Assembly (NCBI GenBank): GCA_038209745.1
Contig: JBBQXJ010000020.1
Span: forward strand, 1 to 60,280
Reading direction: 5' to 3'
From: Verrucomicrobiota bacterium
GTDB lineage: Bacteria; Verrucomicrobiota; Verrucomicrobiia; Limisphaerales; CANJSG01
Length of the DNA: 60,280 nucleotides
The notes under the pieces were generated by a model. It did no database searches, had not been told where the DNA came from, and saw only the letters and a list, made by a program, of their open reading frames with translations. Of the stretch, positions 1-60,280 are shown in pieces. Positions within the stretch are counted from its first letter, which is position 1. Every line of letters begins with the position of its first letter. A program made the translations under genes and the position numbers.

Positions 1-60
1 CAGCTCCCCGAGATCCTCCCCGCCGCTTGGGCCAGATCCCGCCAGCCCCTCCACAAAATC

Positions 61-111
61 GCGGCATAGCGCGGCATAGATGTCATAGCCTATCGCTACG
101 ACATCTATGCC
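61..111. repeat. 17-bp inverted repeat (hairpin) with an adjacent 9-bp direct repeat
   Basis: GGCATAGATGTCATAGC (73-89), 5-nt loop, GCTACGACATCTATGCC (95-111), one mismatch; GCGGCATAG occurs at 61 and 71. Confidence 0.7.
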
Positions 112-376
112 TTCAACCGGTGCTCGGCAGGACGCTTACGATCAAAAGATGGATCCGCCAAGGACAAAGATCGTGTTTTAGGGTCATGCACCACTGGGCG
201 TTTAGCAGCAACAATTCCAAATGAGGGTTCCAAGGTTCCGAGAGGATTCCACGATCGATCTTCCTGATCGTGGAGCGCGGTGGAATCCGGTTGGGTCGAC
301 AGATTGCCGGCTTCAAGAGCCGTGGGTCCGCCTGAGCGGAGCAACGCTCGTGCAGGCATGATCGCACGGTAATGGG

Positions 377-1564
377 CTAGCGGCTTGGCGAGGTGAGGTC
401 GATGGCGGCTGACACTTCGTCGACCCGGATCAACTCCATCAAGGTCTTCTCATACTCCAGGTTTTCTCCGATTTGGTGGCAGGGTCCTTTCCCCGGGTCG
501 AACTGGTGGGTGACCACGCGGGATTGTTCCCCGGAGGGTGCCCAGACCGGAAGCAGGCCGCCGCCAAACAACGCAGTGCTGGGAATCCCGAGCGCTGCGG
601 CCAAATGCATGGGACCGGAATCCACCGTCACGACATGATCGAGCTGCTCCAACTGGTGCCGCCATTCGCCGATGGATGCGCACTCCACGATAGGCACCGC
701 GGAACCCAGATGAAGCCGGACATCCTGGGTTTGGCCCGGACCTCCGAGCCCCACGAGATTCCAGTCCCCTTTCCGGAGATGGTCCGCTAGTCCGTGCCAG
801 CGAGCGGGTGGCCACAGCTTGCCGGCCCAGGGTGCCATCGGAATCAAGCCGATGGATCGCGTCGCTGGTTTGTGGATGGATGCCGATCGAGCGAATCGAG
901 GTGGGCGTATTTCGGCGGGTTCCATGCCTAGGAGCTCCATGCTGGCGAGATTGCTGCGCCATTTGTTCCATCGACGGTCCCATTTCCAGGTTTCGGCGGC
1001 CCAATGGGAGTTCCCGGCGTTCGAGTGGCTGTAGTCCGAGAGCGTCAGGACCCGGGAGGCGCCTGCACGCCAAAGAAGGGCGACGCTGCGGAGGTCTCCC
1101 CGCGGATCGATCGCGATCGCGGCTCGGGCTGCCGGCTCCAACGCAGTGGTGGCAATCGAGAGCGCGGTCCGCAGGCGGGCCAGCTGGTATTTTTCAGCGC
1201 CGGAATAGGAGGCCCACGGGAGCGTGAGGGGCAGCCATTGAAAGTGGTCGGAAGCCGGGATCAGGTCGGCCCACCGGGATTGTCCCGCAAGGGTGACGTG
1301 CGTCCCGGCGGCGAGAAGATTGGAGACGAGCGGTTCCAACGCGATGATGTCCCCCATGCCGAACGGTTCCAGAATCAGAACCCGCAAGGGCAAGCCGGGT
1401 GTCGGGGCTGGGGCGCGAACGCGGTATCGGAATTTCAGCCCGAGGCAGGCAAGTCCGAGCGCGTGGTTGAGGATCCGCTTCTTCCGGGAGACCGAAAGAA
1501 CCTGCGCCTGGGGCAGGGGATGACCCGGATGGTAGAGGCTCATCGTGAGGCAGGGCGTCGCCAT
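377..1564 (-). CDS. Glycosyltransferase family 9 (heptosyltransferase-like)
   Basis: GMGDII near the N-terminus, K.WP motif, VTVDSGPMHLAAALGIPSTALFG signature. Confidence 0.85.
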   Translation of the reverse strand: MATPCLTMSLYHPGHPLPQAQVLSVSRKKRILNHALGLACLGLKFRYRVRAPAPTPGLPLRVLILEPFGMGDIIALEPLVSNLLAAGTHVTLAGQSRWADLIPASDHFQWLPLTLPWASYSGAEKYQLARLRTALSIATTALEPAARAAIAIDPRGDLRSVALLWRAGASRVLTLSDYSHSNAGNSHWAAETWKWDRRWNKWRSNLASMELLGMEPAEIRPPRFARSASIHKPATRSIGLIPMAPWAGKLWPPARWHGLADHLRKGDWNLVGLGGPGQTQDVRLHLGSAVPIVECASIGEWRHQLEQLDHVVTVDSGPMHLAAALGIPSTALFGGGLLPVWAPSGEQSRVVTHQFDPGKGPCHQIGENLEYEKTLMELIRVDEVSAAIDLTSPSR

Positions 1565-1739
1565 GGGATCGTCCCGTCCTGCGTTGCATCCGAGTCGATG
1601 CCAAGAAAAGCGTGCTTTGAGAATTCGGTCGGCGCCATGCGAATTGGGTCAGAGTTTATCGATCAATCAACTTGACCTCCGCGTGGGCGAGTTGCGATTC
1701 AAATGCAGGTCACAGGAACGGGGCCAAAGTGATTTTCCA

Positions 1740-2423
1740 ATGGAAAAAATTCAAGCAATGGAAGGAGCGCGCACGGCACTTGATGGATCCATCAAGGTCC
1801 GGCCTCCCAGCCTTCGGAAGGCCTCAAAGACGACCCCGCCCAAGGCGCAAAGCGGTGACCCCGCCGGGACACGGGGATTCGTGGTCTGGTTCACCGGCTT
1901 TTCCGCTTCGGGCAAGTCCGCTTTGGCCGCTGCTTTGGCGGATCGTCTCCGCGCGATGGACCAAGCATGCTGCATCCTGGACGGAGACGTGATGCGTCGC
2001 GCGCTCTCCTCCGATCTGGGGTTCTCCCGGAACGACCGAAGGGAGAACATTCGTCGGGCAGGGGCCGTGGCCGAAATCTTGGCGGGAACCGGATTGATCT
2101 GCGTCGTCTCCTTCATCTCGCCGTATCGCGAGGACCGGGAACGGATTCGCCAGCAGCTTGGCGCAGCGCGGTTCGTTGAGGTTTTCGTAAATGCTCCGAT
2201 TGAGCTGTGTGAAAAGCGTGATCCCAAGGGCCTTTACAAGAAAGCCAGGTCAGGACTGATCCCAAACTTCACCGGGATTTCCGATCCTTACGAAGCGCCC
2301 CTGGAACCTGATGTCGAAGTTCGAACCGGAGAAATGACTATTGCCGAGGGAGTCGAAACGATAGTCCAGTCTGAAGCATTTTGTCGGCTCCTTGGGATTC
2401 GAAATCCAAGATTGTCGGGCTAG
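1740..2423 (+). CDS. cysC: Adenylyl-sulfate (APS) kinase
   Basis: WFTGFSASGKS P-loop, LDGDVMR, DLGFS..DR.ENIRR, SFISPY, RDPKGLY, FTGISDPYE. Start placed at ATG 1740; the ORF track extends to 1545. Confidence 0.93.
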   Translation: MEKIQAMEGARTALDGSIKVRPPSLRKASKTTPPKAQSGDPAGTRGFVVWFTGFSASGKSALAAALADRLRAMDQACCILDGDVMRRALSSDLGFSRNDRRENIRRAGAVAEILAGTGLICVVSFISPYREDRERIRQQLGAARFVEVFVNAPIELCEKRDPKGLYKKARSGLIPNFTGISDPYEAPLEPDVEVRTGEMTIAEGVETIVQSEAFCRLLGIRNPRLSG

Positions 2424-2530
2424 GACTGTCGATTTCTCATGGAGTGGTGCGCAGGAAACGGGAAAAGATCGAGGGTCAACGCCTGGGGGTGTCGGAGGTG
2501 CGAATGGCTGCGGTCGGGTTCCTTGGAAGG

Positions 2531-3256
2531 TCAAATCTTGGCCGCGTGCTCAAGGAACTGTCGATGGAGGCCCTCGGCAACTTTAAGGCGCTCACAAACC
2601 AACGCATCGAGAAATTCGATTTCCAGACAGGCGGCCATTTTGGCGCGTTCATCCGACGGCAGATGAAAGTGGCGGTGGTTTACCGTCCCGTCGGGATCCG
2701 TCGTTCCTTTGAGAATTTCTTGCTGCGTCCTCTTCTCGGCCTCGTCGGGAGAGATCGAAGCAACCAGCTGGATTGAGAATCGTTTTTCCGCCGCTTCTAG
2801 GACGTCCATGATCCGGTTCGTGGAGTCTTCGAAACGGACGATGAAAAGCCGGTCGCGGCGTCCCAGCAAGCAGGTGTGGAAATCGATGTAGTAGTTCAAC
2901 TGCTCCAAAACGGGCTTTCCTAGCATCACTGCATAGGATCTCGCGCACTCTTTGGGGTGTCGCAGAACAAATATATGAGGAGTGCCTCGGTCCAGCACCT
3001 CGATGATCATCGGCGGCAGGTGGAGCTGGAAGAGAACCCTGAATCCCTGCGGTTGGCTCGATTTAAGGAAGTGGCCGCAGTAAGTATTCGAGGATCTCGG
3101 AAAACCGACGACGAAGAAGTCTTGAGGGGCGTCGAACTCCTTCGGGTATCTCTTTCTGGCCAGGCCCAAGGCTCGGTAAAGCCGGGGATTTTTCCACACC
3201 GCGCTGCGCCCGATACTTCGGAAAATTTGAAGGAGTTTTTGCTTAGCACTCATCAC
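2531..3256 (-). CDS. Sulfotransferase-family protein
   Basis: VVGFPRSSNTY (5'-PSB loop), LRHP...A.S (3'-PB motif), VRFED; next to APS kinase. Confidence 0.7.
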   Translation of the reverse strand: MMSAKQKLLQIFRSIGRSAVWKNPRLYRALGLARKRYPKEFDAPQDFFVVGFPRSSNTYCGHFLKSSQPQGFRVLFQLHLPPMIIEVLDRGTPHIFVLRHPKECARSYAVMLGKPVLEQLNYYIDFHTCLLGRRDRLFIVRFEDSTNRIMDVLEAAEKRFSIQLVASISPDEAEKRTQQEILKGTTDPDGTVNHRHFHLPSDERAKMAACLEIEFLDALVCERLKVAEGLHRQFLEHAAKI

Positions 3257-3637
3257 CTAGGCTGCGGATTGAACCCAGCGGGATTGCGACGGGCGAGGAA
3301 ATTGTCCGAGCGAGCGCGAGGTGACGCATCCCCGCCAAACTTCTTGTCTAATCCGGGTCGAGGCAGTGGGAGCCTGCGTCCAAAGCGACGCGGAGCCTGC
3401 CCGTCAGACCGGTCTGGAGGGAACCACTGAACGATGAGCGCGTAGCACGATGGGAAATCCGCAGGCTCTTGCCCCGCCCCGGCTGCCGTCCGACGCGTCC
3501 CGCGCTGGACCCGGACGCGTCCCGGGACACACCAAGCGGTGAGTCGTTTCCTGCGCCTCCGGTGGGCCGCGAGGGCGCGGTCCACTGCGCCCGGGGCGGG
3601 CGCGCTCCCCCATCCCCACTGCACCGTGCCGGCTAAT

Positions 3638-3654
3638 TTGGCGTGAGTTTTGCG
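3638..3654 (+). promoter_or_regulatory. Putative sigma54 (-24/-12) promoter upstream of the exosortase
   Basis: TTGGCGTGAGTTTTGCG: GG-N10-GC with TGGC and TTGC cores, about 50 bp before the ATG. Confidence 0.55.
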
Positions 3655-3703
3655 AGTTGGGCTTGGCGGGCAGTTGTTGGCCATGCCAGAATTTGGTCCA
3701 AAC

Positions 3704-4735
3704 ATGAAATCTTCCGCTGACTCCCTCCCAACGACAGAATTGTCGTTCCGAGACGACATCCGGCGACTGTCCGCAGCTTTTCCGCACAAGGCGCTGTTCG
3801 GGACGTTGATTTTGGGTTGGTTTGCCCTTTTCCACTTCTTCGGCAATTCGACCCTCGGCTACCGGCCGACGCACAGCATTTTTGGCTGGCTCAACTTCAT
3901 GTATGAGACAGTGCAGGATGATGCCTTCGGGGCTGTTGTGCCCCTTTTGGTAGCAGGACTTTTGTGGTGGCAACGGGATGATTTGGCCAAGGCTCCAAAG
4001 CGGGTGGCGCCTTCGGCCATGGGGTTGGTCTTGGCAGCGATCGGTCTTCATTTGGTTGGATTCGTGATCCAGCAACCACGGCTGTCAGTGGTGGCGTTTT
4101 TCTTCGGCCTCGGCGGCTGGGTGGCGTTGGTCTGGGGATGGCGTTTTTTTGGGCTGCTGCTGGTTCCTTCCTTGCTGTTCTTTTTCTCTATCCCGCTGAG
4201 CCAGTTGGCTGAGCCCCTCACGTTTCCGCTGCGGATGATCGTGTCGAAGGTCTCCGTCGGAGTTTCGCATGGAATTTTTGGCATCGATGTCCAGCGAGAT
4301 GGCAGTCTCATTTTCAATTCAACCCGCACTTTCCAATACGACGTTGCCCCGGCCTGCAGCGGCATCCGCAGTCTCACGGCGCTCGGGTGCCTCGCATTTG
4401 TCTACGCGCTGATCTCGTTCAAGACCTGGTGGCGCCGGTTGGTGTTGATGGGGGCGGTGATCCCGCTGGCGGTGGCGGGAAATATATTACGGATCATCAC
4501 GGTCATCGTGGTCGCCGAAATGGCAGGGCAGGAGGCAGGCAAAAAGATCGAGACCAATCTGGGATTTTTGACGTTTGCTGTCGCGCTTTTGGGGATGTTC
4601 CTGATCGAGCGCGCGCTTCCGAGCGAGCGAGCGCCTGACTCTCACGCTTCCGATCCGGGCCTTCCTCTTGACTCGGGACCGGTTCCAAGGGAAGCGTCGA
4701 ATCCAACGTTGACCGATATCCAAAATGAACATTGA
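3704..4735 (+). CDS. Exosortase (EpsH family)
   Basis: Multi-pass membrane protein with LT.PLR, VAPACSGIRSL (catalytic Cys) and GNILRI (Arg). Confidence 0.88.
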   Translation: MKSSADSLPTTELSFRDDIRRLSAAFPHKALFGTLILGWFALFHFFGNSTLGYRPTHSIFGWLNFMYETVQDDAFGAVVPLLVAGLLWWQRDDLAKAPKRVAPSAMGLVLAAIGLHLVGFVIQQPRLSVVAFFFGLGGWVALVWGWRFFGLLLVPSLLFFFSIPLSQLAEPLTFPLRMIVSKVSVGVSHGIFGIDVQRDGSLIFNSTRTFQYDVAPACSGIRSLTALGCLAFVYALISFKTWWRRLVLMGAVIPLAVAGNILRIITVIVVAEMAGQEAGKKIETNLGFLTFAVALLGMFLIERALPSERAPDSHASDPGLPLDSGPVPREASNPTLTDIQNEH

Positions 4736-5456
4736 ACAATGCCACAAGAACTGGACGGAACTCGGTAGCCACGACCCCAAGTGGGTTGTTCTGACCGATC
4801 CGGGCAAGTCAGGGAACAAGTGGGGCGACGACGAGTTCCTTTTAACGGGCGAACAGGAAGTGGACAGGATCGTGGACGAACTTCGTGTTCGAGGAATTGT
4901 CCCGCAGTTTGTGGGCGGCAGGGCACTCGATTTTGGATGCGGTCTCGGCCGGTTGAGCCAAGCGCTGGCCCGTCACTTTTCAACGGTGGATGGAGTCGAC
5001 ATTTCCGCGTCCATGGTGGAACAAGCCCGCGTGATCAACCGGCAAGGGCCCAAGGTGTCGTTTCATCTGAACATTGCGCCCGATCTTTCGCTGTTTCCGT
5101 CGAAGTCGTTTGATTTTGTTCTGACTTTGATCGCGCTCCAGCACACACCCAGTCGCTTTCAGGAACGTTACCTGTCCGAGTTCATGAGGCTTCTCAAGCC
5201 CGGTGGGATTTTATGTTTCAACGTCATGCAGCCACGCACTCTTTGGCGCCGGCTGATTCCTGAATGGGTGGCTGAAGTCTGGCGCTCGTTCCGGCACAAG
5301 GGAAAGGCCTACATTCCGATCTATCCCGTTGTGCATTCCCAAGTGATTCGCGCTCTTGGACCAGAGGCGGAACTGGTGTCCTACGATGCCAAGCCAATCG
5401 AGCCGCCGTTTTCGCGTCGTCTCCAATATGGTACCTATTTGGTGCGTCGGAGGTGA
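4725..5456 (+). CDS. Class I SAM-dependent methyltransferase
   Basis: ALDFGCGLGRL, GVDIS..MV, SFDFV, LQH, RLLKPGG; overlaps the exosortase stop. Confidence 0.9.
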   Translation: MNIEQCHKNWTELGSHDPKWVVLTDPGKSGNKWGDDEFLLTGEQEVDRIVDELRVRGIVPQFVGGRALDFGCGLGRLSQALARHFSTVDGVDISASMVEQARVINRQGPKVSFHLNIAPDLSLFPSKSFDFVLTLIALQHTPSRFQERYLSEFMRLLKPGGILCFNVMQPRTLWRRLIPEWVAEVWRSFRHKGKAYIPIYPVVHSQVIRALGPEAELVSYDAKPIEPPFSRRLQYGTYLVRRR

Positions 5457-5563
5457 CAGCACCCGCTTTCTGGGAGAGTTGAGTTTGGCCCGGCGGCTTG
5501 GCTGGAGCTCAAACTTTCCGGGAAGGTGATCGGGGCGATTTGGGGCTTTCGGCGGCAATGGAT

Positions 5564-6364
5564 CTATTTGCCCCACGCCTTGCCGCGAATACCGTCCCAA
5601 AGGAGATAGAGAAGAAACAGGGAGTTGTACTTCACGTATCTCCCGAGGAGTCTGCGTGGTTCGGATAAAAGGCGGAACACCCAACCCAAACCATGTTTCT
5701 GCATCCACTGCGGCTGATCTGGCTTCATGCCCGAGTTGACGTCAAAGCCGAATCCGACGGCCAGAATGACGCCCCGGCTAAGTTTTTCTTTGTAGCGTTG
5801 CACCCAGGCCTGTTGCTTCGGGGTTCCGAAGCCTACCCAGATAAAATCTGGGGAGAGGGCGTTGATTTCATTGATGATTCGCGATTCGTCCGCTGGGTCT
5901 AACCGTCCGTCTGCGCTGCACCGGCCATGAAAGCCTCCGACAAAGCGCACTTCCGGGTTTACTCGGGTGAATACGTTTCTCAATCGTCTGCCGCATTCTT
6001 CCGATCCGCCCAGAAGGTAGTGAGTGAATTCGCCGGGAACACTGTTCAGAAAAAGCCTCATGAACGTCGGTCCGTAAACCCGATCCGGCAGCTTCGCTCC
6101 GGCGCGATTCAGGCACCAGATCAACGGCATTCCGTCCGGGGCGACGTAGTCCAGCGCTCGCGCCGCCGCACGGAACGTTGAGTCGTGCCGGCACATCGTC
6201 ACTGTCTGGGTATTGGCAAAATCCATTGCGCGGACTTGAGGGAGCCGCGCCCAGCGTCGACAGCAGCCTCCCAATTCTTCATAGGTGGTCAGCAACAGGC
6301 GAGATCCGAGCACGGTCAACGTGCACGGATAGGGCGGATCTTGAATCGTCGGGACTTCGCTCAT
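5564..6364 (-). CDS. WecB/TagA/CpsF family glycosyltransferase
   Basis: PDGMPL.W, RVYGP, WVGFGTPKQQ, VG..FD, P.WMQ..GL.W.FRL..EPRRL..RY. Confidence 0.92.
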   Translation of the reverse strand: MSEVPTIQDPPYPCTLTVLGSRLLLTTYEELGGCCRRWARLPQVRAMDFANTQTVTMCRHDSTFRAAARALDYVAPDGMPLIWCLNRAGAKLPDRVYGPTFMRLFLNSVPGEFTHYLLGGSEECGRRLRNVFTRVNPEVRFVGGFHGRCSADGRLDPADESRIINEINALSPDFIWVGFGTPKQQAWVQRYKEKLSRGVILAVGFGFDVNSGMKPDQPQWMQKHGLGWVFRLLSEPRRLLGRYVKYNSLFLLYLLWDGIRGKAWGK

Positions 6365-6676
6365 CGTAGTTGTCAGACGAAGGAAACCCGCTGGGGGCCG
6401 TCATGCAACGATGTTCAGCGAGCAAGCTCCTGTTTTGGCGAGTCGGGTGTTTCGGGGCCGGGCTCTTCGGATCGATTCGTGGGGCGGGCTGATCGGCCTT
6501 TTTAGATTCACCGACAAGACGTTCCGGCCGCGGGTTCAAGGCGCCCTCGCTCCAATAAATCGAACTCGGGGAATGAAGCGGGAAAAGAGGTCGGGGATTG
6601 ACGACTCGATTGGGCACGGGCGATTCGCTTGCACGCAGTGTTGAAAATGATTCCGAGGTGCCTCATCAACGGATCG

Positions 6677-7531
6677 ATGGAAACGCCCGAATCGAGCCTG
6701 CCAGCGCAACAAGTTCCTCAATCGGTTCCGTCCGACGAAGCGCGGATCCTTCGGATGTGGGTCGCCGTGTCCTTGGTCCTGATCGTCGGTTTGGGATTTT
6801 TTTTGGGATACTGGGGACGTCTTCAAAAAATTGGAGAACCCGGCGTGAAAATTGTCAGGCGAGACGTCCACTTGATGCCCCAAAAAATCGGCAAAAACGA
6901 CACGCTGGAATCACTCAAGATCATCGCGACCAATTCCGTCGATCTCCCTGAGAGCGTGCTGAACTACCGGTCTGGTGAGTTGCCGTTGCAAGCGTTGGTC
7001 TACGACACCCTTCCCAAGGACACCACCTTTGGACAGAGAATGTATCAGGCCCCTGACGGGTTGAGGATACAGAACACGGTCGTGCTCATGGGCGCGGACC
7101 GCACTAGCATCCATAAACCGGAATTTTGCCTTGTGGGCAGCGGTTGGCAGATCTTGAAATCTGAAGAGGTCGTCATTCCGATGCTCAGGCCAATTCGTTA
7201 CAATCTTCCTGCAATGCGGATGACCATTCGGCAGGAACGGCAGGTGGCCGGAAAACGAGAAGTGATAGAGGGGGTCTATGTTTTCTGGTTCGTGTCGGGG
7301 GACAAGCTGACTGCCCGTCATCGCGAGCGAATGTGGTGGATGGCCCGGGATCTCATCACCCGGGGCGAGTTGCAGCGGTGGGCCTACGTGATCGCCTTCG
7401 CGATCGGGAATCCGGGGGAAACAGGCCAGACGGACGCGTTGTATGAGCGGCTGTCCCGGTTCGTTCAAGCTTCAGTTCCCGAATATCAGTTGGTTCCTGC
7501 GGTCGGTTCCGCCACGGCGGCTCTTCAATAA
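6677..7531 (+). CDS. Exosortase-associated EpsI-family protein
   Basis: One N-terminal TM segment; LPKDTTF..R.Y, DRTSIHKPEFCLVGSGW and YVFWFV motifs. Start uncertain (6629-6677). Confidence 0.75.
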   Translation: METPESSLPAQQVPQSVPSDEARILRMWVAVSLVLIVGLGFFLGYWGRLQKIGEPGVKIVRRDVHLMPQKIGKNDTLESLKIIATNSVDLPESVLNYRSGELPLQALVYDTLPKDTTFGQRMYQAPDGLRIQNTVVLMGADRTSIHKPEFCLVGSGWQILKSEEVVIPMLRPIRYNLPAMRMTIRQERQVAGKREVIEGVYVFWFVSGDKLTARHRERMWWMARDLITRGELQRWAYVIAFAIGNPGETGQTDALYERLSRFVQASVPEYQLVPAVGSATAALQ

Positions 7532-7631
7532 GAATCGCGAGCCGGATCTTGCCAAAAGAGCCGTGGGTGGGTTAACCGTCCCTTTTGAAACTACCACGCT
7601 GGGCCAGGTGTTGATGTCCTGCTCATAAATC

Positions 7632-9026
7632 ATGCTCCGACGCCATCGCCAAGTTCGCACCCAGGTCCATCAGTTGATGGACACGGTCCTGTTTGCGGTC
7701 GCCCTTTGGCTGGCGCATTTCTTTCGGGCTGGATTGGAGGGCAGAATCGAGGGGTTGGATTCGATTCGTCCGTTTGAAGATTACACGTGGCTGTATCTCG
7801 TGATCCTCCCGTTCGCACCCGTGGTCATGGAAATCCAAGGTGTCTATCAGCGGAGCGCTCTCCAGTCTTTCTGGTCGGTGCTTTGGCGGATCTTGCGCTC
7901 TTCGGCGATTCTTTCGGTGATCCTGATCGCGGTGATCTTCATCTTGAGAAGACAGGAACTGGTCGCGAGGTCGGTCATCATCAATTTCGGCGTGATCGGG
8001 TTCGGGCTGATCGCGGCGAAGGAGTCCCTGTTGCGGGTCCGACACAAAGGACGGTTTGCCAGCCAGGTGATCAAGCGGCGGTTCCTTCTCATCGGGGCAC
8101 CGGAGGATCTGCCTGTCATTCGCGCGGACTTGAAGGCGCAAATGCCCAATGAGATCGATCGCCTGATCGAGTTGAAGGTGGAAGAAGCGACAGAGGATCG
8201 GCTCATGGAAATCCTCCACGGGGACTCGATCAACAGCGTGATCCTCTTGGCCAAGCATGCCAATTTCGGGCAAGTGGAGCAATTGATCCAGCTGTGCGAG
8301 CTGGAGGGCGTCGAGGTCTGGTTGGTGGCGGACTTCTTCAAGACCCAGATTTCCAAGACCTCGCTGGACGATCTGTTTGGTCGCCCCGTTCTGGTCTTCC
8401 GGAGCACGCCGGAAATGTCCTGGGAGGCGGTGGCGAAGCAGTTGATCGACTTCGTCGGGGCGGCGGTGTTGCTTTCGTTCCTCGCGATTCCCCTGCTGGT
8501 GGTGGCGCTGGCGATCAAGCTGACCTCATCCGGTCCGGCGTTTTTCCGGCAGCAGCGCAGCGGTCTGAACGGGCGCCCGTTCACCATGTATAAGTTCCGG
8601 TCGATGGTGACGAACGCCGAGCAGCTCAAGCATGAATTGGCCGCCTTGAACGAGATGAGCGGGCCGGTCTTCAAGGTCACGAACGACCCGCGTGTGACCA
8701 AGATCGGGCGGTTGTTGAGGAAGACCAGCGTCGACGAGTTCCCCCAGCTGATCAACGTGCTCAAGGGTGAGATGAGCCTGGTGGGCCCAAGGCCGCTGCC
8801 GGTGGACGAGGTGACGCGTTTCGACGACTTCGCCCATCGCCGCCGTCTCAGCGTGAAGCCCGGCTTGACCTGCCTGTGGCAGATCAGCGGGCGCAACAAC
8901 GTCAAGGATTTCAAGGATTGGGTCCGGCTCGACCTCGAATATATCGACAATTGGTCGATCTGGCTGGACTTGAAAATTCTGTGGATGACGATTCCGGTCG
9001 TCCTTTTCCAGAAGGGTGCAAAGTAG
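7632..9026 (+). CDS. Priming polyprenyl glycosylphosphotransferase (bacterial sugar transferase)
   Basis: N-terminal TMs; [57 protein letters not shown]. Confidence 0.93.
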
Positions 9027-9066
9027 GCGGACTCGCCGGATTGGATTTGTTCGAACACTAAAGTCT

Positions 9067-10032
9067 ATGGCCAAAGCAAAAAAAACGGTCAGAAAATCCC
9101 AGCTCGTTTCTGTCGTCACCGGGGGCGCCGGTTTTCTCGGATCCCACCTGGTCGACCTCCTTCTGTCCAAGGGGCACAAGGTGATCGTGATCGACAATTT
9201 GATCACGGGTTCCACGGCCAATCTCGACCACTTGGCGGGCAACGCGAATCTCCGGTTCATCCAGCAGGACGTCACCGAGTTTCTCTTTTTGGACGGGCCC
9301 GTGAACTACGTTTGGCACTTTGCGTCTCCGGCCAGCCCCATCGACTATCTGGAGCTACCGATCCAGACCCTCAAGGTCGGTTCCCTGGGCACCCACAAGG
9401 CTCTGGGCTTGGCCCGGGAGAAGGGCGCCCGCTTCCTCTTGACCAGCACCAGCGAGATCTATGGCGATCCTCTGGTCCACCCCCAAACCGAGGAGTACTG
9501 GGGCAACGTCAACACCATCGGACCCCGGGGTTGCTACGACGAATCCAAGCGCTTCGCCGAGGCCATCACCATGGCCTACCATCGTCAGCATCAGATCGAG
9601 ACGAGGATCGTCCGGATCTTCAACACCTACGGACCGCGGATGCGGCTCAACGACGGGCGGGTTGTCCCGGCGTTTGTCAGCCAGGCCTTGCGCGGCCAGC
9701 CGATCACGGTCTTCGGAAAGGGACTCCAGACGCGCAGTTTCTGCTACGTCAGCGACCTGATAGAGGGGATCTACCGCTTGATGATGAGCGACTACTCGAT
9801 GCCTGTAAACATTGGGAATCCGCACGAAATGACCATGCTGGAATTCGCCAGCGCGATCATCAAGGCGACGGGTTCCAAGTCGAAGATCATCCACAAGCCA
9901 TTGCCCCAGGACGATCCCCAGCAGCGCAAGCCGGACATCACCCGGGCCAAGAAGATTCTCGATTGGGAGCCTGTGGTGACTTTGGAGGCCGGTTTGGCGG
10001 CGGCGATCGAGTATTTTGCCAAGCGGATCTGA
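9067..10032 (+). CDS. UDP-glucuronate decarboxylase (UDP-xylose synthase)-like SDR
   Basis: [56 protein letters not shown]. Confidence 0.92.
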
Positions 10033-10094
10033 GAATTGGTCGAAATCCACCCGAGAATCTGGCCGACACGAAACGGTATTAACCGGGTTTTCCA

Positions 10095-10123
10095 TTGACC
10101 CCCCAGATGTATTTCTGTAACCC
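10095..10123 (+). promoter_or_regulatory. Possible sigma70 promoter for the pilus-like operon
   Basis: TTGACC-17 bp-TAACCC, about 80 bp upstream of pilM; weak -10 match. Confidence 0.35.
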
Positions 10124-10204
10124 AACCCGAACTTCCTCGGAACGTGACTCGCAACCCAGTTGTGGATTCGTGTGTGAGGCGACGTATTGCAACCCTAACA
10201 ACGG

Positions 10205-12082
10205 ATGAGCGTAAAATCATTCCTGTCCGTGGACTTCGGTGCCGGCACTTTGAAGATCGCGGAGTTTGAGCGGAACGAGGCGGGTGGCCTTCGGCTCAAG
10301 CAATTCGCCACAAAGGCCCTCGGTCCCGCGGGTGCGCAGGAATCCACCCGCGAAGCGGCCGTGCTCGGCGCGATGCAGGAGTTGCTCCCGGCGTTCTCCT
10401 CCCGGCAGGTCAGTGTTTGTGCGCCCGGATTCCACGTCTTTTCCAAGTTCATCAAGTTGCCCCCTGTCGATTCGTCGAAGGTGGCCCAGATCGTAACCTA
10501 CGAAGCCCAGCAGAACGTCCCGTTTCCGCTCGAAGAGGTGGTTTGGGACTACCAGATCCTCGGCACCTCCGCCTCGGGCGAGTTGGAGGTCCTCTTGGTG
10601 GCGATCAAAACGGAGATCGTCGAAGGCCTGTTCCGAACGGCGCAGGCTGCGGGAGTCCGGATCGAACTGGTCGATGTTTCGCCGGCGGCTCTGTGCAATG
10701 CCTTTCGCTATAACTACGGCGATCCCGAAGGCTGCACCATGCTCTTGGACATTGGAGCCAAGACCAGCAACTTGCTTTTCTTCGAGAAGGGCAAGGTCTT
10801 TGCGCGGGGGATCAGCATCGGGGCCAATTCGATCACCCAAGAATTTGCCAATGAGGCCAAAATTCCTTTCGCCGAGGCCGAGCGAATAAAGATCGAAAGT
10901 GGCTTCGTCAGCCTTGGGGGCGCCTATGAGGAACCCGAGGATCCGAAGTTGGCGGCGGTGTCCAAGATCGCGCGGCAGGTGTTGACCCGGCTCCATATCC
11001 AGGTCAACCAAACGATCCAGTTTTATCGGGCACAGCAGGGTGGCTCCGCGCCGCAGATGCTGTTCCTCTCCGGCGGCGGCACGGTGATGACCTACACCCA
11101 GGAGTTTTTCACCGAGAAGCTCAATGTCCCGGTGGAGTATTTCAATCCGTTCAAGTCTGCTGAATTTGCTCCCGGGGTGAATCTTGAGGAGTTGTCCACC
11201 GTGGCCCACTCGTTCGGTGAAGTGGTCGGTCTTGGCCTGAGAAACTTGGCACATTGTCCGGTCGAGCTCAACTTGATGCCGAAGACGTCGCTCCAACGTC
11301 AGGAATTCGGCCAAAAGAAACCCTATTTCATCGCGTCAATCCTCTCGCTCGTTCTGGTGGTTTTCGCCATCGGTCTTTTCTACCAGCGTCGCGATACCAT
11401 CAAGGTCTCGAAAATTAGCGAAGTGAAACCGGTGGTCGAAGAACTCGAGGCGAATGCCCAGACCCTGTCGGCGGCAGTCGGGGAAGTCGGGCGCATCAAG
11501 AAGAACATCGATGAACTCGGGCAGTTGGTGGACGACCGGGCGTATTGGTCGATCGTCCTGAACGAGCTGCATCGGATTCTTGTAGAAGTTGAAGTGGCGA
11601 CCAAGGAGAAGGTGGGTGCCGACGCCGGAGTCTGGGTGGAGAAGTTTTCCCCGGTTGTTCCGGGATACTCGGCCGGCGTGGGTGGCGATTTCGGAGGAGG
11701 TGGAGGCGGCAATTCCCAGGCGGCTGAAATGGACAGCGCCAAGATGCGGGCCACCTATATGAGCCGAGCGGGCCGAGGCGGCGGCCGCCCTGACTACGGA
11801 TCGATCGCCGAGGCCGAAACGCCCAAGGCGCCGATGTCCGTGACAACGGCATCCACCAATGAACTTTCCAGTATTTCCTGCGTCATCCGCTCGGTCAATC
11901 TGAGCAAGAAGTCGCCGACCGCCAACACGGACCTTGTCTATCGATTGAGGGATGCGTTTATCGCCAGCCCCATCTTCGGAGAAGGAACAGCCATCGAAGG
12001 TGGCATTGGCCAAGTCGACGACTCGCAGATCACGATCGGTTTGAACATGACCCTCAAGCTCAAACGGCCCCTGAAGTTCTGA
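10205..12082 (+). CDS. pilM: Type IV pilus assembly PilM (actin-like) fused to a PilN-like TM/periplasmic region (Amuc_1101-like)
   Basis: VDFGAGTLK, EAQQNVPFPLEEVVWDYQ, LDIGAKTSN, LSGGG, VGLGLR, then a PilN-type ELNLMP motif, a TM helix and a coiled coil. Confidence 0.85.
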   Translation: MSVKSFLSVDFGAGTLKIAEFERNEAGGLRLKQFATKALGPAGAQESTREAAVLGAMQELLPAFSSRQVSVCAPGFHVFSKFIKLPPVDSSKVAQIVTYEAQQNVPFPLEEVVWDYQILGTSASGELEVLLVAIKTEIVEGLFRTAQAAGVRIELVDVSPAALCNAFRYNYGDPEGCTMLLDIGAKTSNLLFFEKGKVFARGISIGANSITQEFANEAKIPFAEAERIKIESGFVSLGGAYEEPEDPKLAAVSKIARQVLTRLHIQVNQTIQFYRAQQGGSAPQMLFLSGGGTVMTYTQEFFTEKLNVPVEYFNPFKSAEFAPGVNLEELSTVAHSFGEVVGLGLRNLAHCPVELNLMPKTSLQRQEFGQKKPYFIASILSLVLVVFAIGLFYQRRDTIKVSKISEVKPVVEELEANAQTLSAAVGEVGRIKKNIDELGQLVDDRAYWSIVLNELHRILVEVEVATKEKVGADAGVWVEKFSPVVPGYSAGVGGDFGGGGGGNSQAAEMDSAKMRATYMSRAGRGGGRPDYGSIAEAETPKAPMSVTTASTNELSSISCVIRSVNLSKKSPTANTDLVYRLRDAFIASPIFGEGTAIEGGIGQVDDSQITIGLNMTLKLKRPLKF

Positions 12083-12083
12083 T

Positions 12084-13049
12084 ATGGAGTGGATTAAGCG
12101 GAATCTTGTCTTTGTCGCCGTTGGCGCCGCCTCGCTGGTCCTCTTGGGGGTTGCGACGTGGTTCCTGTTCGCCCAGATGGGTGAAAACACCACCGCCGAC
12201 CAAACGTTGACCGACCTGCTCGACAAGCGGGTGCAGCTCTGGTCTGCCCCGGTCCATCCGGTTGGCAAAGGCGAAATCAAAAACATCGACGAAGTTAAAA
12301 AGGATCGGAAGCGGCTCGAAGGGTTTCTGACTCAAATCAAAGCCGTTATTCCTCCGATGCCTCCGGCATCGAACATCGACGACCAAGCATTCAAAGGGCT
12401 CTTGGAACGAACGGTTTTCCAGTTGAGCCGCTACGCCACGAACAACGGCATTCCCGTGCCGGAAGGATTCGCGTTCTCGTTCGCCCCCGTTCGTTCGATG
12501 TTCAAATTCAATAGCAACTCGATCAGTCCACTCGTGCTGCAATTGGGAGATGTCCAGGCTCTGACCGAGATACTGGTGGAGGCCCATGTCAATTCGATCG
12601 ATGGAATCCGTCGTTCGTCGATGACAGTCGAAGATCAAGCGGCAACCGGGGGTGCCGACTTCCTCAGCCTGCCCGCCAAGACAAACGAGTTCACCATCAG
12701 CATGACCTACGAGCTCACCTTCCAATCATTCAGTCCAGAAATCGCGGACATCGTGAACCGGATGATGAGGTCCGACCGTTGCATTATCGTAAAAGATATC
12801 GACGTCTCGTCGGCCGGAGGGATGACCAGTCTTGGAGAGGGAAGGCCAGGAAACTTCATGGCGGAACAACGGGGCGGCGATCCCTATGCAGGTCTGAGGC
12901 CGGGAGGCGGACGGGCTTCCTTTGGAGGATATCAGGCGACCCAGCCAGAAGTGAACCCGATGCAGCCGGTGGTGGTGTTGGATAGTCGTCCGCTTCGCAT
13001 CACCCTGCTTGTCGATGTTGTTCGTCTTGTGGGCACCAACGCGCGTTGA
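12084..13049 (+). CDS. Amuc_1100-like pilus-associated protein (PilO-like position)
   Basis: N-terminal TM, F...L...V..L...A...GI.VP..FAFSF, QL.DV..L..ILV.AHV; located between pilM and the secretin. Confidence 0.65.
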   Translation: MEWIKRNLVFVAVGAASLVLLGVATWFLFAQMGENTTADQTLTDLLDKRVQLWSAPVHPVGKGEIKNIDEVKKDRKRLEGFLTQIKAVIPPMPPASNIDDQAFKGLLERTVFQLSRYATNNGIPVPEGFAFSFAPVRSMFKFNSNSISPLVLQLGDVQALTEILVEAHVNSIDGIRRSSMTVEDQAATGGADFLSLPAKTNEFTISMTYELTFQSFSPEIADIVNRMMRSDRCIIVKDIDVSSAGGMTSLGEGRPGNFMAEQRGGDPYAGLRPGGGRASFGGYQATQPEVNPMQPVVVLDSRPLRITLLVDVVRLVGTNAR

Positions 13050-13051
13050 TC

Positions 13052-13834
13052 ATGGATTTTCTCAAAAAGCACTACGAAAAGATCCTGCTGGCGGTCATCT
13101 TGTTGGGGTTGGTCCTCGCAGCGGCTGCGCTGCCCTTCACCTTGGAGGGAGACAGGGAGAACTTGTCCAAGATCGACGATCGACTTCCGCCGCCGAAAAT
13201 CTACAAACCGCTGGATCTTTCCGCGCCGACCGAAGCGTTGAAGCGGATGAAGAATCCTCCGAAACTCGTCCTGTCGGGTCAGCACAACACCTTCAACCCG
13301 GTTACTTGGAAACAGAAGCAAAACGGGGATCTGGTGAAACTTCCGCCGGGAACCGAAGGAGCCGAGGCCATCAGCATTCTCGAAATCCGTCCCCTCAAGT
13401 TTGAAGTCATCTACGAAAAAAGCCCGGCTGGAGGAGGTCACTTCTTTACCGTCGTCCAAGAAATATCCCCCCGAAAATCAGCCCGCCGCGCCTCACGGTA
13501 TTTTACCCCGGGTCAAAAGAGCGGAGATCTCCAGCTTTCATCGGTGAAGACCCTTCCGGGAGGAGTCGAAGAGTTCCTTTTCGAGATCCCCGAGACCAAG
13601 GAAACCTTCCGGGTCACCAAGGATAAAGCATTCTCGCGGATCGAAGGCTACGAAGCGGATCTCCGATACGATTTGGAAAGCAAGACCTTCAGCGGGGTCC
13701 GGAATGGGACCGACCTGTTTTTCGACGGCGGATGGCACAAAATCGTTGTCATCACTTCGTCGCAAGTTAGGATCCAAAGCACCGCGACACAGAAACAAAC
13801 GACACTCTCCCTCCAGGGTTCCCATTCCCCCTAA
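13052..13834 (+). CDS. Amuc_1099-like membrane-anchored protein
   Basis: N-terminal KKHYEKILL plus TM, HN.FNP..W; synteny within the secretin operon. Confidence 0.55.
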   Translation: MDFLKKHYEKILLAVILLGLVLAAAALPFTLEGDRENLSKIDDRLPPPKIYKPLDLSAPTEALKRMKNPPKLVLSGQHNTFNPVTWKQKQNGDLVKLPPGTEGAEAISILEIRPLKFEVIYEKSPAGGGHFFTVVQEISPRKSARRASRYFTPGQKSGDLQLSSVKTLPGGVEEFLFEIPETKETFRVTKDKAFSRIEGYEADLRYDLESKTFSGVRNGTDLFFDGGWHKIVVITSSQVRIQSTATQKQTTLSLQGSHSP

Positions 13835-13843
13835 AAGTCCATT

Positions 13844-16756
13844 ATGCGTTGTTCCAGAGTTAAAAGTCCCATGCTCAAGGGTGTTTGTTGCGCCTTTGCC
13901 TTCTTGTTGATCTCGGGTCCCGTCGCTCAGCGGACCTTCGGGCAGGCGGCCTCGACCGTTACTGCCGAAGAGGAAGCTGTTCGAAGGCAGGAGGCCGCTC
14001 AAACCCTCTCGACGAAGGTGAAGCAGGCGACCGCTGAGGAGGCCAAAGGCCGCACCGAGCAGGCGGCCAGATTGTATCAGGAGGCAGTGCTCCTGATACC
14101 ACAAGTGGGTCTTGGCTCGGCTGGAGTCGAAGCTGAAAAGAGCGCCGCTGTTGCGGGTCTGGTCAAGAATTCCTTGGCGTTGGCGAAGGATGCCCAGGCC
14201 AAAGGTGACTTCGTCACGGCCGACGTTCAGATTTCACGGGCGCTGAACGCCGATGCGACCAATCCGGAAGTGGTCAATGCGAAGGAGTTGAATGCAAAGC
14301 TTCTTGAGCACCAGCGGGGACGGATTCCGAGCGAAGGAGTGGTGGCTCAGGCGAAAGACATCAAGGAAGAGCACATCCAGGTCAACACTCTCGTTCAAGA
14401 TGGAAAGTGGCTCTACGAAGCCGGCAAATTCGACGAGGCCCAAGCGAAGTTGGAGAAGGCCGTAAAAGCCGAACCGCTCAATGCCGGAGCGGGTTACTAC
14501 TTGAACCTTGTCAAAGAAGCCAAGATATCGAGCGCGGCCCGGAAGCGTTCCGACAATGCCAAGACCGTGATGATCGAGGTCGAGAAGGCGTGGAACCCCA
14601 CGGTCAAGCGGGACATTCTCCCGGTTCCAAATCCGATGGCCCGGACCAACATTATCTACACCTCGGCGGGTCGCCAACGGATCAGCAGCAAACTCCATCG
14701 AATCATAATGAAGGAAGTGGCGTTCGACGGAGTGCCGCTATCCGAGGTCCTGCGACAGCTTCGAATCGAGGCGAAGAACAGTGATCCTGATGGGAAGGGA
14801 ATCAACTTCCTGATCAATCCACACGCTGATGCCGCGTCGGCCATCCCAGATACCACGACCGCTCTCGGTGCCCTTGGGGGCCGACCGGGAGGTGCTGGTG
14901 CTTTCGGTGGAGGCGGCGGGGCTAGTGGTCGTGGCCCCGGGCTTGCACCCGCGTTCGGACAGGGTGGATTCGGCCCAGGAGGAATTCCGGGTGATCCTAA
15001 TGCGTTTCCTGCAGAACCGGTCGAAGCGAGCGTCGACATCAATTCGGTCATCATCAAGATCGACCCGCCCCTGTCAGATCTCACCTTGGCGGACGTTTTG
15101 GATGCGATCGTCACGGTCGCAGATCAGCCGATTCGATATCGGATCGACGAATATGCGGTCGTTTTCCAGCCAAAACCCAAATCGCGTCAAGCGTTGGTTA
15201 CCCGCACCTTCAAAGTGGATCCCAACACCTTCGTCCAAGGTTTGGAGAGCGTCACAACACTGGACTACAACTTCATCGGTAGCGCGGGTGGTGGCGGTGG
15301 CGGTGGTGCCGGCGGAGGAGGAGGAGGAGGCGGAGGCGGGGGCGGAGGCGGCAGTCAGAGTGGACAAGGCGGGAGCAGCTCCTTTGGTTTGCCTCGAGTC
15401 TCCGCTGCTTCGAGTTCCCAGCAGGGCGGTGGCGGCGGTGGCGGCGGCGGCGGCGGTCAAGGCGGCGTTGGTATCCAGTTTGTGACCGGCCGGACCAATA
15501 CTCTGAACGTCCACGAGCTGGTTCGCCTCTATTTCACCGCAGCCGGCGTCGATCTCAGCCCACCCAAAACCATTTTCTTCAATGATCGTGCCGGATTGTT
15601 GATGGTCCGTGCCGCGGCCGAGGATCTGGAGACGATCCAATCTGCGATCGAGGTTCTCAATGTGTCGCCGCCGCAGGTGACGATCGAAGCGAAGTTTGCC
15701 GAGATCAACCAGAACGACAGCAAGGCGCTCGGCTTTGATTGGTATCTCGGAAATTTCACCCTCGGTGGGGGCAAAGTCGGTGCGCAGGGCGGAACCGCCC
15801 CGTCCTTCGGATCACCTGCGGGAAGTGGTTCGACGGCCAATCCCTCCGGAATCTTCCCCGGCCCAGGTCTTCCCAACGGTGCTGGCGGATACACCCCCGG
15901 CCCCGGGACCATCTCGCCCTCTGGATCCGATGGTCTGATTACCTCGGGTATCAGAAACACGTTTGGTGGAACATTTGGTGTGACGGACGGGACGACACCG
16001 ACGGTCGCGACGATTACGGGAATCCTGACAGATCCCCAGTTCCGTGTGGCCATCAAAGCACTCGAACAGCGAGGCGGTGCCGATGTTCTGACGGCACCGA
16101 AGGTGACTACCCTCAGTGGACGCCAAGCCCAGATCGCCATTTTGGATCTGCGGACGATTGTCAGTGGAACTACGGTCGGTGGAAACACCGGCGGTGGCGG
16201 AAACAACAACAACAACAGCGGATCGGGGACCACTGGAAACAATGCGACCCAGCAGATCACCTATCCGACCACCGCGATTCCGTTTGGACCCACCTTGGAT
16301 GTGGTTCCCTACGTCTCGGCCGATGGATTCTCCATCCAGATGACCATTATCCCGACCATCAGCGAATTCCTGGGTTATGACGATCCCGGTGGGTTCATCC
16401 CCCAGGCTCAGGTCGCCGTGGGCAACAACGTCGGGACCCCTCTGCTTGGACTCCTTCCGCTGCCCCATCTGCGGACCCGCTACGTTACCACGAGCTGTGT
16501 TGTCTGGGACGGCCAGACCATCGTCATCGGCGGCCTCATTGCGGAGGACATCAGGAAGATCAAGGACAAGATTCCGGTCTTGGGCGACCTGCCGTTGGTG
16601 GGACGTCTGTTCCGCAGCGAGTCCAATACGAGCTCGAAGAAGAACCTCTACATCTTTGTGACCCCGGCGATCATCGACCCAGCGGGCAACCGGGTGCACA
16701 ACGACGAGGATCTCCCGTTCGCCAAGAAGTCGATTCCGGACCAGGCTTCGAATTGA
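13844..16756 (+). CDS. Secretin (GspD/PilQ family) with TPR-like N-terminus and Gly-rich inserts
   Basis: PPQVTIEAKFAE, DVLTAPKVTTLSGRQAQI, GPTLDVVP, DGQTIVIGGLI, KIPVLGDLPLVGRLFRS, LYIFVTP. Confidence 0.92.
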   Translation: MRCSRVKSPMLKGVCCAFAFLLISGPVAQRTFGQAASTVTAEEEAVRRQEAAQTLSTKVKQATAEEAKGRTEQAARLYQEAVLLIPQVGLGSAGVEAEKSAAVAGLVKNSLALAKDAQAKGDFVTADVQISRALNADATNPEVVNAKELNAKLLEHQRGRIPSEGVVAQAKDIKEEHIQVNTLVQDGKWLYEAGKFDEAQAKLEKAVKAEPLNAGAGYYLNLVKEAKISSAARKRSDNAKTVMIEVEKAWNPTVKRDILPVPNPMARTNIIYTSAGRQRISSKLHRIIMKEVAFDGVPLSEVLRQLRIEAKNSDPDGKGINFLINPHADAASAIPDTTTALGALGGRPGGAGAFGGGGGASGRGPGLAPAFGQGGFGPGGIPGDPNAFPAEPVEASVDINSVIIKIDPPLSDLTLADVLDAIVTVADQPIRYRIDEYAVVFQPKPKSRQALVTRTFKVDPNTFVQGLESVTTLDYNFIGSAGGGGGGGAGGGGGGGGGGGGGGSQSGQGGSSSFGLPRVSAASSSQQGGGGGGGGGGGQGGVGIQFVTGRTNTLNVHELVRLYFTAAGVDLSPPKTIFFNDRAGLLMVRAAAEDLETIQSAIEVLNVSPPQVTIEAKFAEINQNDSKALGFDWYLGNFTLGGGKVGAQGGTAPSFGSPAGSGSTANPSGIFPGPGLPNGAGGYTPGPGTISPSGSDGLITSGIRNTFGGTFGVTDGTTPTVATITGILTDPQFRVAIKALEQRGGADVLTAPKVTTLSGRQAQIAILDLRTIVSGTTVGGNTGGGGNNNNNSGSGTTGNNATQQITYPTTAIPFGPTLDVVPYVSADGFSIQMTIIPTISEFLGYDDPGGFIPQAQVAVGNNVGTPLLGLLPLPHLRTRYVTTSCVVWDGQTIVIGGLIAEDIRKIKDKIPVLGDLPLVGRLFRSESNTSSKKNLYIFVTPAIIDPAGNRVHNDEDLPFAKKSIPDQASN
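15283..15467 (+). repeat. GGN trinucleotide low-complexity tracts (poly-Gly) inside the secretin
   Basis: Runs of GGT/GGC/GGA encoding GGGGGGGAGGGGGGGGGGGGGGS and QQGGGGGGGGGGGGQGG. Confidence 0.85.
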
Positions 16757-16798
16757 TCAACCGTGTTTCGGAATCCTGTCAGCCAAGCAATCAAGCGT

Positions 16799-18019
16799 AT
16801 GCCTAACATTCGTAACTCAAAGGCTACCCGGTTCGTGTGCCTCGGTTTGCTCGGTGCCGGCTTGGCGGGCAGCGGCCATGCGGCCACGGACATCCTGATC
16901 ACCGGACCTCTGGCCGGAAACCAATTGCGCCCCGCTGTGAGCATATCCGCAGGCGGTGGCTTCGTGGTCTGGCAGGACGATCAAATCGACGGTCGTGGCT
17001 GGGGCATCGCCCTCCGGCGTCTCGGAAGCGACCTTCAGCCTGCTCCGGAAAAGGCAGTTCTGGTGAATTCACAGAAGGCCTACGACCAGGACAGTCCTCA
17101 GGTCGCCTGTTTGCCGGACGGAGCCGGAATCGTCGTTTGGCAGGGCGGTCGGCGCGGACAGCGGGACATCTATTACCGCAAGATCTCGGCCAGCGGCACT
17201 TGGTTGACGACCGAGACCTACGTCAACACCCACCGGACCGGCGAGCAGATCGCACCGGCGGTGGCGGCACTCTCAGGGGGCGACGCCGTGGTTGCTTGGA
17301 CGAGCGTGAACCAAGAAGGCGCCTTCAAAGGCATCTTTGGTCGGCGGATCTTGGCGAACAGCGGCGGATCTCCCGATCAGATGCGGTTTAGCAGTCCCGA
17401 TGGACGCGAGGATTATAGCCCTTCGTTGGCCCCGTTGAGCGGCGGCGGCTTTGTCTGTAGCTGGATCTCTGGATCGAAGCGGCATTGGCGGCAGGGAGAT
17501 CGTTTGCCGGGGGACGCGGTGGTCTCCGCCCGGGTCTTCAACAGCGTCGGGATGCCGCTGAGCGACGAGGTGGATGTCAGTGAAGACGGAGGTTTTGCCG
17601 TCTCGTGTAGTGTTGCGGCCATGCAGGACGGTTTTGTGGTCGCTTGGGTGGATCGGAAGACCGAACAGGCGTTCTTCCGCCGACACGGCCAAACCGGCGT
17701 GGCAGTCGGATCCGCGCTGCCAATCACTGACAGCAAGAGTTCCCTTGGCAGCGTGGGGGCGTTTGTGGGTGGAAACGTCGCGAGTTTCGTTTGGTCCGAC
17801 AAACTTGCAACCGACCGGAAACAAAGGGTTTACGGGCGGGAATATTCGTTCGATACCGGTTCATTCTCGAAACCGTCACATTTGTCTTCGGCTGGTAGCT
17901 CGGTCCTTCAGGAAATGGACCCGGTCGTGACGGGCGATGGCGCCGGGAGGGTGATCGGTCTCTGGAACAGCTACAACATCGGTTCCGCGTTTGACGTGAT
18001 GGGAACCCAACTTCGTTGA
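16799..18019 (+). CDS. Secreted repeat protein, probable 7-bladed beta-propeller
   Basis: Signal peptide; about 7 repeats of Q..P.V....GG..VVW (NQLRPAVSISAGGGFVVWQ, DQDSPQVACLPDGAGIVVWQ, EQIAPAVAALSGGDAVVAWT and others). Confidence 0.7.
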   Translation: MPNIRNSKATRFVCLGLLGAGLAGSGHAATDILITGPLAGNQLRPAVSISAGGGFVVWQDDQIDGRGWGIALRRLGSDLQPAPEKAVLVNSQKAYDQDSPQVACLPDGAGIVVWQGGRRGQRDIYYRKISASGTWLTTETYVNTHRTGEQIAPAVAALSGGDAVVAWTSVNQEGAFKGIFGRRILANSGGSPDQMRFSSPDGREDYSPSLAPLSGGGFVCSWISGSKRHWRQGDRLPGDAVVSARVFNSVGMPLSDEVDVSEDGGFAVSCSVAAMQDGFVVAWVDRKTEQAFFRRHGQTGVAVGSALPITDSKSSLGSVGAFVGGNVASFVWSDKLATDRKQRVYGREYSFDTGSFSKPSHLSSAGSSVLQEMDPVVTGDGAGRVIGLWNSYNIGSAFDVMGTQLR

Positions 18020-18024
18020 TTCGT

Positions 18025-19572
18025 ATGCGGCGCTTTCTTTTTCAACTGGTTCTGCTGGGGGTGATCTTTGCCTCCCGCTTCGACGGTCTTGGCTTCGCTT
18101 TGAGTGGGCCGGCGATGCCCTATCAAGGAGCGATCAATACGGGAACCGGAGCACCTTTCACCTACTATGGTGGTGTTTTTGGACCTGAGCGGCGGGATGA
18201 GGAATATCGGTGGAACGTGCCGATCATTACCTACGGGTTCGACCAGCCGTTCTTCAACTATTTCGGCACCAACGGGATCAACAGTATCGAGGAGAATTTC
18301 AAGGTCCTAAACAATCTGCCGCCGATCTCCCAGATCTCCGATCAGGTTCTTAGCAACTACCTGTTCGCGGCCGAAGACGTGAACGCCCAAGCCGCCGCCT
18401 TGAGAATCATCGACCTGAAGAGTTACGCTATGCCTTTTATTTTGCAGCACGCGGGCCTTTCCTTTCCAGAATACTTTGTCTGGAGTGCCCGAAGCCGCAC
18501 GATCTACACCGTCGGGCAGCTTTCTTTTACCAACTACACGGTAATGATCAGAAACTACGACCCGATCACCCGGTTTCCGAGCGCAGTGATCAACGGCACG
18601 ACCTACACCTACACGATTGCCGGGGATTTTCTCACTCCATTGCCTTTGTTTTCATCGACGGCCGCTTCGGGAATTCTCGGTTCGGGTCGTGGTTCTAGTG
18701 GGTATTGGGGTCATTCCTTTTGGGGGTTGACCTATGACGATGTCGGCGGGCTTCGGGAACTCTATGCCACGAACAACTTCAACATGGAGCGGGTTCTTCC
18801 GTCGCTGATCTTGCGCTCGGCCGCCGCCGCTGGGGGAGGTGGATCGAGTTCTTTTGGTGGAAGTATTTGGGATGGGCCTTTCGTCAGCAGCAACGGGGTT
18901 GTCTCGGGCGGAATTTGGGACGGTATCTTCACTAGCGGAACTAATGCCGTGGTCGGTGGCGGAACGACGACCACGAACACCGCAACGACAAATTTGTTTG
19001 GGGGAGTCGATGTCGCCATGCGTGGTGGGCTCGACAAGATCACCTTTGTCCGGGTTAATTTCGATTCTCTGCTGGGACAGGGCTTTCTGGCGTTGACCAA
19101 CAATTTCGGGGATCAATTCATCACCAACGGCGTGATCCGGACGCAGCAGGTTGGTCGTCGAATCTTTACCCCTGACATTATGTTTCGGTCTTCAGACCTT
19201 GGGTTGGTTACGGCCCTGCAGCTTCCCGTTTTGTCCGCAAATGTCGTCATCGCTCAGATCAACAACTACGACATCAATATTCCAGCGTCTTCTGTCAATG
19301 CTGGAACTGGGCCGAGTGGCCCAAATTTCTTCATCAATGGGCCGGGAGTGATGGTTCCCGGCAACGAGCTCATTTTCTCGAACATTCTGCCTTGGTATTA
19401 CAATGAAACCACCGGCCCCACTGAGGGGCCTTATGGTCCGGGTGGCAATGGCGTTGACGGCGTTTGGGGAACTTTCGACGGAAACTCCGTCAAGACGATT
19501 TATCCAAACTTTATGAACCTGCAGATTTCGGATCTGGAGTATCTCGTTCAACAGAGCCAATTGAAGCCATAG
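18025..19572 (+). CDS. Secreted hypothetical protein with a degenerate matrixin (M10)-like domain
   Basis: Signal peptide; YRWNVPIITYGFD, IDLKSYAMPFILQHAGL and GLTYDDVGGLRELY resemble the matrixin scaffold but lack HEXXH. Confidence 0.6.
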   Translation: MRRFLFQLVLLGVIFASRFDGLGFALSGPAMPYQGAINTGTGAPFTYYGGVFGPERRDEEYRWNVPIITYGFDQPFFNYFGTNGINSIEENFKVLNNLPPISQISDQVLSNYLFAAEDVNAQAAALRIIDLKSYAMPFILQHAGLSFPEYFVWSARSRTIYTVGQLSFTNYTVMIRNYDPITRFPSAVINGTTYTYTIAGDFLTPLPLFSSTAASGILGSGRGSSGYWGHSFWGLTYDDVGGLRELYATNNFNMERVLPSLILRSAAAAGGGGSSSFGGSIWDGPFVSSNGVVSGGIWDGIFTSGTNAVVGGGTTTTNTATTNLFGGVDVAMRGGLDKITFVRVNFDSLLGQGFLALTNNFGDQFITNGVIRTQQVGRRIFTPDIMFRSSDLGLVTALQLPVLSANVVIAQINNYDINIPASSVNAGTGPSGPNFFINGPGVMVPGNELIFSNILPWYYNETTGPTEGPYGPGGNGVDGVWGTFDGNSVKTIYPNFMNLQISDLEYLVQQSQLKP

Positions 19573-19597
19573 AGGTTCTTCGAGATCCGAAGATTCT

Positions 19598-19629
19598 GAA
19601 GCCCCGTTCCACAAAGGAGCGGGGTTTTC
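19598..19629. terminator. Intrinsic terminator between convergent genes
   Basis: GAAGCCCCGTTCC-ACAAA-GGAGCGGGGTTTTC hairpin ending in a T run. Confidence 0.7.
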
Positions 19630-19634
19630 TGCTG

Positions 19635-20525
19635 TTAGGAAGCCCGGGGACTAAATTCGTCGGCGTGGTAGGAGCTGCGGACCAACGGCCCGCTGGCGAC
19701 GTGGATGAAGCCGAGTTCCTTTCCGATCCTTCCAAGGTGCTCGAACTGCGACGGTGGCACGAAGGCCACCACGGGAAGGTGTTTGAGGGTCGGTTGAAGG
19801 TATTGTCCGAGGGTCAGAATATCCACCTTGGCTCCGCGAAGATCTTTCATTGATTGGACCACTTCCTCTTGGGTTTCCCCCAGACCGAGCATCATCCCGG
19901 ATTTGGTATGCATCGAGGCCGGAGATTTTGCCTTGGCCTTGGCCAAAACGGAAAGGGAGCGTTCGTAGGTGGCTCGATGGCGGACGCTCGGGGTCAACCT
20001 GCGAACGGTCTCGAGATTGTGGTTGTAGATGTCGGGGGTGGCGGAAAGAACGAGGTCCAAGGCGAAATCGCGATCAAGGAAATCCGGCACGAGCACCTCC
20101 ACGACAATGCCCGGATTGACCTCGCGGACCTTGGCGATCGTTTGTCGGAAGTGTTCGGCTCCGCCGTCTTGGAGGTCGTCGCGGGCGACTGCGGTGATGA
20201 CCACGTGCTTCAAGCGCATGCGCCGGGTCGCTTCGGCCACGCGAGCGGGTTCGTCCTGATCCAAGGCGAGTGGTTTCTGGGTGGCGACCGCGCAGAAGCC
20301 ACACGCGCGGGTGCAGCGGTCGCCGGCGATCATGAAGGTCGCGGTTCCCTTGCTCCAACATTCCCAATGATTGGGGCACTTCGCGCTTTCGCAGACGGTG
20401 TGGAGCTTGAGTTCGTCGAGAAGCGAACGGGTATGGCTGAAGGTATCCGAAGTGGGCAGCGGAATCCGCAGCCATTCGGGCAGACGAGGACGGGACTTGA
20501 GATCGATCGGGGACATCGGCGCCAT
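19635..20525 (-). CDS. lipA: Lipoyl synthase
   Basis: CESAKCPNHWEC (CX4CX5C), CTRACGFC radical-SAM motif, NHNLETV, GPLVRSSYHA. Confidence 0.97.
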   Translation of the reverse strand: MAPMSPIDLKSRPRLPEWLRIPLPTSDTFSHTRSLLDELKLHTVCESAKCPNHWECWSKGTATFMIAGDRCTRACGFCAVATQKPLALDQDEPARVAEATRRMRLKHVVITAVARDDLQDGGAEHFRQTIAKVREVNPGIVVEVLVPDFLDRDFALDLVLSATPDIYNHNLETVRRLTPSVRHRATYERSLSVLAKAKAKSPASMHTKSGMMLGLGETQEEVVQSMKDLRGAKVDILTLGQYLQPTLKHLPVVAFVPPSQFEHLGRIGKELGFIHVASGPLVRSSYHADEFSPRAS

Positions 20526-20845
20526 GACCTGCGGAATCTGTGGTTTGAAGGGAGTTTCGCCAAGGGGGAAGGAGCTGTCGGACCAAAAAGACCGATTGCC
20601 CAGAGCCGGCGGTTTCCTAGAGCAGTTTGAGGAATCTTGTGGCCCTGGCTTTCAGGCACCGGCAAACAGGCGACGACTTTCCTTAAACTGCCCTAGCAGT
20701 CGCGCCGCGATTGGACTGGGGCCCGCAGGACATTGTCGGGTGGCCACCCGCTGCGGTCTGCTTCTGTCGGCTTGGACGAGGGTGTCCGAAGGGCCGAAAG
20801 AAGTTGTTGCGTAATGTGTCCCGCATTGAGACAACGAATCATCTT

Positions 20846-21331
20846 ATGAAGCACTTCACCCTGAATATAATTCTGTTGGTAGCGAGTTGCAGTTGGGTGG
20901 CGACGGCTGCGACGCCGGGCAAGGAGACGCCGGGAAAGATCGGTTCCGGGAAAACAACAACCGCCACGGTCGTCCGACGGATCGAGGCTCCACGGTTGAT
21001 GTCGGCGCTCTCTTTGATCGAGTCGGGCGACAACGATCGAGCTGTTGGCAAGGCCGGTGAAGTAAGCCGCTACCAGATCATGCCCCATGTCTGGCGGGCC
21101 TACGGTGGCGGGAATCCAAAAAACTCGGTGGAGGCGAAGCGGATCGCGACGAAGATCATGGCGGCTCGGATCGCCAAATTTGAAGCCCAGCACTCCCGCC
21201 AGCCCAGCATGGTCGAGGTCTATGCCCTTTGGCGTTCCCCGGCGCGGGCGATGGAGCTCAAACTTTCGGCTGCGGTCCGGGAGTGTGGACATCGCTTCTC
21301 CAACCTCGTCAACGAGCCGCAGGAAAGCTGA
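20846..21331 (+). CDS. Secreted lysozyme-like / lytic transglycosylase (SLT-like) protein
   Basis: Signal peptide; ALSLIESG (catalytic Glu) and AVGKAGEVSRYQI. Confidence 0.65.
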   Translation: MKHFTLNIILLVASCSWVATAATPGKETPGKIGSGKTTTATVVRRIEAPRLMSALSLIESGDNDRAVGKAGEVSRYQIMPHVWRAYGGGNPKNSVEAKRIATKIMAARIAKFEAQHSRQPSMVEVYALWRSPARAMELKLSAAVRECGHRFSNLVNEPQES

Positions 21332-21337
21332 TCCCGA

Positions 21338-22747
21338 TTACGCGGTCCCGGAAAAGCCGGGATCCTCCAGCCCTTTCAATTCGCCGGTGCTGTCGGCGAA
21401 TTGATCCACGGGGGCTCCCATCCGGCGGAGCATCGAGACGTAGAGATTGCAGAGAGGAGTGTGCTTTTCGTAGGCGAGGTGGCGGCCGGTGGCCAGTGTC
21501 CCTCCTCCTTTTCCTGCCAGTAGAATCGGGAGATTGTGGGGACTGTGGGCGTTTCCGTCGCGCATGGCCGCGCCACAGAGGATCATGGAATTGTCGAGGA
21601 CGTTGCTGTCGCCTTCCTTGAAGGACCGGAGGCGCTCCAGGAGATAGGCGTATTGCTCCATGTGCCACATGTTGATCCGCTTGTATTGCTCCAGCTTTTC
21701 GGGGCGGTTCTCGTGGTGGGATATCTCGTGATGGCCTCCGCTGACGCCTTCGAGGAACGAGAAGTTCTTCCCTGAAACCGAATTGCCAAACATGAACGTC
21801 CCGACGCGGGTGGAGTCGGTCCAGAAGGACAGGGCGATGAGGTCCAGCATCAGCCGGGTGTGCTCGGTGGGATTGCCACGACGTTCGGAGGCTTGGGCCG
21901 GATCGGCGTAGAAGTCGTGGATGCGGCGTCCCAGCGTGTCGACTTCGGCTCGGACCAAGGGGTCTTCGTTCCATTCGGCCGCTCGGCGTTGGGCGTCGAA
22001 CGCGATGCGCTTCTCCACGGACCGGACCGAGGCGAGGTATTCGTCGACCTTGCGCTGGTCGGTCAGGCTGACGCGCTTTTTCAGGGCTTTCGCGTCTTCA
22101 AGGACCAGATCGATCACTGACTTGTCGCGAGCCGCATCATGTCCGCGCCCGCCGATGTTCGACCGGAAGAGACGATCAAAGGCGAGCTGGGGATTGATCT
22201 CCTTGGCCAGGGGCGTCGTGGGAGAGCTCCAGGAGATGTGGGATCCGTAGAGCCGGGTGTAGCCGACGTTTACATCGACGCCGGTGGTGATGGGTTCGAG
22301 GCCCAGTTCCAGCGAGGGCAGGGGAGTGAAGTTGCCGATCCGTGCGGCGGCGACCTGATCCATCGAAGTGCCGCTGCGGAGGTCGCTGCCGGTGGTTCGC
22401 TGGATGGTCTGGCCGGTGAGAAATCCGCCGGTCTTCACGTAGTGGCCGTCGCCCGTGTCGGTCTTGGCGTTCCAGAGCTCGGACAAGACCAGCAGCTCGT
22501 TCTTGAACCGAGCCAAGGGCTGAAGCGTCTCCGACAGCTCAAAGTCCGCTCCGCGGCCGGTCGGCGTCCAGTGGTTGGGATTGACGCCATTGGCCATGAA
22601 GAGGGCGGCCATGCGAACGGGGGGCCGATTGGAAGCGGCCGCAGCGCCGGTTGCGCCGAACACCTTGAGGGACTCCAGCCACGGCAGCGCCATCAGGGCG
22701 CCCGCGCCTTTGAGGAGGGTTCGGCGTGAGAGGATCGGGTTGTTCAT
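21338..22747 (-). CDS. DUF1552 domain protein (Tat-like signal)
   Basis: LSRRTLLKGAG..MALPWLES, NGV....W.P, SMDQ.AA, PSLELG, ISW....P...E.NP..AFDRLF, H...NLPILLAG. Confidence 0.88.
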   Translation of the reverse strand: MNNPILSRRTLLKGAGALMALPWLESLKVFGATGAAAASNRPPVRMAALFMANGVNPNHWTPTGRGADFELSETLQPLARFKNELLVLSELWNAKTDTGDGHYVKTGGFLTGQTIQRTTGSDLRSGTSMDQVAAARIGNFTPLPSLELGLEPITTGVDVNVGYTRLYGSHISWSSPTTPLAKEINPQLAFDRLFRSNIGGRGHDAARDKSVIDLVLEDAKALKKRVSLTDQRKVDEYLASVRSVEKRIAFDAQRRAAEWNEDPLVRAEVDTLGRRIHDFYADPAQASERRGNPTEHTRLMLDLIALSFWTDSTRVGTFMFGNSVSGKNFSFLEGVSGGHHEISHHENRPEKLEQYKRINMWHMEQYAYLLERLRSFKEGDSNVLDNSMILCGAAMRDGNAHSPHNLPILLAGKGGGTLATGRHLAYEKHTPLCNLYVSMLRRMGAPVDQFADSTGELKGLEDPGFSGTA

Positions 22748-24663
22748 GGGCGGTCTGGGCTCGGGGTGGACACTTGGGCAACGGTCTTCGGTTCCGACTT
22801 CCGATGCTGGAACGGGTAGCTCATGACGATCTCCGTGACGAGCGCCGAGGCGGAGAATTTCTCCTCGGCCACGGATTTGGCGATCCGGCGAATGCTGGGC
22901 GCATCGTAGAATTCGAGGCCTCGGCCCAGGGCGTAGGACAACATCCGCTCGGTGAGATTGCGCACGAACTGGTCCTGTTTTTCCAGCAGGATGCTTTTCA
23001 GGCCGCCCACACCTTCGAATTTCTTCCCGCCGGGCAATTCACCCGAGGCGTCGACGGGCTGATCGGAGATGGTGGTACGCCAGCGGCCGACCGGGTCGAA
23101 CTGCTCCAGCCCGAACCCGAGCGGGTCGAGTTTGCTGTGGCAGGAGGCGCAATTGGCATCGGAACGGTGTTTTTCAAGCCGTTGACGAAGAGTGAGTCCA
23201 TCGACCGGTTTGTCGTCGCGCGGCAGACTTTGGACGAGGGGCGGCGGTGGCGGTGGCGGAGTGCCAAGGATTTCTTCCAAGACCCATTTGCCGCGTAGCA
23301 CGGGACTGGTGCGAAGCGGGTAGGACGTGTGCGTCAGGCTGACGGCCATGGTCAGGACGCCGCCACGGGTCCGGTCGGGCAGAGACACGCGACGCATCTC
23401 CGGTCCGGTCACGCCGGGGAGGCCATAGATCTTGGCCAGCTCCGCGTTGGCGAAGGTGTGGTCCGCGTCGATCAACTCCAGAAGACTGCCGTTGTCGCGC
23501 AACAGTTCGTGGAAGAACTCGACCGGCTCGCGGAGCATCGCCTCCACGAGGCTCGGCGTGAACTCGGGAAAGCGGTTGGGATCCGGTGGCGCGCTCGTGC
23601 GGAAGCTTTTTACGCCGAGCCATTGGAGGGTGAAATTCTCGGCCAACGCACCCGATCTGGGATCTTTGATCATCCGCTGGACCTGTCTCTTGAGGACGTC
23701 AGGCTGGGTGAGGCGGCCCCTCTCGGCCAATTTGAGAAGTTCTTCATCCGGCATGCTGGACCAGAGAAAGTAGGACAACTCGCTGGCGAGTTCCCAGTCG
23801 TTCAGGGCAAACGGCTGATCCGTGGAACGGTCCTCGACGGAGCGGAAAAGGAAGTTCGGCGAGACCAGCAGGGCGCTCAGCGCGAGGCGGACGGCGGCGG
23901 CGTGGGGTTCTCCCCGCTTCTTCGCGGCGTCGTAGAGCCCGAGGTAGCGTGCTGTTTCCGCGTCGGACACTGGACGGCGGAACGCCCGAAAGGCTTGGCG
24001 GGCGATGATCTTCTGGGCTGCTCCCCGCTCGGAGGTGAACCAACCGGGCTTCGCGGTGAAGACCTTGTCGTCCGCCGCCGAGTCGAGAGCCGCTGCCGCC
24101 GCCGCCAAGTATTGCTCCATCAGAATGGGAGGGAGGAAGAGGGTGTCGGCGTTGTTGTCGAAGCCGCCGCCGCCGCCGCCGTCGGCCGGGAAGGCGTCGG
24201 CCGGGCGGTTGGTCACGCCGAAGAGGTCGCGGACGGTGTTGTTGTATTCCGTGCGGTTGAGGCGGTGCAGGACAACATGGCCGGGGTTGCGGACGATTTT
24301 CGTCTCGTCCAGACCGGCCAGCAATCCGTCGACCCAATGGACCAGAAGATCCATTTCCTGGGGGGTGGGCTGGGGCTTTTTCTTGGGCGGCATTTCGCCG
24401 TCGCGGAGTTGGCGGAGGACGGTCTCCCAGAGTTTCGGGTTGCGATAGAGCGAGGCCTCGTCGGTGAAGGCCTCCAGGTTCACTTCGCCTTTTTGCCGTT
24501 TCTCACCGTGGCAATCTTGGCAATACGTCTTGAGCAGCGGTCGGATGTCGTGGACGAACCCGGTCGGTTCCGCCGCCGCGCTCCGCAGACTGCCACACCA
24601 GAGCATGGCCCCCAGGGCCAACCGGGCCACGGCGACTAGGATCTGCTTGAAGACGGCTCGCAT
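22744..24663 (-). CDS. Planctomycete-type cytochrome c + DUF1592/1588/1587/1595/1585 protein
   Basis: YCQDCH heme motif, RLNRTEYNNTVRDL, RAFRRP, ELASELSYFLWSSMPD, TSPVLRGKW, CASCH..DPLGF. Confidence 0.88.
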   Translation of the reverse strand: MRAVFKQILVAVARLALGAMLWCGSLRSAAAEPTGFVHDIRPLLKTYCQDCHGEKRQKGEVNLEAFTDEASLYRNPKLWETVLRQLRDGEMPPKKKPQPTPQEMDLLVHWVDGLLAGLDETKIVRNPGHVVLHRLNRTEYNNTVRDLFGVTNRPADAFPADGGGGGGFDNNADTLFLPPILMEQYLAAAAAALDSAADDKVFTAKPGWFTSERGAAQKIIARQAFRAFRRPVSDAETARYLGLYDAAKKRGEPHAAAVRLALSALLVSPNFLFRSVEDRSTDQPFALNDWELASELSYFLWSSMPDEELLKLAERGRLTQPDVLKRQVQRMIKDPRSGALAENFTLQWLGVKSFRTSAPPDPNRFPEFTPSLVEAMLREPVEFFHELLRDNGSLLELIDADHTFANAELAKIYGLPGVTGPEMRRVSLPDRTRGGVLTMAVSLTHTSYPLRTSPVLRGKWVLEEILGTPPPPPPPLVQSLPRDDKPVDGLTLRQRLEKHRSDANCASCHSKLDPLGFGLEQFDPVGRWRTTISDQPVDASGELPGGKKFEGVGGLKSILLEKQDQFVRNLTERMLSYALGRGLEFYDAPSIRRIAKSVAEEKFSASALVTEIVMSYPFQHRKSEPKTVAQVSTPSPDRP

Positions 24664-24894
24664 CGTTTGAGTCCTTTGCCCGACGCCAAAATGTGGGGGC
24701 GGATTCGATCCGATCCCGGCAAGAGCGTTTCAATGGCTGCGTTGCGATCTATAGCAGACCCGCGAAATCGCGACGAAGGCAAAGAATTGCAGCCCACCGC
24801 CCTGTTTCGGGGGATGTTGCACAAAGGAGGGGTGTCCTTGAATCATTGAGGTTCCGGGGCGTCCATTTGTGCGCCCCTGCACCACCACCATTGC

Positions 24895-26226
24895 ATGAAA
24901 CCTTTGCCACGCTTTCTTTCCGCCGCCCTTGCCGCCGTCGTCCTGATCTTCGGCGGTGCCGCCTGCCACAGCCTCGACGCGGCTCCGGCCGGTTTCACGC
25001 CCCTTTTCAACGGGACGGATCTCGCCGGATGGCGCGGCGGCGACACCTATGACCATCGCAAGTGGCTTGGTCTGCCCGACGCCGAGCGCAACAAGCTCGA
25101 TGCCGAGTGGACGGCCGACATGCGCAAGCATTGGAGCGTGGAGAACGACGAACTGGTCAACGACGGCTTCGGCAAATACGCCACCACGACCAAGGACTAC
25201 GGCGACTTCGAACTGGAGCTGGAATACCGGACGGTGAAGCTCGCGGACTCGGGAATCTACCTTCGCGGATGCCCGCAGGTGCAGATCTGGGACTACACGG
25301 AGGAGGCGAAGTTCAACCTCGGCGCCAACAAGGGCTCCGGCGCGCTTTGGAACAACAGCCCCGGCGCTCCCGGGAAGGATCCGCTCGTGTTGGCGGACAA
25401 GCCGTTTGGCCAATGGAACAAGGTTCACATCGTCATGGTCGGTGCCCGGGTGAGCGTCTGGCTCAATGGCAAACAGACCGTCGACCACGCCCTCATGGAG
25501 AACTACTACGACCGCAAGACGCCCGTGCCGGCCAAGGGCCCCATCGAACTCCAGACCCACGGCGGCGAGATCCGGTGGAAGAACATCTACATTCGCGAAA
25601 TCGGCGCCGAGGAAGCGAACCGTCTGCTCGAGTCGAAAGGAAACGCGGGCTTCAAGCCGGTCTTCAACGGCAAGGATTTCGCAGGCTGGGCCGGGCCGTT
25701 GGAGAACTACCAGATCGCGGCGGGCGCGATCCTCTGCAAGCCCGGCCAAGGCGGCACCATCTATACCAAGGACGAGTATTCCGACTTCAAGGCGCGGGTG
25801 GAGTTCAAGCTCCCGCCCGGTGGCAACAATGGGTTGGCCATCCGTTATCCCGGAACCGGCGACACGGCCTATGACGGCATGTGCGAGAGCCAGGTCCTCG
25901 ACGACAACTACGAAACGGCCACCGGCCAGAAGATCGATGCCCGCCAAGCCCATGGCTCCGCCTACGGCATGGTCGCGGCCGCCCGGGGTTACCAGCATCC
26001 GATCGGCGAATGGAACTTCGAAGAGGTCACGGTGAAGGGCTCGACCATCAAGGTGGAATTGAACGGCACGGTCATCCTCGATGCCGATCTCTCGAAGGTC
26101 GATCCGTCCACCTTCATGGCGGGGAGCGCCCATCCGGGCCGGGACCGGAAGTCCGGTCACTTCGGCTTCGCGGGACACAACGATCCTGTGGCGTTCCGAA
26201 AAATTTCCATTGAGAAACTGCCCTGA
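24895..26226 (+). CDS. Tandem DUF1080 (3-keto-glycoside hydrolase-like) protein
   Basis: Two repeats of LFNG.DL.GW ... YGDF.L..E, GQWN / GEWN, NG..V, G.I.LQ.HG / G.FGFAGH. Confidence 0.88.
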   Translation: MKPLPRFLSAALAAVVLIFGGAACHSLDAAPAGFTPLFNGTDLAGWRGGDTYDHRKWLGLPDAERNKLDAEWTADMRKHWSVENDELVNDGFGKYATTTKDYGDFELELEYRTVKLADSGIYLRGCPQVQIWDYTEEAKFNLGANKGSGALWNNSPGAPGKDPLVLADKPFGQWNKVHIVMVGARVSVWLNGKQTVDHALMENYYDRKTPVPAKGPIELQTHGGEIRWKNIYIREIGAEEANRLLESKGNAGFKPVFNGKDFAGWAGPLENYQIAAGAILCKPGQGGTIYTKDEYSDFKARVEFKLPPGGNNGLAIRYPGTGDTAYDGMCESQVLDDNYETATGQKIDARQAHGSAYGMVAAARGYQHPIGEWNFEEVTVKGSTIKVELNGTVILDADLSKVDPSTFMAGSAHPGRDRKSGHFGFAGHNDPVAFRKISIEKLP

Positions 26227-26280
26227 GCGGCGGATTCATCTCCCGTCCTTTGTCCGTGGATCTGGGAGCGGAGAAGAGGC

Positions 26281-26332
26281 TTGTGAAAAAAATCACAAAC
26301 TTCTTGCGACCCATTTTCCCCAGTTCTAGCTT
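26281..26332 (+). promoter_or_regulatory. Rex/CRP-type operator plus sigma70-like promoter of the nuo operon
   Basis: TTGTGA-AAAAAA-TCACAA palindrome (26281-26298), then TTGCGA-17 bp-TAGCTT (26304-26332). Confidence 0.7.
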
Positions 26333-26362
26333 CGCCCGGCGGTTTACCCCGTCGGTTCACCC

Positions 26363-26932
26363 ATGCAAACCACCACTGAAGTCGGCTACAACACGAAGGT
26401 CGAGGGCGAGGTCATCGTCACCCAGGCCGACGCCGTCATCAATTGGTTCCGCAAGAACTCCCTCTGGCCCATGCCCATGGGCCTCGCCTGCTGCGCCATC
26501 GAGCTGATGGCCACCGCTTCCAGCAAGTTCGACATTTCCCGTTTCGGGGCCGAGGTGATGCGGTTCTCCCCCCGTCAGGCAGATCTGATGATCGTGGCCG
26601 GCACGGTGACCTACAAGATGGCGCTCTCCGTGAAGCGGATCTACGAACAGATGGCGGAACCCAAGTGGGTCATCGCCATGGGCGCCTGCGCCTCCACCGG
26701 TGGAATGTATCGCAGCTACGCCGTGCTCCAGGGCGTGGACAACATCATCCCGGTCGACGTCTACGTGGCGGGATGTCCGCCCCGGCCCGAGGCGTTGATC
26801 GACGCGCTGATCAAACTGCAGAACCAAGTCGTCATGAAGACGCCGATCACCGGCAAGACCACCGGCTCCGGCCGCGTGCCTGGATCGATGAACTCGCCTG
26901 AAGTGAAGGAAATCCTCACGCCAGCCCGCTGA
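26363..26932 (+). CDS. nuoB: NADH-quinone oxidoreductase subunit B
   Basis: [37 protein letters not shown]. Confidence 0.97.
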
Positions 26933-26940
26933 TTTCGCCC

Positions 26941-27528
26941 ATGCCCCAGACCTCCCAAGAACTGGCCGACGCGTTTATGGCGAAATTTCCGGATCAGTTC
27001 GATCCGGCGATCGAGTTCCGTGGCGAGGTCACGCTCAAGCTCAAGGACGCCGAACAGATCGTCGCGGTCTGTGAATTCGCCAAGCAGGAGCTGGGCTTCA
27101 ACTACCTGACCGATCTGAGTAGCGTGGACAACTATGGCGACGATCCGCGTTGGACCGTGGTCTACGAACTTGTCGGCTTGAAGACCCACAACCAGCACTT
27201 GCGGATCAAGACCGACGTCAGCGAGGAGAAGTCCGAATTGCCGACCGTTTCCGGCGTCTGGCCGACCGCCAACTGGCACGAGCGCGAGGCCTACGACATG
27301 ATGGGCATCCGCTTCCGGGACCATCCCGATCTGCGCCGGATTCTGATGTGGGAGGGGTATCCCTATTTTCCGCTGCGGAAGGATTTCCCGTTGGCCGGCA
27401 AGCCCAGCAACCTCCCCGAAGTGGCCTTTACCCGTCCCGCGCCGCTGGAAGGCGGCCCGTTCATCACGGTCCCCAGTGGCCAGGGCGCGATCGAGCGCGA
27501 ACCCCGGGCCCGCACCCCCCAAGAGTGA
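26941..27528 (+). CDS. nuoC: NADH-quinone oxidoreductase subunit C
   Basis: ANWHEREAYDMMGI.F..HPDLRRILM, PLRKDFPL. Confidence 0.96.
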   Translation: MPQTSQELADAFMAKFPDQFDPAIEFRGEVTLKLKDAEQIVAVCEFAKQELGFNYLTDLSSVDNYGDDPRWTVVYELVGLKTHNQHLRIKTDVSEEKSELPTVSGVWPTANWHEREAYDMMGIRFRDHPDLRRILMWEGYPYFPLRKDFPLAGKPSNLPEVAFTRPAPLEGGPFITVPSGQGAIEREPRARTPQE

Positions 27529-27531
27529 TCC

Positions 27532-28791
27532 ATGGCCAATCCCCAGACCATTGAGTTCAAGGAACCCGCCGCACGCGTGGCCGATCGCTCGGTATCGCCG
27601 GAGGATCTGACCGACCTGCAGGGCGAGAAGATGGTCTTGAACATGGGGCCGTCCCATCCCGCCACACACGGAGTGCTCCGGCTGTTGCTGGAGATGGAGG
27701 GTGAAACGATCACCAGGGCCGATCCGGACATCGGCTATCTCCATCGCGGCGACGAAAAGATCGCCGAGAACATGACCTACACCCAGTTCATCCCCTACAC
27801 GGATCGACTGGACTACCTCGCGCCGCTGCACAACAACGTCTCCTACGTGTTGGCCGTGGAGAAGCTTCTCGGGATCCACGACAAGCTTCCGCCCCGTTGC
27901 CAATACATCCGCGTCATCTGCTGTGAATTGGCCCGGGTTTCCGCCCATTTGCTGGGCCTCGGCGCGTTCGCGATGGATGCGGGCGCGATGACGGTCTTCC
28001 TGCTGACCTTCACCCAACGCGAGACGATCTACACGCTGATCGAGTCGCTGACCGGTGCGCGGTTCACCACCAGCTACACCCGCGTGGGCGGGCTCTCCCG
28101 GGACCTGCCCGAGGGTTGGGTGGGAGCCTGCCGCAAATTTATCGAAGAGTGCCTCGTCGCCATCGACGAGACGGACAAGCTGCTCACCCGGAACCGAATC
28201 TGGGTCGATCGCACGAAGGACGTCGGTATCATTTCGAAGGAGGACGCCATCGCCTACGGGTTGAGCGGCCCGAATCTTCGGGGTTCAGGCGTCGACTTCG
28301 ACCTTCGCAAAGCCAGTCCTTATCTCTGCTATCCCGAGCTCGAGTTCGAGATTCCCATCGGTTCCGTCGGTGACTGTTACGACCGCTATCTCGTCCGCAT
28401 GGAAGAGATGCGGCAGAGCCTCCGCATCCTGCGCCAGGCGTTGGACAAGTTGCCCGGTGGCCCGATCAACGTGGCCGATGGCAAGATCATCCTGCCTCCG
28501 AAGCAGAAGGTGATGACCAGCATGGAGGAGCTGATCCACCAGTTCATGCTCGTCACCGAAGGCGTCAATTGCCCGCCCGGAGAAGTCTATTTTGCCGCCG
28601 AGAATCCCAAGGGCGAACTCGGCTTCTACATCCACAGCCGGGGTGGTGGCACGCCCTATCGCCTGAAGATCCGGGCCCCGTCGTTCGTGAACCTGTGCAT
28701 CCTGTCGAAGATCCTCCCCGGCCACATGATGAGCGATTCGGTCGCCATTTTGGGATCCTTGGACTTCGTCATGGGTGAATGTGACCGGTGA
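27532..28791 (+). CDS. nuoD: NADH-quinone oxidoreductase subunit D
   Basis: NMGPSHPATHGVLRL, GYLHRGDEK, DRLDY, ENPKGELG, LDFVMGECDR. Confidence 0.97.
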   Translation: MANPQTIEFKEPAARVADRSVSPEDLTDLQGEKMVLNMGPSHPATHGVLRLLLEMEGETITRADPDIGYLHRGDEKIAENMTYTQFIPYTDRLDYLAPLHNNVSYVLAVEKLLGIHDKLPPRCQYIRVICCELARVSAHLLGLGAFAMDAGAMTVFLLTFTQRETIYTLIESLTGARFTTSYTRVGGLSRDLPEGWVGACRKFIEECLVAIDETDKLLTRNRIWVDRTKDVGIISKEDAIAYGLSGPNLRGSGVDFDLRKASPYLCYPELEFEIPIGSVGDCYDRYLVRMEEMRQSLRILRQALDKLPGGPINVADGKIILPPKQKVMTSMEELIHQFMLVTEGVNCPPGEVYFAAENPKGELGFYIHSRGGGTPYRLKIRAPSFVNLCILSKILPGHMMSDSVAILGSLDFVMGECDR

Positions 28792-28811
28792 ACCGTTTCT
28801 GAATTGCCACG

Positions 28812-29297
28812 ATGAGCTTTTCCGTTCCCGCAAATCTTGAAGCCGAGCTCGACGAGCTGGTGACGCACTATCCGGTCAAACGGAGCGCGTCGCTGATGTT
28901 CCTCCATGCGCTGCAGGAACACTTCGGCCACATCTCGAAGGAAGCCGTCGAGTGGACGGCCCGGAAGCTCGAGCTCCAGCCGATCAACATCTACGAGCTG
29001 GTCACCTTCTACCCGATGTTCCGTCAGGAGCCCCTGGGCAAGACCCACGTGAAGGTCTGCCGGACGTTGAGCTGCGCCTTGGCGGGTGGTGCGGAGCTCC
29101 GTGAGCACTTCTGTTCCAAGCTGGGACTTGATTCGCACGCCCATGTGTCGCAGACGACGCCCGACGGAAAGTTTACGGTCGAATTCGTCGAATGCATCGC
29201 CGACTGCGGTGCCGCCCCGGTCGTCATGGTGAACGATGAAATGCACCAGCAGGTCACCGAAGCGAAGGCCGACGAGATCCTCGCGTCCGGCCGGTGA
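28812..29297 (+). CDS. nuoE: NADH-quinone oxidoreductase subunit E
   Basis: VTFYPMF, CRTLSC, ECIADCGAAP 2Fe-2S ligands. Confidence 0.95.
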   Translation: MSFSVPANLEAELDELVTHYPVKRSASLMFLHALQEHFGHISKEAVEWTARKLELQPINIYELVTFYPMFRQEPLGKTHVKVCRTLSCALAGGAELREHFCSKLGLDSHAHVSQTTPDGKFTVEFVECIADCGAAPVVMVNDEMHQQVTEAKADEILASGR

Positions 29298-29322
29298 TGC
29301 GTGATGCCGAAAAAACGAACAG

Positions 29323-29520
29323 ATGAAGACAACGCTCAAAGACTGGCCCGGCGTGTATCGGCGGATTCGCCGGATGCGAAGCCTCGACGAGGCCGAAAAA
29401 ATCCTGTTCGCCCGTTACGCGGCGGCGACTCCGGACGAGCGTTGGCAGATGAACGTCAGCTACCTCCGCTCGGTCGGCTCATGGGGGCGTTGCGGGCTGA
29501 AAAAATTCGGTTCCAGGTGA
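29323..29520 (+). CDS. Small basic protein, putative partner/antitoxin of the downstream nucleotidyltransferase
   Basis: 65 aa with an ATPDERWQM motif; overlaps the 5' end of the NTase gene. Confidence 0.5.
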   Translation: MKTTLKDWPGVYRRIRRMRSLDEAEKILFARYAAATPDERWQMNVSYLRSVGSWGRCGLKKFGSR

Positions 29521-29894
29521 TCGGCATGACGGCTGCAAACATTCAAGGCGTGCCCGGATCCACGATCGGCGTGGATCTATGGATCGACCTCGCACCGCGC
29601 GACTACATGCGTGCGATGAACGTGGCCGTTCAACAGGGCGCGGAGATGATCCGCAACACCGTGGCCGTGCTGGAAGACCAGACACTGGTGAACTTCGTGT
29701 TCGAGGTGACCGGATTGCCCGCCTTCGGGCGCACCATCGGCAAGGCCAAGAAGCTCCGGTGGGGCGGGGTTCTGGTGGATGTTCTCCCGCTGGATCTCAT
29801 CGCCAAGAGCAAGCGGGCGGTCGGCCGCCCCAAAGACCTGTTGCATCTGGAGTTGATCCGCCAGGCGCAGGCTGTCGGGAGGAAGAACAAATGA
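29442..29894 (+). CDS. Minimal pol-beta-type nucleotidyltransferase (DUF6036-like); first catalytic Asp replaced by Gly
   Basis: RFQVIGMTAANIQGVPGSTIGVDLW and C-terminal LI.SKRAVGRPKD. Start uncertain (TTG 29442 or ATG 29481). Confidence 0.7.
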   Translation: MADERQLPPLGRLMGALRAEKIRFQVIGMTAANIQGVPGSTIGVDLWIDLAPRDYMRAMNVAVQQGAEMIRNTVAVLEDQTLVNFVFEVTGLPAFGRTIGKAKKLRWGGVLVDVLPLDLIAKSKRAVGRPKDLLHLELIRQAQAVGRKNK

Positions 29895-29896
29895 AG

Positions 29897-29970
29897 TGGT
29901 TGCCAGACATGGATTCGAACCATGACAAAGAGATTCAGAGTCTCTTGTGCTACCGTTACACCATCTGGCA
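29897..29970 (-). tRNA. tRNA-Gln (CTG)
   Basis: Minus strand TGCCAGA...GTGTAACGGTAGCAC..AGAGA-CTCTGAA-TCTCT..CATGG-TTCGAAT-CCATG-TCTGGCA-ACCA: full cloverleaf with encoded CCA. Confidence 0.97.
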
Positions 29971-29984
29971 GGGACGGGACGCGG

Positions 29985-30012
29985 AGGCTAAGAAATCCTT
30001 TCGAGGTGTCAA
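29985..30012 (-). promoter_or_regulatory. sigma70 promoter for tRNA-Gln, antisense to the nuo operon
   Basis: Minus strand TTGACA-16 bp-TAGCCT, followed by a GC-rich discriminator before the tRNA 5' end. Confidence 0.7.
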
Positions 30013-30027
30013 GGCGACAGACTGATT

Positions 30028-31449
30028 ATGCCAGAAGAATTTCGTCTCATCCTGAAGAACGCGGACCTCCCGGGCTACAACCCCGACATGGAGTGCTATC
30101 TGCGGCACGGCGGCTACGAAGCGCTCAAGAAGGCGCTGGCCACTCAGCCCCGCGATTTGGCCGACGGCAAAAAGCTCTCGCCCCAGGAAGCCGTCCGGGA
30201 CGACGTCAAGGCGTCCGGTCTCCGGGGTCGGGGCGGGGCCGGGTTCTCCTGCGGGCTCAAGTGGAGCTTCGTCGATCGCCGCAGCGGCAAACCCATTTAT
30301 CTCATCTGCAATGCGGACGAATCCGAGCCGGGCACGTTCAAGGACCGGCAGATCATCCACAAGGATCCCCACCAGTTGATCGAGGGGATGCTCATTTCCT
30401 GTTGGGCCAACGACGTGAAGCTGGCCTACATCTACATCCGGGGCGAGATGCCGGGAGGAGCCAGGCTGCTCAACCGAGCGCTAAAGGAAGCGCGTGAAAA
30501 GGGGTTTCTCGGGAAGAACATTCTCGGTTCCGGCTTCGACTGCGAAATATACGTCCATCGCGGCGCGGGTGCCTACATCTGTGGCGAAGAGACCGGCTTG
30601 ATCGAGTCGCTGGAGGGCAAGCGCGCCTACCCGCGGATCAAGCCCCCGTATTTCCCGGCGGTGCTTGGTCTCTACATGTGCCCGACGATCGTGAACAACG
30701 TGGAGACTCTCTGCAACGTGAAGCACATCGTCACGATGGGCGCCGGCGAATACGCCAAGCTCGGCACCCCGAACAACACGGGCACGCGCATCGTCAGTCT
30801 CAGCGGCGACGTCAAGCGCCCCGGCTATTACGAAGTCGAAGTTGGCAAGGTCACGCTCGGCGAATTGATCATGCACGAGAACTTCGGCCAGGGGCTGAAG
30901 GACGGCCGCTCGATCAAGGCGATCATTCCCGGTGGATCCTCCTCCAAGGTGTTGAAGGCCGGCGAAGTTTTCAAACTCAAGCGCAAGGGTGCCGATGGTC
31001 AGATGGCGACGGTCGAAGTGCCGCTGATGGATCTGCCCTACGATTTCGATTCTCTCCAAGGCGCCGGCACGATGTCCGGTTCCGGCGCGATCATCGTCAT
31101 GGACGACACTCGGAGCATGGTCGACTCCCTGGCCAATCTTTCGGAATTCTACGCCCACGAAAGCTGCGGGCAATGCACTCCGTGCCGTGAAGGCGCGCTG
31201 TGGATGGCCAAAGGCCTGCATCGCATGACGCACGGCGAAGGCCGCAAGGCGGACGCCGAGTATCTCCGCCATATCGCTCAGAACATCCAGGGCCGAACCA
31301 TCTGCGCCTTCGGCGAAGCCGCCGCCTGGCCGGTGCTTAGCTTCTTGAAAAAGTTCGGCGACGAGTTTGAGGCCCGCAGTGCCGCCGACGAAGCGAAGCG
31401 TGCTCCCGGCGGAGCCCCGATGAAGATGGCCGCCGCTCCCCAGCACTGA
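30028..31449 (+). CDS. nuoF: NADH-quinone oxidoreductase subunit F
   Basis: SGLRGRGGAGF, CNADESEPGTFKDR, GAGAYICGEET, ESCGQCTPCREG. Confidence 0.97.
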   Translation: MPEEFRLILKNADLPGYNPDMECYLRHGGYEALKKALATQPRDLADGKKLSPQEAVRDDVKASGLRGRGGAGFSCGLKWSFVDRRSGKPIYLICNADESEPGTFKDRQIIHKDPHQLIEGMLISCWANDVKLAYIYIRGEMPGGARLLNRALKEAREKGFLGKNILGSGFDCEIYVHRGAGAYICGEETGLIESLEGKRAYPRIKPPYFPAVLGLYMCPTIVNNVETLCNVKHIVTMGAGEYAKLGTPNNTGTRIVSLSGDVKRPGYYEVEVGKVTLGELIMHENFGQGLKDGRSIKAIIPGGSSSKVLKAGEVFKLKRKGADGQMATVEVPLMDLPYDFDSLQGAGTMSGSGAIIVMDDTRSMVDSLANLSEFYAHESCGQCTPCREGALWMAKGLHRMTHGEGRKADAEYLRHIAQNIQGRTICAFGEAAAWPVLSFLKKFGDEFEARSAADEAKRAPGGAPMKMAAAPQH

Positions 31450-31455
31450 TTTTCC

Positions 31456-33177
31456 ATGTCCAACGCCGCGACAACCGAAACCAAGCCCGCCGCTCCCGCG
31501 GCGACTCCACCGGTCGAGACCCTCAAGATCAAGGTGGACGGTCGTGAGGTCGACGTGCCGAAGACGATGCCCGATTGGGAAGGCAATATGGTCCCCACGA
31601 CCATGCTCCAGGCCTGCCAGCTCGCCGCCCAGGAAGTGCCGCACTACTGCTATCATCCGAAGCTCCCGGTGGCCGGCAATTGCCGCATGTGCCTCATCGA
31701 GTTCGGCACGCCCGCGATGGGGCCGGACCGCAAGCCCGTGTTCAACGAGGATGGGACACCGAAGATCTCCCGCTCCGTTCTGCCCTACGAGCCGTCGACA
31801 TCGCGCGGTGCCATCGCCTGCGCGACTCCGATTTCGCCCGGAATGGAGCTTTATCCGGGTTCGACCGCGACGAAGCAGATGCGTGAGGCGGTGCTGGAAT
31901 CGCTCCTGATCAACCACCCGCTCGACTGTTCGATCTGCGACCAGGCCGGCGAGTGCAAGCTCCAGGAATACTCGGTCCAATACGGCCAGGCCGAGAGCAG
32001 TTTCGTCGAAACCAAGGTCCACAAGCCGAAGGCCGTCGATCTCGGGCCGCGCATCATGCTCGACGACGAGCGTTGCGTGCTCTGCACCCGCTGCATCCGT
32101 TTCACCAAGGACATCGCCGGCGACGACGCCCTAGGCATCGTCAATCGCGGATCCTACAACACGATCTCCGCGTTTCCGGGGTCCACGTTCGACAACAACT
32201 ACACGCTCAACACGGTGGACATCTGTCCGGTGGGCGCGCTCACGTCGAAGGATTTCCGGTTCCAGATGCGCGTCTGGTTCCTGAAGGAAACCAAGAGCCT
32301 TTGCACGAGCTGCGGCACCGGCTGCAACACCGTCGTCGGCTCCCGCGAAGACAAGGTCTACCGCTACGAGCCGCGCCAGAACGACGCCGTCAACTCGACG
32401 TGGATGTGCGACTCGGGCCGTCTGAACTACAAATGGATCGGACGGGAAGACCGGTTGCAGGACGTGGTCGTTCGTGGCCAGAAGTCCACCTGGATCACCG
32501 CGCTGAAGGAGATTTCCGTTACGCTGGCCAAAGCGGAGCAGGGAAGCGTGGCTGTGATCGCCAGCGCACGGCAGACGACCGAGGAACTCTACTTGCTCAA
32601 GAAACTTGCGACGAAGCTGGGTGCTTTGACCGACTCGGTCGCTCGCTTCGGAGAGGCCGACAAGCTGCTTGTGGCCGCCGACAGGAACCCGAACAGCAGC
32701 GGCGCGCGCCTGACGGGCATCGCCGGCGCGGAACTCGGAGGGAGCCTTTCCAAGATCGCCGACGGCATTCGCTGCGGAGCGATAAAGACGTTGGTCGTCT
32801 TCGGTGAGGACGTGACCAAGGCCGGCATTTCCGCGGAGCTGCTCGGCAAGCTGGAGACGCTGATCGTTTCCGACATTCTCCCGAACGCCACCACGGCGGC
32901 CGCCCATTATTTGCTGCCCGGCTGCGCCCACGCCGAGAAGCGCGGCACGTTCGTCAACGTGAAGGGCCGGCTGCAGAAATTCGTGAAGGCCGTCGAGCCC
33001 AAGGGCGATGCGCGTCCCGAATGGGAGTTCCTGCACGAGCTGGTCCACAACGTGACCGGACAGAACGGTTTCATGAGCATCGAGGGTCTCTTCAACCAGA
33101 TGGCGAAGGAAGTGCCCGGATTCTCCGGAATCGAGTGGGCTCGCATCGGAGACCTCGGAGTGAATACACAGGCTTAA
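31456..33177 (+). CDS. nuoG: NADH-quinone oxidoreductase subunit G (short form)
   Basis: HYCYHP, GNCRMCL, NHPLDCSICDQAGECKLQ, RCVLCTRCIRF, CPVGAL, CTSCGTGC. Confidence 0.94.
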   Translation: MSNAATTETKPAAPAATPPVETLKIKVDGREVDVPKTMPDWEGNMVPTTMLQACQLAAQEVPHYCYHPKLPVAGNCRMCLIEFGTPAMGPDRKPVFNEDGTPKISRSVLPYEPSTSRGAIACATPISPGMELYPGSTATKQMREAVLESLLINHPLDCSICDQAGECKLQEYSVQYGQAESSFVETKVHKPKAVDLGPRIMLDDERCVLCTRCIRFTKDIAGDDALGIVNRGSYNTISAFPGSTFDNNYTLNTVDICPVGALTSKDFRFQMRVWFLKETKSLCTSCGTGCNTVVGSREDKVYRYEPRQNDAVNSTWMCDSGRLNYKWIGREDRLQDVVVRGQKSTWITALKEISVTLAKAEQGSVAVIASARQTTEELYLLKKLATKLGALTDSVARFGEADKLLVAADRNPNSSGARLTGIAGAELGGSLSKIADGIRCGAIKTLVVFGEDVTKAGISAELLGKLETLIVSDILPNATTAAAHYLLPGCAHAEKRGTFVNVKGRLQKFVKAVEPKGDARPEWEFLHELVHNVTGQNGFMSIEGLFNQMAKEVPGFSGIEWARIGDLGVNTQA

Positions 33178-33183
33178 CCGCAA

Positions 33184-34326
33184 ATGGACTGGATCCCTCT
33201 ATTGCTCATTGTCGCGAAGGCCGTCGGGTTCTTCCTCGTGATGATCACCGTCGTCGCCTATTCGGTGTTGGCGGAGCGCAAGATCGCGGCCTTCATCCAG
33301 GACCGCGTGGGCCCGAACCGTGTCAGCCTGCCGCTCATCGGCAGCATTCCGGTGCTTGGCCCATTTCTGACCCGTGTCGGCATCTGGCAGCCGCTGGTGG
33401 ACGGCGTGAAGACCTTCCTCAAGGAAGACTTCACTCCGAGCTACGTTCGCAAGGCCTACTTCTGGCTCGCCCCCGCGATGACCGCCGTGCCTTCCGTGCT
33501 TGTTTTCGCCGTGATCCCGTTCGGCTCGATGCTCGGTGACCAGCACATGGTCATCGCCAACCTCAACGTCGGCATCCTCTTCACTTTCGGCATCGTCTCC
33601 CTGGGGGTCTACGGCGTGGTGATGGCGGGTTACGCGTCGAACTCCAAGTTCCCGCTGCTCGGCAGTATCCGTTCCAGCGCCCAGATGATCTCCTACGAGC
33701 TGGCCATGGGCATGTCCGTGATCCCGCTGGTCATGATCGTGTCCCACGCGAGCCTCAGCGGTGCGGCCGGCTCCGGCTGGGAAGGCTATTTGAGCGGCAC
33801 GGACGACATGAACCTGACCCGCTTCGTCGCGTGGCAGGCGCAGAACGGATGGCTCGTCTTCTGGGCACCGCTCTCGTTCATCATCTTCCTCGTCTCGGCT
33901 TTCGCGGAAACCAACCGCACTCCTTTCGATCTTCCCGAGTGCGAAACCGAACTCGTGTCCGGCTACCACACCGAATACAGCTCGATGCGGTTCGCCCTCT
34001 TCATGATCGCAGAGAACGCCAACATCGTGGCCGCAGCCTCGATGATGGTGACCCTGTTCTTCGGCGGTTGGAGCGGTCTGAACATCTACGGCTGGAACCT
34101 GACCGCGTTCCTGAACCATCCAGCGGAGACCGTCTGGATGGGCGTCGGCCACATCGCGCTTTTCATGGCCAAGGTCGTCGCGCTGGTCTGTCTGTTCATC
34201 TGGGTGCGGTGGATGCTTCCGCGCTTCCGCTACGACCAGCTCATGGATCTCGGATGGCGCCGGTTCATGCCGCTCGCCCTGGCCAACATCGTCATCACGG
34301 CCTTCGTGCTGTATTTCCGGCACTGA
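33184..34326 (+). CDS. nuoH: NADH-quinone oxidoreductase subunit H
   Basis: ERK.AAFIQDRVGPNR, QP..DG.K...KE, AQMISYE, AETNRTPFDLPE, PRFRYDQLM. Confidence 0.97.
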   Translation: MDWIPLLLIVAKAVGFFLVMITVVAYSVLAERKIAAFIQDRVGPNRVSLPLIGSIPVLGPFLTRVGIWQPLVDGVKTFLKEDFTPSYVRKAYFWLAPAMTAVPSVLVFAVIPFGSMLGDQHMVIANLNVGILFTFGIVSLGVYGVVMAGYASNSKFPLLGSIRSSAQMISYELAMGMSVIPLVMIVSHASLSGAAGSGWEGYLSGTDDMNLTRFVAWQAQNGWLVFWAPLSFIIFLVSAFAETNRTPFDLPECETELVSGYHTEYSSMRFALFMIAENANIVAAASMMVTLFFGGWSGLNIYGWNLTAFLNHPAETVWMGVGHIALFMAKVVALVCLFIWVRWMLPRFRYDQLMDLGWRRFMPLALANIVITAFVLYFRH

Positions 34327-34344
34327 ACGAACAGAGACACCGCC

Positions 34345-34905
34345 ATGATCGTTGAACGCAAAAAACTGAGCTTCTGGGAACGCCTCTACGTGCCGGCGCT
34401 CATTGGTGGCTTCAAGGTCACCTGGAAGCATTTCTTCAACACGGTCTCCGGCCGCACCAAAGTCACGCAGCAGTATCCGGAGGAGAAGACCATCGTCCCG
34501 CCGAACTACCGCGGCGCGCCCTATCTGGTGAAGGACCAGGAGGGCGACACCAAGTGCGTGAGCTGCCAGCTCTGTGAGTTCGTCTGTCCTCCGAAGGCGA
34601 TCAAGATCACGCCGCCCGGAGCCAATGGCCAAGGGGCCGACCGGGCGAACGCCGAGAAGATGCCCCGCGAATTCGAGATCAACATGCTCCGATGCATCTT
34701 CTGCGGCCTGTGCCAGGAAGTCTGCCCGGAGGAGGCGATCTTTCTGCAGAAGGATTTCTCCCTGACGGCCCTGACCCGCGGCGAAATGATCTACAACAAG
34801 GAAAAGCTCCTCAGCCTCGGCGGCACCCACGGCGGCATCCAGAAGTGGAAGCACAAGCTGGAAGAGGCCAGGGAGCAGGAAGTGTTTCCGGTCAACCAGA
34901 ACTAG
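34345..34905 (+). CDS. nuoI: NADH-quinone oxidoreductase subunit I
   Basis: QYPEE, CVSCQLCEFVCP, CIFCGLCQEVCP. Confidence 0.96.
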   Translation: MIVERKKLSFWERLYVPALIGGFKVTWKHFFNTVSGRTKVTQQYPEEKTIVPPNYRGAPYLVKDQEGDTKCVSCQLCEFVCPPKAIKITPPGANGQGADRANAEKMPREFEINMLRCIFCGLCQEVCPEEAIFLQKDFSLTALTRGEMIYNKEKLLSLGGTHGGIQKWKHKLEEAREQEVFPVNQN

Positions 34906-34920
34906 GCCCAGGCTCGCGCC

Positions 34921-35127
34921 ATGAACTTGAAGATCGAAATCGACCGCGAAGACGACGGACGCTGGATCGCCGATGTGGCGGATCTGCCGGGCACCTCGGT
35001 CTATGGGACGACCCGCGAAGAAGCGATCGCGAAGGCGAAGGCCCTTGCTTTGCGGGTCATCGCCGACCGCTTGGAACATGGGGAAGACATCCCCGCAACC
35101 GCCGAGATGTTTGCGGTCTCCGCATGA
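34921..35127 (+). CDS. hicB: HicB-family antitoxin (short, no DNA-binding domain)
   Basis: EDDGRWIADVADLPG...YG.TREEA motif. Confidence 0.85.
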   Translation: MNLKIEIDREDDGRWIADVADLPGTSVYGTTREEAIAKAKALALRVIADRLEHGEDIPATAEMFAVSA

Positions 35128-35339
35128 GCCAATGGCGATCCGCCAAGTCCCGCCAAGTCCTCGCCGCGCTGTTGCGGATCGGATGGACGTTGAAGCGGGC
35201 TTCGGGCGGATCGCACAAGATTTTGAACCGGCCCGATTGGCCAGACTACGTGTTTGCGTTTCACGACAACGACGAAATCGGTCCGGTGATGATGGCGAAG
35301 ATCGCCAAGCGCACCGGCCTGAAACCTGAAGACCTTTGA
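35124..35339 (+). CDS. hicA: HicA-family toxin (RNase)
   Basis: 71 aa; L.RIGW...R..GGSH, H...EIG...M.KI.K..GL; ATGA overlap with hicB. Confidence 0.87.
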   Translation: MSQWRSAKSRQVLAALLRIGWTLKRASGGSHKILNRPDWPDYVFAFHDNDEIGPVMMAKIAKRTGLKPEDL

Positions 35340-35342
35340 CGA

Positions 35343-35852
35343 ATGCCAGCCACTGCTGACCTGTTCTTCTATCTGTTCGCCTTCATGACGCTGTTTTGCG
35401 GCGTCATGGTGGTCGTGAACCCGTTCAGCCGGAACCCGGTGACCAGCGCCGTCTTCCTTGTGCTGACCATCCTCTCGATGTCCGGGCTCTTCATTCTGCT
35501 CCACGCCTTCTTCCTCGCGGCCGTGCAGGTCATCGTCTACGCGGGCGCGGTCATTGTTCTCTTCCTCTTTGTCATCATGTTGCTCGACCTGAAAGAAGAG
35601 GAGCGGCGCAAGATCAAGGTCGTCAGCGCCAGCATCGGAAGCTTGGCGGTTCTGGCGATCGCCGGGCTGTTCGTGAAGTCGATCCACGAAACCCGGACCG
35701 CCTCGCTGCCTCTGCCGTTTGTCGAAGGGACCGTGTCCAAACTGGGCGCGGAGCTTTTCACCCGTTTCCTTCTGCCGTTCGAGATCGTCTCCATTCTCCT
35801 GTTGGTGGCGATGATCGGCGTGATTCTCCTCAGCAAAAAGGACCTGAAATGA
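35343..35852 (+). CDS. nuoJ: NADH-quinone oxidoreductase subunit J
   Basis: [35 protein letters not shown]. Confidence 0.95.
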
Positions 35853-36187
35853 TCCTGGCCGCCGCCGAACTGTCCAGTCTGCCCCCCGTCGGGCTGCAGC
35901 ATTATCTCGTGGTGAGCGCGCTGCTCTTCAGCCTCGGGCTGCTGGGAGTGCTCGTCCGCCGGAACATCCTCGTGATGTATATGTCGCTCGAGCTGATGCT
36001 CAACGCGGCGAACCTGGCGCTCGTCTCGTTTTCCCGCTTCAACAACAACCTCGATGGCCAGGTGATGGTCTTCTTCATCATCACCGTGGCCGCCGCCGAA
36101 GTGGCGGTCGGACTGGCCCTCATCGTGGCGCTCTACCGCAAGCGCCAGACGGCCCACGTCGAGGATCTCGCCACCCTGAAGCTGTAG
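35849..36187 (+). CDS. nuoK: NADH-quinone oxidoreductase subunit K
   Basis: RRN...[28 protein letters not shown] overlap with nuoJ. Confidence 0.96.
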
Positions 36188-36191
36188 CCCG

Positions 36192-38081
36192 ATGAAACCC
36201 GAACTGCTTCCCTGGCTCATCCTGTTTTTGCCGCTGGCTTCCGCCGCGGTCATCACCCTCTTCACCCGCAAAGCGAAGGGCGTCAGCGCCGCCCTGTCGG
36301 TTGGCGCCATCGGGGTGGCTTTTCTCTTCAGCCTGGTCCTCTTCGCCCAGACCGGCGGCAAGGCGTTCGTGTCGCCTTTGCTCAACTCGGAGTGGATCCA
36401 CCTCGAAGACTTCGGCGTGGACCCGACCTCGGTGGTGATCAACTTCGGCTTCACCATCGATCCGCTCAGCCAGTTGATGCTCCTGATCGTCACCGGGGTC
36501 GGCACGGCGATCCACGTGTTCTCCTGGGGCTACATGCACGATGATCGGGCGGTCTCGCGCTACTTCGCCTCGCTGAGCCTCTTCTGCTTCTCGATGCTCG
36601 GCATCGTCCTCGCGAACAACCTGGTGATGATGTTCATCTTCTGGGAGCTGGTCGGCGTGTCGTCCTATCTGCTGATCGGCTACTGGTATGAGAAGCCTTC
36701 GGCGGCCGACGCCTGCAAAAAAGCCTTCATCACGAACCGCCTCGGCGACTTCGGTTTCATTCTCGGCATCCTGATGGTCTGGGGGATCCTCGGAACTTTC
36801 GGCTTCGGTCAGCTCCAGGAAAAGATCGCCGCGAATCCCGCTGCGCTCGGGGCCGCCGCGACTTGCGCCGGTCTCCTCATCTTCTGCGGCGCGATGGGCA
36901 AGTCCGCCCAGTTCCCGCTCCACGTCTGGCTGGCGGACGCGATGGAAGGCCCGACGCCCGTCTCCGCCTTGATCCATGCGGCGACGATGGTGGCCGCCGG
37001 CGTCTACATGCTTTGCCGGGTGTTCTTCCTCTTCACGCCGGATGCGCTCTGCGTGATCTCCTGGATCGGCGCCTTTACCTCGATCATCGCCGCGCTGGTC
37101 GCCGTTCAGCAGAACGACATCAAACGCATTCTCGCCTACTCCACCCTCTCCCAGCTCGGCTACATGGTCATGGCCGTCGGCGCCTCCAAGCCCGATGCCG
37201 CGATGTATCACCTGACGACGCACGCCTTCTTCAAGGCGATGCTCTTCCTCGGGGCCGGCTCGGTGATCCACGCTTGCCACCACGAGCAGGACATCTGGGA
37301 AATGGGCGGCCTAAAGAAGAAGATGCCGGTGACCTTCTGGACCTTCTTGATCGGAACCTTCGCCCTGTGCGGTGTTCCCCCTTTCAGTGGTTTCTACAGC
37401 AAGGACGGCATCCTTTCCGCGGCGAACCATGCCAGTCCCTTCCTCTTCGCCGTCTCCGTGATCGTGGCCGCGCTGACCGCGTTCTACATGGCGCGCCTGT
37501 TCATCATCGCGTTCCTCGGCGAGGCCCGGTCGGAGCACGCGAAGCACGCCCACGAATCTCCCGGCATAATGAAATGGCCGCTGGTCGCGTTGGCGGTTCC
37601 CTCCACCGTGGCCGGATTCTTCGGGCTGAACTATTTCCTCGGCGACTTCTTCGGAAGCGAGCAGCACGGTCACTACCAGTTCCTGAACGAGATCCTCGGA
37701 CCCATCGGCCATGATCCGCTGGCCGCGTTCTTCGGCATCTTCGCGACCCTCATCGGATTCGCCTTCGCGTGGCTCTGCTACAACGGCGCCGACCGAGACG
37801 TGCTGGTGACCAGGCTGGGGATTCTCTCCCGCGCCATGGCGAATCGGTTCTATTTCGACGAGATCTACGCGTTCCTGATCAAGATCACCCACGAAGCCGT
37901 CTCTCGTCTTTCGAACTTCATCGATCGCTGGATCATCTCCGGTCTGTTCGTCCGGGGCACCCACGGAAGCGTGGAGCTGACGGGCCGCGCGCTGCGACTG
38001 CTCCAGACCGGCAACATCCAAACCTACGCCCTGCTGTTCGTCGCGGGCGTCGTCCTCGTGCTTCTGATCGCGCTCAAATAG
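36192..38081 (+). CDS. nuoL: NADH-quinone oxidoreductase subunit L
   Basis: FWELVG..SY.LIG, KAF.TNR.GD, GKSAQFPLH.WL.DAMEGPTPVSALIHAATMV, DIKRILAYST. Confidence 0.97.
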   Translation: MKPELLPWLILFLPLASAAVITLFTRKAKGVSAALSVGAIGVAFLFSLVLFAQTGGKAFVSPLLNSEWIHLEDFGVDPTSVVINFGFTIDPLSQLMLLIVTGVGTAIHVFSWGYMHDDRAVSRYFASLSLFCFSMLGIVLANNLVMMFIFWELVGVSSYLLIGYWYEKPSAADACKKAFITNRLGDFGFILGILMVWGILGTFGFGQLQEKIAANPAALGAAATCAGLLIFCGAMGKSAQFPLHVWLADAMEGPTPVSALIHAATMVAAGVYMLCRVFFLFTPDALCVISWIGAFTSIIAALVAVQQNDIKRILAYSTLSQLGYMVMAVGASKPDAAMYHLTTHAFFKAMLFLGAGSVIHACHHEQDIWEMGGLKKKMPVTFWTFLIGTFALCGVPPFSGFYSKDGILSAANHASPFLFAVSVIVAALTAFYMARLFIIAFLGEARSEHAKHAHESPGIMKWPLVALAVPSTVAGFFGLNYFLGDFFGSEQHGHYQFLNEILGPIGHDPLAAFFGIFATLIGFAFAWLCYNGADRDVLVTRLGILSRAMANRFYFDEIYAFLIKITHEAVSRLSNFIDRWIISGLFVRGTHGSVELTGRALRLLQTGNIQTYALLFVAGVVLVLLIALK

Positions 38082-38083
38082 CC

Positions 38084-39763
38084 ATGTCACTGCTGTCCCT
38101 CCTCATTTTGGTTCCGCTGCTGGCGGCGCTGTTGGTGGTGCTGATTCCGGGCAACTACCGCTTCGTCATCCGTCTCATCGCGCTCGCCGCGACCTTGGTC
38201 ACGCTGCTCCTCGCGGTGGCCGTTTTCGTGAAGTTCGCGGTCGGGTCCCTTCCCTTCGACGGGAAGCCGGGTGGTTTCCAGTTCGAGCAGACAATTCCCT
38301 GGATCGAAAGCTCGTTGGTGAACATCAATTACCATGTCGGAGTGGACGGTCTGAATCTCGGCCTCGTTCTTATGGCCGCGATCGTCGCGTTCGCCGCGAC
38401 CTGTGTCTCGTGGGACATCAAGACGAACGAGAAGATGTTCTACATCTTGCTGCTCCTCATGACCGGCGGAGCGATCGGCGCCTTCTGCTCGCTCGACCTG
38501 TTCTTCCTCTACTTTTTCAACGAACTCGCGCTGGTGCCGACCTTCATCATGATCGGCGTCTGGGGCCGGGGTGAGCAGAAGAACTACGCCGCCTACCAGA
38601 TCACGTTGTATCTGACGCTCGGCGCGATGATCGCGCTCGTGGGCCTGATCGCGCTCTACGTCGGCTCCGGGGTCAACTCGCTCGATCTGGCGACGCTGAA
38701 GGCGCACTTCGCGACGCACCCGCTCTCCGCCAAAAGCCAGCACCTCATCTTCCCGCTGCTGCTCTTCGGGTTCGGCATCCTGGTCGGCTTGTTCCCGTTC
38801 CACAGCTGGGCCCCGCTCGGCTACGGAGCGGCACCGACCGCCACGGCGATGATGCATGCCGGCGTGCTGAAGAAGGTCGGCCTCTATGCGATCATCCGCG
38901 TGGCCCTGCCCTTCATGCCCGAAGCAGCCGGAACCTGGATGCACGTCCTCGCCTGGCTTTGCCTCGGCAACATCCTCTTCTGCGGTTGGGTCGCCATGCG
39001 GCAGAAGGATCTCAACATGCTGATCGGAAACTCTTCCGTGGCGCACATGGGTTTTGTTTTTCTCGGGATCGCCAGCATTTCGGTGATCGGCTTGACCGGC
39101 GCCGTCGTCATCATGTTTGCCCACGGACTATTGGCCGCATTGAGCTATGCGTTGACCGGCTACATCTACAGCGAGACCAGGACGCTGGAGATTTCCCGGC
39201 TCGGTGGACTGCTCCGCAAGATGCCATTCATCGGGGCGACCATGATCGCGTGTTTCATGGCCGGTTGCGGTCTGCCTGGCTTCGCCAACTTCGCCGGTGA
39301 ACTGCTGGTGATGATCGGCGCGTGGAAAGGTCTCTCGAACTTTGTGGTGGCGGCCGCCTGGGGTGGACTGGTCATCGGAGCGATCTACATGCTCCGCGCC
39401 ATCCGCGCGGTCCTGCACGGCCCGGTGTCCGACAAGATGGGCACCGTCGGCGAATTCACGATCAAGGAACCGCTTCCGCAGGACACGGGCGACCTCGGAT
39501 TCCTCGGCGGCGTGACCAAGGCATTCCACTCCGCGTTGGGTGGGAATCTTTGGCAGGTGTGGCGAAAACTGCCCTATGCGCTCCTGCTGGTCGCATTGCT
39601 GCTGTTTGGCTTTTTTCCGGCGATCCTCACGGATCGCATCCGCCCGGCCATCGCCGAAGTGGTGGCGGCCGCCAAGCCCAAGACCGCCGCCATGGTCAAC
39701 GTGAAGACGCCGGCCGCTGCCGTGGCCGCCGCGACGCCCAACGCTCTCCCGACCGCCCAATGA
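38084..39763 (+). CDS. nuoM: NADH-quinone oxidoreductase subunit M
   Basis: GVDGL, E..LVP, FPFHSW.P, SSVAHMG, GLPG..NF.GE; start at ATG 38084. Confidence 0.95.
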   Translation: MSLLSLLILVPLLAALLVVLIPGNYRFVIRLIALAATLVTLLLAVAVFVKFAVGSLPFDGKPGGFQFEQTIPWIESSLVNINYHVGVDGLNLGLVLMAAIVAFAATCVSWDIKTNEKMFYILLLLMTGGAIGAFCSLDLFFLYFFNELALVPTFIMIGVWGRGEQKNYAAYQITLYLTLGAMIALVGLIALYVGSGVNSLDLATLKAHFATHPLSAKSQHLIFPLLLFGFGILVGLFPFHSWAPLGYGAAPTATAMMHAGVLKKVGLYAIIRVALPFMPEAAGTWMHVLAWLCLGNILFCGWVAMRQKDLNMLIGNSSVAHMGFVFLGIASISVIGLTGAVVIMFAHGLLAALSYALTGYIYSETRTLEISRLGGLLRKMPFIGATMIACFMAGCGLPGFANFAGELLVMIGAWKGLSNFVVAAAWGGLVIGAIYMLRAIRAVLHGPVSDKMGTVGEFTIKEPLPQDTGDLGFLGGVTKAFHSALGGNLWQVWRKLPYALLLVALLLFGFFPAILTDRIRPAIAEVVAAAKPKTAAMVNVKTPAAAVAAATPNALPTAQ

Positions 39764-41214
39764 ACGACTATCAGCTCATCAGTCTCGAACTTGCCGTCGT
39801 CCTCCTGGCGATCGGCGTGTTGCTGGCCGATCTCTGGATGTCCGCCACCCAGCGCAAGAGGCTCGGCTACGTGGCCGCCGCCGGTGTCGGAGCCGTGTTG
39901 ATCGCCAGCTTCCTCGTCGACTTTCCCGACTTCGGTTTCGCCTTCGGCAAGATGTATGCGATGGATCCGCTGGCGATGTTCTTCAAGCGGTTCTTCCTCG
40001 TGGCCGCGATCATCGTCCTCCTCCTGGCCGTGGATTTCTCGGACCGGGTCAAGGCCGGGGCCACCGAGCTCTATGTGATCATCCTCTTCGCGTTGGTGGG
40101 AATGATGTTCTGTGCCTCGGCCAACGACTTCGTGTTGATGTTCGCGGCGCTCGAGACGATCACCGTGAGCTTCTACGTCCTGACCAGCTTCATGCGGAAT
40201 CGGCTCCAGTCGCTGGAGGCGGGCGTGAAATACCTGATCCTCGGCGCGCTCTCGACCGGCTTCACCGTCTTCGGCATCGCGCTGGTCTTTGGCACCGCGA
40301 ACACGATGAACTTCGAGAAGCTGATGATCGCCGCGCCCGATCTTCTCGGAAACCATCTCTTTCTGCTCGGCCTGCTGTTCGTCCTCTCAGGGCTGGGCTT
40401 CAAGATCGCGGCGTTTCCCTTCCAGAGCTGGGCGCCGGATGTGTACCAGGGTTCGCCCGCACCGGTGACCGCGTTTCTGGCGGTAGGCTCAAAGGCCGCC
40501 GGTTTTGTCCTTCTTTTGCGGCTCCTCTTCGGTGGCGTGCCGTCCGTCGCGGCGGAATGGAAGGACCTGTTGGTCTACCTCGCGGCGTTCACCATTCTCT
40601 ACGGAAATCTTTGCGCCATTCCGCAGCGCAGCCTGAAGCGACTGCTCGGCTATTCCAGCATCGCCAACGCCGGCTACCTCCTGATCGGCGTGGCGGCTGT
40701 GAGCAAGGTCGGGGTGACGGCGGTGCTGTTCTATCTCGTCGGCTACCTCTTCACCGTGTTGGCGGCGTTCACCGTGATCAGCGTGGTGACCCGGCACACC
40801 GAGTCGGATGACATCGGTGCTTTCGCCGGATTGGGCCGCCGTTCTCCGCTGCTGGCGGCCGGGTTGACCTTCGCGATGGTTTCGTTGGCAGGCATCCCGC
40901 CGTTGGTGGGATTCTTCGGCAAGTTCATGCTGCTGAAGGCGGCCATCGAGGGCGGTGCGAAATTCACCGGCTACTACTGTCTGGTCGGCGTGGCCGTTTT
41001 CGGCGTGGTGGTCTCGCTCTACTACTATTTTGGGGTGATCCGGGCTATGTTCTGGTCCCGCGAACCGGCCGATCTCTCGCCCATCCCGGTTCCGGGGACG
41101 ATGAAACTGACGCTGGGTGTCTGTATGGCGGCGATGCTGGTTCTGGGCGTCTATTGGAAGCCGGTGCTGGATTCGGCGACGGAAGCAGTCGCGGTGTTCA
41201 CGCGGTTGCGTTGA
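39760..41214 (+). CDS. nuoN: NADH-quinone oxidoreductase subunit N
   Basis: EAGVKY.ILG, FKIAAFPF..WAPDVYQGSP, KRLLGYSSI, SLAGIPP..GF.GK. Confidence 0.96.
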   Translation: MNDYQLISLELAVVLLAIGVLLADLWMSATQRKRLGYVAAAGVGAVLIASFLVDFPDFGFAFGKMYAMDPLAMFFKRFFLVAAIIVLLLAVDFSDRVKAGATELYVIILFALVGMMFCASANDFVLMFAALETITVSFYVLTSFMRNRLQSLEAGVKYLILGALSTGFTVFGIALVFGTANTMNFEKLMIAAPDLLGNHLFLLGLLFVLSGLGFKIAAFPFQSWAPDVYQGSPAPVTAFLAVGSKAAGFVLLLRLLFGGVPSVAAEWKDLLVYLAAFTILYGNLCAIPQRSLKRLLGYSSIANAGYLLIGVAAVSKVGVTAVLFYLVGYLFTVLAAFTVISVVTRHTESDDIGAFAGLGRRSPLLAAGLTFAMVSLAGIPPLVGFFGKFMLLKAAIEGGAKFTGYYCLVGVAVFGVVVSLYYYFGVIRAMFWSREPADLSPIPVPGTMKLTLGVCMAAMLVLGVYWKPVLDSATEAVAVFTRLR

Positions 41215-41233
41215 TCTGGGTTTGGGCAATTTC

Positions 41234-41269
41234 AAGGGCGGGCCCGCAACGGGCCCGCCCTTTTCATTT
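41234..41269 (+). terminator. Rho-independent terminator of the nuo operon
   Basis: AAGGGCGGGCCCG-CAA-CGGGCCCGCCCTT perfect stem followed by TTCATTT. Confidence 0.92.
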
Positions 41270-41433
41270 CTGGATCGAACAGTTGACCGACGGGAACGAT
41301 TTCATCAAAGAGTAGGAAAAGCAGAACTGTGTTTCGTCATAGAGCGGGATGAAAAGGCGGATCAGAGTGGAGCGCTGTGCGGGCTCAGGCTGCGAATTGC
41401 GAATCAATCCAAAACAACCACGGACCACACACC

Positions 41434-42111
41434 ATGAGACTCAGCCCAATTATCCCGACCATCATCACGGTGGGACTCGCCATTTCCGCTCGCGCGACGG
41501 TGGTGGCGCTATGGACCTTCGAAACATCAAAGCCTTCGGCGTCGAGTGGAGCCGTCTATTCGGGAATTTTGCCCGAGTTTGGAAGTGGATCCGGTTCGGG
41601 TGTCCACACTGACAGTTCTTCCGTTTGGAGCAATCCGGCTGGCAATGGCTCGGCCGAGTCCTTCAGCGTGAACCACTGGTCTCTCGGTGATTATTTTCAG
41701 TTCAAAACGAGCCTGACTGGATTCCAAGATGTCCAGCTGAGTTGGGGGCAGACCCGGAGTTCCACGGCGCCGGCTGGATTCACGCTGTCTTGGAGCACAG
41801 ATGGATCGACCTTCAATCCTGCTGAGACCTATTCGGTCGGAACAGACTCGTGGAGTTCAGGAACCTTTAATTCTGGGTCCGTCTTCACAAAAGACCTGAC
41901 CAGTGTTTCCGGTCTGGACGATGCGTCGATCGCTTACTTCAGGTTGACCGCCAATGCAGACGCTTCCGGTGGGACAGGAGCGGTCCGGGTGGATGATTTC
42001 CAGATAAGTGCGGTCCCTTTGATCACTCCCGTGCCGGAGCTGTCCACCGTCGGAGCCGTGGGCTTTGCTGTTGTTTTTCTTGGTGCCGCTTGGCGACGGC
42101 GCTGTTGTTGA
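41434..42111 (+). CDS. PEP-CTERM sorting-domain surface protein (VPEL variant)
   Basis: Signal peptide, Ser/Thr-rich beta domain, C-terminal PVPELST + TM + RRR. Confidence 0.85.
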   Translation: MRLSPIIPTIITVGLAISARATVVALWTFETSKPSASSGAVYSGILPEFGSGSGSGVHTDSSSVWSNPAGNGSAESFSVNHWSLGDYFQFKTSLTGFQDVQLSWGQTRSSTAPAGFTLSWSTDGSTFNPAETYSVGTDSWSSGTFNSGSVFTKDLTSVSGLDDASIAYFRLTANADASGGTGAVRVDDFQISAVPLITPVPELSTVGAVGFAVVFLGAAWRRRCC

Positions 42112-42114
42112 CGA

Positions 42115-42852
42115 TCAGTTGGCGGCCCGGGTTTCGGCCGAGAGACGCTGATAGGTCAGAAAGCGTTCATCTCCGACTGCCTGTGAACTTTGCAGGGTAA
42201 ACTGGGTGGAGTCGTCCAGGCGACTGAACCCTACTCCGTCGGAGATGCTGGGCGCGTTTCTCCCCCCGATGATCAGGGGACAAATCGTGAGGTGGAGTTC
42301 ATCCACGAGGTCTGCGCGAAACAGAGCGTCGTTCAAGGCGCCACCGCCTTCGCACAGCAGCCGTTTCACGTTCCATTCCTTCATGAGCCAACGGACCGCT
42401 TCGCCAAAATCAACCTCGCTCCCGGCTCCGGCGGCGAAAACTGAGGTGGCGACCTTCTTGAGCGCGTTTTGGCGGGCTTTGGGCACACGCCCTCCCGTGA
42501 TGACCAGGATGGGCGAGAATTGTTCCCGGAAAACTTTCGCGGCGGGATCGACGCTGCCCGAGCCGCTGATGATGACCCGGAGATTGAATTCCGAGAGACC
42601 GCGACGGAGACGGACTTGGCGCCACTTGGCCGCGCCGGGACCCATGTCGATGGGGTTCAGATCGGCTGTGCGGGCGCCGTTCATCACGGCGTCCACGGTG
42701 GAGCGGAGTCGATGGAGGTTTTCCCCGTCGGCCGGCGACCCGAACGACGAGACGCGGCGATTGCTCGTGGCAATCTTGCCGTCGGCGGACATCGCCATGT
42801 TGACGAGAATGTAGGGTCGCCCATCGGGCGGCGTCGGATCGGGGAGCTTCAT
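42115..42852 (-). CDS. RibD C-terminal (pyrimidine reductase / DHFR-like) domain protein
   Basis: RPY...MAMSADGKI, HRLR...DAV..GA.T, LLCEGGG.LN, LVDEL. Confidence 0.85.
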   Translation of the reverse strand: MKLPDPTPPDGRPYILVNMAMSADGKIATSNRRVSSFGSPADGENLHRLRSTVDAVMNGARTADLNPIDMGPGAAKWRQVRLRRGLSEFNLRVIISGSGSVDPAAKVFREQFSPILVITGGRVPKARQNALKKVATSVFAAGAGSEVDFGEAVRWLMKEWNVKRLLCEGGGALNDALFRADLVDELHLTICPLIIGGRNAPSISDGVGFSRLDDSTQFTLQSSQAVGDERFLTYQRLSAETRAAN

Positions 42853-43940
42853 GTCAGGAACATGGCGTCACCGTAGCTGAAGAATCGATATCGCTCGCGG
42901 ATGGCTTCGGCGTAGGCGCGAAGGATGAGGGCGCGTCCAGCTTCGGCTTGGTCCGGGGCGGCGAAGGCGCTCACCAGCATGAGGAGTGTGGAGCGGGGCA
43001 GGTGAAAGTTGGTGACCAGCGCGTCGACGACCGAGAATCGGGCGGGTGGGCGGAGGAAAATCGAGGTCGAGCCGGCACCGGCGACGATGCTTCCCGCGTT
43101 GTCGCGGGCGACGGATTCGAGCACTCGCAGCGAGGTGGTTCCCACGCTGACGACTCGGCGCCGATCGGCTTTGGCGCGGTTGATGGCGTCGGCAGTTTCG
43201 GGGGGGACTGTGTAGCGCTCCTCGTGCATTTGATGGTCTTCGACTTGGTCCACTTTGATCGGCGCAAAGGTTCCGAGACCTACGTGGAGAGTGACGAAAC
43301 GGGCCTCGATCAAGCCGCTCCGGAGGCGTTCGAGCAGGTCGGGTGTGAAGTGCAGCCCCGCAGTCGGCGCGGCGACCGATCCACTCGGGCCTGCGTAGAC
43401 CGTCTGGTAGCGGGCTTTGTCTTCGGGGCTGCTGGCTCCCGCAGTGCGGTGGATGTAGGGGGGCAACGGCATTTCGCCCCAGGCCTGGGAGATCCTCTCA
43501 AAGTCGTCACCGCTACCCAGTCGAAGGCGGCGATGCCCTTCGGCGTTCACGTCGGCGACTTCGGCGAAGGTGCCGGTGGGCTGGCCCGATGGGTCCAGGA
43601 GTTCGATCCGTTTGCCAACAGGGGCCCGCTTTCCCGGGCGCATCATTGTCCACCAATCGGCGGCGGTGCAGGCCCGCACCAGAAGGATTTCGAACTTGCC
43701 GCCGGTTTCGGGGTCGCGTGCCCTAAGACGTGCGGGGATCACTTTTGAATTGTTGAAGACGAGAAGGTCTCCCGCCCGCAGGTGATCCGGCAGATCCCTG
43801 AAATGGTGGTGCGCGAGACTTCCTGTGGCCCGATTGGCCACCATCAGTCGGGAATCGTCCCGCTGGGCCAGCGGCTGCTGCGCAATCAGCTCTTCGGGCA
43901 GGGCATATTCAAAATCACTCGTCCGCACTGGCAGGAGCAT
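42849..43940 (-). CDS. queA: S-adenosylmethionine:tRNA ribosyltransferase-isomerase
   Basis: LPEELIAQ, PLPPYI, RYQTVYA, VAAPTAGLHFT, TLHVGLGTF, TNFHLPRSTL, YRFFSYGDAM. Confidence 0.97.
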   Translation of the reverse strand: MLLPVRTSDFEYALPEELIAQQPLAQRDDSRLMVANRATGSLAHHHFRDLPDHLRAGDLLVFNNSKVIPARLRARDPETGGKFEILLVRACTAADWWTMMRPGKRAPVGKRIELLDPSGQPTGTFAEVADVNAEGHRRLRLGSGDDFERISQAWGEMPLPPYIHRTAGASSPEDKARYQTVYAGPSGSVAAPTAGLHFTPDLLERLRSGLIEARFVTLHVGLGTFAPIKVDQVEDHQMHEERYTVPPETADAINRAKADRRRVVSVGTTSLRVLESVARDNAGSIVAGAGSTSIFLRPPARFSVVDALVTNFHLPRSTLLMLVSAFAAPDQAEAGRALILRAYAEAIRERYRFFSYGDAMFLT

Positions 43941-44080
43941 CTTCAGCTTGGGTGGGAGATCAAGGATCCGTGGAGGGTCCGGTCGATTCAGTTTGAACGA
44001 TGGAGGCAGGATCCGTCGCGATGGAGGTCCATTTTTCGGCGACGGGGAGATAAGACGCGGTGGTTGTCGACAAGATCGGG

Positions 44081-44124
44081 GGGGCGCCGAGTGGGGGAAG
44101 GTGGGGCCGGGTGGATCTTCGTGG
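44081..44124 (+). promoter_or_regulatory. Distal array of 10-bp-phased GTGG repeats (putative MraZ boxes)
   Basis: GTGG at 44091, 44101, 44111 and 44121, plus GGGG at 44081. Confidence 0.55.
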
Positions 44125-44381
44125 TCGAAGTTGAGCCATGCGGTGGGGTGCGAGGGCGAAAAAGAAGTGCGGGATAGTGACCTTGCCAGAAGAAGAATAT
44201 CGATATCGTGGGTGTAAGAACTCAGGGAGGGACAACGAGAACGGGTGGAGTCCGGCTAAAACCAAACCCAGAGAACCGAGCGCTTCCGGGAATCTTTGGA
44301 ACGAAGCTGACCTTCGCAACTGACTCAAAGGTAGGCGAATGGAAGTATCCTCTTCGGTTGATGAGGGCGTTGTGCCCAACT

Positions 44382-44390
44382 TGTGAATAA
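44382..44390. promoter_or_regulatory. Single DnaA-box consensus match
   Basis: TGTGAATAA is the reverse complement of TTATTCACA, matching TTWTNCACA. Confidence 0.35.
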
Positions 44391-44418
44391 CTTCGGGTTG
44401 CCCAAAAGTTGAAAGCAA

Positions 44419-44485
44419 TTGACCAAAGTGGGGCTAAAGGGGTTAAGTTGTGGCGTTATGGGGCCGTTAGGGGAAGTAGATGGGG
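44419..44485 (+). promoter_or_regulatory. dcw promoter region with proximal MraZ-box-like G-run repeats
   Basis: TTGACC at 44419, then GTGGGG/AGGGG/TGTGG/ATGGGG/TAGGGG/ATGGGG at about 10-bp intervals up to the mraZ start. Confidence 0.65.
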
Positions 44486-44496
44486 CTTCATTGGTT

Positions 44497-44952
44497 ATGT
44501 CGGACGCGCCTAAATCTGAAAAAATCTTCAACTCTACTTTCCCGATGAAAGTGGATGAGAAGCGGCGCGTGCAGATCCCCGCCAAGTGGCGACCGGACGA
44601 GACGGGGGCGGAAGTGACGATTGTGCCTTGGGAGACAGCTCACGGGATGAGCCTCCGGGTTTTCCCGCAGGCGCAGTTCCTGAAGATGGTCGAGAAGATC
44701 GAGTCGATGCCGGAAGGGTCGGTGGAGCGCGATGAGCTCATGCGCAAGGTGGGCCGGAATTCCGAGCAGGTCACGATCGACACTGTCGGTCGGATTACCC
44801 TGCCCGACGGGATGCTCAAGGCGGCGGGACTGTCAACCCAGGCAGTTTTGGTCGGAGTGGTAAGGGTGTTTGAAATTTGGAACCCGGATCGGTTCGCGGC
44901 CTCTGAAGCCAGCACGGCGCTGGGGCCCGCGAACTACCGGTTCATCGGATGA
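44497..44952 (+). CDS. mraZ: Division/cell-wall cluster transcriptional repressor MraZ
   Basis: Two DxxxR motifs (VDEKRRVQIPAKWR, IDTVGRITLP), LVGV...FEIW. Confidence 0.9.
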   Translation: MSDAPKSEKIFNSTFPMKVDEKRRVQIPAKWRPDETGAEVTIVPWETAHGMSLRVFPQAQFLKMVEKIESMPEGSVERDELMRKVGRNSEQVTIDTVGRITLPDGMLKAAGLSTQAVLVGVVRVFEIWNPDRFAASEASTALGPANYRFIG

Positions 44953-44959
44953 GGTGCGC

Positions 44960-45595
44960 ATGAATTTAAAGCGATTGCTCACAGTGGGCGGAAGTCTCGA
45001 GGCGCGGAAGGGCGCAACGGGTCGTTACAGGATGGCGCAGGGTGGCACGCTGCCGAAGTTCGAGCTTCGCGGGGACACCCTCACGGCCGTTCCCATCGAG
45101 GGAGTCGTTCGTTTGAAGGGCGCGCCGGTGAAGGATTCGGCCGGGCCGCTGTTTGATTCACCGGCTGAGTCTGCCCGGAATGCCGGGGCTGGGGCCTTGA
45201 TCGTATCGTCCGCCCCGAAATCGCCGATCGTCGCCGCGGGCAATCCGTTTTCGTCAGAAGCGCCGCCGCGACCGGTTTCGACGGGAATCCTCAAGGGACT
45301 GCTTGACTCGATCGGATCGGCGCTGAGCGATGCGTTTTCCGGTCGTCGCAACCGTGCTCGGAGACGCGCCGTCCGCGAATCGGTGCAGGGCGAGCTTGGG
45401 CTGGATTCTGTTCGCCCGCTTCGCAACGACCTTTCCGGTTCCGATTTTGAAGTCGTCGCTGCACCTGTCCCAAGGCCCGGGCTGCTGGCTCGAGGTAGTT
45501 TGCCGTCGCGAACTCCGGCCGAGCCAGCAGCACCGGCCGACGGAGCGCCCCCGGTGCATCGGTCCGAAGTCCGCCTGCTCGGTGCGGAGGACTGA
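44960..45595 (+). CDS. Hypothetical protein between mraZ and rsmH
   Basis: 211-aa ORF filling the gap, with GAGGTG upstream; motif-like blocks RYRM...LPKF, NPF, VQGELGLD.V...RNDLS.SD.EVV separated by low-complexity linkers. Confidence 0.65.
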   Translation: MNLKRLLTVGGSLEARKGATGRYRMAQGGTLPKFELRGDTLTAVPIEGVVRLKGAPVKDSAGPLFDSPAESARNAGAGALIVSSAPKSPIVAAGNPFSSEAPPRPVSTGILKGLLDSIGSALSDAFSGRRNRARRRAVRESVQGELGLDSVRPLRNDLSGSDFEVVAAPVPRPGLLARGSLPSRTPAEPAAPADGAPPVHRSEVRLLGAED

Positions 45596-45632
45596 AGCCA
45601 ATGCCCTGTGAACAGCTTTCAGCACAGCCCGG

Positions 45633-46538
45633 ATGCTTGTGGAAGTGCTGTCGGCGCTCCGGCCGCAGGACGGCGGGGCCTACGTCGACGGGACGTTGGG
45701 TGGGGCTGGGCATGCGGCAGCCATGTTGGAAGCGAGTCGGCCGACGGGACGGCTGTATGGGTCCGATCGCGATGGCGCCGCAGTCGCAGCGGCGACGGAT
45801 CGATTGGCTGAAAGATTTCCGGCCCGGTTCGAAGTGCGGCGGGCGCGCTTCTCCGAACTGGCCGACTGGGTGCCGCACGGAAGTTGCGACGGAGTGCTGT
45901 TGGATCTCGGCGTGAGTTCGCCGCAGCTCGATCGCGCCGAACGCGGTTTCAGTTTCCAGGCAGATGGGCCGCTCGACATGCGGATGGACGACCGGGATCC
46001 GGTCTCCGCAGCGGACCTGGTCAATGACCTGCCGGCCGATGAGCTGGCGACGATTTTCTGGAAGTTCGGCGATGAGCGCGAGTCGCGGCGTTTTGCGCGC
46101 GCCATCGAGCAGGATCGGCAGACGCGGAAGTTCCGGACGACCCGGGATTTGGCCGGCTTGATCGAGAGGCTCTCGCCGCGCGCCGGGAAGAAGGCCCACC
46201 CGGCCACGAAGGTGTTCCAGGCGTTGCGGATCGCGGTGAACGACGAACTGGGTGAAGTCGAACGGGGCTTGGAAGGCGCGCTGAAGATTTTGAAGCCGGG
46301 CGGCCGGCTGGCGGTGATCACGTTCCACTCGCTGGAAGACCGCTTGGTGAAACTGTTCGGGCAGCGGCTGGCGCGCGACTACGACGCGCCGGGCGATGTG
46401 GACGTTCCCGAACTGAGAGTCTCGCGGCCGCCGATGGTGCGGCTGGTGCAGCGTAAACCGGTGTTGGCCGGTGAAGCGGAAGTGGCGGCGAATCCCCGGG
46501 CGCGCAGCGCGCAGCTCCGGGTCATCGAGAAACTGTGA
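45633..46538 (+). CDS. rsmH: 16S rRNA m4C1402 methyltransferase (possible 5' frameshift)
   Basis: DGTLGGAGH, DLGVSSPQLD...RGFSF..DGPLDMRMD, HPATKVFQALRIAVN.EL, ITFHSLEDR, NPRARSA. Confidence 0.95.
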   Translation: MLVEVLSALRPQDGGAYVDGTLGGAGHAAAMLEASRPTGRLYGSDRDGAAVAAATDRLAERFPARFEVRRARFSELADWVPHGSCDGVLLDLGVSSPQLDRAERGFSFQADGPLDMRMDDRDPVSAADLVNDLPADELATIFWKFGDERESRRFARAIEQDRQTRKFRTTRDLAGLIERLSPRAGKKAHPATKVFQALRIAVNDELGEVERGLEGALKILKPGGRLAVITFHSLEDRLVKLFGQRLARDYDAPGDVDVPELRVSRPPMVRLVQRKPVLAGEAEVAANPRARSAQLRVIEKL

Positions 46539-46539
46539 C

Positions 46540-46929
46540 ATGGCAAAGAACCGAAAAACCCAGAGCGATACGGTGCGTTTCAGCGCCGTGGCGCGCGTGC
46601 TTCTGCTCTGCGTGTTCTTTGGCGGATCCGCCATCGGCTACGTCTGGCAGCAGGGCCAGATCATGAAGCTGAACGTCCGGCGCAAAGCCCTCGAAACCGT
46701 GTTGGGCGACCTGCAGGTGCAGAACCGCCGGCGAAACGACCAGTTTGAGAGCCAGTTGTTGCCGAAAGCTTTGGAGGACCGCGTCCGGGGCATGAACCTC
46801 GGACTCGCTCCGCACAACCCGGCCCAGGTCGTCCGACTGGCGGAGCCTGCGGCCGGTATGCCGGCCGCTATGATGGGCGGGCAGAAGACGCCCGATCCAC
46901 GTATCACGGCTTCGGCCGAACTTCCGTGA
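46540..46929 (+). CDS. ftsL: FtsL-like cell division protein
   Basis: Basic N-terminus, one TM, coiled coil; located between rsmH and the PBP. Confidence 0.6.
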   Translation: MAKNRKTQSDTVRFSAVARVLLLCVFFGGSAIGYVWQQGQIMKLNVRRKALETVLGDLQVQNRRRNDQFESQLLPKALEDRVRGMNLGLAPHNPAQVVRLAEPAAGMPAAMMGGQKTPDPRITASAELP

Positions 46930-47002
46930 ACCGGGGTCTCCCGCGGCGGTTTCCCAGGAGGAACCAGTCCGCTGCGGGAGGCATCCAAACTCAAACAGCT
47001 CC

Positions 47003-48892
47003 GTGAAACCGCAACACCAGTCCACCCAGCGCATCGCGGTTTTCTCCGCGCTGATGATCGGTGGCCTGGTGCTCCTGATGGGACGCCTCGTCTATCTCCA
47101 GGTCTTCCGTCATGAGCCTTTGGCCGAGCGGGCCGAGTCGCAGGTCCGCCGGGTCGTGCAGCGCCAACCGATGCGCGGAGAAATCCGCGATATCCGAGGC
47201 AATCCCATCGCCATCTCCCTGCCGGCCAAAACCGTCGCGGTTGATCCTGTCGCCCTCAACGGCCGGCACCTGGAGGTGGCGAAGATCCTTGCTCCCCTTC
47301 TGCGGATCGACGAACCAGCCCTCGCCGAAAAGCTCACGCCCCGTATCCTGAAGACTGTCGATGGGACAAATTACTACGACCTCTACGTCGTGCTGAAACG
47401 CAAGGTGCCGCTCGACGAGTGCCAGAAGATTTCAGAGGCGATGACGGCGCTCGCCCCCATCTACAGCCATGCCGAGCTCCTCGCGATGCCGCGCAAGACC
47501 CGGAACAAGTTGAATGGCGAATACCAGCAGCTGCGTTTCCGGTCCCTCATCTTCGACGCCGACCAGATCCGGCAGTATCCGGGCAAGAGCCTTGCCTCCC
47601 AGCTCATCGGAGCCACCGCCGCCAATCGGGAGCTGACGGGTCTGATGGGATTGGAACTCCTCTTCAACACCCGATTGCTCGGCGTCTCCGGTTGGCTCCG
47701 GTCCGAACACGACAGCCATCGCCGCGAGCTGAGCCAATATCGCGACCAGGAAGTGGAGGCCCGCCCTGGTGACAACCTGGTCCTGACCATCGATTCCGGC
47801 GTCCAATACATTCTCGAAACCGAGATGGCCAAGCAGATGGTCGAGGTGAAGGCCAAGAGCATCACCGGCATCGTGATCCGCCCCAAGACCGGCGAGATCC
47901 TCGCGATGGCGACGCATCCCACCTTCGATCCGAACGACCTCGACCACAGCTCCCGGGATGCGCTGCGGCCCCGCGCGATCACCGACCAGTATGAACCCGG
48001 CTCAACCTTCAAGGCCGTGACGGTGTCCGCCGCCTTGAACGAGCACAAGGTCGGCCTCGAGGACAAGATCTTCTGTGAGAACGGTGCGTTCACCTACCAC
48101 GGACGCACCCTCCACGACTCGCACGGGCACGCCTCGTTGACGGTCGAGGAGATCATCGAAAAATCCTCCAACATCGGCGCCGCCAAGATCGGTCTCATGC
48201 TCGGGGACGATCTGCTTCTGAAGTATGTCGACTCCTTCGGCTTTGGAAACCGGACCGGAATCACCTTTCCGGCCGAGGCCTCCGGCACCGTCAACCGTCC
48301 GGGCAGCCGCTATTGGAGCGGGCTCAGCATCGTCCAGATTCCCATGGGGCACGGCGTGGCGGTGACTCCCCTGCAGATGGCGATGGCGATGGGGGCGATC
48401 GCCAATGGGGGCAACCTCATGCAGCCGATCCTCGTGGACCGCATCGAGGACGAAAAGGGCGAGGTCATCGTTCGCACTCCACGACGCGTCGTCCGGCAGG
48501 TGATCGCCCCGGAGACCGCCCTTCAGATGATCCAGGCGCTGAAGACCCCGCTATTGGCGGGTGGCACGGCCAAGGGGGCGCGGGTGGACGGTTTCACGGT
48601 GGCCGGCAAGACCGGCACCGCGCAGAAGATCAAAATCGGCGGCGGCTATTCGTCCACCGCCTTCGTTTCGTCGTTCATCGGCTTCCTGCCGGCGGACGAT
48701 CCGGAACTGCTCATCGCCATCGTCGTCGACGAGCCCGCGTTCGATCCGGTGCACAAGTTCCATCAGGGCGGCAAGGCCGCGGCGCCCGTCTTCAAGGCCG
48801 TGGCTGAACGGGCCGCGAACTATCTCAACATCAAACCCGACCTGCAGACCAACAACCTGATCTCGCCGGTCGTCGCCATCGGCAACAACTGA
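47003..48892 (+). CDS. ftsI: Class B penicillin-binding protein (FtsI/PBP3)
   Basis: RGEIRDIRG, RQYP, GLE, EPGSTFK (SxxK), KSSN (SxN), AGKTGTAQK. Confidence 0.93.
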   Translation: MKPQHQSTQRIAVFSALMIGGLVLLMGRLVYLQVFRHEPLAERAESQVRRVVQRQPMRGEIRDIRGNPIAISLPAKTVAVDPVALNGRHLEVAKILAPLLRIDEPALAEKLTPRILKTVDGTNYYDLYVVLKRKVPLDECQKISEAMTALAPIYSHAELLAMPRKTRNKLNGEYQQLRFRSLIFDADQIRQYPGKSLASQLIGATAANRELTGLMGLELLFNTRLLGVSGWLRSEHDSHRRELSQYRDQEVEARPGDNLVLTIDSGVQYILETEMAKQMVEVKAKSITGIVIRPKTGEILAMATHPTFDPNDLDHSSRDALRPRAITDQYEPGSTFKAVTVSAALNEHKVGLEDKIFCENGAFTYHGRTLHDSHGHASLTVEEIIEKSSNIGAAKIGLMLGDDLLLKYVDSFGFGNRTGITFPAEASGTVNRPGSRYWSGLSIVQIPMGHGVAVTPLQMAMAMGAIANGGNLMQPILVDRIEDEKGEVIVRTPRRVVRQVIAPETALQMIQALKTPLLAGGTAKGARVDGFTVAGKTGTAQKIKIGGGYSSTAFVSSFIGFLPADDPELLIAIVVDEPAFDPVHKFHQGGKAAAPVFKAVAERAANYLNIKPDLQTNNLISPVVAIGNN

Positions 48893-48893
48893 C

Positions 48894-50120
48894 ATGTTGC
48901 TCCGCCACATCATCACCGCGCTCTCGCCGACCTCGATCCAAGGTTCGTTGAGCCAGACGATCACCGCTCTGGCGACGGACACCCGCCGCGTCGTCCCGGG
49001 GTCCCTCTTCATCGCGACCAATCTCGATACCGAGGCCGGCTTCGAGCGGGCCAACGAGGCGGTGAACCGCGGCGCCTCGGCCGTGGTGTGCCGGGATGGA
49101 GACTTCGTGACCGCCAGAGTGACCCGGATCCGGGTGGCCGATCCGCGCGAGGCGGTGGCGAGGGCGGCGGCGGCGTTCTATTCCCACCCGGCCGGGAAGC
49201 TGGAAATCGTCCGGTTGAAGTCCGGATCCGACACGGCCGTCTCAGCTTTCCAGGCCCGCCAGTTGCTGGAGCGCGCGGGTCAAAAGGTAGGGTTGATCAG
49301 CTCGCTCGGCTGCTGGGTCGGCGATCGGTTCGTGCCCCCGCCGCCGAGCGGTTTCGACGGCATCGAGGTGCAGCGGCTTTTGGCCGACATGGTCAAGGCA
49401 GGCTGCCGCGTTTGCGTGGTGGAAGGACGGATCGCTTCGCCCGTGATGATCTTCGGTTCCTTTGCCGCGCGTTGGCGCGAAGTCGACAGTCTGGCCGAAG
49501 CCGCGGGCGAGCCGGTCGGTGCGACCCCTTTGCCCGGGGGCTGCGATGCTCCGAAGCGGCGTGTCTCCCCTTCGGCGGTTCCCGGCTGCGCGGAGCGGAT
49601 CCAGTTGGGCCAGGACTTCTCGGTGGTGGTGGACCGGAGCGCGACCTCGGCCCGCCTGGCGGCCGTGTTGAACATCATGCGCCAACAGGCGGAGGGGCGC
49701 CTGTTCCTCGTTTTCGGTGCCAAGGCATGCCACGCGCCCGAAATGCGGCATGCGTTCGGACTGGTTGCCGCCAAGCTGGCCGACGCGGTCTGGATCACGA
49801 CCGACGATCCGGAAAAGGTGCGGCCGGAGTTTCTTGCGGCCGACCTGGGGTCTGTCTGGAAGGCTGTCAGAGAGGATGGACTGACCTTCATTTCCGATCG
49901 GGCGGCTGCGATCCATGCGGCGTTGGGCGAGTCTCGGGCCGGAGACGCGGTGCTCATTGCCGGCAAGGGTGCGGACACGGTCCAGCGCCTCGGCGACACC
50001 ATCGTGCCGTTCGACGATCGCGGATGCGTGCGTCTGTTCCTTGAGCGGGAACAGGACCGCAACAACTGGATGCTGGATCGATTGCTGCCGACCGGTTCCG
50101 CAGAAATGGCGCGAGCCTGA
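48894..50120 (+). CDS. murE: Degenerate MurE-like protein (probable pseudoenzyme)
   Basis: MurE position and scaffold (DTRRV.PGSLF.A, VPG..E, LFLVFG, DR..AI, VLIAGKG, FDDR), but P-loop, EVSSH, DHLD, DYAH and DNPR are lost and there is an internal deletion. Confidence 0.75.
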   Translation: MLLRHIITALSPTSIQGSLSQTITALATDTRRVVPGSLFIATNLDTEAGFERANEAVNRGASAVVCRDGDFVTARVTRIRVADPREAVARAAAAFYSHPAGKLEIVRLKSGSDTAVSAFQARQLLERAGQKVGLISSLGCWVGDRFVPPPPSGFDGIEVQRLLADMVKAGCRVCVVEGRIASPVMIFGSFAARWREVDSLAEAAGEPVGATPLPGGCDAPKRRVSPSAVPGCAERIQLGQDFSVVVDRSATSARLAAVLNIMRQQAEGRLFLVFGAKACHAPEMRHAFGLVAAKLADAVWITTDDPEKVRPEFLAADLGSVWKAVREDGLTFISDRAAAIHAALGESRAGDAVLIAGKGADTVQRLGDTIVPFDDRGCVRLFLEREQDRNNWMLDRLLPTGSAEMARA

Positions 50121-50124
50121 ATCC

Positions 50125-51531
50125 ATGGAATTGTTTTCTCTCCAATCCATCGCCAAAGCCTGTTCCGGCCGCCTCGTGGGTGGTCCGGGCAGGCTGACCG
50201 TGGAACGGGTCTGCACCGATTCGCGGGCGGTGCGGAAGGGGGATCTCTTTGTGGCGCTCAAAGGAGACCGATTCGACGGACACGAATACCTGGAGACGGC
50301 GGCGGAACTCGGAGCCGCAGCCGTGTTGGCGGAAGAGCGGGCGTCGGCAAGTTTTCCAAAAAACTGCCCGATTGTCGCCGTGGCCGACACCCGGCGCGCG
50401 CTGGCCGATCTTGCGCGGGACCACCGGAAGAAATTCTCCATTCCTGTCGTCGCGGTCTGCGGTTCCAACGGGAAGACCAGCACCAAGGAATTGATCGCCT
50501 CGGTGTTGCGGGAGGTCGGCCCGGTGTTGGCCAGCGAAGCCAGCTTCAACAACGACATCGGTGTTCCACTGACGCTGCTACGGCTCACGCCCGAACACAC
50601 GGTCGCGGTGGTCGAGGCGGGCACCAACCACCCGGGCGAACTTGCACCATTGTTGGACCTGGTGCGTCCCAGATTTGGCGTCTTGACCAGCATCGGCCGC
50701 GAGCATCTGGAGTTTTTCCACGACCTCGAAGGCGTGGTCGAGGAGGAGGGGGCCATCGCCGAGGTGTTGCCCGCTGACGGACGTTTGATCGTCAACGCGC
50801 AGACCCCGGGACTGGGCGAGATTCTTGTGCGGACCCACGCGCCCGTGGTGATGGTAGGAATCGACGGACGGTTTGATTTTTCGGCTAGCCACGTGGAGGT
50901 CTCGGAGGCGGGAACCCGCTTCCGATTGAGTTGCCGTCGACCCGAGCTGGACGGGGACTACGCGGTCCAGCTCCTCGGTCGGCACCATGTGGCCAACGCC
51001 TTGCTTGCAGTGGCCGTAGGTGCCGAACTGGGGCTGAACCGGGAACAAATTGCCCGTGGGCTGGCGGTCTGTGCACCGGCGAAGATGCGGATGCAATGGA
51101 ATGACGTGGCCGGGGTGCGGGTGCTGAACGACGCCTACAACGCGAATGCGGACTCGATGATCGCCGCTTTGCGGACACTGGCGGACCTGCCCGCAGGCGG
51201 GCGCCGCGTGGCCGTGCTTGGCGAGATGGGCGAACTCGGCGACCACACCGTCGCAGCCCATGAGGAGGTCGGTCGTCGCGCCGCCAATGCGGGGCTGGAT
51301 TGGCTCTTGGCCGTCGGGCAAAACGCCGGGCTCACGGTGGCGGCGGCGAAGCGAGAGGGATTTCGGAAGCGGTTGGACGCGGTCGCGGACATGGGTGCCG
51401 CGTCGTCGCTCCTGGGCAGGGAACTGAAGCCGGGAGACGTCGTGCTCTTGAAAGCATCTCGCGCGGCGCAACTTGAAAGGGTCTTGCAGGGGCTGCTGGA
51501 GCGGTCTGTCAAGACGGGGACAACGGCATGA
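50125..51531 (+). CDS. murF: UDP-MurNAc-tripeptide--D-Ala-D-Ala ligase
   Basis: TDSR, GDRFDGH, CGSNGKTSTKE, NNDIGVP.TL, EAGTNHPGE, NDAYNAN..SM, LKASR. Confidence 0.95.
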   Translation: MELFSLQSIAKACSGRLVGGPGRLTVERVCTDSRAVRKGDLFVALKGDRFDGHEYLETAAELGAAAVLAEERASASFPKNCPIVAVADTRRALADLARDHRKKFSIPVVAVCGSNGKTSTKELIASVLREVGPVLASEASFNNDIGVPLTLLRLTPEHTVAVVEAGTNHPGELAPLLDLVRPRFGVLTSIGREHLEFFHDLEGVVEEEGAIAEVLPADGRLIVNAQTPGLGEILVRTHAPVVMVGIDGRFDFSASHVEVSEAGTRFRLSCRRPELDGDYAVQLLGRHHVANALLAVAVGAELGLNREQIARGLAVCAPAKMRMQWNDVAGVRVLNDAYNANADSMIAALRTLADLPAGGRRVAVLGEMGELGDHTVAAHEEVGRRAANAGLDWLLAVGQNAGLTVAAAKREGFRKRLDAVADMGAASSLLGRELKPGDVVLLKASRAAQLERVLQGLLERSVKTGTTA

Positions 51532-51707
51532 AGGCTCACGAAAGGAAGATGGACGGAATGCAACTGCGGTTGGCCGGGCCGGGGTTGATCGCGCTCCTGG
51601 GGTCGGAGGACGGGCGCGCCTTGGCGCAGGTCAAGCGCCGGCTGGCGTGGTTGCGCGGCGGTTCCAGGGATCTGTTCCCGAAGTGCGTCGGACCAAGACA
51701 CGACTGA
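51528..51707 (+). CDS. Putative small protein (59 aa) coupled between murF and mraY
   Basis: ATG overlaps the murF stop (ATGA) and the stop lies 3 bp before the mraY ATG; MKAHERKMDGMQLRLAGPGLIALLG...VGPRHD. Confidence 0.4.
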   Translation: MKAHERKMDGMQLRLAGPGLIALLGSEDGRALAQVKRRLAWLRGGSRDLFPKCVGPRHD

Positions 51708-51710
51708 CGA

Positions 51711-52859
51711 ATGCTCTACTACCTGAGCCAGGCGATCATGGAGGCCGCGAAAGGCACGGAGTGGGAGTCCTCCGTGAGCTTTCTGCGGCTCTTCAACTAT
51801 ATCACCTTCCGGGCGGGCGCGGCCATGTTGACGGCCCTCGCGTTGAGCTGGTGGCTGGGGCCGTATTTCATCGCTTGGCTGAAGGAGCTGAAGTTTGGCC
51901 AGGATTACGCCGACAAGGCCGAGGAAGGTGGCGACATCAAGGCCCGCATCCTCAGCAAGAAAGGCACTCCCACCATGGGCGGCGTGATGATCGTGCTGAT
52001 CCTGGATCTCTCCGCGTTGCTCTGGACGCAATGGAACACGCAGATGCAGCTGACGATGCTGCTGGTGCTGGTCCTGGCCGGGCTGGGTTTCTACGACGAC
52101 TACGCGAAGATCACCAAGCAGGACAACAAGGGCGCAAAGTCGCACGTGAAACTTTGGGTGCAGGTCATCCTGGCCGGATTTGTCGCGTTCTATCTTTGGC
52201 AGGTGAAGCCGGACCTGGTGTCCGAAGTGATCGTGCCGTTCCACAAATACCCGGTGCTGACGGGGACGGCAGGGCTCATCGGCGGGGTGATGGTGATCCT
52301 GTTGACGATCGTCGGCAGCTCCAACGCCGTGAACCTGACGGATGGGTTGGACGGGCTCGCCATTGGATGCACCATCATCGTGTCCGGGGTGTTCCTTGTC
52401 CTCACCTACATCGCCGGCAACGCGAAGATGGCGGAATACCTACAGGTGCCCCACGTGGTCGGGTCCGGTGAACTTTCGGTTTTTTGTGCCGCCATGGTGG
52501 GTGCGGGACTTGGATTCATGTGGTACAACTGCCATCCTGCGAAACTGTTCATGGGTGACACCGGCTCGCTCGCGCTCGGGGGGATCCTCGGGATCATCGC
52601 GGTGCTGATCCACCAGCCGTTCGTGCTGATGATCGCCGGCGGGGTTTTCGTCATGGAAGCCGTGTCGGTGATGCTCCAGACCTCGTGGTTTCGCTGGACG
52701 CGCCGGCGGACGGGGACGGGCCGGAGGCTCTTCCTGATGGCGCCGATCCACCATCATTTTGAAAAAAAGGGCTGGTATGAATCGCAGGTCGTGACGCGGT
52801 TCTACATTCTCTGCGTGGTTTGCGCCGTCGTGGCGCTGGGAAGCTTGAAGATTCGTTGA
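51711..52859 (+). CDS. mraY: Phospho-N-acetylmuramoyl-pentapeptide transferase
   Basis: KKGTPTMGG, GFYDDY.K, NAVNLTDGLDGLA, FMGDTGSLALG, MAPIHHHFE. Confidence 0.97.
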   Translation: MLYYLSQAIMEAAKGTEWESSVSFLRLFNYITFRAGAAMLTALALSWWLGPYFIAWLKELKFGQDYADKAEEGGDIKARILSKKGTPTMGGVMIVLILDLSALLWTQWNTQMQLTMLLVLVLAGLGFYDDYAKITKQDNKGAKSHVKLWVQVILAGFVAFYLWQVKPDLVSEVIVPFHKYPVLTGTAGLIGGVMVILLTIVGSSNAVNLTDGLDGLAIGCTIIVSGVFLVLTYIAGNAKMAEYLQVPHVVGSGELSVFCAAMVGAGLGFMWYNCHPAKLFMGDTGSLALGGILGIIAVLIHQPFVLMIAGGVFVMEAVSVMLQTSWFRWTRRRTGTGRRLFLMAPIHHHFEKKGWYESQVVTRFYILCVVCAVVALGSLKIR

Positions 52860-52860
52860 A

Positions 52861-54309
52861 ATGGCCTCGCTGAAAGACAAACGGGTGCTGGTGATCGGGC
52901 TGCATGAAGCGGGCCGAGCCGTGGTGCGCCTGCTGCTGGCGAACGGCGCGGGCGTAGAGGGCGTGGACGGCCATGATGCCGTGGAGTCCCGCGAAGCGTC
53001 GGTGCCGCTGCAGAAGAAGGGGGCCCGGCTCCACTTTGGTGCAACCCGATGCCCGGACGGACCGTTCCACTTCGTTGTCGTCTGTCCTGAAGTCAAGGGC
53101 GAGGCGGCTTTTGTCGCGGCGGCCGAGGCGAAGGGGTGGCCCGTGATCAGCGAGCTGGAGTTCGCCTACGAACAGATGTTCTGCCTGAACATCGCCGTCA
53201 CCGGATCCAACGGGAAGTCCACCACGGCTCGGCTCGTGGCCAAAATCCTCGGAGACGGCGGGCGTCTGACCCGCGTCGTCGGAGGCCCTGAAGCGCCCCT
53301 TTGCGAAGTCGTCGGAGAAACGCGCGATCTCGATTACCTGACCGTGGAGGCTCTCGCGCCGCAGTTGGAACGGACCGTCTATTTCAGACCCTCCGTCGCG
53401 GTGCTGACGAATATTGTGCCGGACCATCTGGACCGTTACGCCAGCCTCCCGGACTACGTGCGGGCCATGGCCCAGATCTTCGCACGGCAGCAGTCGTTCG
53501 ACTGGGCGATCGTCCAAAGCGAGGCGCTCGCGCACTTGAGAACGCTCGGTCTCCCTGTTCCCGGCAAGGTCATCACCTTCAGTGCCAGGACCCAGTTGGC
53601 GGATCTTTTCCTCGACCGCTCCCTGATCGTCAGCCGGATCGAAGGCTGGGAAGGACCGCTTTTCGACATGGATCGCTCGAAACTGCGCGGTCCCCACAAC
53701 GCCGAAAACATCATGGCGGCCTTGGCGGTGGGGCGGGTGCTGCGGATGCCGATCAAGGAAATGGCGGCGGCTCTGGAAGCGTATGAGCCAGCGCCGCACC
53801 GGTTTGAGCTGGTGGCCGAGGTGGACGGTGTTCGTTATATCAATGACTCCCGGGCCACGAATCTCCAGGCTTTGACCTGCGCGATCGAGTCCGTGCCGGG
53901 TGGATCCGGCGGGCAGCCAAACGTCTGGCTGATTGCCGGCGGGCGGGACAAGGGTCTCCCGTTCCACGACGCGGGGCCGCTGATTTCCAAGCGGGTGAAG
54001 GGTGCTTTTTTGCTGGGTGAAGCTCGCGAAAAGCTTCGTGCGGCATGGAGTCTGTTTACACCTTGCAGCACCATGGACACGCTGTTAGAAGCCGTTGGGC
54101 AAGCGGCACGCAGCGCCGTTCCGGGCGATGTGGTGCTCCTTTCACCGGCCTGTTCGAGCTTCGACCAGTTCCAGAACTACCAGCAACGGGGCGACGTGTT
54201 TCGTCGGGCGGTGACCGCCCTGACGCCATCGCCCGGTGGCCACCCGGCGATGGTGGGCCCAGACAATCCGAAATTCGCCACCAGTTTAACCACCGACACC
54301 GGGGCTTGA
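52861..54309 (+). CDS. murD: MurD-like ligase with divergent UDP-MurNAc-L-Ala-binding motifs
   Basis: VTGSNGKSTT, PDHLDRY, HNAEN, HRFE, NDSRATN, GG.DKG, LLSPACSSFDQF.NY..RG. Confidence 0.88.
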   Translation: MASLKDKRVLVIGLHEAGRAVVRLLLANGAGVEGVDGHDAVESREASVPLQKKGARLHFGATRCPDGPFHFVVVCPEVKGEAAFVAAAEAKGWPVISELEFAYEQMFCLNIAVTGSNGKSTTARLVAKILGDGGRLTRVVGGPEAPLCEVVGETRDLDYLTVEALAPQLERTVYFRPSVAVLTNIVPDHLDRYASLPDYVRAMAQIFARQQSFDWAIVQSEALAHLRTLGLPVPGKVITFSARTQLADLFLDRSLIVSRIEGWEGPLFDMDRSKLRGPHNAENIMAALAVGRVLRMPIKEMAAALEAYEPAPHRFELVAEVDGVRYINDSRATNLQALTCAIESVPGGSGGQPNVWLIAGGRDKGLPFHDAGPLISKRVKGAFLLGEAREKLRAAWSLFTPCSTMDTLLEAVGQAARSAVPGDVVLLSPACSSFDQFQNYQQRGDVFRRAVTALTPSPGGHPAMVGPDNPKFATSLTTDTGA

Positions 54310-54367
54310 GGCAACCTGGACGCCGGAGACAAACCACCTCACCGACCGCGACAAAACAGCAAACGCC

Positions 54368-55300
54368 ATGAGCACACCGAGCCCCCTTGTTCCCCAGGGA
54401 TCGATCCAGGACGCGCCGAAGGGCCGTCGAAACCTCCCCGTCCTCGTCTTCTCCGTCATCGGCTTCCACGTCGCCGTCCTCGGCGTCGCGCTGATGATCG
54501 GGTGCAAGCCGGAGACGACCAAGACCGCCGATCCATTGGCCCAATTCTCCGAGACGAACGCGGCTGCGCCCCTCGTCACCGACACCTCGGCGACCAAAGG
54601 CAACGCGGCCCCGATCACGAATCCCTACGAACTTCCGCCGGCCCCGATGCCGGCCCCGGGAACTGCGCTCGGTGGAACGCCTGCGCCGGCCCCCGGCTAT
54701 GGAACTGTCCCGCCTCCGATCGGCGCAACTCCTGTTCCTGCTCCGACGCCGACGCCGACGCCGACGCCTGGAGGCTATGGTGCTCCCGGATCTTTCGTCG
54801 ATCCCCTCACGCCGGCCGTTGAACCGGCTTCGTCCTCGACAACCGAGCACAAGGTCAAGAGCGGCGACACGTTCGGCAAGATGGCCAAGGAGTATGGCGT
54901 GTCTTCCAAAGCGATCATTTCCGCCAATCCAAATCTCGACCCCCGTCGGTTGAAGGTCGGTCAGAGCGTCCTCATTCCGGCCCCCTCGAAGGCTACGGGG
55001 GCTCCGTCCGCTCCGTCCGCCTCGGCTCGTTCCGCTGGCTCCGCCACGACTGGAACCTACGTGGTCAAGTCGGGTGACAGCCTGACCCGGATCGCCGCGA
55101 AGCACGGAACTTCCGTCAAAGCCCTCAAGAGCCTCAATGGACTCAAAACCGACCGTGTCAACGTCGGCCAGAAGCTGAAAGTGCCGGTGAAGAGCGCTCC
55201 CGAGCCGGCCCCGGCTTCGGCCCCGGCCCCGGAGCTTCCGATCAGTCCTTCGTTCGGAACTTCTCCATCGACCGTCCCTGTGCCACAGCCGGTCCGTTGA
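54368..55300 (+). CDS. Membrane-anchored protein with two LysM domains and a Pro/Thr-rich linker
   Basis: TM/lipobox-like LMIGC; HKVKSGDTF.KMAK...LKVGQ and YVVKSGDSL.RIA...VGQKLKVP; PTPTPTP linker. Confidence 0.88.
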   Translation: MSTPSPLVPQGSIQDAPKGRRNLPVLVFSVIGFHVAVLGVALMIGCKPETTKTADPLAQFSETNAAAPLVTDTSATKGNAAPITNPYELPPAPMPAPGTALGGTPAPAPGYGTVPPPIGATPVPAPTPTPTPTPGGYGAPGSFVDPLTPAVEPASSSTTEHKVKSGDTFGKMAKEYGVSSKAIISANPNLDPRRLKVGQSVLIPAPSKATGAPSAPSASARSAGSATTGTYVVKSGDSLTRIAAKHGTSVKALKSLNGLKTDRVNVGQKLKVPVKSAPEPAPASAPAPELPISPSFGTSPSTVPVPQPVR

Positions 55301-56463
55301 TCGTCCGCCCGAATTCGTCGACCCCTGCCGCCATGCGCCTTCCCATCACCATTCTGGTGTTCTGCGTGGGAGCGCTCTTGGCGCTGGGGTTGACGATTCT
55401 CTTCAGCGCCGAGCTCGGGGACACGGCGCAGTATTTCAGGAACCAGCTTCTCTGGTGCTGCATTGCTCTGCCAGCGGCATTGGTCGCCGCCGCCGTGCCC
55501 TACCAGCAGCTTCGCCGCTGGTGGTGGTTGGTGCTGCTGCTCTCCGTCGCGCTGCTGGTCCTCGTCTTTCTCAAGGGCAAATCGATCAACGGCGCCCGCC
55601 GTTGGCTCGGCCCGAAAGGGGGTCCCTATCTCCAACCTTCCGAGTTCGCCAAGATCGCTCTCATCATCGCGCTCGCCTGGTATGGGGAACGGTTCCGCGA
55701 CCGGATGCGGACCTTTCTGCACGGGGTATTGATCCCCGGAGCGGGAGTCGGCCTGGTGCTGGGACTCGTCTTCCTTGAACCCGACGTCGGCACCACCTTG
55801 TTGATGGCGTGCGTGGCCGCGACGTTGCTTCTTACCGCAGGAGCCCGTCTTTCCTTTTTCCTGCCTCCCGTTGTGGTCGGGCTCGTCGGCGTCGGGCTTT
55901 TCATCGCCCGCGACCCCATGCGCTCGGACCGCATCCACTCGTGGCTCAACCTCGAAGAGACGCGGCTGAACGTCGGCCACCAGGCTTTTCAGGCGCAGGT
56001 CGCCATCGGTGCGGGCGGCATCACGGGTCGAGGACTGGGCGAAGGTCGGCAGAAGCTTGGCTGGGTGCCGGAGCATCATACCGACTTCATTTTCTCCGTC
56101 GTCGCGGAGGAGTTGGGATTGGTCGGAGGGGGGCTGGTTCTTCTGGCCTACATCGGCATCATCATCACCGGGACGTGGATCGCCCTGAACGCGGCCGACG
56201 TGTTCGGATCACTGATCGCGATGGGAGTGACCACGCTGATCGGCGTCCAGACGTTCATCAACGTGGGGGTCGTCACCGGCACGCTTCCAAACAAGGGGTT
56301 GGCGTTGCCGTTCATGAGCTATGGCGGCTCCAGCCTGCTCTTCATGCTGACGGCCGTGGGGCTTTTGCTGAACGTGGCCCGGGAAGCGCGGTCGTCGGGA
56401 CGGCGACACCCGAACACCGGTTCAAACCCCTTTTCCGACGAGGCTCTTTCCGAAGCTGTCTGA
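55297..56463 (+). CDS. ftsW: SEDS peptidoglycan glycosyltransferase FtsW
   Basis: NGARRWL, QPSEFAK, EPDVGT, G.GLG.G.QK...PEHHTDFIF, PNKG..LPFMSYGGSS; alternative ATG at 55333. Confidence 0.95.
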   Translation: MIVRPNSSTPAAMRLPITILVFCVGALLALGLTILFSAELGDTAQYFRNQLLWCCIALPAALVAAAVPYQQLRRWWWLVLLLSVALLVLVFLKGKSINGARRWLGPKGGPYLQPSEFAKIALIIALAWYGERFRDRMRTFLHGVLIPGAGVGLVLGLVFLEPDVGTTLLMACVAATLLLTAGARLSFFLPPVVVGLVGVGLFIARDPMRSDRIHSWLNLEETRLNVGHQAFQAQVAIGAGGITGRGLGEGRQKLGWVPEHHTDFIFSVVAEELGLVGGGLVLLAYIGIIITGTWIALNAADVFGSLIAMGVTTLIGVQTFINVGVVTGTLPNKGLALPFMSYGGSSLLFMLTAVGLLLNVAREARSSGRRHPNTGSNPFSDEALSEAV

Positions 56464-57659
56464 TGCGAGACTCCAACCCCAAGCCGATGGTGGCCATCGC
56501 CTGCGGTGGCACGGGCGGCCATCTCTTTCCCGGGGTGGCCGTGGCCGACCAGCTCCTGCTGCGTGGTGCGGACGTGACGCTGCTTGTCTCGCCGAAAGAG
56601 GTGGACCAACAGGTCGTCGGCACGCTTCGGGGTGTCGAGGTGGTCACGCTCCCGGCGGTCGGTCTGACCCGCGGGCGCTATCTTGCTTTCCTCTCCGGCT
56701 TCATCCGCTCCTACCGTCGTTCCCATGCCCTCTTCAGACGCATCCAGCCGGCCGCCGCCCTCGCGATGGGCGGCTTCACCAGTGCGGCTCCGGTTTTTGC
56801 GGCCCATCGCCGCGGCGTGAGGACCTGCCTGCACGAGTCGAACACCATTCCCGGGCGCGCCAATCGCTGGCTCGCCCATTGGGTCGACGATGCGTTCGTC
56901 TACTTCGACGGCGCGGCCCGGCGTTTGAAGGGCCCCCGCACCCATGTCGTCGGAATGCCCGTCCGGCCTCAGTTCGAAGGCATGGACGCCGAGTCCGCCC
57001 GGATCTCGCTCGGCCTCCGTCCGCAACGTCCGACGCTCCTGGTCATGGGTGGAAGCCAAGGCGCCTCCGGCATCAACCAGCTCGTCACCGGAGCTTTGCC
57101 GCTATTGAAAGAGCGTTTGTCCGACTGGCAGTTCATCCACCTGAGCGGTGTCGCCGACGTGGAATCGGTTCGCCAATGTTATGCCCGTCTCGGATTGACC
57201 GCCGTGGTCCGGCCCTTTCTCAGCGAGATGGAATACGCCCTCGGCGCGGCCACTCTCTGCGTCAGCCGTTCGGGGGCGTCCTCCCTGGCAGAACTCGCCG
57301 CCATGAACGTGCCGGCAGTGCTGATTCCCTATCCGACCGCGGCCGACGACCACCAGCGGGCCAACGCCCGTGCCTTCGTGGACACCGGCGCCGCTTGGCT
57401 GCTGGAACAGGGGAAGACCTCGCCGAAGGAACTGGCCGACCTGCTGTCGAAACTGGCCGCCGACGATGCGCTGCTCGGCTCGACGAAAGTGGCGCTCGAT
57501 CGCTGGCATTTTCCGGGCGCAGCCGAAGCGATCGCCGATTTCATCGCCCGCGAAGCCGGCATCAAACCGCGTGACTGGACGAAGCCGCAGCCAATGAGCC
57601 GCGAGGATTCCGGACACGGTAGATCATCGAATTCAAGGGAGCTGTGTCTCGCTCCGTGA
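56463..57659 (+). CDS. murG: Undecaprenyldiphospho-muramoylpentapeptide GlcNAc transferase
   Basis: GGTGGHLFPG, GGF.S, HESN..PG.AN, G.PVR, GGSQGA, RSGASS..E, HQ..NA. Confidence 0.95.
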   Translation: MRDSNPKPMVAIACGGTGGHLFPGVAVADQLLLRGADVTLLVSPKEVDQQVVGTLRGVEVVTLPAVGLTRGRYLAFLSGFIRSYRRSHALFRRIQPAAALAMGGFTSAAPVFAAHRRGVRTCLHESNTIPGRANRWLAHWVDDAFVYFDGAARRLKGPRTHVVGMPVRPQFEGMDAESARISLGLRPQRPTLLVMGGSQGASGINQLVTGALPLLKERLSDWQFIHLSGVADVESVRQCYARLGLTAVVRPFLSEMEYALGAATLCVSRSGASSLAELAAMNVPAVLIPYPTAADDHQRANARAFVDTGAAWLLEQGKTSPKELADLLSKLAADDALLGSTKVALDRWHFPGAAEAIADFIAREAGIKPRDWTKPQPMSREDSGHGRSSNSRELCLAP

Positions 57660-57661
57660 AC

Positions 57662-58606
57662 ATGACGACACTCGATCCAACGCTGAACTGCGACCGTTTG
57701 GCCACCCTCGCGCACGGGCTGCGGGCGCTGTTGACGCCGGGAACGGAGATCAGGACGCGTGAACCGCTCGCCAAACGGACCACGCTGCGCGTCGGGGGGG
57801 CGGCCGATCTCTTCGTCGAGCCTCAGACCGAAGGGGATCTTGGGCTTTTGCTCGGTTGGAGCGCGGACCATGGACTGCCCGTGACCGTCCTGGGCCGGGG
57901 CTCGAATCTGGTGGTCCGAGACGGCGGCATCCGCGGCGTCGTCCTGTCTTTGGCGCACGAGGGGCTGAGCCGGATCGAGGTGGACGGAACGCGGCTTCGC
58001 TGCGGCGCCGGTGCCCGGCTGAAAGCCGTCTCCAACGAGGCGCGGAAGGCGGGTTTGACCGGATTGGAGTTTCTCGAAGGCATCCCTGGCAGCGTCGGTG
58101 GCGCGTTGCGGATGAATGCCGGCGCGATGGGTTCGGAGACTTTCAAGTCGGTCGAGAGACTGCGGTTCATGGGCCCCGCCGGTGAGGTGTCCGACTTGGC
58201 CGTGTCCGAAGTGGCGGTCGAATACCGCTGCTGTCCGCTGTTGAAGACGCACATCGCGCTCGGCGCCGTTTTTGTCGGCCAACCTGCGACGCCCGAAGAG
58301 ATTCGGGCGCGCATGGACCAGTTCAACACCAAGCGCTGGACGACTCAGCCGCCCCAGCCCAGCGCCGGTTGCACCTTCAAGAACGCTCCGGCCCTCCCCA
58401 CTGGAAAACTGGTGGACGAGCTCGGACTCAAGGGCACGCACATCGGCGGCGCCATGGTGTCCGGTCTGCACGGCAATTTCATCGTGAACCTCGGGAACGC
58501 CACCGCGCGCGACGTGCTGGCGCTGATCGAGAAGGTCAAACAGTGCGCGCTGGACGAGCGCGGCATCGAGCTCCAGACCGAGGTCGAAATTCTGGGAGAA
58601 GACTGA
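57662..58606 (+). CDS. murB: UDP-N-acetylenolpyruvoylglucosamine reductase
   Basis: TTLRVGG.A, GRGSNL, GLEFLEGIPGSVGGALRMNAGA, SAGCTFKN, HGNFIVN, ELQTEV. Confidence 0.96.
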   Translation: MTTLDPTLNCDRLATLAHGLRALLTPGTEIRTREPLAKRTTLRVGGAADLFVEPQTEGDLGLLLGWSADHGLPVTVLGRGSNLVVRDGGIRGVVLSLAHEGLSRIEVDGTRLRCGAGARLKAVSNEARKAGLTGLEFLEGIPGSVGGALRMNAGAMGSETFKSVERLRFMGPAGEVSDLAVSEVAVEYRCCPLLKTHIALGAVFVGQPATPEEIRARMDQFNTKRWTTQPPQPSAGCTFKNAPALPTGKLVDELGLKGTHIGGAMVSGLHGNFIVNLGNATARDVLALIEKVKQCALDERGIELQTEVEILGED

Positions 58607-58607
58607 G

Positions 58608-59534
58608 ATGAGCGTGCTCAACATCGCGGTGTTCCTCGGTGGCCCGTCCGCCGAGCGCGACGTCTCGCTCCGGACCGGCCGGGCGGTGGCGCAAGCGTTG
58701 ACGTCTCTCGGCCATCGGGTGACGGAGATCGATCCCATGCCTGGCCGCCTGGAACTGCCGGCCGGGACGGACGTTGTCTTCCTCGCGTTGCACGGGACCT
58801 ATGGCGAGGACGGACTCGTGCAGCACGAGCTCGACGCGCTCGGCGTTCCCTACACGGGCTGCGATGCCGTCGCCAGCCGCATCGCCTTCGACAAGGTCCT
58901 GACCAAGCTCGCCTGTCTGCGGGACGGCGTGCCGACGGCGCCCTTCGCCGTGCTCCACGCCGGCACCCGTTCTTGGCCCGCCGGAATGCGACCTCCCGTG
59001 GTGATGAAGCCCGTCCGGCAGGGCTCCAGCGTGGGGTTGTATTTCCTGGACGATGAATCCGGCATGGCCGCCGCCTTGGACGGCGTGTTGAAGCACGACA
59101 CCGAGGCGTTGATGGAAGCCAGGATCGTCGGGCGCGAGACCACCGTCGGGATCGTCGACGGCAAGGCGCTCCCCGTCGTCGAAGTGCGGCCGCGACAGGG
59201 GAACTACGACTACACGAACAAGTACACCTCCGGCGCGACCGAATACCTCTGCCCTGCGCCGTTCGACGAAGCGACCACCCGCCGCATCCAAGCCGCCGGT
59301 CTCGGTGCGTTCCGCGCCATCGGAGGCCGCGACTATGCGCGGGTGGACGTGATGGTGACCCCCGATGGTGAACCGGTCGTCCTCGAAGTGAACACCTTGC
59401 CCGGCATGACCGAGACCAGCCTGTTGCCCAAGGCCGCCGTCGCCGCCGGCATCGGCTACCCGGATCTTTGCCAGCGGATGGTGAGCCTCGCCCTGCGTCG
59501 CAAGTCGGAATCCCCAGCTACCCTTGCCCGATGA
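58608..59534 (+). CDS. ddl: D-alanine--D-alanine ligase
   Basis: GGPSAERDVS, ALHG.YGEDG, KP...GSSVG, YDY.NKY, RVD, EVNTLPGMT..SL.P. Confidence 0.96.
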   Translation: MSVLNIAVFLGGPSAERDVSLRTGRAVAQALTSLGHRVTEIDPMPGRLELPAGTDVVFLALHGTYGEDGLVQHELDALGVPYTGCDAVASRIAFDKVLTKLACLRDGVPTAPFAVLHAGTRSWPAGMRPPVVMKPVRQGSSVGLYFLDDESGMAAALDGVLKHDTEALMEARIVGRETTVGIVDGKALPVVEVRPRQGNYDYTNKYTSGATEYLCPAPFDEATTRRIQAAGLGAFRAIGGRDYARVDVMVTPDGEPVVLEVNTLPGMTETSLLPKAAVAAGIGYPDLCQRMVSLALRRKSESPATLAR

Positions 59535-60280
59535 GCCTTCTGAAACGAACCAAACGAAAAAACCGGCGCGTGCCCCGCGACGTGAACCTCGATGTCCGGC
59601 TGAGCACCGACCAGGTGCGCTCGCGGCGGCTCCGCGTCACCGGCCGGGTGTTGAGCATCGTGTTCGCCTTCGCCGCCGTGGTCTTGACCCTCGCGTATGG
59701 CGGGAAAGTCGGCTTCAATTATTTTCTCTTCGAGAACCCCGCCTACACGCTGAAGCGCGTCCTGGTCACCACCGACGGCGCCATTTCCACCGAACTGCTG
59801 CGGGCGTGGATGAACTTCAAGCCCTCGCAGAACCTTTTCGCCCTCGACCTCGCACGGGTGAAGCGCGACCTCGAACTCATTCCCTGGGTCAAGCGCGCGG
59901 AGGTGGAGCGCATCCTGCCCGATACCGTGAAGGTGCGGGTGCTGGAGCGTGAGCCCGTCGCCCAGTTGGTCACCGCGGCCGCGATGCCCGACGGAAGCAT
60001 CCAACGCCTCGTCTACCACGTGGACGCCACCGGTTGGGTCATGCCCGAGCTGGACAACGCGCGGCGCGCTTTGCCACTGGCCGTGGCGGAAGTGTATCCC
60101 GTCATCACCGGTCTGCCGCTGACCGATGCGAGGGTCGGCCGCGTCCTCGATCAGCCCTCCGTCAAGGCCGCGCTCGATCTGATCCGCGAATTCGACATCT
60201 CGCCGATGGCCGGAATGGTCGAGCTCGCCGAGATCGATGTCAGCCGACCCGGAATTCTGCGCGTGCTGACCACCCAGCGG
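59531..60280 (+). CDS. ftsQ: Cell division protein FtsQ/DivIB (runs off the window end)
   Basis: Open frame from ATG 59531 (not in the ORF track because it has no stop in the window): MSLLKRTKRKNRR, TM, POTRA-like NLFALDL.RV..DLE.IPWVK.AEVER.LPDT..VRV.ER.P. Confidence 0.88.
   Translation, partial: MSLLKRTKRKNRRVPRDVNLDVRLSTDQVRSRRLRVTGRVLSIVFAFAAVVLTLAYGGKVGFNYFLFENPAYTLKRVLVTTDGAISTELLRAWMNFKPSQNLFALDLARVKRDLELIPWVKRAEVERILPDTVKVRVLEREPVAQLVTAAAMPDGSIQRLVYHVDATGWVMPELDNARRALPLAVAEVYPVITGLPLTDARVGRVLDQPSVKAALDLIREFDISPMAGMVELAEIDVSRPGILRVLTTQR

Follow-up and report, generated by a model that had tools for sequence, protein, structure and literature searches.

Repeated loss or disabling of MurC, MurD and MurE in a verrucomicrobial order, with Mpl as the possible sole entry to the peptidoglycan stem peptide

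How does a bacterium supply stem peptides to its cell wall when its dcw cluster has no murC and its murD and murE genes are degenerate? Textbooks list MurC, MurD and MurE as essential, and all three are antibiotic targets; the ligase Mpl counts as a recycling enzyme that cells can do without. A sequence-only reading of the window (the whole 60,280-nucleotide stretch of Verrucomicrobiota DNA analysed here) had proposed that the damaged steps are exactly those that Mpl bypasses, and that the wall may be built from preformed tripeptide. We analysed the window, its own genome (G000; a 140-contig assembly, estimated 92% complete) and genomes of the same order, labelled Pedosphaerales by one submitter. 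The cluster comprises the following features:

44419..44952, + strand, mraZ, first dcw gene (Pfam MraZ, 53 bits)
45633..46538, + strand, rsmH (mraW) (Pfam Methyltransf_5, 330 bits)
46471..46929, + strand, open reading frame in the ftsL position, with a homologue in the same slot of relatives' dcw loci and no family match in Pfam
47003..48892, + strand, ftsI, PBP3-type transpeptidase (Pfam Transpeptidase, 243 bits, and PBP_dimer)
48894..50120, + strand, murE-like gene for a MurE-derived protein of 408 aa, MurE' (profile, motif and structure-model evidence)
50125..51531, + strand, murF, intact, ATG at 50125 (TIGR01143, 402.6 bits; cut-off 288.6)
51711..52859, + strand, mraY, intact (Pfam)
52861..54309, + strand, murD with altered sites (TIGR01087, 310 bits)
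54368..55300, + strand, gene for a LysM-domain protein (Pfam LysM, two copies)
55297..56463, + strand, ftsW (Pfam FTSW_RODA_SPOVE, 314 bits)
56463..57659, + strand, murG, ATG at 56463 (TIGR01133, 254.6 bits, narrowly clearing the NCBIfam cut-off of 250.25)
57644..57662, no strand, murG/murB junction with the empty murC slot (no MurC match; bridged by contigs of other runs)
57644..58606, + strand, murB, stand-alone (NF010480, 320.5 bits, above cut-off)
58608..59534, + strand, ddl (NF002378, 322.5 bits; cut-off 243)
59468..60280, + strand, ftsQ, extending beyond the window end (Pfam POTRA_1)

The LysM gene between murD and ftsW is an order-wide member of the cluster, found in 37 of 40 related loci; the three others end earlier. 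The steps on either side of the missing ones appear sound. MurF, MraY and MurB keep 70/71, 127/132 and 84/88 order-invariant columns, MurG, Ddl and MurB pass NCBIfam cut-offs, and the identity of FtsW and FtsI follows from Pfam alone. All seven had been read as canonical from their motifs, and these results agree with that reading. A MurA gene is present in the same genome, where MurA and MurB are both intact. A non-standard stem peptide, which the sequence-only reading had also entertained, is not favoured, because MurF retains nearly all of its invariant residues.

The murG gene runs straight into murB: its stop codon (57657–57659) overlaps or adjoins the murB start, which is either GTG at 57644 or ATG at 57662. 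In full-pathway relatives, murC occupies exactly this position, mostly fused to murB in frames of 777–904 aa. With a relative's MurC as the tblastn query, no MurC was detected in the window region at E ≤ 1e-5, and genome-wide nothing exceeded the MurC cut-off (TIGR01082, 335.1 bits). Coordinates and gene order match those given in the sequence-only reading. The arrangement is no assembly artefact: 47003–53060 and 54739–58700, including the murG–murB junction, are covered colinearly and gaplessly by contigs of other public runs (X1 and X7, with X14 for parts; 28–53 differing letters).

MurE' keeps an open frame, as noted before, and has lost its catalytic motifs. Pfam recognizes only the N- and C-terminal Mur domains, without Mur_ligase_M (PF08245), and the protein scores 172.4 bits on TIGR01085 (cut-off 257.3) in two separate stretches. 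At the P-loop position, where solved MurE reads GTSGKTT (consensus GT(S/N)GKTT), MurE' reads KSGSDTA, and ~100 residues of the central ATPase domain are deleted. DNPR, the motif that confers DAP specificity on MurE, is conserved in canonical relatives and is DDPE here. Overall, 58 of the 130 columns invariant among 16 canonical MurE of the order are retained. The layout is an N-terminal domain, half of a central domain lacking the P-loop, a disordered linker (residues 206–239) and a C-terminal domain, in a structure model with a pLDDT of 73.5. From its sequence and this model, MurE' is probably non-catalytic. This truncated form is rare, with only 9 clusters among 5.8 billion proteins. The best structural match of the model is plant PAP11 (E = 5.9e-27, TMq 0.71), followed by MurE; PAP11 (PDB 8r6s, 8w9z, 8xzv) is also among the sequence matches. 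PAP11, the MurE-like protein of the plastid-encoded RNA polymerase, is non-catalytic and offers a precedent for a MurE-derived protein with a non-ligase role. It is, however, full length and part of a chloroplast transcription complex, whereas MurE' is a bacterial protein encoded in a dcw operon, and half of its central domain is gone.

MurD is altered more subtly. It is full length (TIGR01087, 310.2 bits against a cut-off of 211.95, model positions 1–440) and retains its P-loop (GSNGKST) and C-terminal domain. Although the family cut-off is passed, 17 of 95 order-invariant columns, defined on canonical relatives, are lost and 78 kept; canonical MurD proteins keep 91–99% in a leave-one-out control. 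The substrate motifs, as previously noticed, are changed: GLGxSG to GLHEAG, SPG to CPE, GNIG to GGPE and E.SSFQL to EALAPQL. GLGxSG, SPG and GNIG presumably contain the residues that contact UDP-MurNAc-L-Ala. Met203 stands where the solved MurD structures 3lk7 and 8dp2, as well as 13/13 canonical relatives, have a Lys; we take this Lys, of the sequence Y-x-R-A-K, to be the carbamylated Lys198 of E. coli numbering. The conserved carbamylated Lys is described as essential in MurD, and as missing from MurC and Mpl (PMC3060825). The first-substrate-site changes recur in independent lineages, and other lineages lack the Mg-binding Glu.

Within the genus, the altered sites of MurD are conserved, and both proteins are under strong purifying selection (dN/dS 0.03–0.16 for MurD and 0.05–0.12 for MurE'), so that they are probably pseudoenzymes rather than pseudogenes. 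That the two are not decaying goes beyond the sequence-only reading. Being constrained like essential genes in the genus, they do not look like useless relics.

The whole genome contains four Mur_ligase_M domains, in MurF, MurD and two genes on other contigs. One of the latter, on contig C107, is FolC. The other, on contig C62, is Mpl: it scores 461.3 bits on TIGR01081 (cut-off 388.7) and, as the best match of the MurC model, 306.3 bits. It carries a GTHGKTT P-loop together with TAFFDKRSK, EPRSNT and SNGG (SNGGF), matching the Mpl-specific (S/T)AFFDKRSK motif and the C-domain EPRSNT and SNG residues (PMC3060825). The Mpl-specific motif is present in 19/20 order loci, and the protein is 54–77% identical to Mpl of sister lineages. 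No further canonical murC or murE was found in this 92%-complete genome. The sequence-only reading had named canonical murC and murE copies elsewhere, together with the lack of an Mpl-like ligase, as its refutation; neither was observed, and the idea of a wall built from preformed tripeptide gains support.

The same pattern extends through the order. Of 301 order genomes with a completeness of 90% or more, 122 yielded MurE and 179 did not, whereas 285 yielded Mpl, so the match between the damaged steps and those that Mpl bypasses is order-wide. In 41 order genomes scored with curated cut-offs, 18 have murE, 12 murC, 27 murD and 37 mpl, and none has murC while lacking murD or murE. Synteny across 40 related dcw loci revealed a graded decay, with losses in situ and remnants in 24. 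Only murC is missing in two genomes (G009 and G019), and the MurE of G019 is full length, with a GTRGRTT P-loop and 90/130 invariant columns. A murE remnant persists in this genus and in G013, and murD survives as a C-terminal stub in G010, G016 and G017. All three genes are gone in G015, G021, G022, G035 and G039; MurD is absent or stub-only in at least ten genomes. On the tree, the losses amount to at least eight changes (on well-supported branches) and up to ten. Elsewhere in the phylum, MurE is kept in 297/300 genomes, and Mpl is class-wide (87/100 genomes of other orders). Mpl does not merely stand in for MurC, because MurD and MurE would then stay indispensable, yet they are lost. Our literature searches located no prior report of such a loss. 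We consider it likely that most species of the order make peptidoglycan without MurC, MurD and MurE, a condition that evolved at least eight times, and that some lineages keep the disabled MurD and MurE as conserved pseudoenzymes with a new, non-ligase role in the machinery of division and wall synthesis.

Functional paralogs elsewhere in the genome, the alternative raised from the sequence, are excluded by the remnants in situ, by the same state in 6/6 congeners, and by five closed or near-closed genomes of the order, of 1–7 contigs (one a single contig), that hold MurF, Mpl and only a weak FolC-like third ligase match. For similar reasons it is very improbable that a functional murC and murE lie in the unassembled 8% of this fragmented assembly, or that the cluster is misassembled: murE has degenerated where it stands and nothing occupies the murC slot, 17 further genomes of the 40 compared share the state of the congeners, and both junctions are reproduced by independent contigs of other runs.

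Where, then, might a tripeptide come from? Gram-negative recycling of murein peptides uses import by AmpG or MppA-Opp, followed by AmpD, LdcA and Mpl. On contig C42 of this genome, genes for an Amidase_2 protein, NamZ, a beta-lactamase-fold protein (PF00144) and LdcA (Peptidase_S66, 137 bits; S66C, 135 bits) adjoin. For this Amidase_2 protein, one of two in the genome, the AmpD model yields only 46.6 bits (against 143). Two OppA-family binding proteins (344 and 399 bits) fall far under the OppA cut-off of 947, and neither AmpG (TIGR00901) nor AnmK (PF03702) had a match in the 92%-complete assembly. LdcA occurs in 10/24 murC-less and 1/16 full-pathway genomes; it was not found in the other 14 murC-less genomes, which include all 6 congeners, and its neighbourhood is not conserved. 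MurI exceeds its cut-off in 0/24 murC-less genomes, in 8/16 full-pathway genomes and in one unclassified genome (G033). Dat was found only in the full-pathway genome G038, so that none of the 24 murC-less genomes yielded either; a Dat match in the window's own genome proved to be IlvE. Seven full-pathway genomes likewise have no recognised D-Glu source, and an unrecognised one may therefore exist order-wide. Across 8 phylogenetically independent pairs, neither the LdcA trend nor the MurI/Dat trend reached significance (median p = 0.125 and 0.25, respectively).

Since MurC, MurD and MurE are lost or disabled and only Mpl is kept, a ready-made tripeptide would have to be attached. We give even chances to the reading in which Mpl is the sole route to UDP-MurNAc-tripeptide and the tripeptide is mainly salvaged. 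The stepwise branch would be switched off: murC excised, MurE left as a protein with no ATP site, and MurD deprived of residues for UDP-MurNAc-L-Ala binding and catalysis. From UDP-MurNAc-tripeptide onwards, MurF, Ddl, MraY, MurG, FtsW and FtsI would run as normal. Salvage is probable given the LdcA/NamZ/amidase cluster and the OppA-type binders, together with the missing MurI and Dat. Fragments of the cell's own and foreign peptidoglycan would be freed by the clustered NamZ, amidase, beta-lactamase-fold protein and LdcA, and taken up through the OppA-type proteins as putative tripeptide binders. The organism would then be auxotrophic for the murein stem peptide, and MurD and MurE' may persist as non-catalytic scaffold or regulatory proteins. 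The window's DNA is present in sediment and soil metagenomes, and genomes of the order span 4–8 Mb; to live wholly on stem peptide from outside would ask much of such organisms, which counts against salvage.

A less likely alternative keeps Mpl as the sole entry and has the cell assemble the tripeptide itself, through an undescribed route without the UDP-MurNAc carrier. ATP-grasp or other ligases could build it, and an unrecognised racemase or epimerase could supply the D-Glu; the altered MurD of this genus, whose UDP-MurNAc-L-Ala site is changed but whose ATP and D-Glu sites are kept, might participate, as might MurE'. At least eight independent losses in a free-living, large-genome order, with MurE missing from 179/301 genomes, fit such a route, as do the patchy salvage genes. 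Mpl is class-wide, yet the losses are confined to the order, which suggests an order-specific enabling trait, possibly this very route. The clustering of recurrent MurD changes at first-substrate positions, with the P-loop and C-terminal domain kept, and the purifying selection on both proteins point the same way, but the SSF motif and the conserved Lys of MurD are gone as well, and in other lineages the Mg-binding Glu is lost. Because MurD is lost or a stub in at least ten genomes and MurE' is limited to 9 protein clusters, neither is a general solution. The analysis yielded no candidate enzyme, the genes around mpl are not conserved, neither this genome nor the five near-closed ones hold an extra Mur-type ligase, and none of the murC-less genomes gave a MurI or Dat. 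It is improbable, though conceivable for this genus, that a modified stepwise pathway operates, in which Mpl doubles as L-Ala ligase, MurD adds D-Glu, and the third residue comes from an undescribed enzyme or from MurE' with a partner. A murC(ts) mutant is reported to be complemented by overexpression of E. coli mpl, and L-Ala is a substrate of P. arcticus Mpl, used at 0.7 per min compared with 260 per min for tripeptide (PMC3060825). MurD scores above its equivalog cut-off, is constrained and still has the P-loop and C-terminal domain, and its loss of the carbamylated Lys need not be fatal, since MurC and Mpl, as described in the same source, lack that residue too. MurD nevertheless lacks the GNIG Asn and the SSF motif; MurE', with no P-loop and only half an ATPase domain, cannot work as a ligase that depends on ATP, and the genome has no other Mur ligase. 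Mpl retains all tripeptide-type signature residues, and sister lineages without MurD and MurE have the same Mpl.

Mpl as the only entry point, fed by salvage, has partial parallels. As in E. coli and other Gram-negative bacteria, the ligase family and signature residues are those of Mpl, LdcA and an Amidase_2 protein are present, and the product, UDP-MurNAc-tripeptide, feeds MurF. AmpG and AnmK, by contrast, were not found here. In E. coli the Mpl route runs alongside the essential MurC, MurD and MurE and can be dispensed with (PMC3060825); here it would be essential, as no other route would be left. The cluster shares its gene order with the dcw cluster of Verrucomicrobium spinosum, and full-pathway relatives likewise carry murC with murB. 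V. spinosum has a MurC–MurB fusion; here murB stands alone, murC is absent, and murE and murD are degenerate. All of murA–G are reported as essential in V. spinosum, and dcw genes are described as highly conserved in Verrucomicrobiota (PMC12283558). The main text of that paper does not mention Mpl and its murC row is COG0773, which probably also covers Mpl and would then mask a loss of murC. The organism also resembles another wall-builder that lacks early 'essential' cytoplasmic steps and relies, as would be the case here, on fragments from other bacteria. Tannerella forsythia is a MurNAc auxotroph without MurA and MurB that salvages the sugar through NamZ and AmgK/MurU. A NamZ homologue occurs in this genome too, but here it is the peptide-adding part that is missing, with MurA and MurB intact; the genomes are large, the samples are sediment and soil, and the loss has happened repeatedly across the order.

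That a large environmental lineage has dispensed with these three steps time and again, while retaining the remaining wall machinery, indicates that even the 'essential' core of the peptidoglycan pathway is open to rewiring around Mpl. The genes murE and murD grade from intact through motif-dead, truncated and stub forms to absence, a natural experiment in the origin of pseudoenzymes. If the tripeptide is made de novo, an undescribed biosynthetic pathway awaits discovery. If it is scavenged, the order would be auxotrophic for the murein stem peptide, a kind of auxotrophy unreported as far as literature searches show; growth of abundant uncultured Verrucomicrobiota would be tied to bacterial necromass, and muropeptides or tripeptide may serve as a simple supplement for their cultivation.

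The dcw cluster occupies the final 16 kb of the window on the + strand, in the order mraZ, rsmH, an ORF at the ftsL position, ftsI, a murE-like gene, murF, mraY, murD, a LysM gene, ftsW, murG, murB, ddl and ftsQ. The remainder of the window holds exosortase/EPS and type IV pilus genes, a DUF1552/DUF1592 pair, a nuo operon and queA. The features that matter most here are as follows.

48894–50120, +, murE-like open frame of 408 residues (product termed MurE′)
52861–54309, +, full-length murD
54368–55300, +, LysM gene between murD and ftsW, encoding two LysM domains
56463–57659, +, murG
57644 (GTG) or 57662 (ATG), +, possible starts of murB

The sequence-only reading had described this cluster as lacking MurC, with a MurE stripped of its catalytic motifs and a MurD with altered ones, and each of these observations held. 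murG runs up to the start of murB, and a relative's MurC found no match in this region. In MurE′, Pfam recognizes the N- and C-terminal Mur domains only, and TIGR01085 gives 172 bits in two pieces, below the cut-off of 257. Compared with solved MurE structures, MurE′ has KSGSDTA at the P-loop GTSGKTT and DDPE at DNPR, and its central ATPase domain is shorter by ~100 residues. Sixteen canonical MurE proteins of the order share 130 invariant columns; MurE′ retains 58 of these, and 23 are deleted. By contrast with these losses, the claim that MurB, MurF and MraY are canonical is matched by 84/88, 70/71 and 127/132 invariant columns kept, respectively.

MurD has an intact P-loop and reaches 310 bits on TIGR01087, above the cut-off of 212. 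Yet of the 95 columns that 13 canonical MurD proteins share without change it keeps just 78, against 91–99% when each canonical MurD was left out in turn and compared with the rest. The changes are clustered: GLGxSG to GLHEAG in the N-terminal loop, SPG to CPE and GNIG to GGPE, with further changes of E.SSFQL to EALAPQL, NDSK to NDSR and the Lys of Y-x-R-A-K to Met203. The position of Met203 is Lys in the solved MurD structures 3lk7 and 8dp2, and on a motif reading it would correspond to Lys198 of Escherichia coli MurD, the carbamylated residue described as essential in PMC3060825.

Contigs from other public runs are colinear with the window, without gaps, over 47003–53060 and 54739–58700, with 28–53 letters different, so the truncated murE and the murG–murB junction are not assembly errors. 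Short joints in the read and contig layout (sides of 20–41 letters, 90% likeness) were set aside as cross-matches from other organisms.

Several other features of the window deserve mention. Of 40 dcw loci from the order, 37 have a LysM homologue at the same site and three stop short of it; the homologue occurs with or without murC, murD and murE. The LysM gene is an additional, order-wide member of the cluster, and its product is possibly an amidase activator or a divisome component. The mraZ ORF (44419–44952; 177 residues) matches one MraZ domain, over residues 115–164 only; a 241-residue ORF at 44870–45595, between mraZ and rsmH, overlaps it, has no family match and may be spurious. At 21338–24663 on the − strand lies the DUF1552 (HXXSHH) and DUF1592/1588/1587/1585/1595 gene pair, with a cytochrome-c-like N terminus, a pair typical of Planctomycetes–Verrucomicrobia genomes.

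We then considered the whole genome holding the window (G000; 140 contigs, 4.58 Mb, estimated completeness 92%). It encodes four Mur_ligase_M domains, belonging to MurF, MurD and two genes on contigs C107 and C62. The C107 gene is FolC (376 bits). The C62 gene is Mpl: it scores 461 bits on TIGR01081, above the cut-off of 388.7, whereas its 306 bits on the MurC model fall short of 335. Its closest solved relative is 3hn7, and the Mpl fragments 3eag and 3mvn were matched as well. It carries TAFFDKRSK, a motif reported to be shared by every annotated Mpl and to be missing from the other Mur ligases, together with the C-domain residues EPRSNT and SNGG, which the same source lists as Mpl-specific (PMC3060825). 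MurA is present, and no further murC-like or murE-like gene was found in the 92%-complete assembly. Thus neither of the two findings named as counting against the sequence-only reading, canonical murC and murE copies elsewhere and the want of an Mpl-like ligase, was encountered in G000.

The synteny comparison that this reading had proposed revealed a conserved gene order with graded losses in situ. Among G000 and 40 relatives (6 congeners and representatives of 34 other families of the order), the number of genomes with a gene over the curated cut-off was 18 for murE, 12 for murC (plus fragments at contig ends), 27 for murD and 37 for mpl. We mapped the dcw loci of 39 relatives with the window's proteins and canonical MurE and MurC. 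Gene order is constant, and murE, murD and murC alone vary. Sixteen genomes have a full pathway or are consistent with one, with murC between murG and murB in open frames of 777–904 residues that also contain murB (for example, loci L065 of G008, L041 of G011 and L059 of G037); this is the MurC–MurB fusion known from Verrucomicrobium spinosum (PMC12283558). In G018, murC is followed directly by ddl, and murB lies elsewhere. The 24 genomes without murC form a graded series, in which G031, whose dcw contig stops at mraY, was counted from a whole-genome search.

Graded loss of murC, murD and murE at the dcw locus.
murC alone missing: G009, G019
Truncated murE plus murD: the window's genus, 7 genomes
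murE remnant, murD absent: G013
No murE, ever weaker murD (TIGR01087 from 340 down to 141 bits): G007, G029, G040, G025, G026
C-terminal murD stub only, at the syntenic spot: G010, G016, G017
murC, murD and murE all absent: G015, G021, G022, G035, G039

G033 (87% complete, 600 contigs), with murC and murD fragments and MurI present and MurE not found, was left unclassified and excluded from the tree. Catalytic decay is already visible in the early cases: the full-length MurE of G019 has the P-loop GTRGRTT, LEIDPR at MEVSSH and 90/130 invariant columns, and the MurD of G009 has GHSA at GNIG and Thr at the conserved Lys. None of the compared genomes retains murC without murD or murE. When eight conserved dcw proteins were used to build a maximum-likelihood tree, the murC-less state came out scattered, requiring 10 changes, at least 8 of them forced by well-supported branches. 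As a separate observation, murF lies within an open frame of 886 residues in G026 (locus L052, C44:18732–19052 region) and of 962 in G030; these frames may be read-through or fusions with the upstream gene.

We extended the search to 301 genomes from the order, each at least 90% complete, and found MurE (E ≤ 1e-50) in 122, representing 60 of 137 genera, and Mpl (E ≤ 1e-100) in 285, of which 282 exceed the cut-off. Five MurE-less genomes in 1, 2, 5, 6 and 7 contigs were inspected for Mur_ligase_M domains; each has MurF, Mpl and one weak third match, except the single-contig genome, which has MurF and Mpl only. The missing MurE can therefore not be put down to incomplete assemblies. In the rest of the phylum, 297 of 300 high-quality genomes have MurE; Mpl is present in 87/100 genomes of the class's other orders and 0/200 of other classes. 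Mpl is thus old and class-wide, and the loss of MurC, MurD and MurE is specific to the order. G044, G225 and G231, outside the order, have neither a MurE match at E ≤ 1e-50 nor Mpl at the threshold used; they could represent isolated, independent cases or matches that the search missed.

The product of MurC is the substrate of MurD, and the product of MurD is that of MurE. If Mpl merely replaced MurC, MurD and MurE would still be indispensable. A modified stepwise pathway of this kind could appeal to the reported rescue of murC(ts) by overexpressed mpl, and the same source gives the addition of L-Ala by Mpl as weak, at 0.7 per min versus 260 per min for the tripeptide (PMC3060825). Wherever murC is gone, however, the catalytic residues of MurD and MurE erode and the genes are finally deleted, and we consider such a pathway improbable. 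An artefact has next to no credence, given the colinear contigs and near-closed genomes. MurF remains intact, as does Mpl, whose sequences are 54–77% identical and have the signature motif at 19 of the 20 loci. Most simply, Mpl would supply UDP-MurNAc-tripeptide directly and be the sole way into the peptide branch. This agrees with the earlier suggestion that the damaged steps are those Mpl bypasses. Among 20 mpl neighbourhoods, we found no conserved partner specific to the murC-less state; a family of ~475 residues adjoins mpl in seven (L019, L025, L026, L028–L031), in murC-less and full-pathway genomes alike.

In the window's genus, MurE′ and MurD are not pseudogenes. Nei–Gojobori dN/dS between congeners is 0.05–0.12 for MurE′ and 0.03–0.16 for MurD, as constrained as the essential genes MurF (0.09–0.16) and MraY (0.03–0.08); values above 1 for FtsW and FtsQ of G001, artefacts of a wrong HSP, were left out. 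A search of 5.8 billion proteins found the truncated family in 9 clusters (391–410 residues, C-terminal Pfam domain only), and its nearest relatives are ~510-residue forms with the dead P-loop GCPARI. In full-length homologues of this size (database proteins P0015, P0017, P0018 and P0019, and locus L047 of G019), the P-loop is destroyed (GCPARI or GTRGRTT), with LELPPE or LEIDPR at MEVSSH and DNPG or DNPR; judged by these motifs, they form a second pseudoenzyme class, intermediate between intact and truncated MurE. An AlphaFold model of MurE′ (pLDDT 73.5) has folded N- and C-terminal domains and half a central domain, with disordered residues 206–239 in place of the lost half. Structurally, the model comes closest to plant PAP11, a plastid RNA polymerase subunit derived from MurE, with MurE enzymes next. 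We therefore read MurE′ as a pseudoenzyme that has been retained to do something other than ligation, perhaps as a scaffold. MurD is probably kept in the same way; it retains its ATP and D-Glu sites, and may alternatively have a new catalytic role.

The tripeptide may be scavenged or separately made, the two sources that the sequence-only reading had named. G000 carries a candidate salvage cluster on contig C42 (locus L161).

4388–5491, +, Amidase_2
5548–6735, −, NamZ exo-beta-N-acetylmuramidase
6859–7929, +, PF00144 beta-lactamase-fold protein
7943–8917, +, LdcA, LD-carboxypeptidase
8939–11362, Ig-domain ORF, followed by the flagellar export genes flhB and flhA and an SRP54-type GTPase

These products could together convert muropeptides to the tripeptide used by Mpl; the PF00144 protein may act in the manner of the Bacillus subtilis amidase AmiE. 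G000 also has two OppA-family binding proteins. LdcA occurs in 10/24 murC-less versus 1/16 full-pathway genomes, and MurI exceeds its cut-off in 0/24 murC-less and 8/16 full-pathway genomes, as well as in the unclassified G033. A true D-amino-acid transaminase is present in G038 only; the ~215-bit match considered as a Dat-like source of D-Glu is, in G000, IlvE. Window DNA was found in 20 public runs, 19 labelled sediment and one soil metagenome, habitats rich in bacterial necromass; none of the runs is listed as RNA. We regard salvage as having about an even chance of being correct.

An unrecognized internal, de novo route to the tripeptide is somewhat less probable and stays a serious rival because several points count against salvage as the complete answer. 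No LdcA was found in 14 of the murC-less genomes, all six congeners among them, and the NamZ/amidase/PF00144/LdcA arrangement of G000 is not found beside LdcA in 10 other genomes. Neither AmpG nor AnmK was found in the 92%-complete G000. The LdcA and MurI/Dat trends run in the expected direction and are not significant over the 8 phylogenetically independent pairs, all there are. Several full-pathway genomes also have no recognized D-Glu source, and in the class's other orders Mpl alone has not been accompanied by loss of MurC, MurD and MurE.

Physiologically, the nearest known precedent is Tannerella forsythia, whose auxotrophy is for MurNAc and so for the sugar, whereas here it would concern the peptide. 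The dcw genes have been described as highly conserved in Verrucomicrobiota (PMC12283558); the main text of that paper does not mention Mpl, and its murC row is COG0773, which appears to lump Mpl with MurC. Our full-text literature search, covering the main text of largely open-access papers, found no report of Mpl replacing MurC, MurD and MurE. Mpl, LdcA, NamZ and peptidoglycan recycling are all known. What is new is their arrangement: a recycling ligase that would serve as the sole, essential route, with MurC, MurD and MurE discarded repeatedly over most of an order.

Follow-up and report, generated by a model that had tools for sequence, protein, structure and literature searches.

The window (the whole stretch of 60,280 nucleotides that was analysed) carries a dcw cluster in which an open frame for a MurE-like protein of 408 aa, here called murE*, is lodged between ftsI and murF. 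The frame begins with ATG and contains no internal stop; about 1–2 nt separate the ftsI stop from its start, and 4 nt separate its end from the ATG of murF. The initial annotation had described an uninterrupted frame of this length, tightly packed between the two genes, and re-checking the ORF reproduced its coordinates exactly. The host is a Verrucomicrobium of soil and sediment. The genes of the cluster are as follows:

47003..48892, plus strand: ftsI (class B PBP), directly upstream of murE* (Pfam Transpeptidase 243 bits, and PBP_dimer)
48894..50120, plus strand: murE*, an apparently catalytically dead MurE homologue of 408 aa (ORF; Pfam N and C domains only)
50125..51531, plus strand: murF, intact, directly downstream of murE* (TIGR01143 403 bits against a cut-off of 288.6; all three Pfam domains)
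51711..52859, plus strand: mraY (ORF; 59–71% identity to MraY of Verrucomicrobiota MAGs)
52861..54309, plus strand: murD, ATP motifs intact, with K to R in NDSKATN (TIGR01087 310 bits against a cut-off of 212; alignment)
54368..55300, plus strand: LysM-domain protein within the dcw cluster (Pfam LysM 108 bits, two stretches)
55297..59534, plus strand: ftsW, murG, murB and ddl (ORFs; the murG start lies near 56523 and is not fixed)

A LysM-domain gene occupies the same dcw place in related loci. Intact relatives carry a MurC-like gene in the interval from murG to murB; at this locus the ORF survey found no murC there. The slot between ftsI and murF that is taken here by murE* holds an intact murE in five related loci (L069, L072, L084, L087 and L088), and murE* is the syntenic descendant of murE.

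Catalytic motifs and predicted fold

Pfam searches recover the Mur_ligase_C domain of murE* at 65.6 bits (PF02875, residues 235–359) and the N domain weakly, at 23 bits against a cut-off of 21. They return no match in murE* to Mur_ligase_M (PF08245), which scores 130.9 bits in the neighbouring MurF and 77.5 bits in MurD. The NCBIfam murE model TIGR01085 (EC 6.3.2.13) gives 172.4 bits in two separate stretches, below the 257.3 required for family membership, and murE* stays far below the cut-off for all equivalog models.

Alignment with the intact MurE proteins of relatives shows that every ATP-site motif has been hit. The P-loop GVTGTNGKTT reads VRLKSG--SDTA, with T in the lysine column, and no longer conforms to G-x-x-G-K-T/S; TTPE has become SGFD, MEVSSH VVEGRIA, DYAHT DRSAT, GCGGxRDxxKR GAKACHAPEMR and GKGHE GKGAD, and the FTNL..DHLDYH block is deleted along with neighbouring columns. 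DNPR, the DAP-recognition motif, is replaced by DDPE, and by DDP[GS] in the other of the two subclades of murE* orthologues; extracts of PMC3681970 describe hydrogen bonds from its N and R to meso-A2pm. In 65 intact MurE rows, 96 alignment columns reach a conservation of 90% or more; at these, murE* keeps 54 residues, substitutes 29 and lacks 13 (42/96 changed), the changed columns including all of GTNGKTT, TPE and FTNL..D, the H of DYAH, GG.R, the N and R of DNPR and the E of GKGHE..QE. BLAST aligns residues 1–177 and about 229–384 with intact relatives, and about 50 residues of murE* stand in place of about 150 in the intact proteins. The motif changes listed in the initial annotation, together with its estimate that some 100 aa had gone from the central domain, are all seen in these comparisons: murE* is short of about 100 residues, and its ATP-binding middle domain can no longer be recognised. 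This is the loss of catalytic and substrate-binding residues expected of a pseudoenzyme, and its best explanation, as read from the sequence, is that murE* would no longer be able to bind ATP or recognise DAP.

The protein can be divided into five parts:

48894..49193, plus strand: N-terminal domain remnant, residues 1–100 (alignment; dN/dS 0.02–0.105 in near pairs)
49194..49508, plus strand: gutted central domain, residues 101–205 (alignment, AlphaFold; dN/dS 0.06–0.15 in near pairs)
49509..49577, plus strand: linker, residues 206–228, predicted disordered and poorly conserved (pLDDT <50 at residues 208–224)
49578..50021, plus strand: C-terminal domain, residues 229–376, the best-kept part (PF02875 65.6 bits; dN/dS 0.05–0.11)
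50022..50117, plus strand: C-terminal tail, residues 377–408, with a predicted long helix at 375–397 (AF2)

D29-x-R31, G36, the GA motif and P99 persist in the N-terminal remnant, from which the G..DG loop has been lost. Substitution or deletion has struck the P-loop lysine, TTP, SSH and DHLDYH of the central domain, as well as conserved columns next to them, yet AF2 still predicts the domain to be folded, with strands at residues 104–108, 132–136, 173–176 and 194–197. The linker has a dN/dS of 0.63 and an identity of 22% between G000 and G002, and the C-terminal domain retains PFDDR. For the tail, dN/dS is 0.057 in the G000–G002 pair and 0.12–0.97 in the other subclade, where the sequence is different; its conservation is restricted to the subclade of murE*, with none between the two subclades.

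Survival of the N- and C-terminal structure had been claimed from the sequence, and a structure prediction of murE* alone proposed as a check. The AF2 model has a mean pLDDT of 88.9 and a pTM of 0.81, and VIA-align matches it to S. aureus MurE (4c13) with Z 29.2 and an rmsd of 3.5 Å over 371 residues, and to E. coli MurE with Z 27.1. Taken with the Pfam N and C domains, the model agrees with the claim and gives murE* a confidently predicted three-domain Mur ligase fold. A complex prediction for murE* and MurF scored 0.00 and, with controls not run, counts neither for nor against binding.

murE* is maintained by purifying selection

Full orthologues of murE* in the genus are open in six cases out of six, each starting directly after the ftsI stop. 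By the NG86 method, which we quote throughout (YN00 gave no value for several, more distant pairs), dN/dS is 0.115 for G000–G002, a pair whose dS of about 1.0 is near saturation, and 0.058–0.125 in six pairs of the other subclade. The seven near pairs thus lie at 0.058–0.125, the purifying selection expected of a pseudoenzyme; murF has values of 0.09–0.13 in the same genome pairs, so that murE* is under equal constraint. Constraint is seen separately in its N, middle and C parts (dN/dS 0.02–0.15). Values of 0.06–0.125 at a dS of 0.45–1.0 indicate that the amino-acid sequence itself is under selection, beyond the mere keeping of an open frame, and the 23-residue linker, which alone evolves almost freely, shows what neutral behaviour looks like within murE*. 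The two subclades are 44% identical in murE*, 57–58% in MurF and 76–77% in MraY, and they differ in what has replaced the P-loop (KSGSDT in one, VPGEDS in the other).

All genomes compared are metagenome bins. Metagenome contigs from four runs in four studies also cover murE*, two of them spanning the whole gene, and show no indels; the population differences that they carry are 12 synonymous and 8 non-synonymous. Stops, frameshifts and a dN/dS near 1, the signs of an ordinary pseudogene, are found in none of the six full orthologues or the four-run contigs. The initial annotation had argued for selection over simple decay and had named stops in relatives or a dN/dS near 1 as outcomes that would speak against it; alignment and dN/dS against orthologues yielded neither, and its argument holds. 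murE* is not a pseudogene but a folded relic of MurE, the ligase that adds meso-DAP, and purifying selection maintains it.

Mur ligases in the genome and across the order

The genome that carries murE* is 92% complete, and in it we found no MurE above the TIGR01085 cut-off and no MurC. Its Mur_ligase_M proteins number only four (MurF, MurD, Mpl and a FolC-like protein), and MurA, MurB, Mpl, MurD, MurF, MraY, MurG, FtsW and FtsI are retained. The Mpl, encoded on contig C62, scores 461.3 bits against TIGR01081 (cut-off 388.7) and 306.3 against the murC model, which is below the 335.1 needed there. Its translation contains the signature TAFFDKRSK, which places it in the Mpl family: (S/T)AFFDKRSK is given as an Mpl-specific motif in extracts of PMC3060825, which also state that Mpl takes L-Ala weakly and that overexpressed mpl complements a murC(ts) mutant. 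The neighbours of mpl on C62 are genes for a sodium:dicarboxylate symporter, a DUF2330 protein, a PQQ-like propeller, an aldose epimerase, ApaG and an EamA transporter; a ligase, peptidase or peptide transporter that could account for the source of a tripeptide is not among them. DapF and an LdcA-like protein are encoded in the same genome. Searches of this genome found neither AmpG (TIGR00901) nor AnmK, which leaves gaps in the textbook recycling pathway that supplies Mpl. Glutamate racemase (MurI, TIGR00067) was not found in G000. The ATP motifs of MurD are intact and its gene has a dN/dS of 0.03–0.06; a pure Mpl–tripeptide route does not account for such a MurD, and there are hints that the dipeptide intermediate is still made and that some activity still adds DAP.

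This gene content is part of a wider pattern. Among 41 Limisphaerales-like genomes, MurE is above the cut-off in 18 and motif-intact in 17, and MurC is above it in 12, every one of them a MurE-intact genome. MurD, which is often lost or dead as well, passes in 27/41, and Mpl passes in 37/41. Outside the order, a MurE that passes the cut-off is present in 147 of 150 genomes from the same phylum. Of the 41 sampled genomes at least 15 lack murE entirely, as do 17 of the 25 related dcw loci that cover the ftsI–murF junction, and a tree of dcw proteins implies at least four separate losses or inactivations, with L090 counted as dead. Further dead but open MurE forms occur (L074, L090, L092, G013, G019 and P0013-17), and two related loci still contain pieces of murD, 58 and 99 residues long. 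Across the order, the whole series of intact, dead and missing genes can be seen. The absence of MurC and of any other MurE, the presence of Mpl and the repeated losses across the order, a context missed in the initial annotation, together explain why MurE could die.

MurI was rejected as a marker: only 9/41 genomes have it, many MurE-intact ones do not, and it therefore fails to separate the groups. The dcw gaps of MurE-less relatives were considered as sites for a substitute ligase; what lies there is a SIMPL-family membrane protein or else a gene with a PIN domain, and no such ligase. A search of the freely available literature found no paper that describes a catalytically dead MurE in bacteria, the loss of MurC/D/E from this order, or Mpl as the apparent sole UDP-MurNAc ligase.

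The role of murE* and its known counterparts

The enzymes MurC to MurF are described in textbooks as essential, and they serve as targets of antibiotics. It is unusual for a free-living bacterium to keep a wall-building operon in which MurE is a selected, catalytically dead shell, and the question this raises is where the stem tripeptide comes from. We consider it probable that murE* is a true MurE-derived pseudoenzyme, made redundant by the Mpl route and selected for a non-catalytic role. The Mpl route would have rendered MurE catalysis dispensable, with the dead protein retained for a non-catalytic job in the cytoplasmic wall-precursor machinery; by analogy, the likeliest job would be that of a structural partner of MurF and of other Mur/dcw proteins. 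The tripeptide itself could be salvaged from outside or made by an unknown synthesis. The initial annotation had suggested a scaffold for MurF/MurG or a precursor sensor, and either would be a candidate role. Since murE is absent from many close relatives, any scaffold role must be dispensable there; the low identity of murE* between the two subclades, together with a tail that they do not share, also speaks against the favoured reading.

A different and rather unlikely possibility is that murE* is a ligand-binding relic, which would bind UDP-MurNAc-peptide or free stem peptide without ligating it and serve as a carrier, sensor or regulator, for instance by passing the Mpl product to MurF or by gauging precursor levels. 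Such a role would suit the retention of D29-x-R31, G36 and the GA motif in the N domain and of at least 30 family-conserved positions in the C domain (including R263, R285, D297, T302, D304, GKG and PFDDR), as well as the purifying selection on both domains. The DNPR and GKGHE substitutions are themselves conserved across both subclades, as DDP and GKGA[DE], which fits an altered binding site over a lost one. However, the G..DG loop, TTP of the central domain and the N and R of DNPR have all been replaced; the DNPR residues are known meso-A2pm contacts according to extracts of PMC3681970, and the change from R to E reverses the charge.

That murE* is still an enzyme, either a ligase that borrows the ATP site of a partner in trans or the bearer of a new activity that supplies the DAP-adding step, seems improbable on the sequence evidence. 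A catalytically intact-looking and strongly constrained MurD in a genome lacking MurC and active MurE would be accounted for in this way, there is no other Mur-ligase paralogue in the genome, and E177, the glutamate of MEVSSH, is retained in the subclade of murE*. This residue is D in the other subclade, however, and the Walker lysine, the DHLDYH block, the column of the following conserved lysine and the GG.RD..KR loop have gone with about 100 residues of the ATP-binding domain; the replacement of the P-loop is unlike between the subclades, and the cluster holds no candidate partner gene. Least probable of all is a slowly decaying leftover without function, unhit by chance or held open only for ribosome run-through to murF (translational coupling): the abutment on ftsI and murF, the absence of murE* from most relatives, the intact, dead and absent stages within the order and the two murD remnants would all suit it, but not a dN/dS of 0.06–0.125 with constraint in each domain, the lack of indels and stops across the six genomes and the contigs of the four runs, or near-free evolution confined to the linker.

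The reading of murE* as a selected pseudoenzyme may form part of a broader one, which we put forward tentatively, as possible but short of probable. Most of one free-living order of Verrucomicrobiota (Limisphaerales/Pedosphaerales-like) may have given up de novo synthesis of the stem peptide, with MurC, MurE and often MurD disappearing or being inactivated on at least four separate occasions and MurA/B, Mpl, MurF, MraY, MurG, FtsW and FtsI being kept. The wall would then be built through Mpl from ready-made L-Ala-D-Glu-mDAP peptides, which would either be scavenged from what is left of the walls of other bacteria or come from an unknown enzyme system, and the dead MurE described here, like the dead MurD and MurE of sister lineages, would be a structural fossil needed by the Mur complex in some lineages. 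If this is true, dependence on foreign wall peptides could partly explain why this group, abundant in soil and sediment, has so seldom been brought into culture. Salvage would represent a new auxotrophy for wall peptides, useful both for culturing Limisphaerales and for reading the flow of carbon and nitrogen from bacterial necromass; new synthesis would represent a new pathway.

Compared with intact MurE, murE* occupies the same ftsI–murF slot, shares the predicted fold (Z 27–29 over 363–373 residues) and is 33–46% identical to the MurE of relatives in its N and C parts. In contrast to intact MurE, it has no Mur_ligase_M domain, falls under the family cut-off, is about 100 residues shorter and has had its ATP, Mg and DAP motifs replaced or deleted. 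In E. coli and related bacteria, where the MurC–F pathway is complete, Mpl is a non-essential side branch, whereas in the genome of murE*, as in most genomes of the order, gene content suggests that it is the sole ligase able to act on UDP-MurNAc.

A non-catalytic job for MurE is offered by a natural point of comparison, the MurE–MurF chimera (PDB 8F5D). Extracts of PMC10214165 describe the MurE C-terminus as capping a hydrophobic patch on MurF, and the MurE C-terminal domain and the first two MurF domains as binding MurC and MurD. In murE* the C-terminal domain is the best-kept part, and murF begins 4 nt downstream. The two halves of the chimera are both active enzymes, whereas murE* is apparently dead and is separate from MurF. 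murE* bears on the long-debated Mur ligase complex, of which it would be a putative member.

In seed plants, MurE is not known to take part in wall synthesis. The plant MurE homologue PAP11 (PDB 8R6S, 8QMA, 8W9Z and 8XZV) is a structural subunit of the plastid-encoded RNA polymerase, and it is the top Foldseek match of murE* (E 1.2e-27; Z 27.1; phmmer E about 1e-24). PAP11 differs from murE* in being eukaryotic and nuclear-encoded, in its long N-terminal extension and in its place within a transcription complex; murE* lies in the dcw operon of a bacterium, among other wall genes that all look active, and nothing ties it to transcription. By analogy, PAP11 is an earlier case of the MurE fold in a role other than ligation, and murE* may be seen as its bacterial counterpart, a natural experiment on what MurE can do beyond catalysis.

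Sequence and predicted fold of murE*

In the window the dcw genes follow the order mraZ, rsmH, ftsL, ftsI, murE*, murF, mraY, murD, a LysM protein gene, ftsW, murG, murB, ddl and ftsQ, murE* being our name for the MurE homologue between ftsI and murF. Its ATG lies two bases past the ftsI stop and it ends four bases ahead of the murF start.

Features of the cluster (window coordinates)
44870-45595, 241-aa ORF between mraZ and rsmH, overlapping the end of mraZ
47003-48892, ftsI, upstream of murE*
48894-50120, plus strand, murE*, 408 aa, ATG start
50125-51531, murF, downstream of murE*
52861-54309, murD, catalytically intact-looking, very strongly constrained
54368-55300, proline-rich LysM protein between murD and ftsW, containing two LysM domains and a single predicted membrane segment

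A LysM homologue occupies the same place in related dcw loci covering that point, with or without murD. The 241-aa ORF gave no Pfam match; it may represent a small uncharacterised gene or a spurious frame in high-GC DNA.

In Pfam, murE* matches the C-terminal domain of Mur ligases with 65.6 bits and only just reaches the N-terminal one with 23 bits, whilst the middle ATP-binding domain, which scores 130.9 bits in the adjoining MurF and 77.5 bits in MurD, gives no match. With the NCBIfam murE model the score is 172 bits, split over two pieces and short of the cut-off of 257. Of the 96 columns at least 90% conserved among 65 intact MurE rows, murE* retains 54, carries substitutions at 29 and has 13 deleted. 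Gone are the entire P-loop, TPE, FTNL..D and GG.R, together with the MEVSSH serine, the DYAH histidine, both N and R in DNPR and the glutamate that follows GKGH; alignment with the intact MurE of relatives recovered every motif change listed in the initial annotation, which called the ORF a MurE pseudoenzyme. In BLAST against intact relatives residues 1-177 and about 229-384 align, and roughly 50 residues replace about 150 of intact MurE. Judged from its sequence, murE* fails the tests that define MurE (score, ATP domain and DNPR) and should not be annotated as a ligase.

An AlphaFold2 model of murE* alone, built on a 79-row alignment, predicts a three-domain MurE fold with confidence (mean pLDDT 88.9, pTM 0.81; below 50 only at residues 208-224), in keeping with the earlier claim of a retained scaffold. 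The model superposes on MurE from S. aureus (4c13; Z 29.2, rmsd 3.5 Å over 371 residues), Thermotoga (Z 28.8) and E. coli (1e8c; Z 27.1), and on plant PAP11 in the plastid RNA polymerase (Z 27.1), which is also the top Foldseek row. What is left of the middle domain is predicted to form a small alpha/beta unit, its strands at 104-108, 132-136, 173-176 and 194-197, and a long predicted C-terminal helix (375-397) is restricted to its own subclade.

Selection on murE*

The short form is also present in the six other sampled genomes of the genus. Five of these copies are full or nearly full, that of G002 lacking the last six codons at a contig end; the G003 copy is likewise cut by a contig end. 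Full copies have an MLLR start directly after the ftsI stop and zero internal stops. They form two subclades, with 83-94% identity inside each and 42-45% between.

NG86 dN/dS of murE* and neighbouring genes (all compared genomes are bins)
murE*, six pairs in the other subclade (dS 0.45-0.69): 0.058-0.125
murE*, pair G000-G002, source genome and subclade relative (dS about 1.0, near saturation): 0.115
murF, near pairs in the other subclade: 0.09-0.13
ftsI, near pairs in the other subclade: 0.06-0.08
ftsI, pair G000-G002 (dS near saturation): 0.29
murD, near pairs in the other subclade: 0.03-0.06
mraY, near pairs in the other subclade: 0.01-0.05

For distant pairs YN00 returned no estimate. Each of the three domain parts of murE* (N, gutted middle and C) has a dN/dS of 0.02-0.15. 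Only the 23-residue linker 206-228 is nearly free in the source subclade (dN/dS 0.63, 22% identity), and the C-terminal helix peculiar to this subclade stands at 0.057 over 26 codons. Metagenome contigs from four runs in four studies of sediment and soil, two of them spanning the whole stretch, cover murE* with zero insertions or deletions; the 20 differences inside the gene are 12 synonymous and 8 non-synonymous. Among 5.8 billion clustered proteins the short form accounts for the nine best clusters alone (P0001-P0009; 391-410 aa, with Pfam recognising just the C-terminal domain), which indicates a narrow but old family. The earlier view that this is not simple decay has held up, the orthologues being open and their dN/dS far from 1. 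Selection acts on murE* at the protein level. It is no pseudogene, nor can it be an ordinary MurE; we regard it with high confidence as a pseudoenzyme.

Mur ligases of the source genome and of the order

The source assembly (4.58 Mb, 140 contigs, 92% complete) yielded no MurE over cut-off in a profile search, and only four of its proteins carry the Mur ligase middle domain: MurF, MurD, a putative FolC-like protein of 437 aa on contig C107, and a protein on contig C62 (C62:18473-19834; locus L004, 619-2085). This last, its sole MurC-like protein, scores 461 bits against the Mpl model TIGR01081 (cut-off 388.7) and 306 bits, below the cut-off of 335, against the murC model. In the window murC is absent between murG and murB, which adjoin directly. 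The normal product of Mpl is UDP-MurNAc-tripeptide, exactly the substrate of MurF. With neither MurC nor MurE in the inventory, Mpl therefore appears to be the only enzyme left able to attach peptide to UDP-MurNAc. The C62 protein also contains TAFFDKRSK, described as Mpl-specific in PMC3060825, and on these sequence grounds we assign it as Mpl, not MurC. MurA (539 bits), DapF (258 bits) and an LdcA-like peptidase were found in the genome; AmpG (TIGR00901), AnmK and MurI (TIGR00067) were not.

We surveyed 41 genomes of the order, comprising the genus and one genome for each of 34 further families. MurE exceeds the cut-off in 18: in 17 the set of catalytic motifs is complete or almost so, and one (G019) has a full-length dead form. 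MurC does so in 12, every one MurE-intact, MurD in 27 (it was not found at E 1e-30 in 11), and Mpl, near-universal, in 37. MurC fragments lie at contig ends in G020, G023 and G030, all MurE-intact, and in G033, where the absence of murE may reflect a contig break in a fragmented cluster. Well-assembled genomes without MurE include G040 (96%, 40 contigs), G015 (92%, 60 contigs) and G026 (97%).

The same pattern appears in 28 dcw loci of Verrucomicrobiota MAGs, an independent set that was chosen by MraY similarity and is not a random sample; 25 of these loci cover the ftsI-murF junction on single contigs. An intact-looking murE is present in five, all with murD; three of these have a murC-like gene between murG and murB and the other two contigs stop earlier. 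Three loci have a dead murE (L074, L090, L092) and 17 have none, most of the latter lacking murD or retaining a 58- or 99-residue remnant. MurD is dead but open in L090, L093 and L094, with DHLDRY lost and, in L090, the P-loop K changed to R. A maximum-likelihood tree was built by quick search from a concatenation of eight dcw proteins, with 32 rows, 3048 columns and a proteobacterial outgroup; the short loci L076, L088 and L095 were left out, and L090 was counted as dead after re-reading. On this tree intact lineages fall between degenerate ones, which implies at least four separate losses or inactivations.

Losses or inactivations read from the dcw tree
1, the genus with L086 and L090
2, L096, L074 and L092
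3, a 14-row clade without murE and murD
4, L093 and L094

Elsewhere in the phylum, 147 of 150 genomes with a completeness of at least 90% have a MurE above the cut-off. Mpl was found in 47 of 50 same-class genomes (E 1e-100) and in none of 100 from other classes. Being class-wide, it is a precondition for loss and not sufficient for it.

Other independently degenerate, open MurE proteins of 435-515 aa occur in L026 (G019), L027 (G013), L074, L090, L092 and clusters P0013, P0015, P0016 and P0017, with P-loops reading GTRGRTT, GSFGQCS, GEESETT, GTHGRVC or SGCPARI; since DNP and GKGH survive in most, they are less eroded than murE*. In several murE-less relatives the ftsI-murF slot is taken by a conserved SIMPL/DUF541 protein, membrane-anchored and 243-271 aa long (L078 5866-6594, PF04402, 78.5 bits; also L082, L085 and L091). 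In L075, L078 (13844-14293, Pfam PIN, 35.4 bits), L079 and L081 an inserted PIN-domain (VapC-like) gene separates murB from ddl.

Possible roles and known systems

If tripeptide arrives via Mpl, MurE catalysis would become dispensable and its active site could decay, the fold being retained for another job. The most concrete candidate for that job, though less likely than not, is a scaffold of a Mur ligase complex. In a MurE-MurF chimera a hydrophobic patch of MurF is covered by the C-terminal end of MurE; MurC and MurD are bound there by the C-terminal domain of MurE together with domains one and two of MurF (PMC10214165). The C-terminal domain is the best-kept part of murE*, murF lies directly downstream, and the C-terminal helix found in one subclade is under strong constraint. 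Against a general need for such a scaffold, the gene has been lost outright in most relatives, murE* has diverged faster between subclades than MurF or MraY, and its C-terminal tail differs between them. The main alternative is a putative altered ligand-binding role, suggested by the replacements at DNPR (DDP) and GKGHE (GKGA[DE]), which both subclades share.

The MurD of the genus has intact ATP motifs with one noted change, R in place of K in NDSKATN, and among the ligases of the cluster it is under the strongest constraint. Yet both its supplier, MurC, and its consumer, active MurE, are absent. Mpl uses L-Ala weakly and, overexpressed, replaces MurC in E. coli (PMC3060825), and so Mpl and MurD may still make the dipeptide nucleotide. 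Some other activity must then add DAP, and on that account the reading that murE* is still an enzyme retains a low probability. Recycling alone gives no net growth, so that in lineages with only Mpl and MurF the tripeptide would come from environmental wall peptides or from further synthesis.

In listings of the openly accessible literature, no paper came to light that describes a dead bacterial MurE, or the disappearance of MurC, MurD and MurE with Mpl kept in this order. Pseudoenzymes are an already known kind of protein, of which murE* is a further case, and the order-wide erosion of the pathway is more surprising than murE* itself. Plant PAP11, the MurE-like subunit of the plastid RNA polymerase, is the closest functional analogue of murE*, and the Mur ligase complex offers the closest lead on mechanism.
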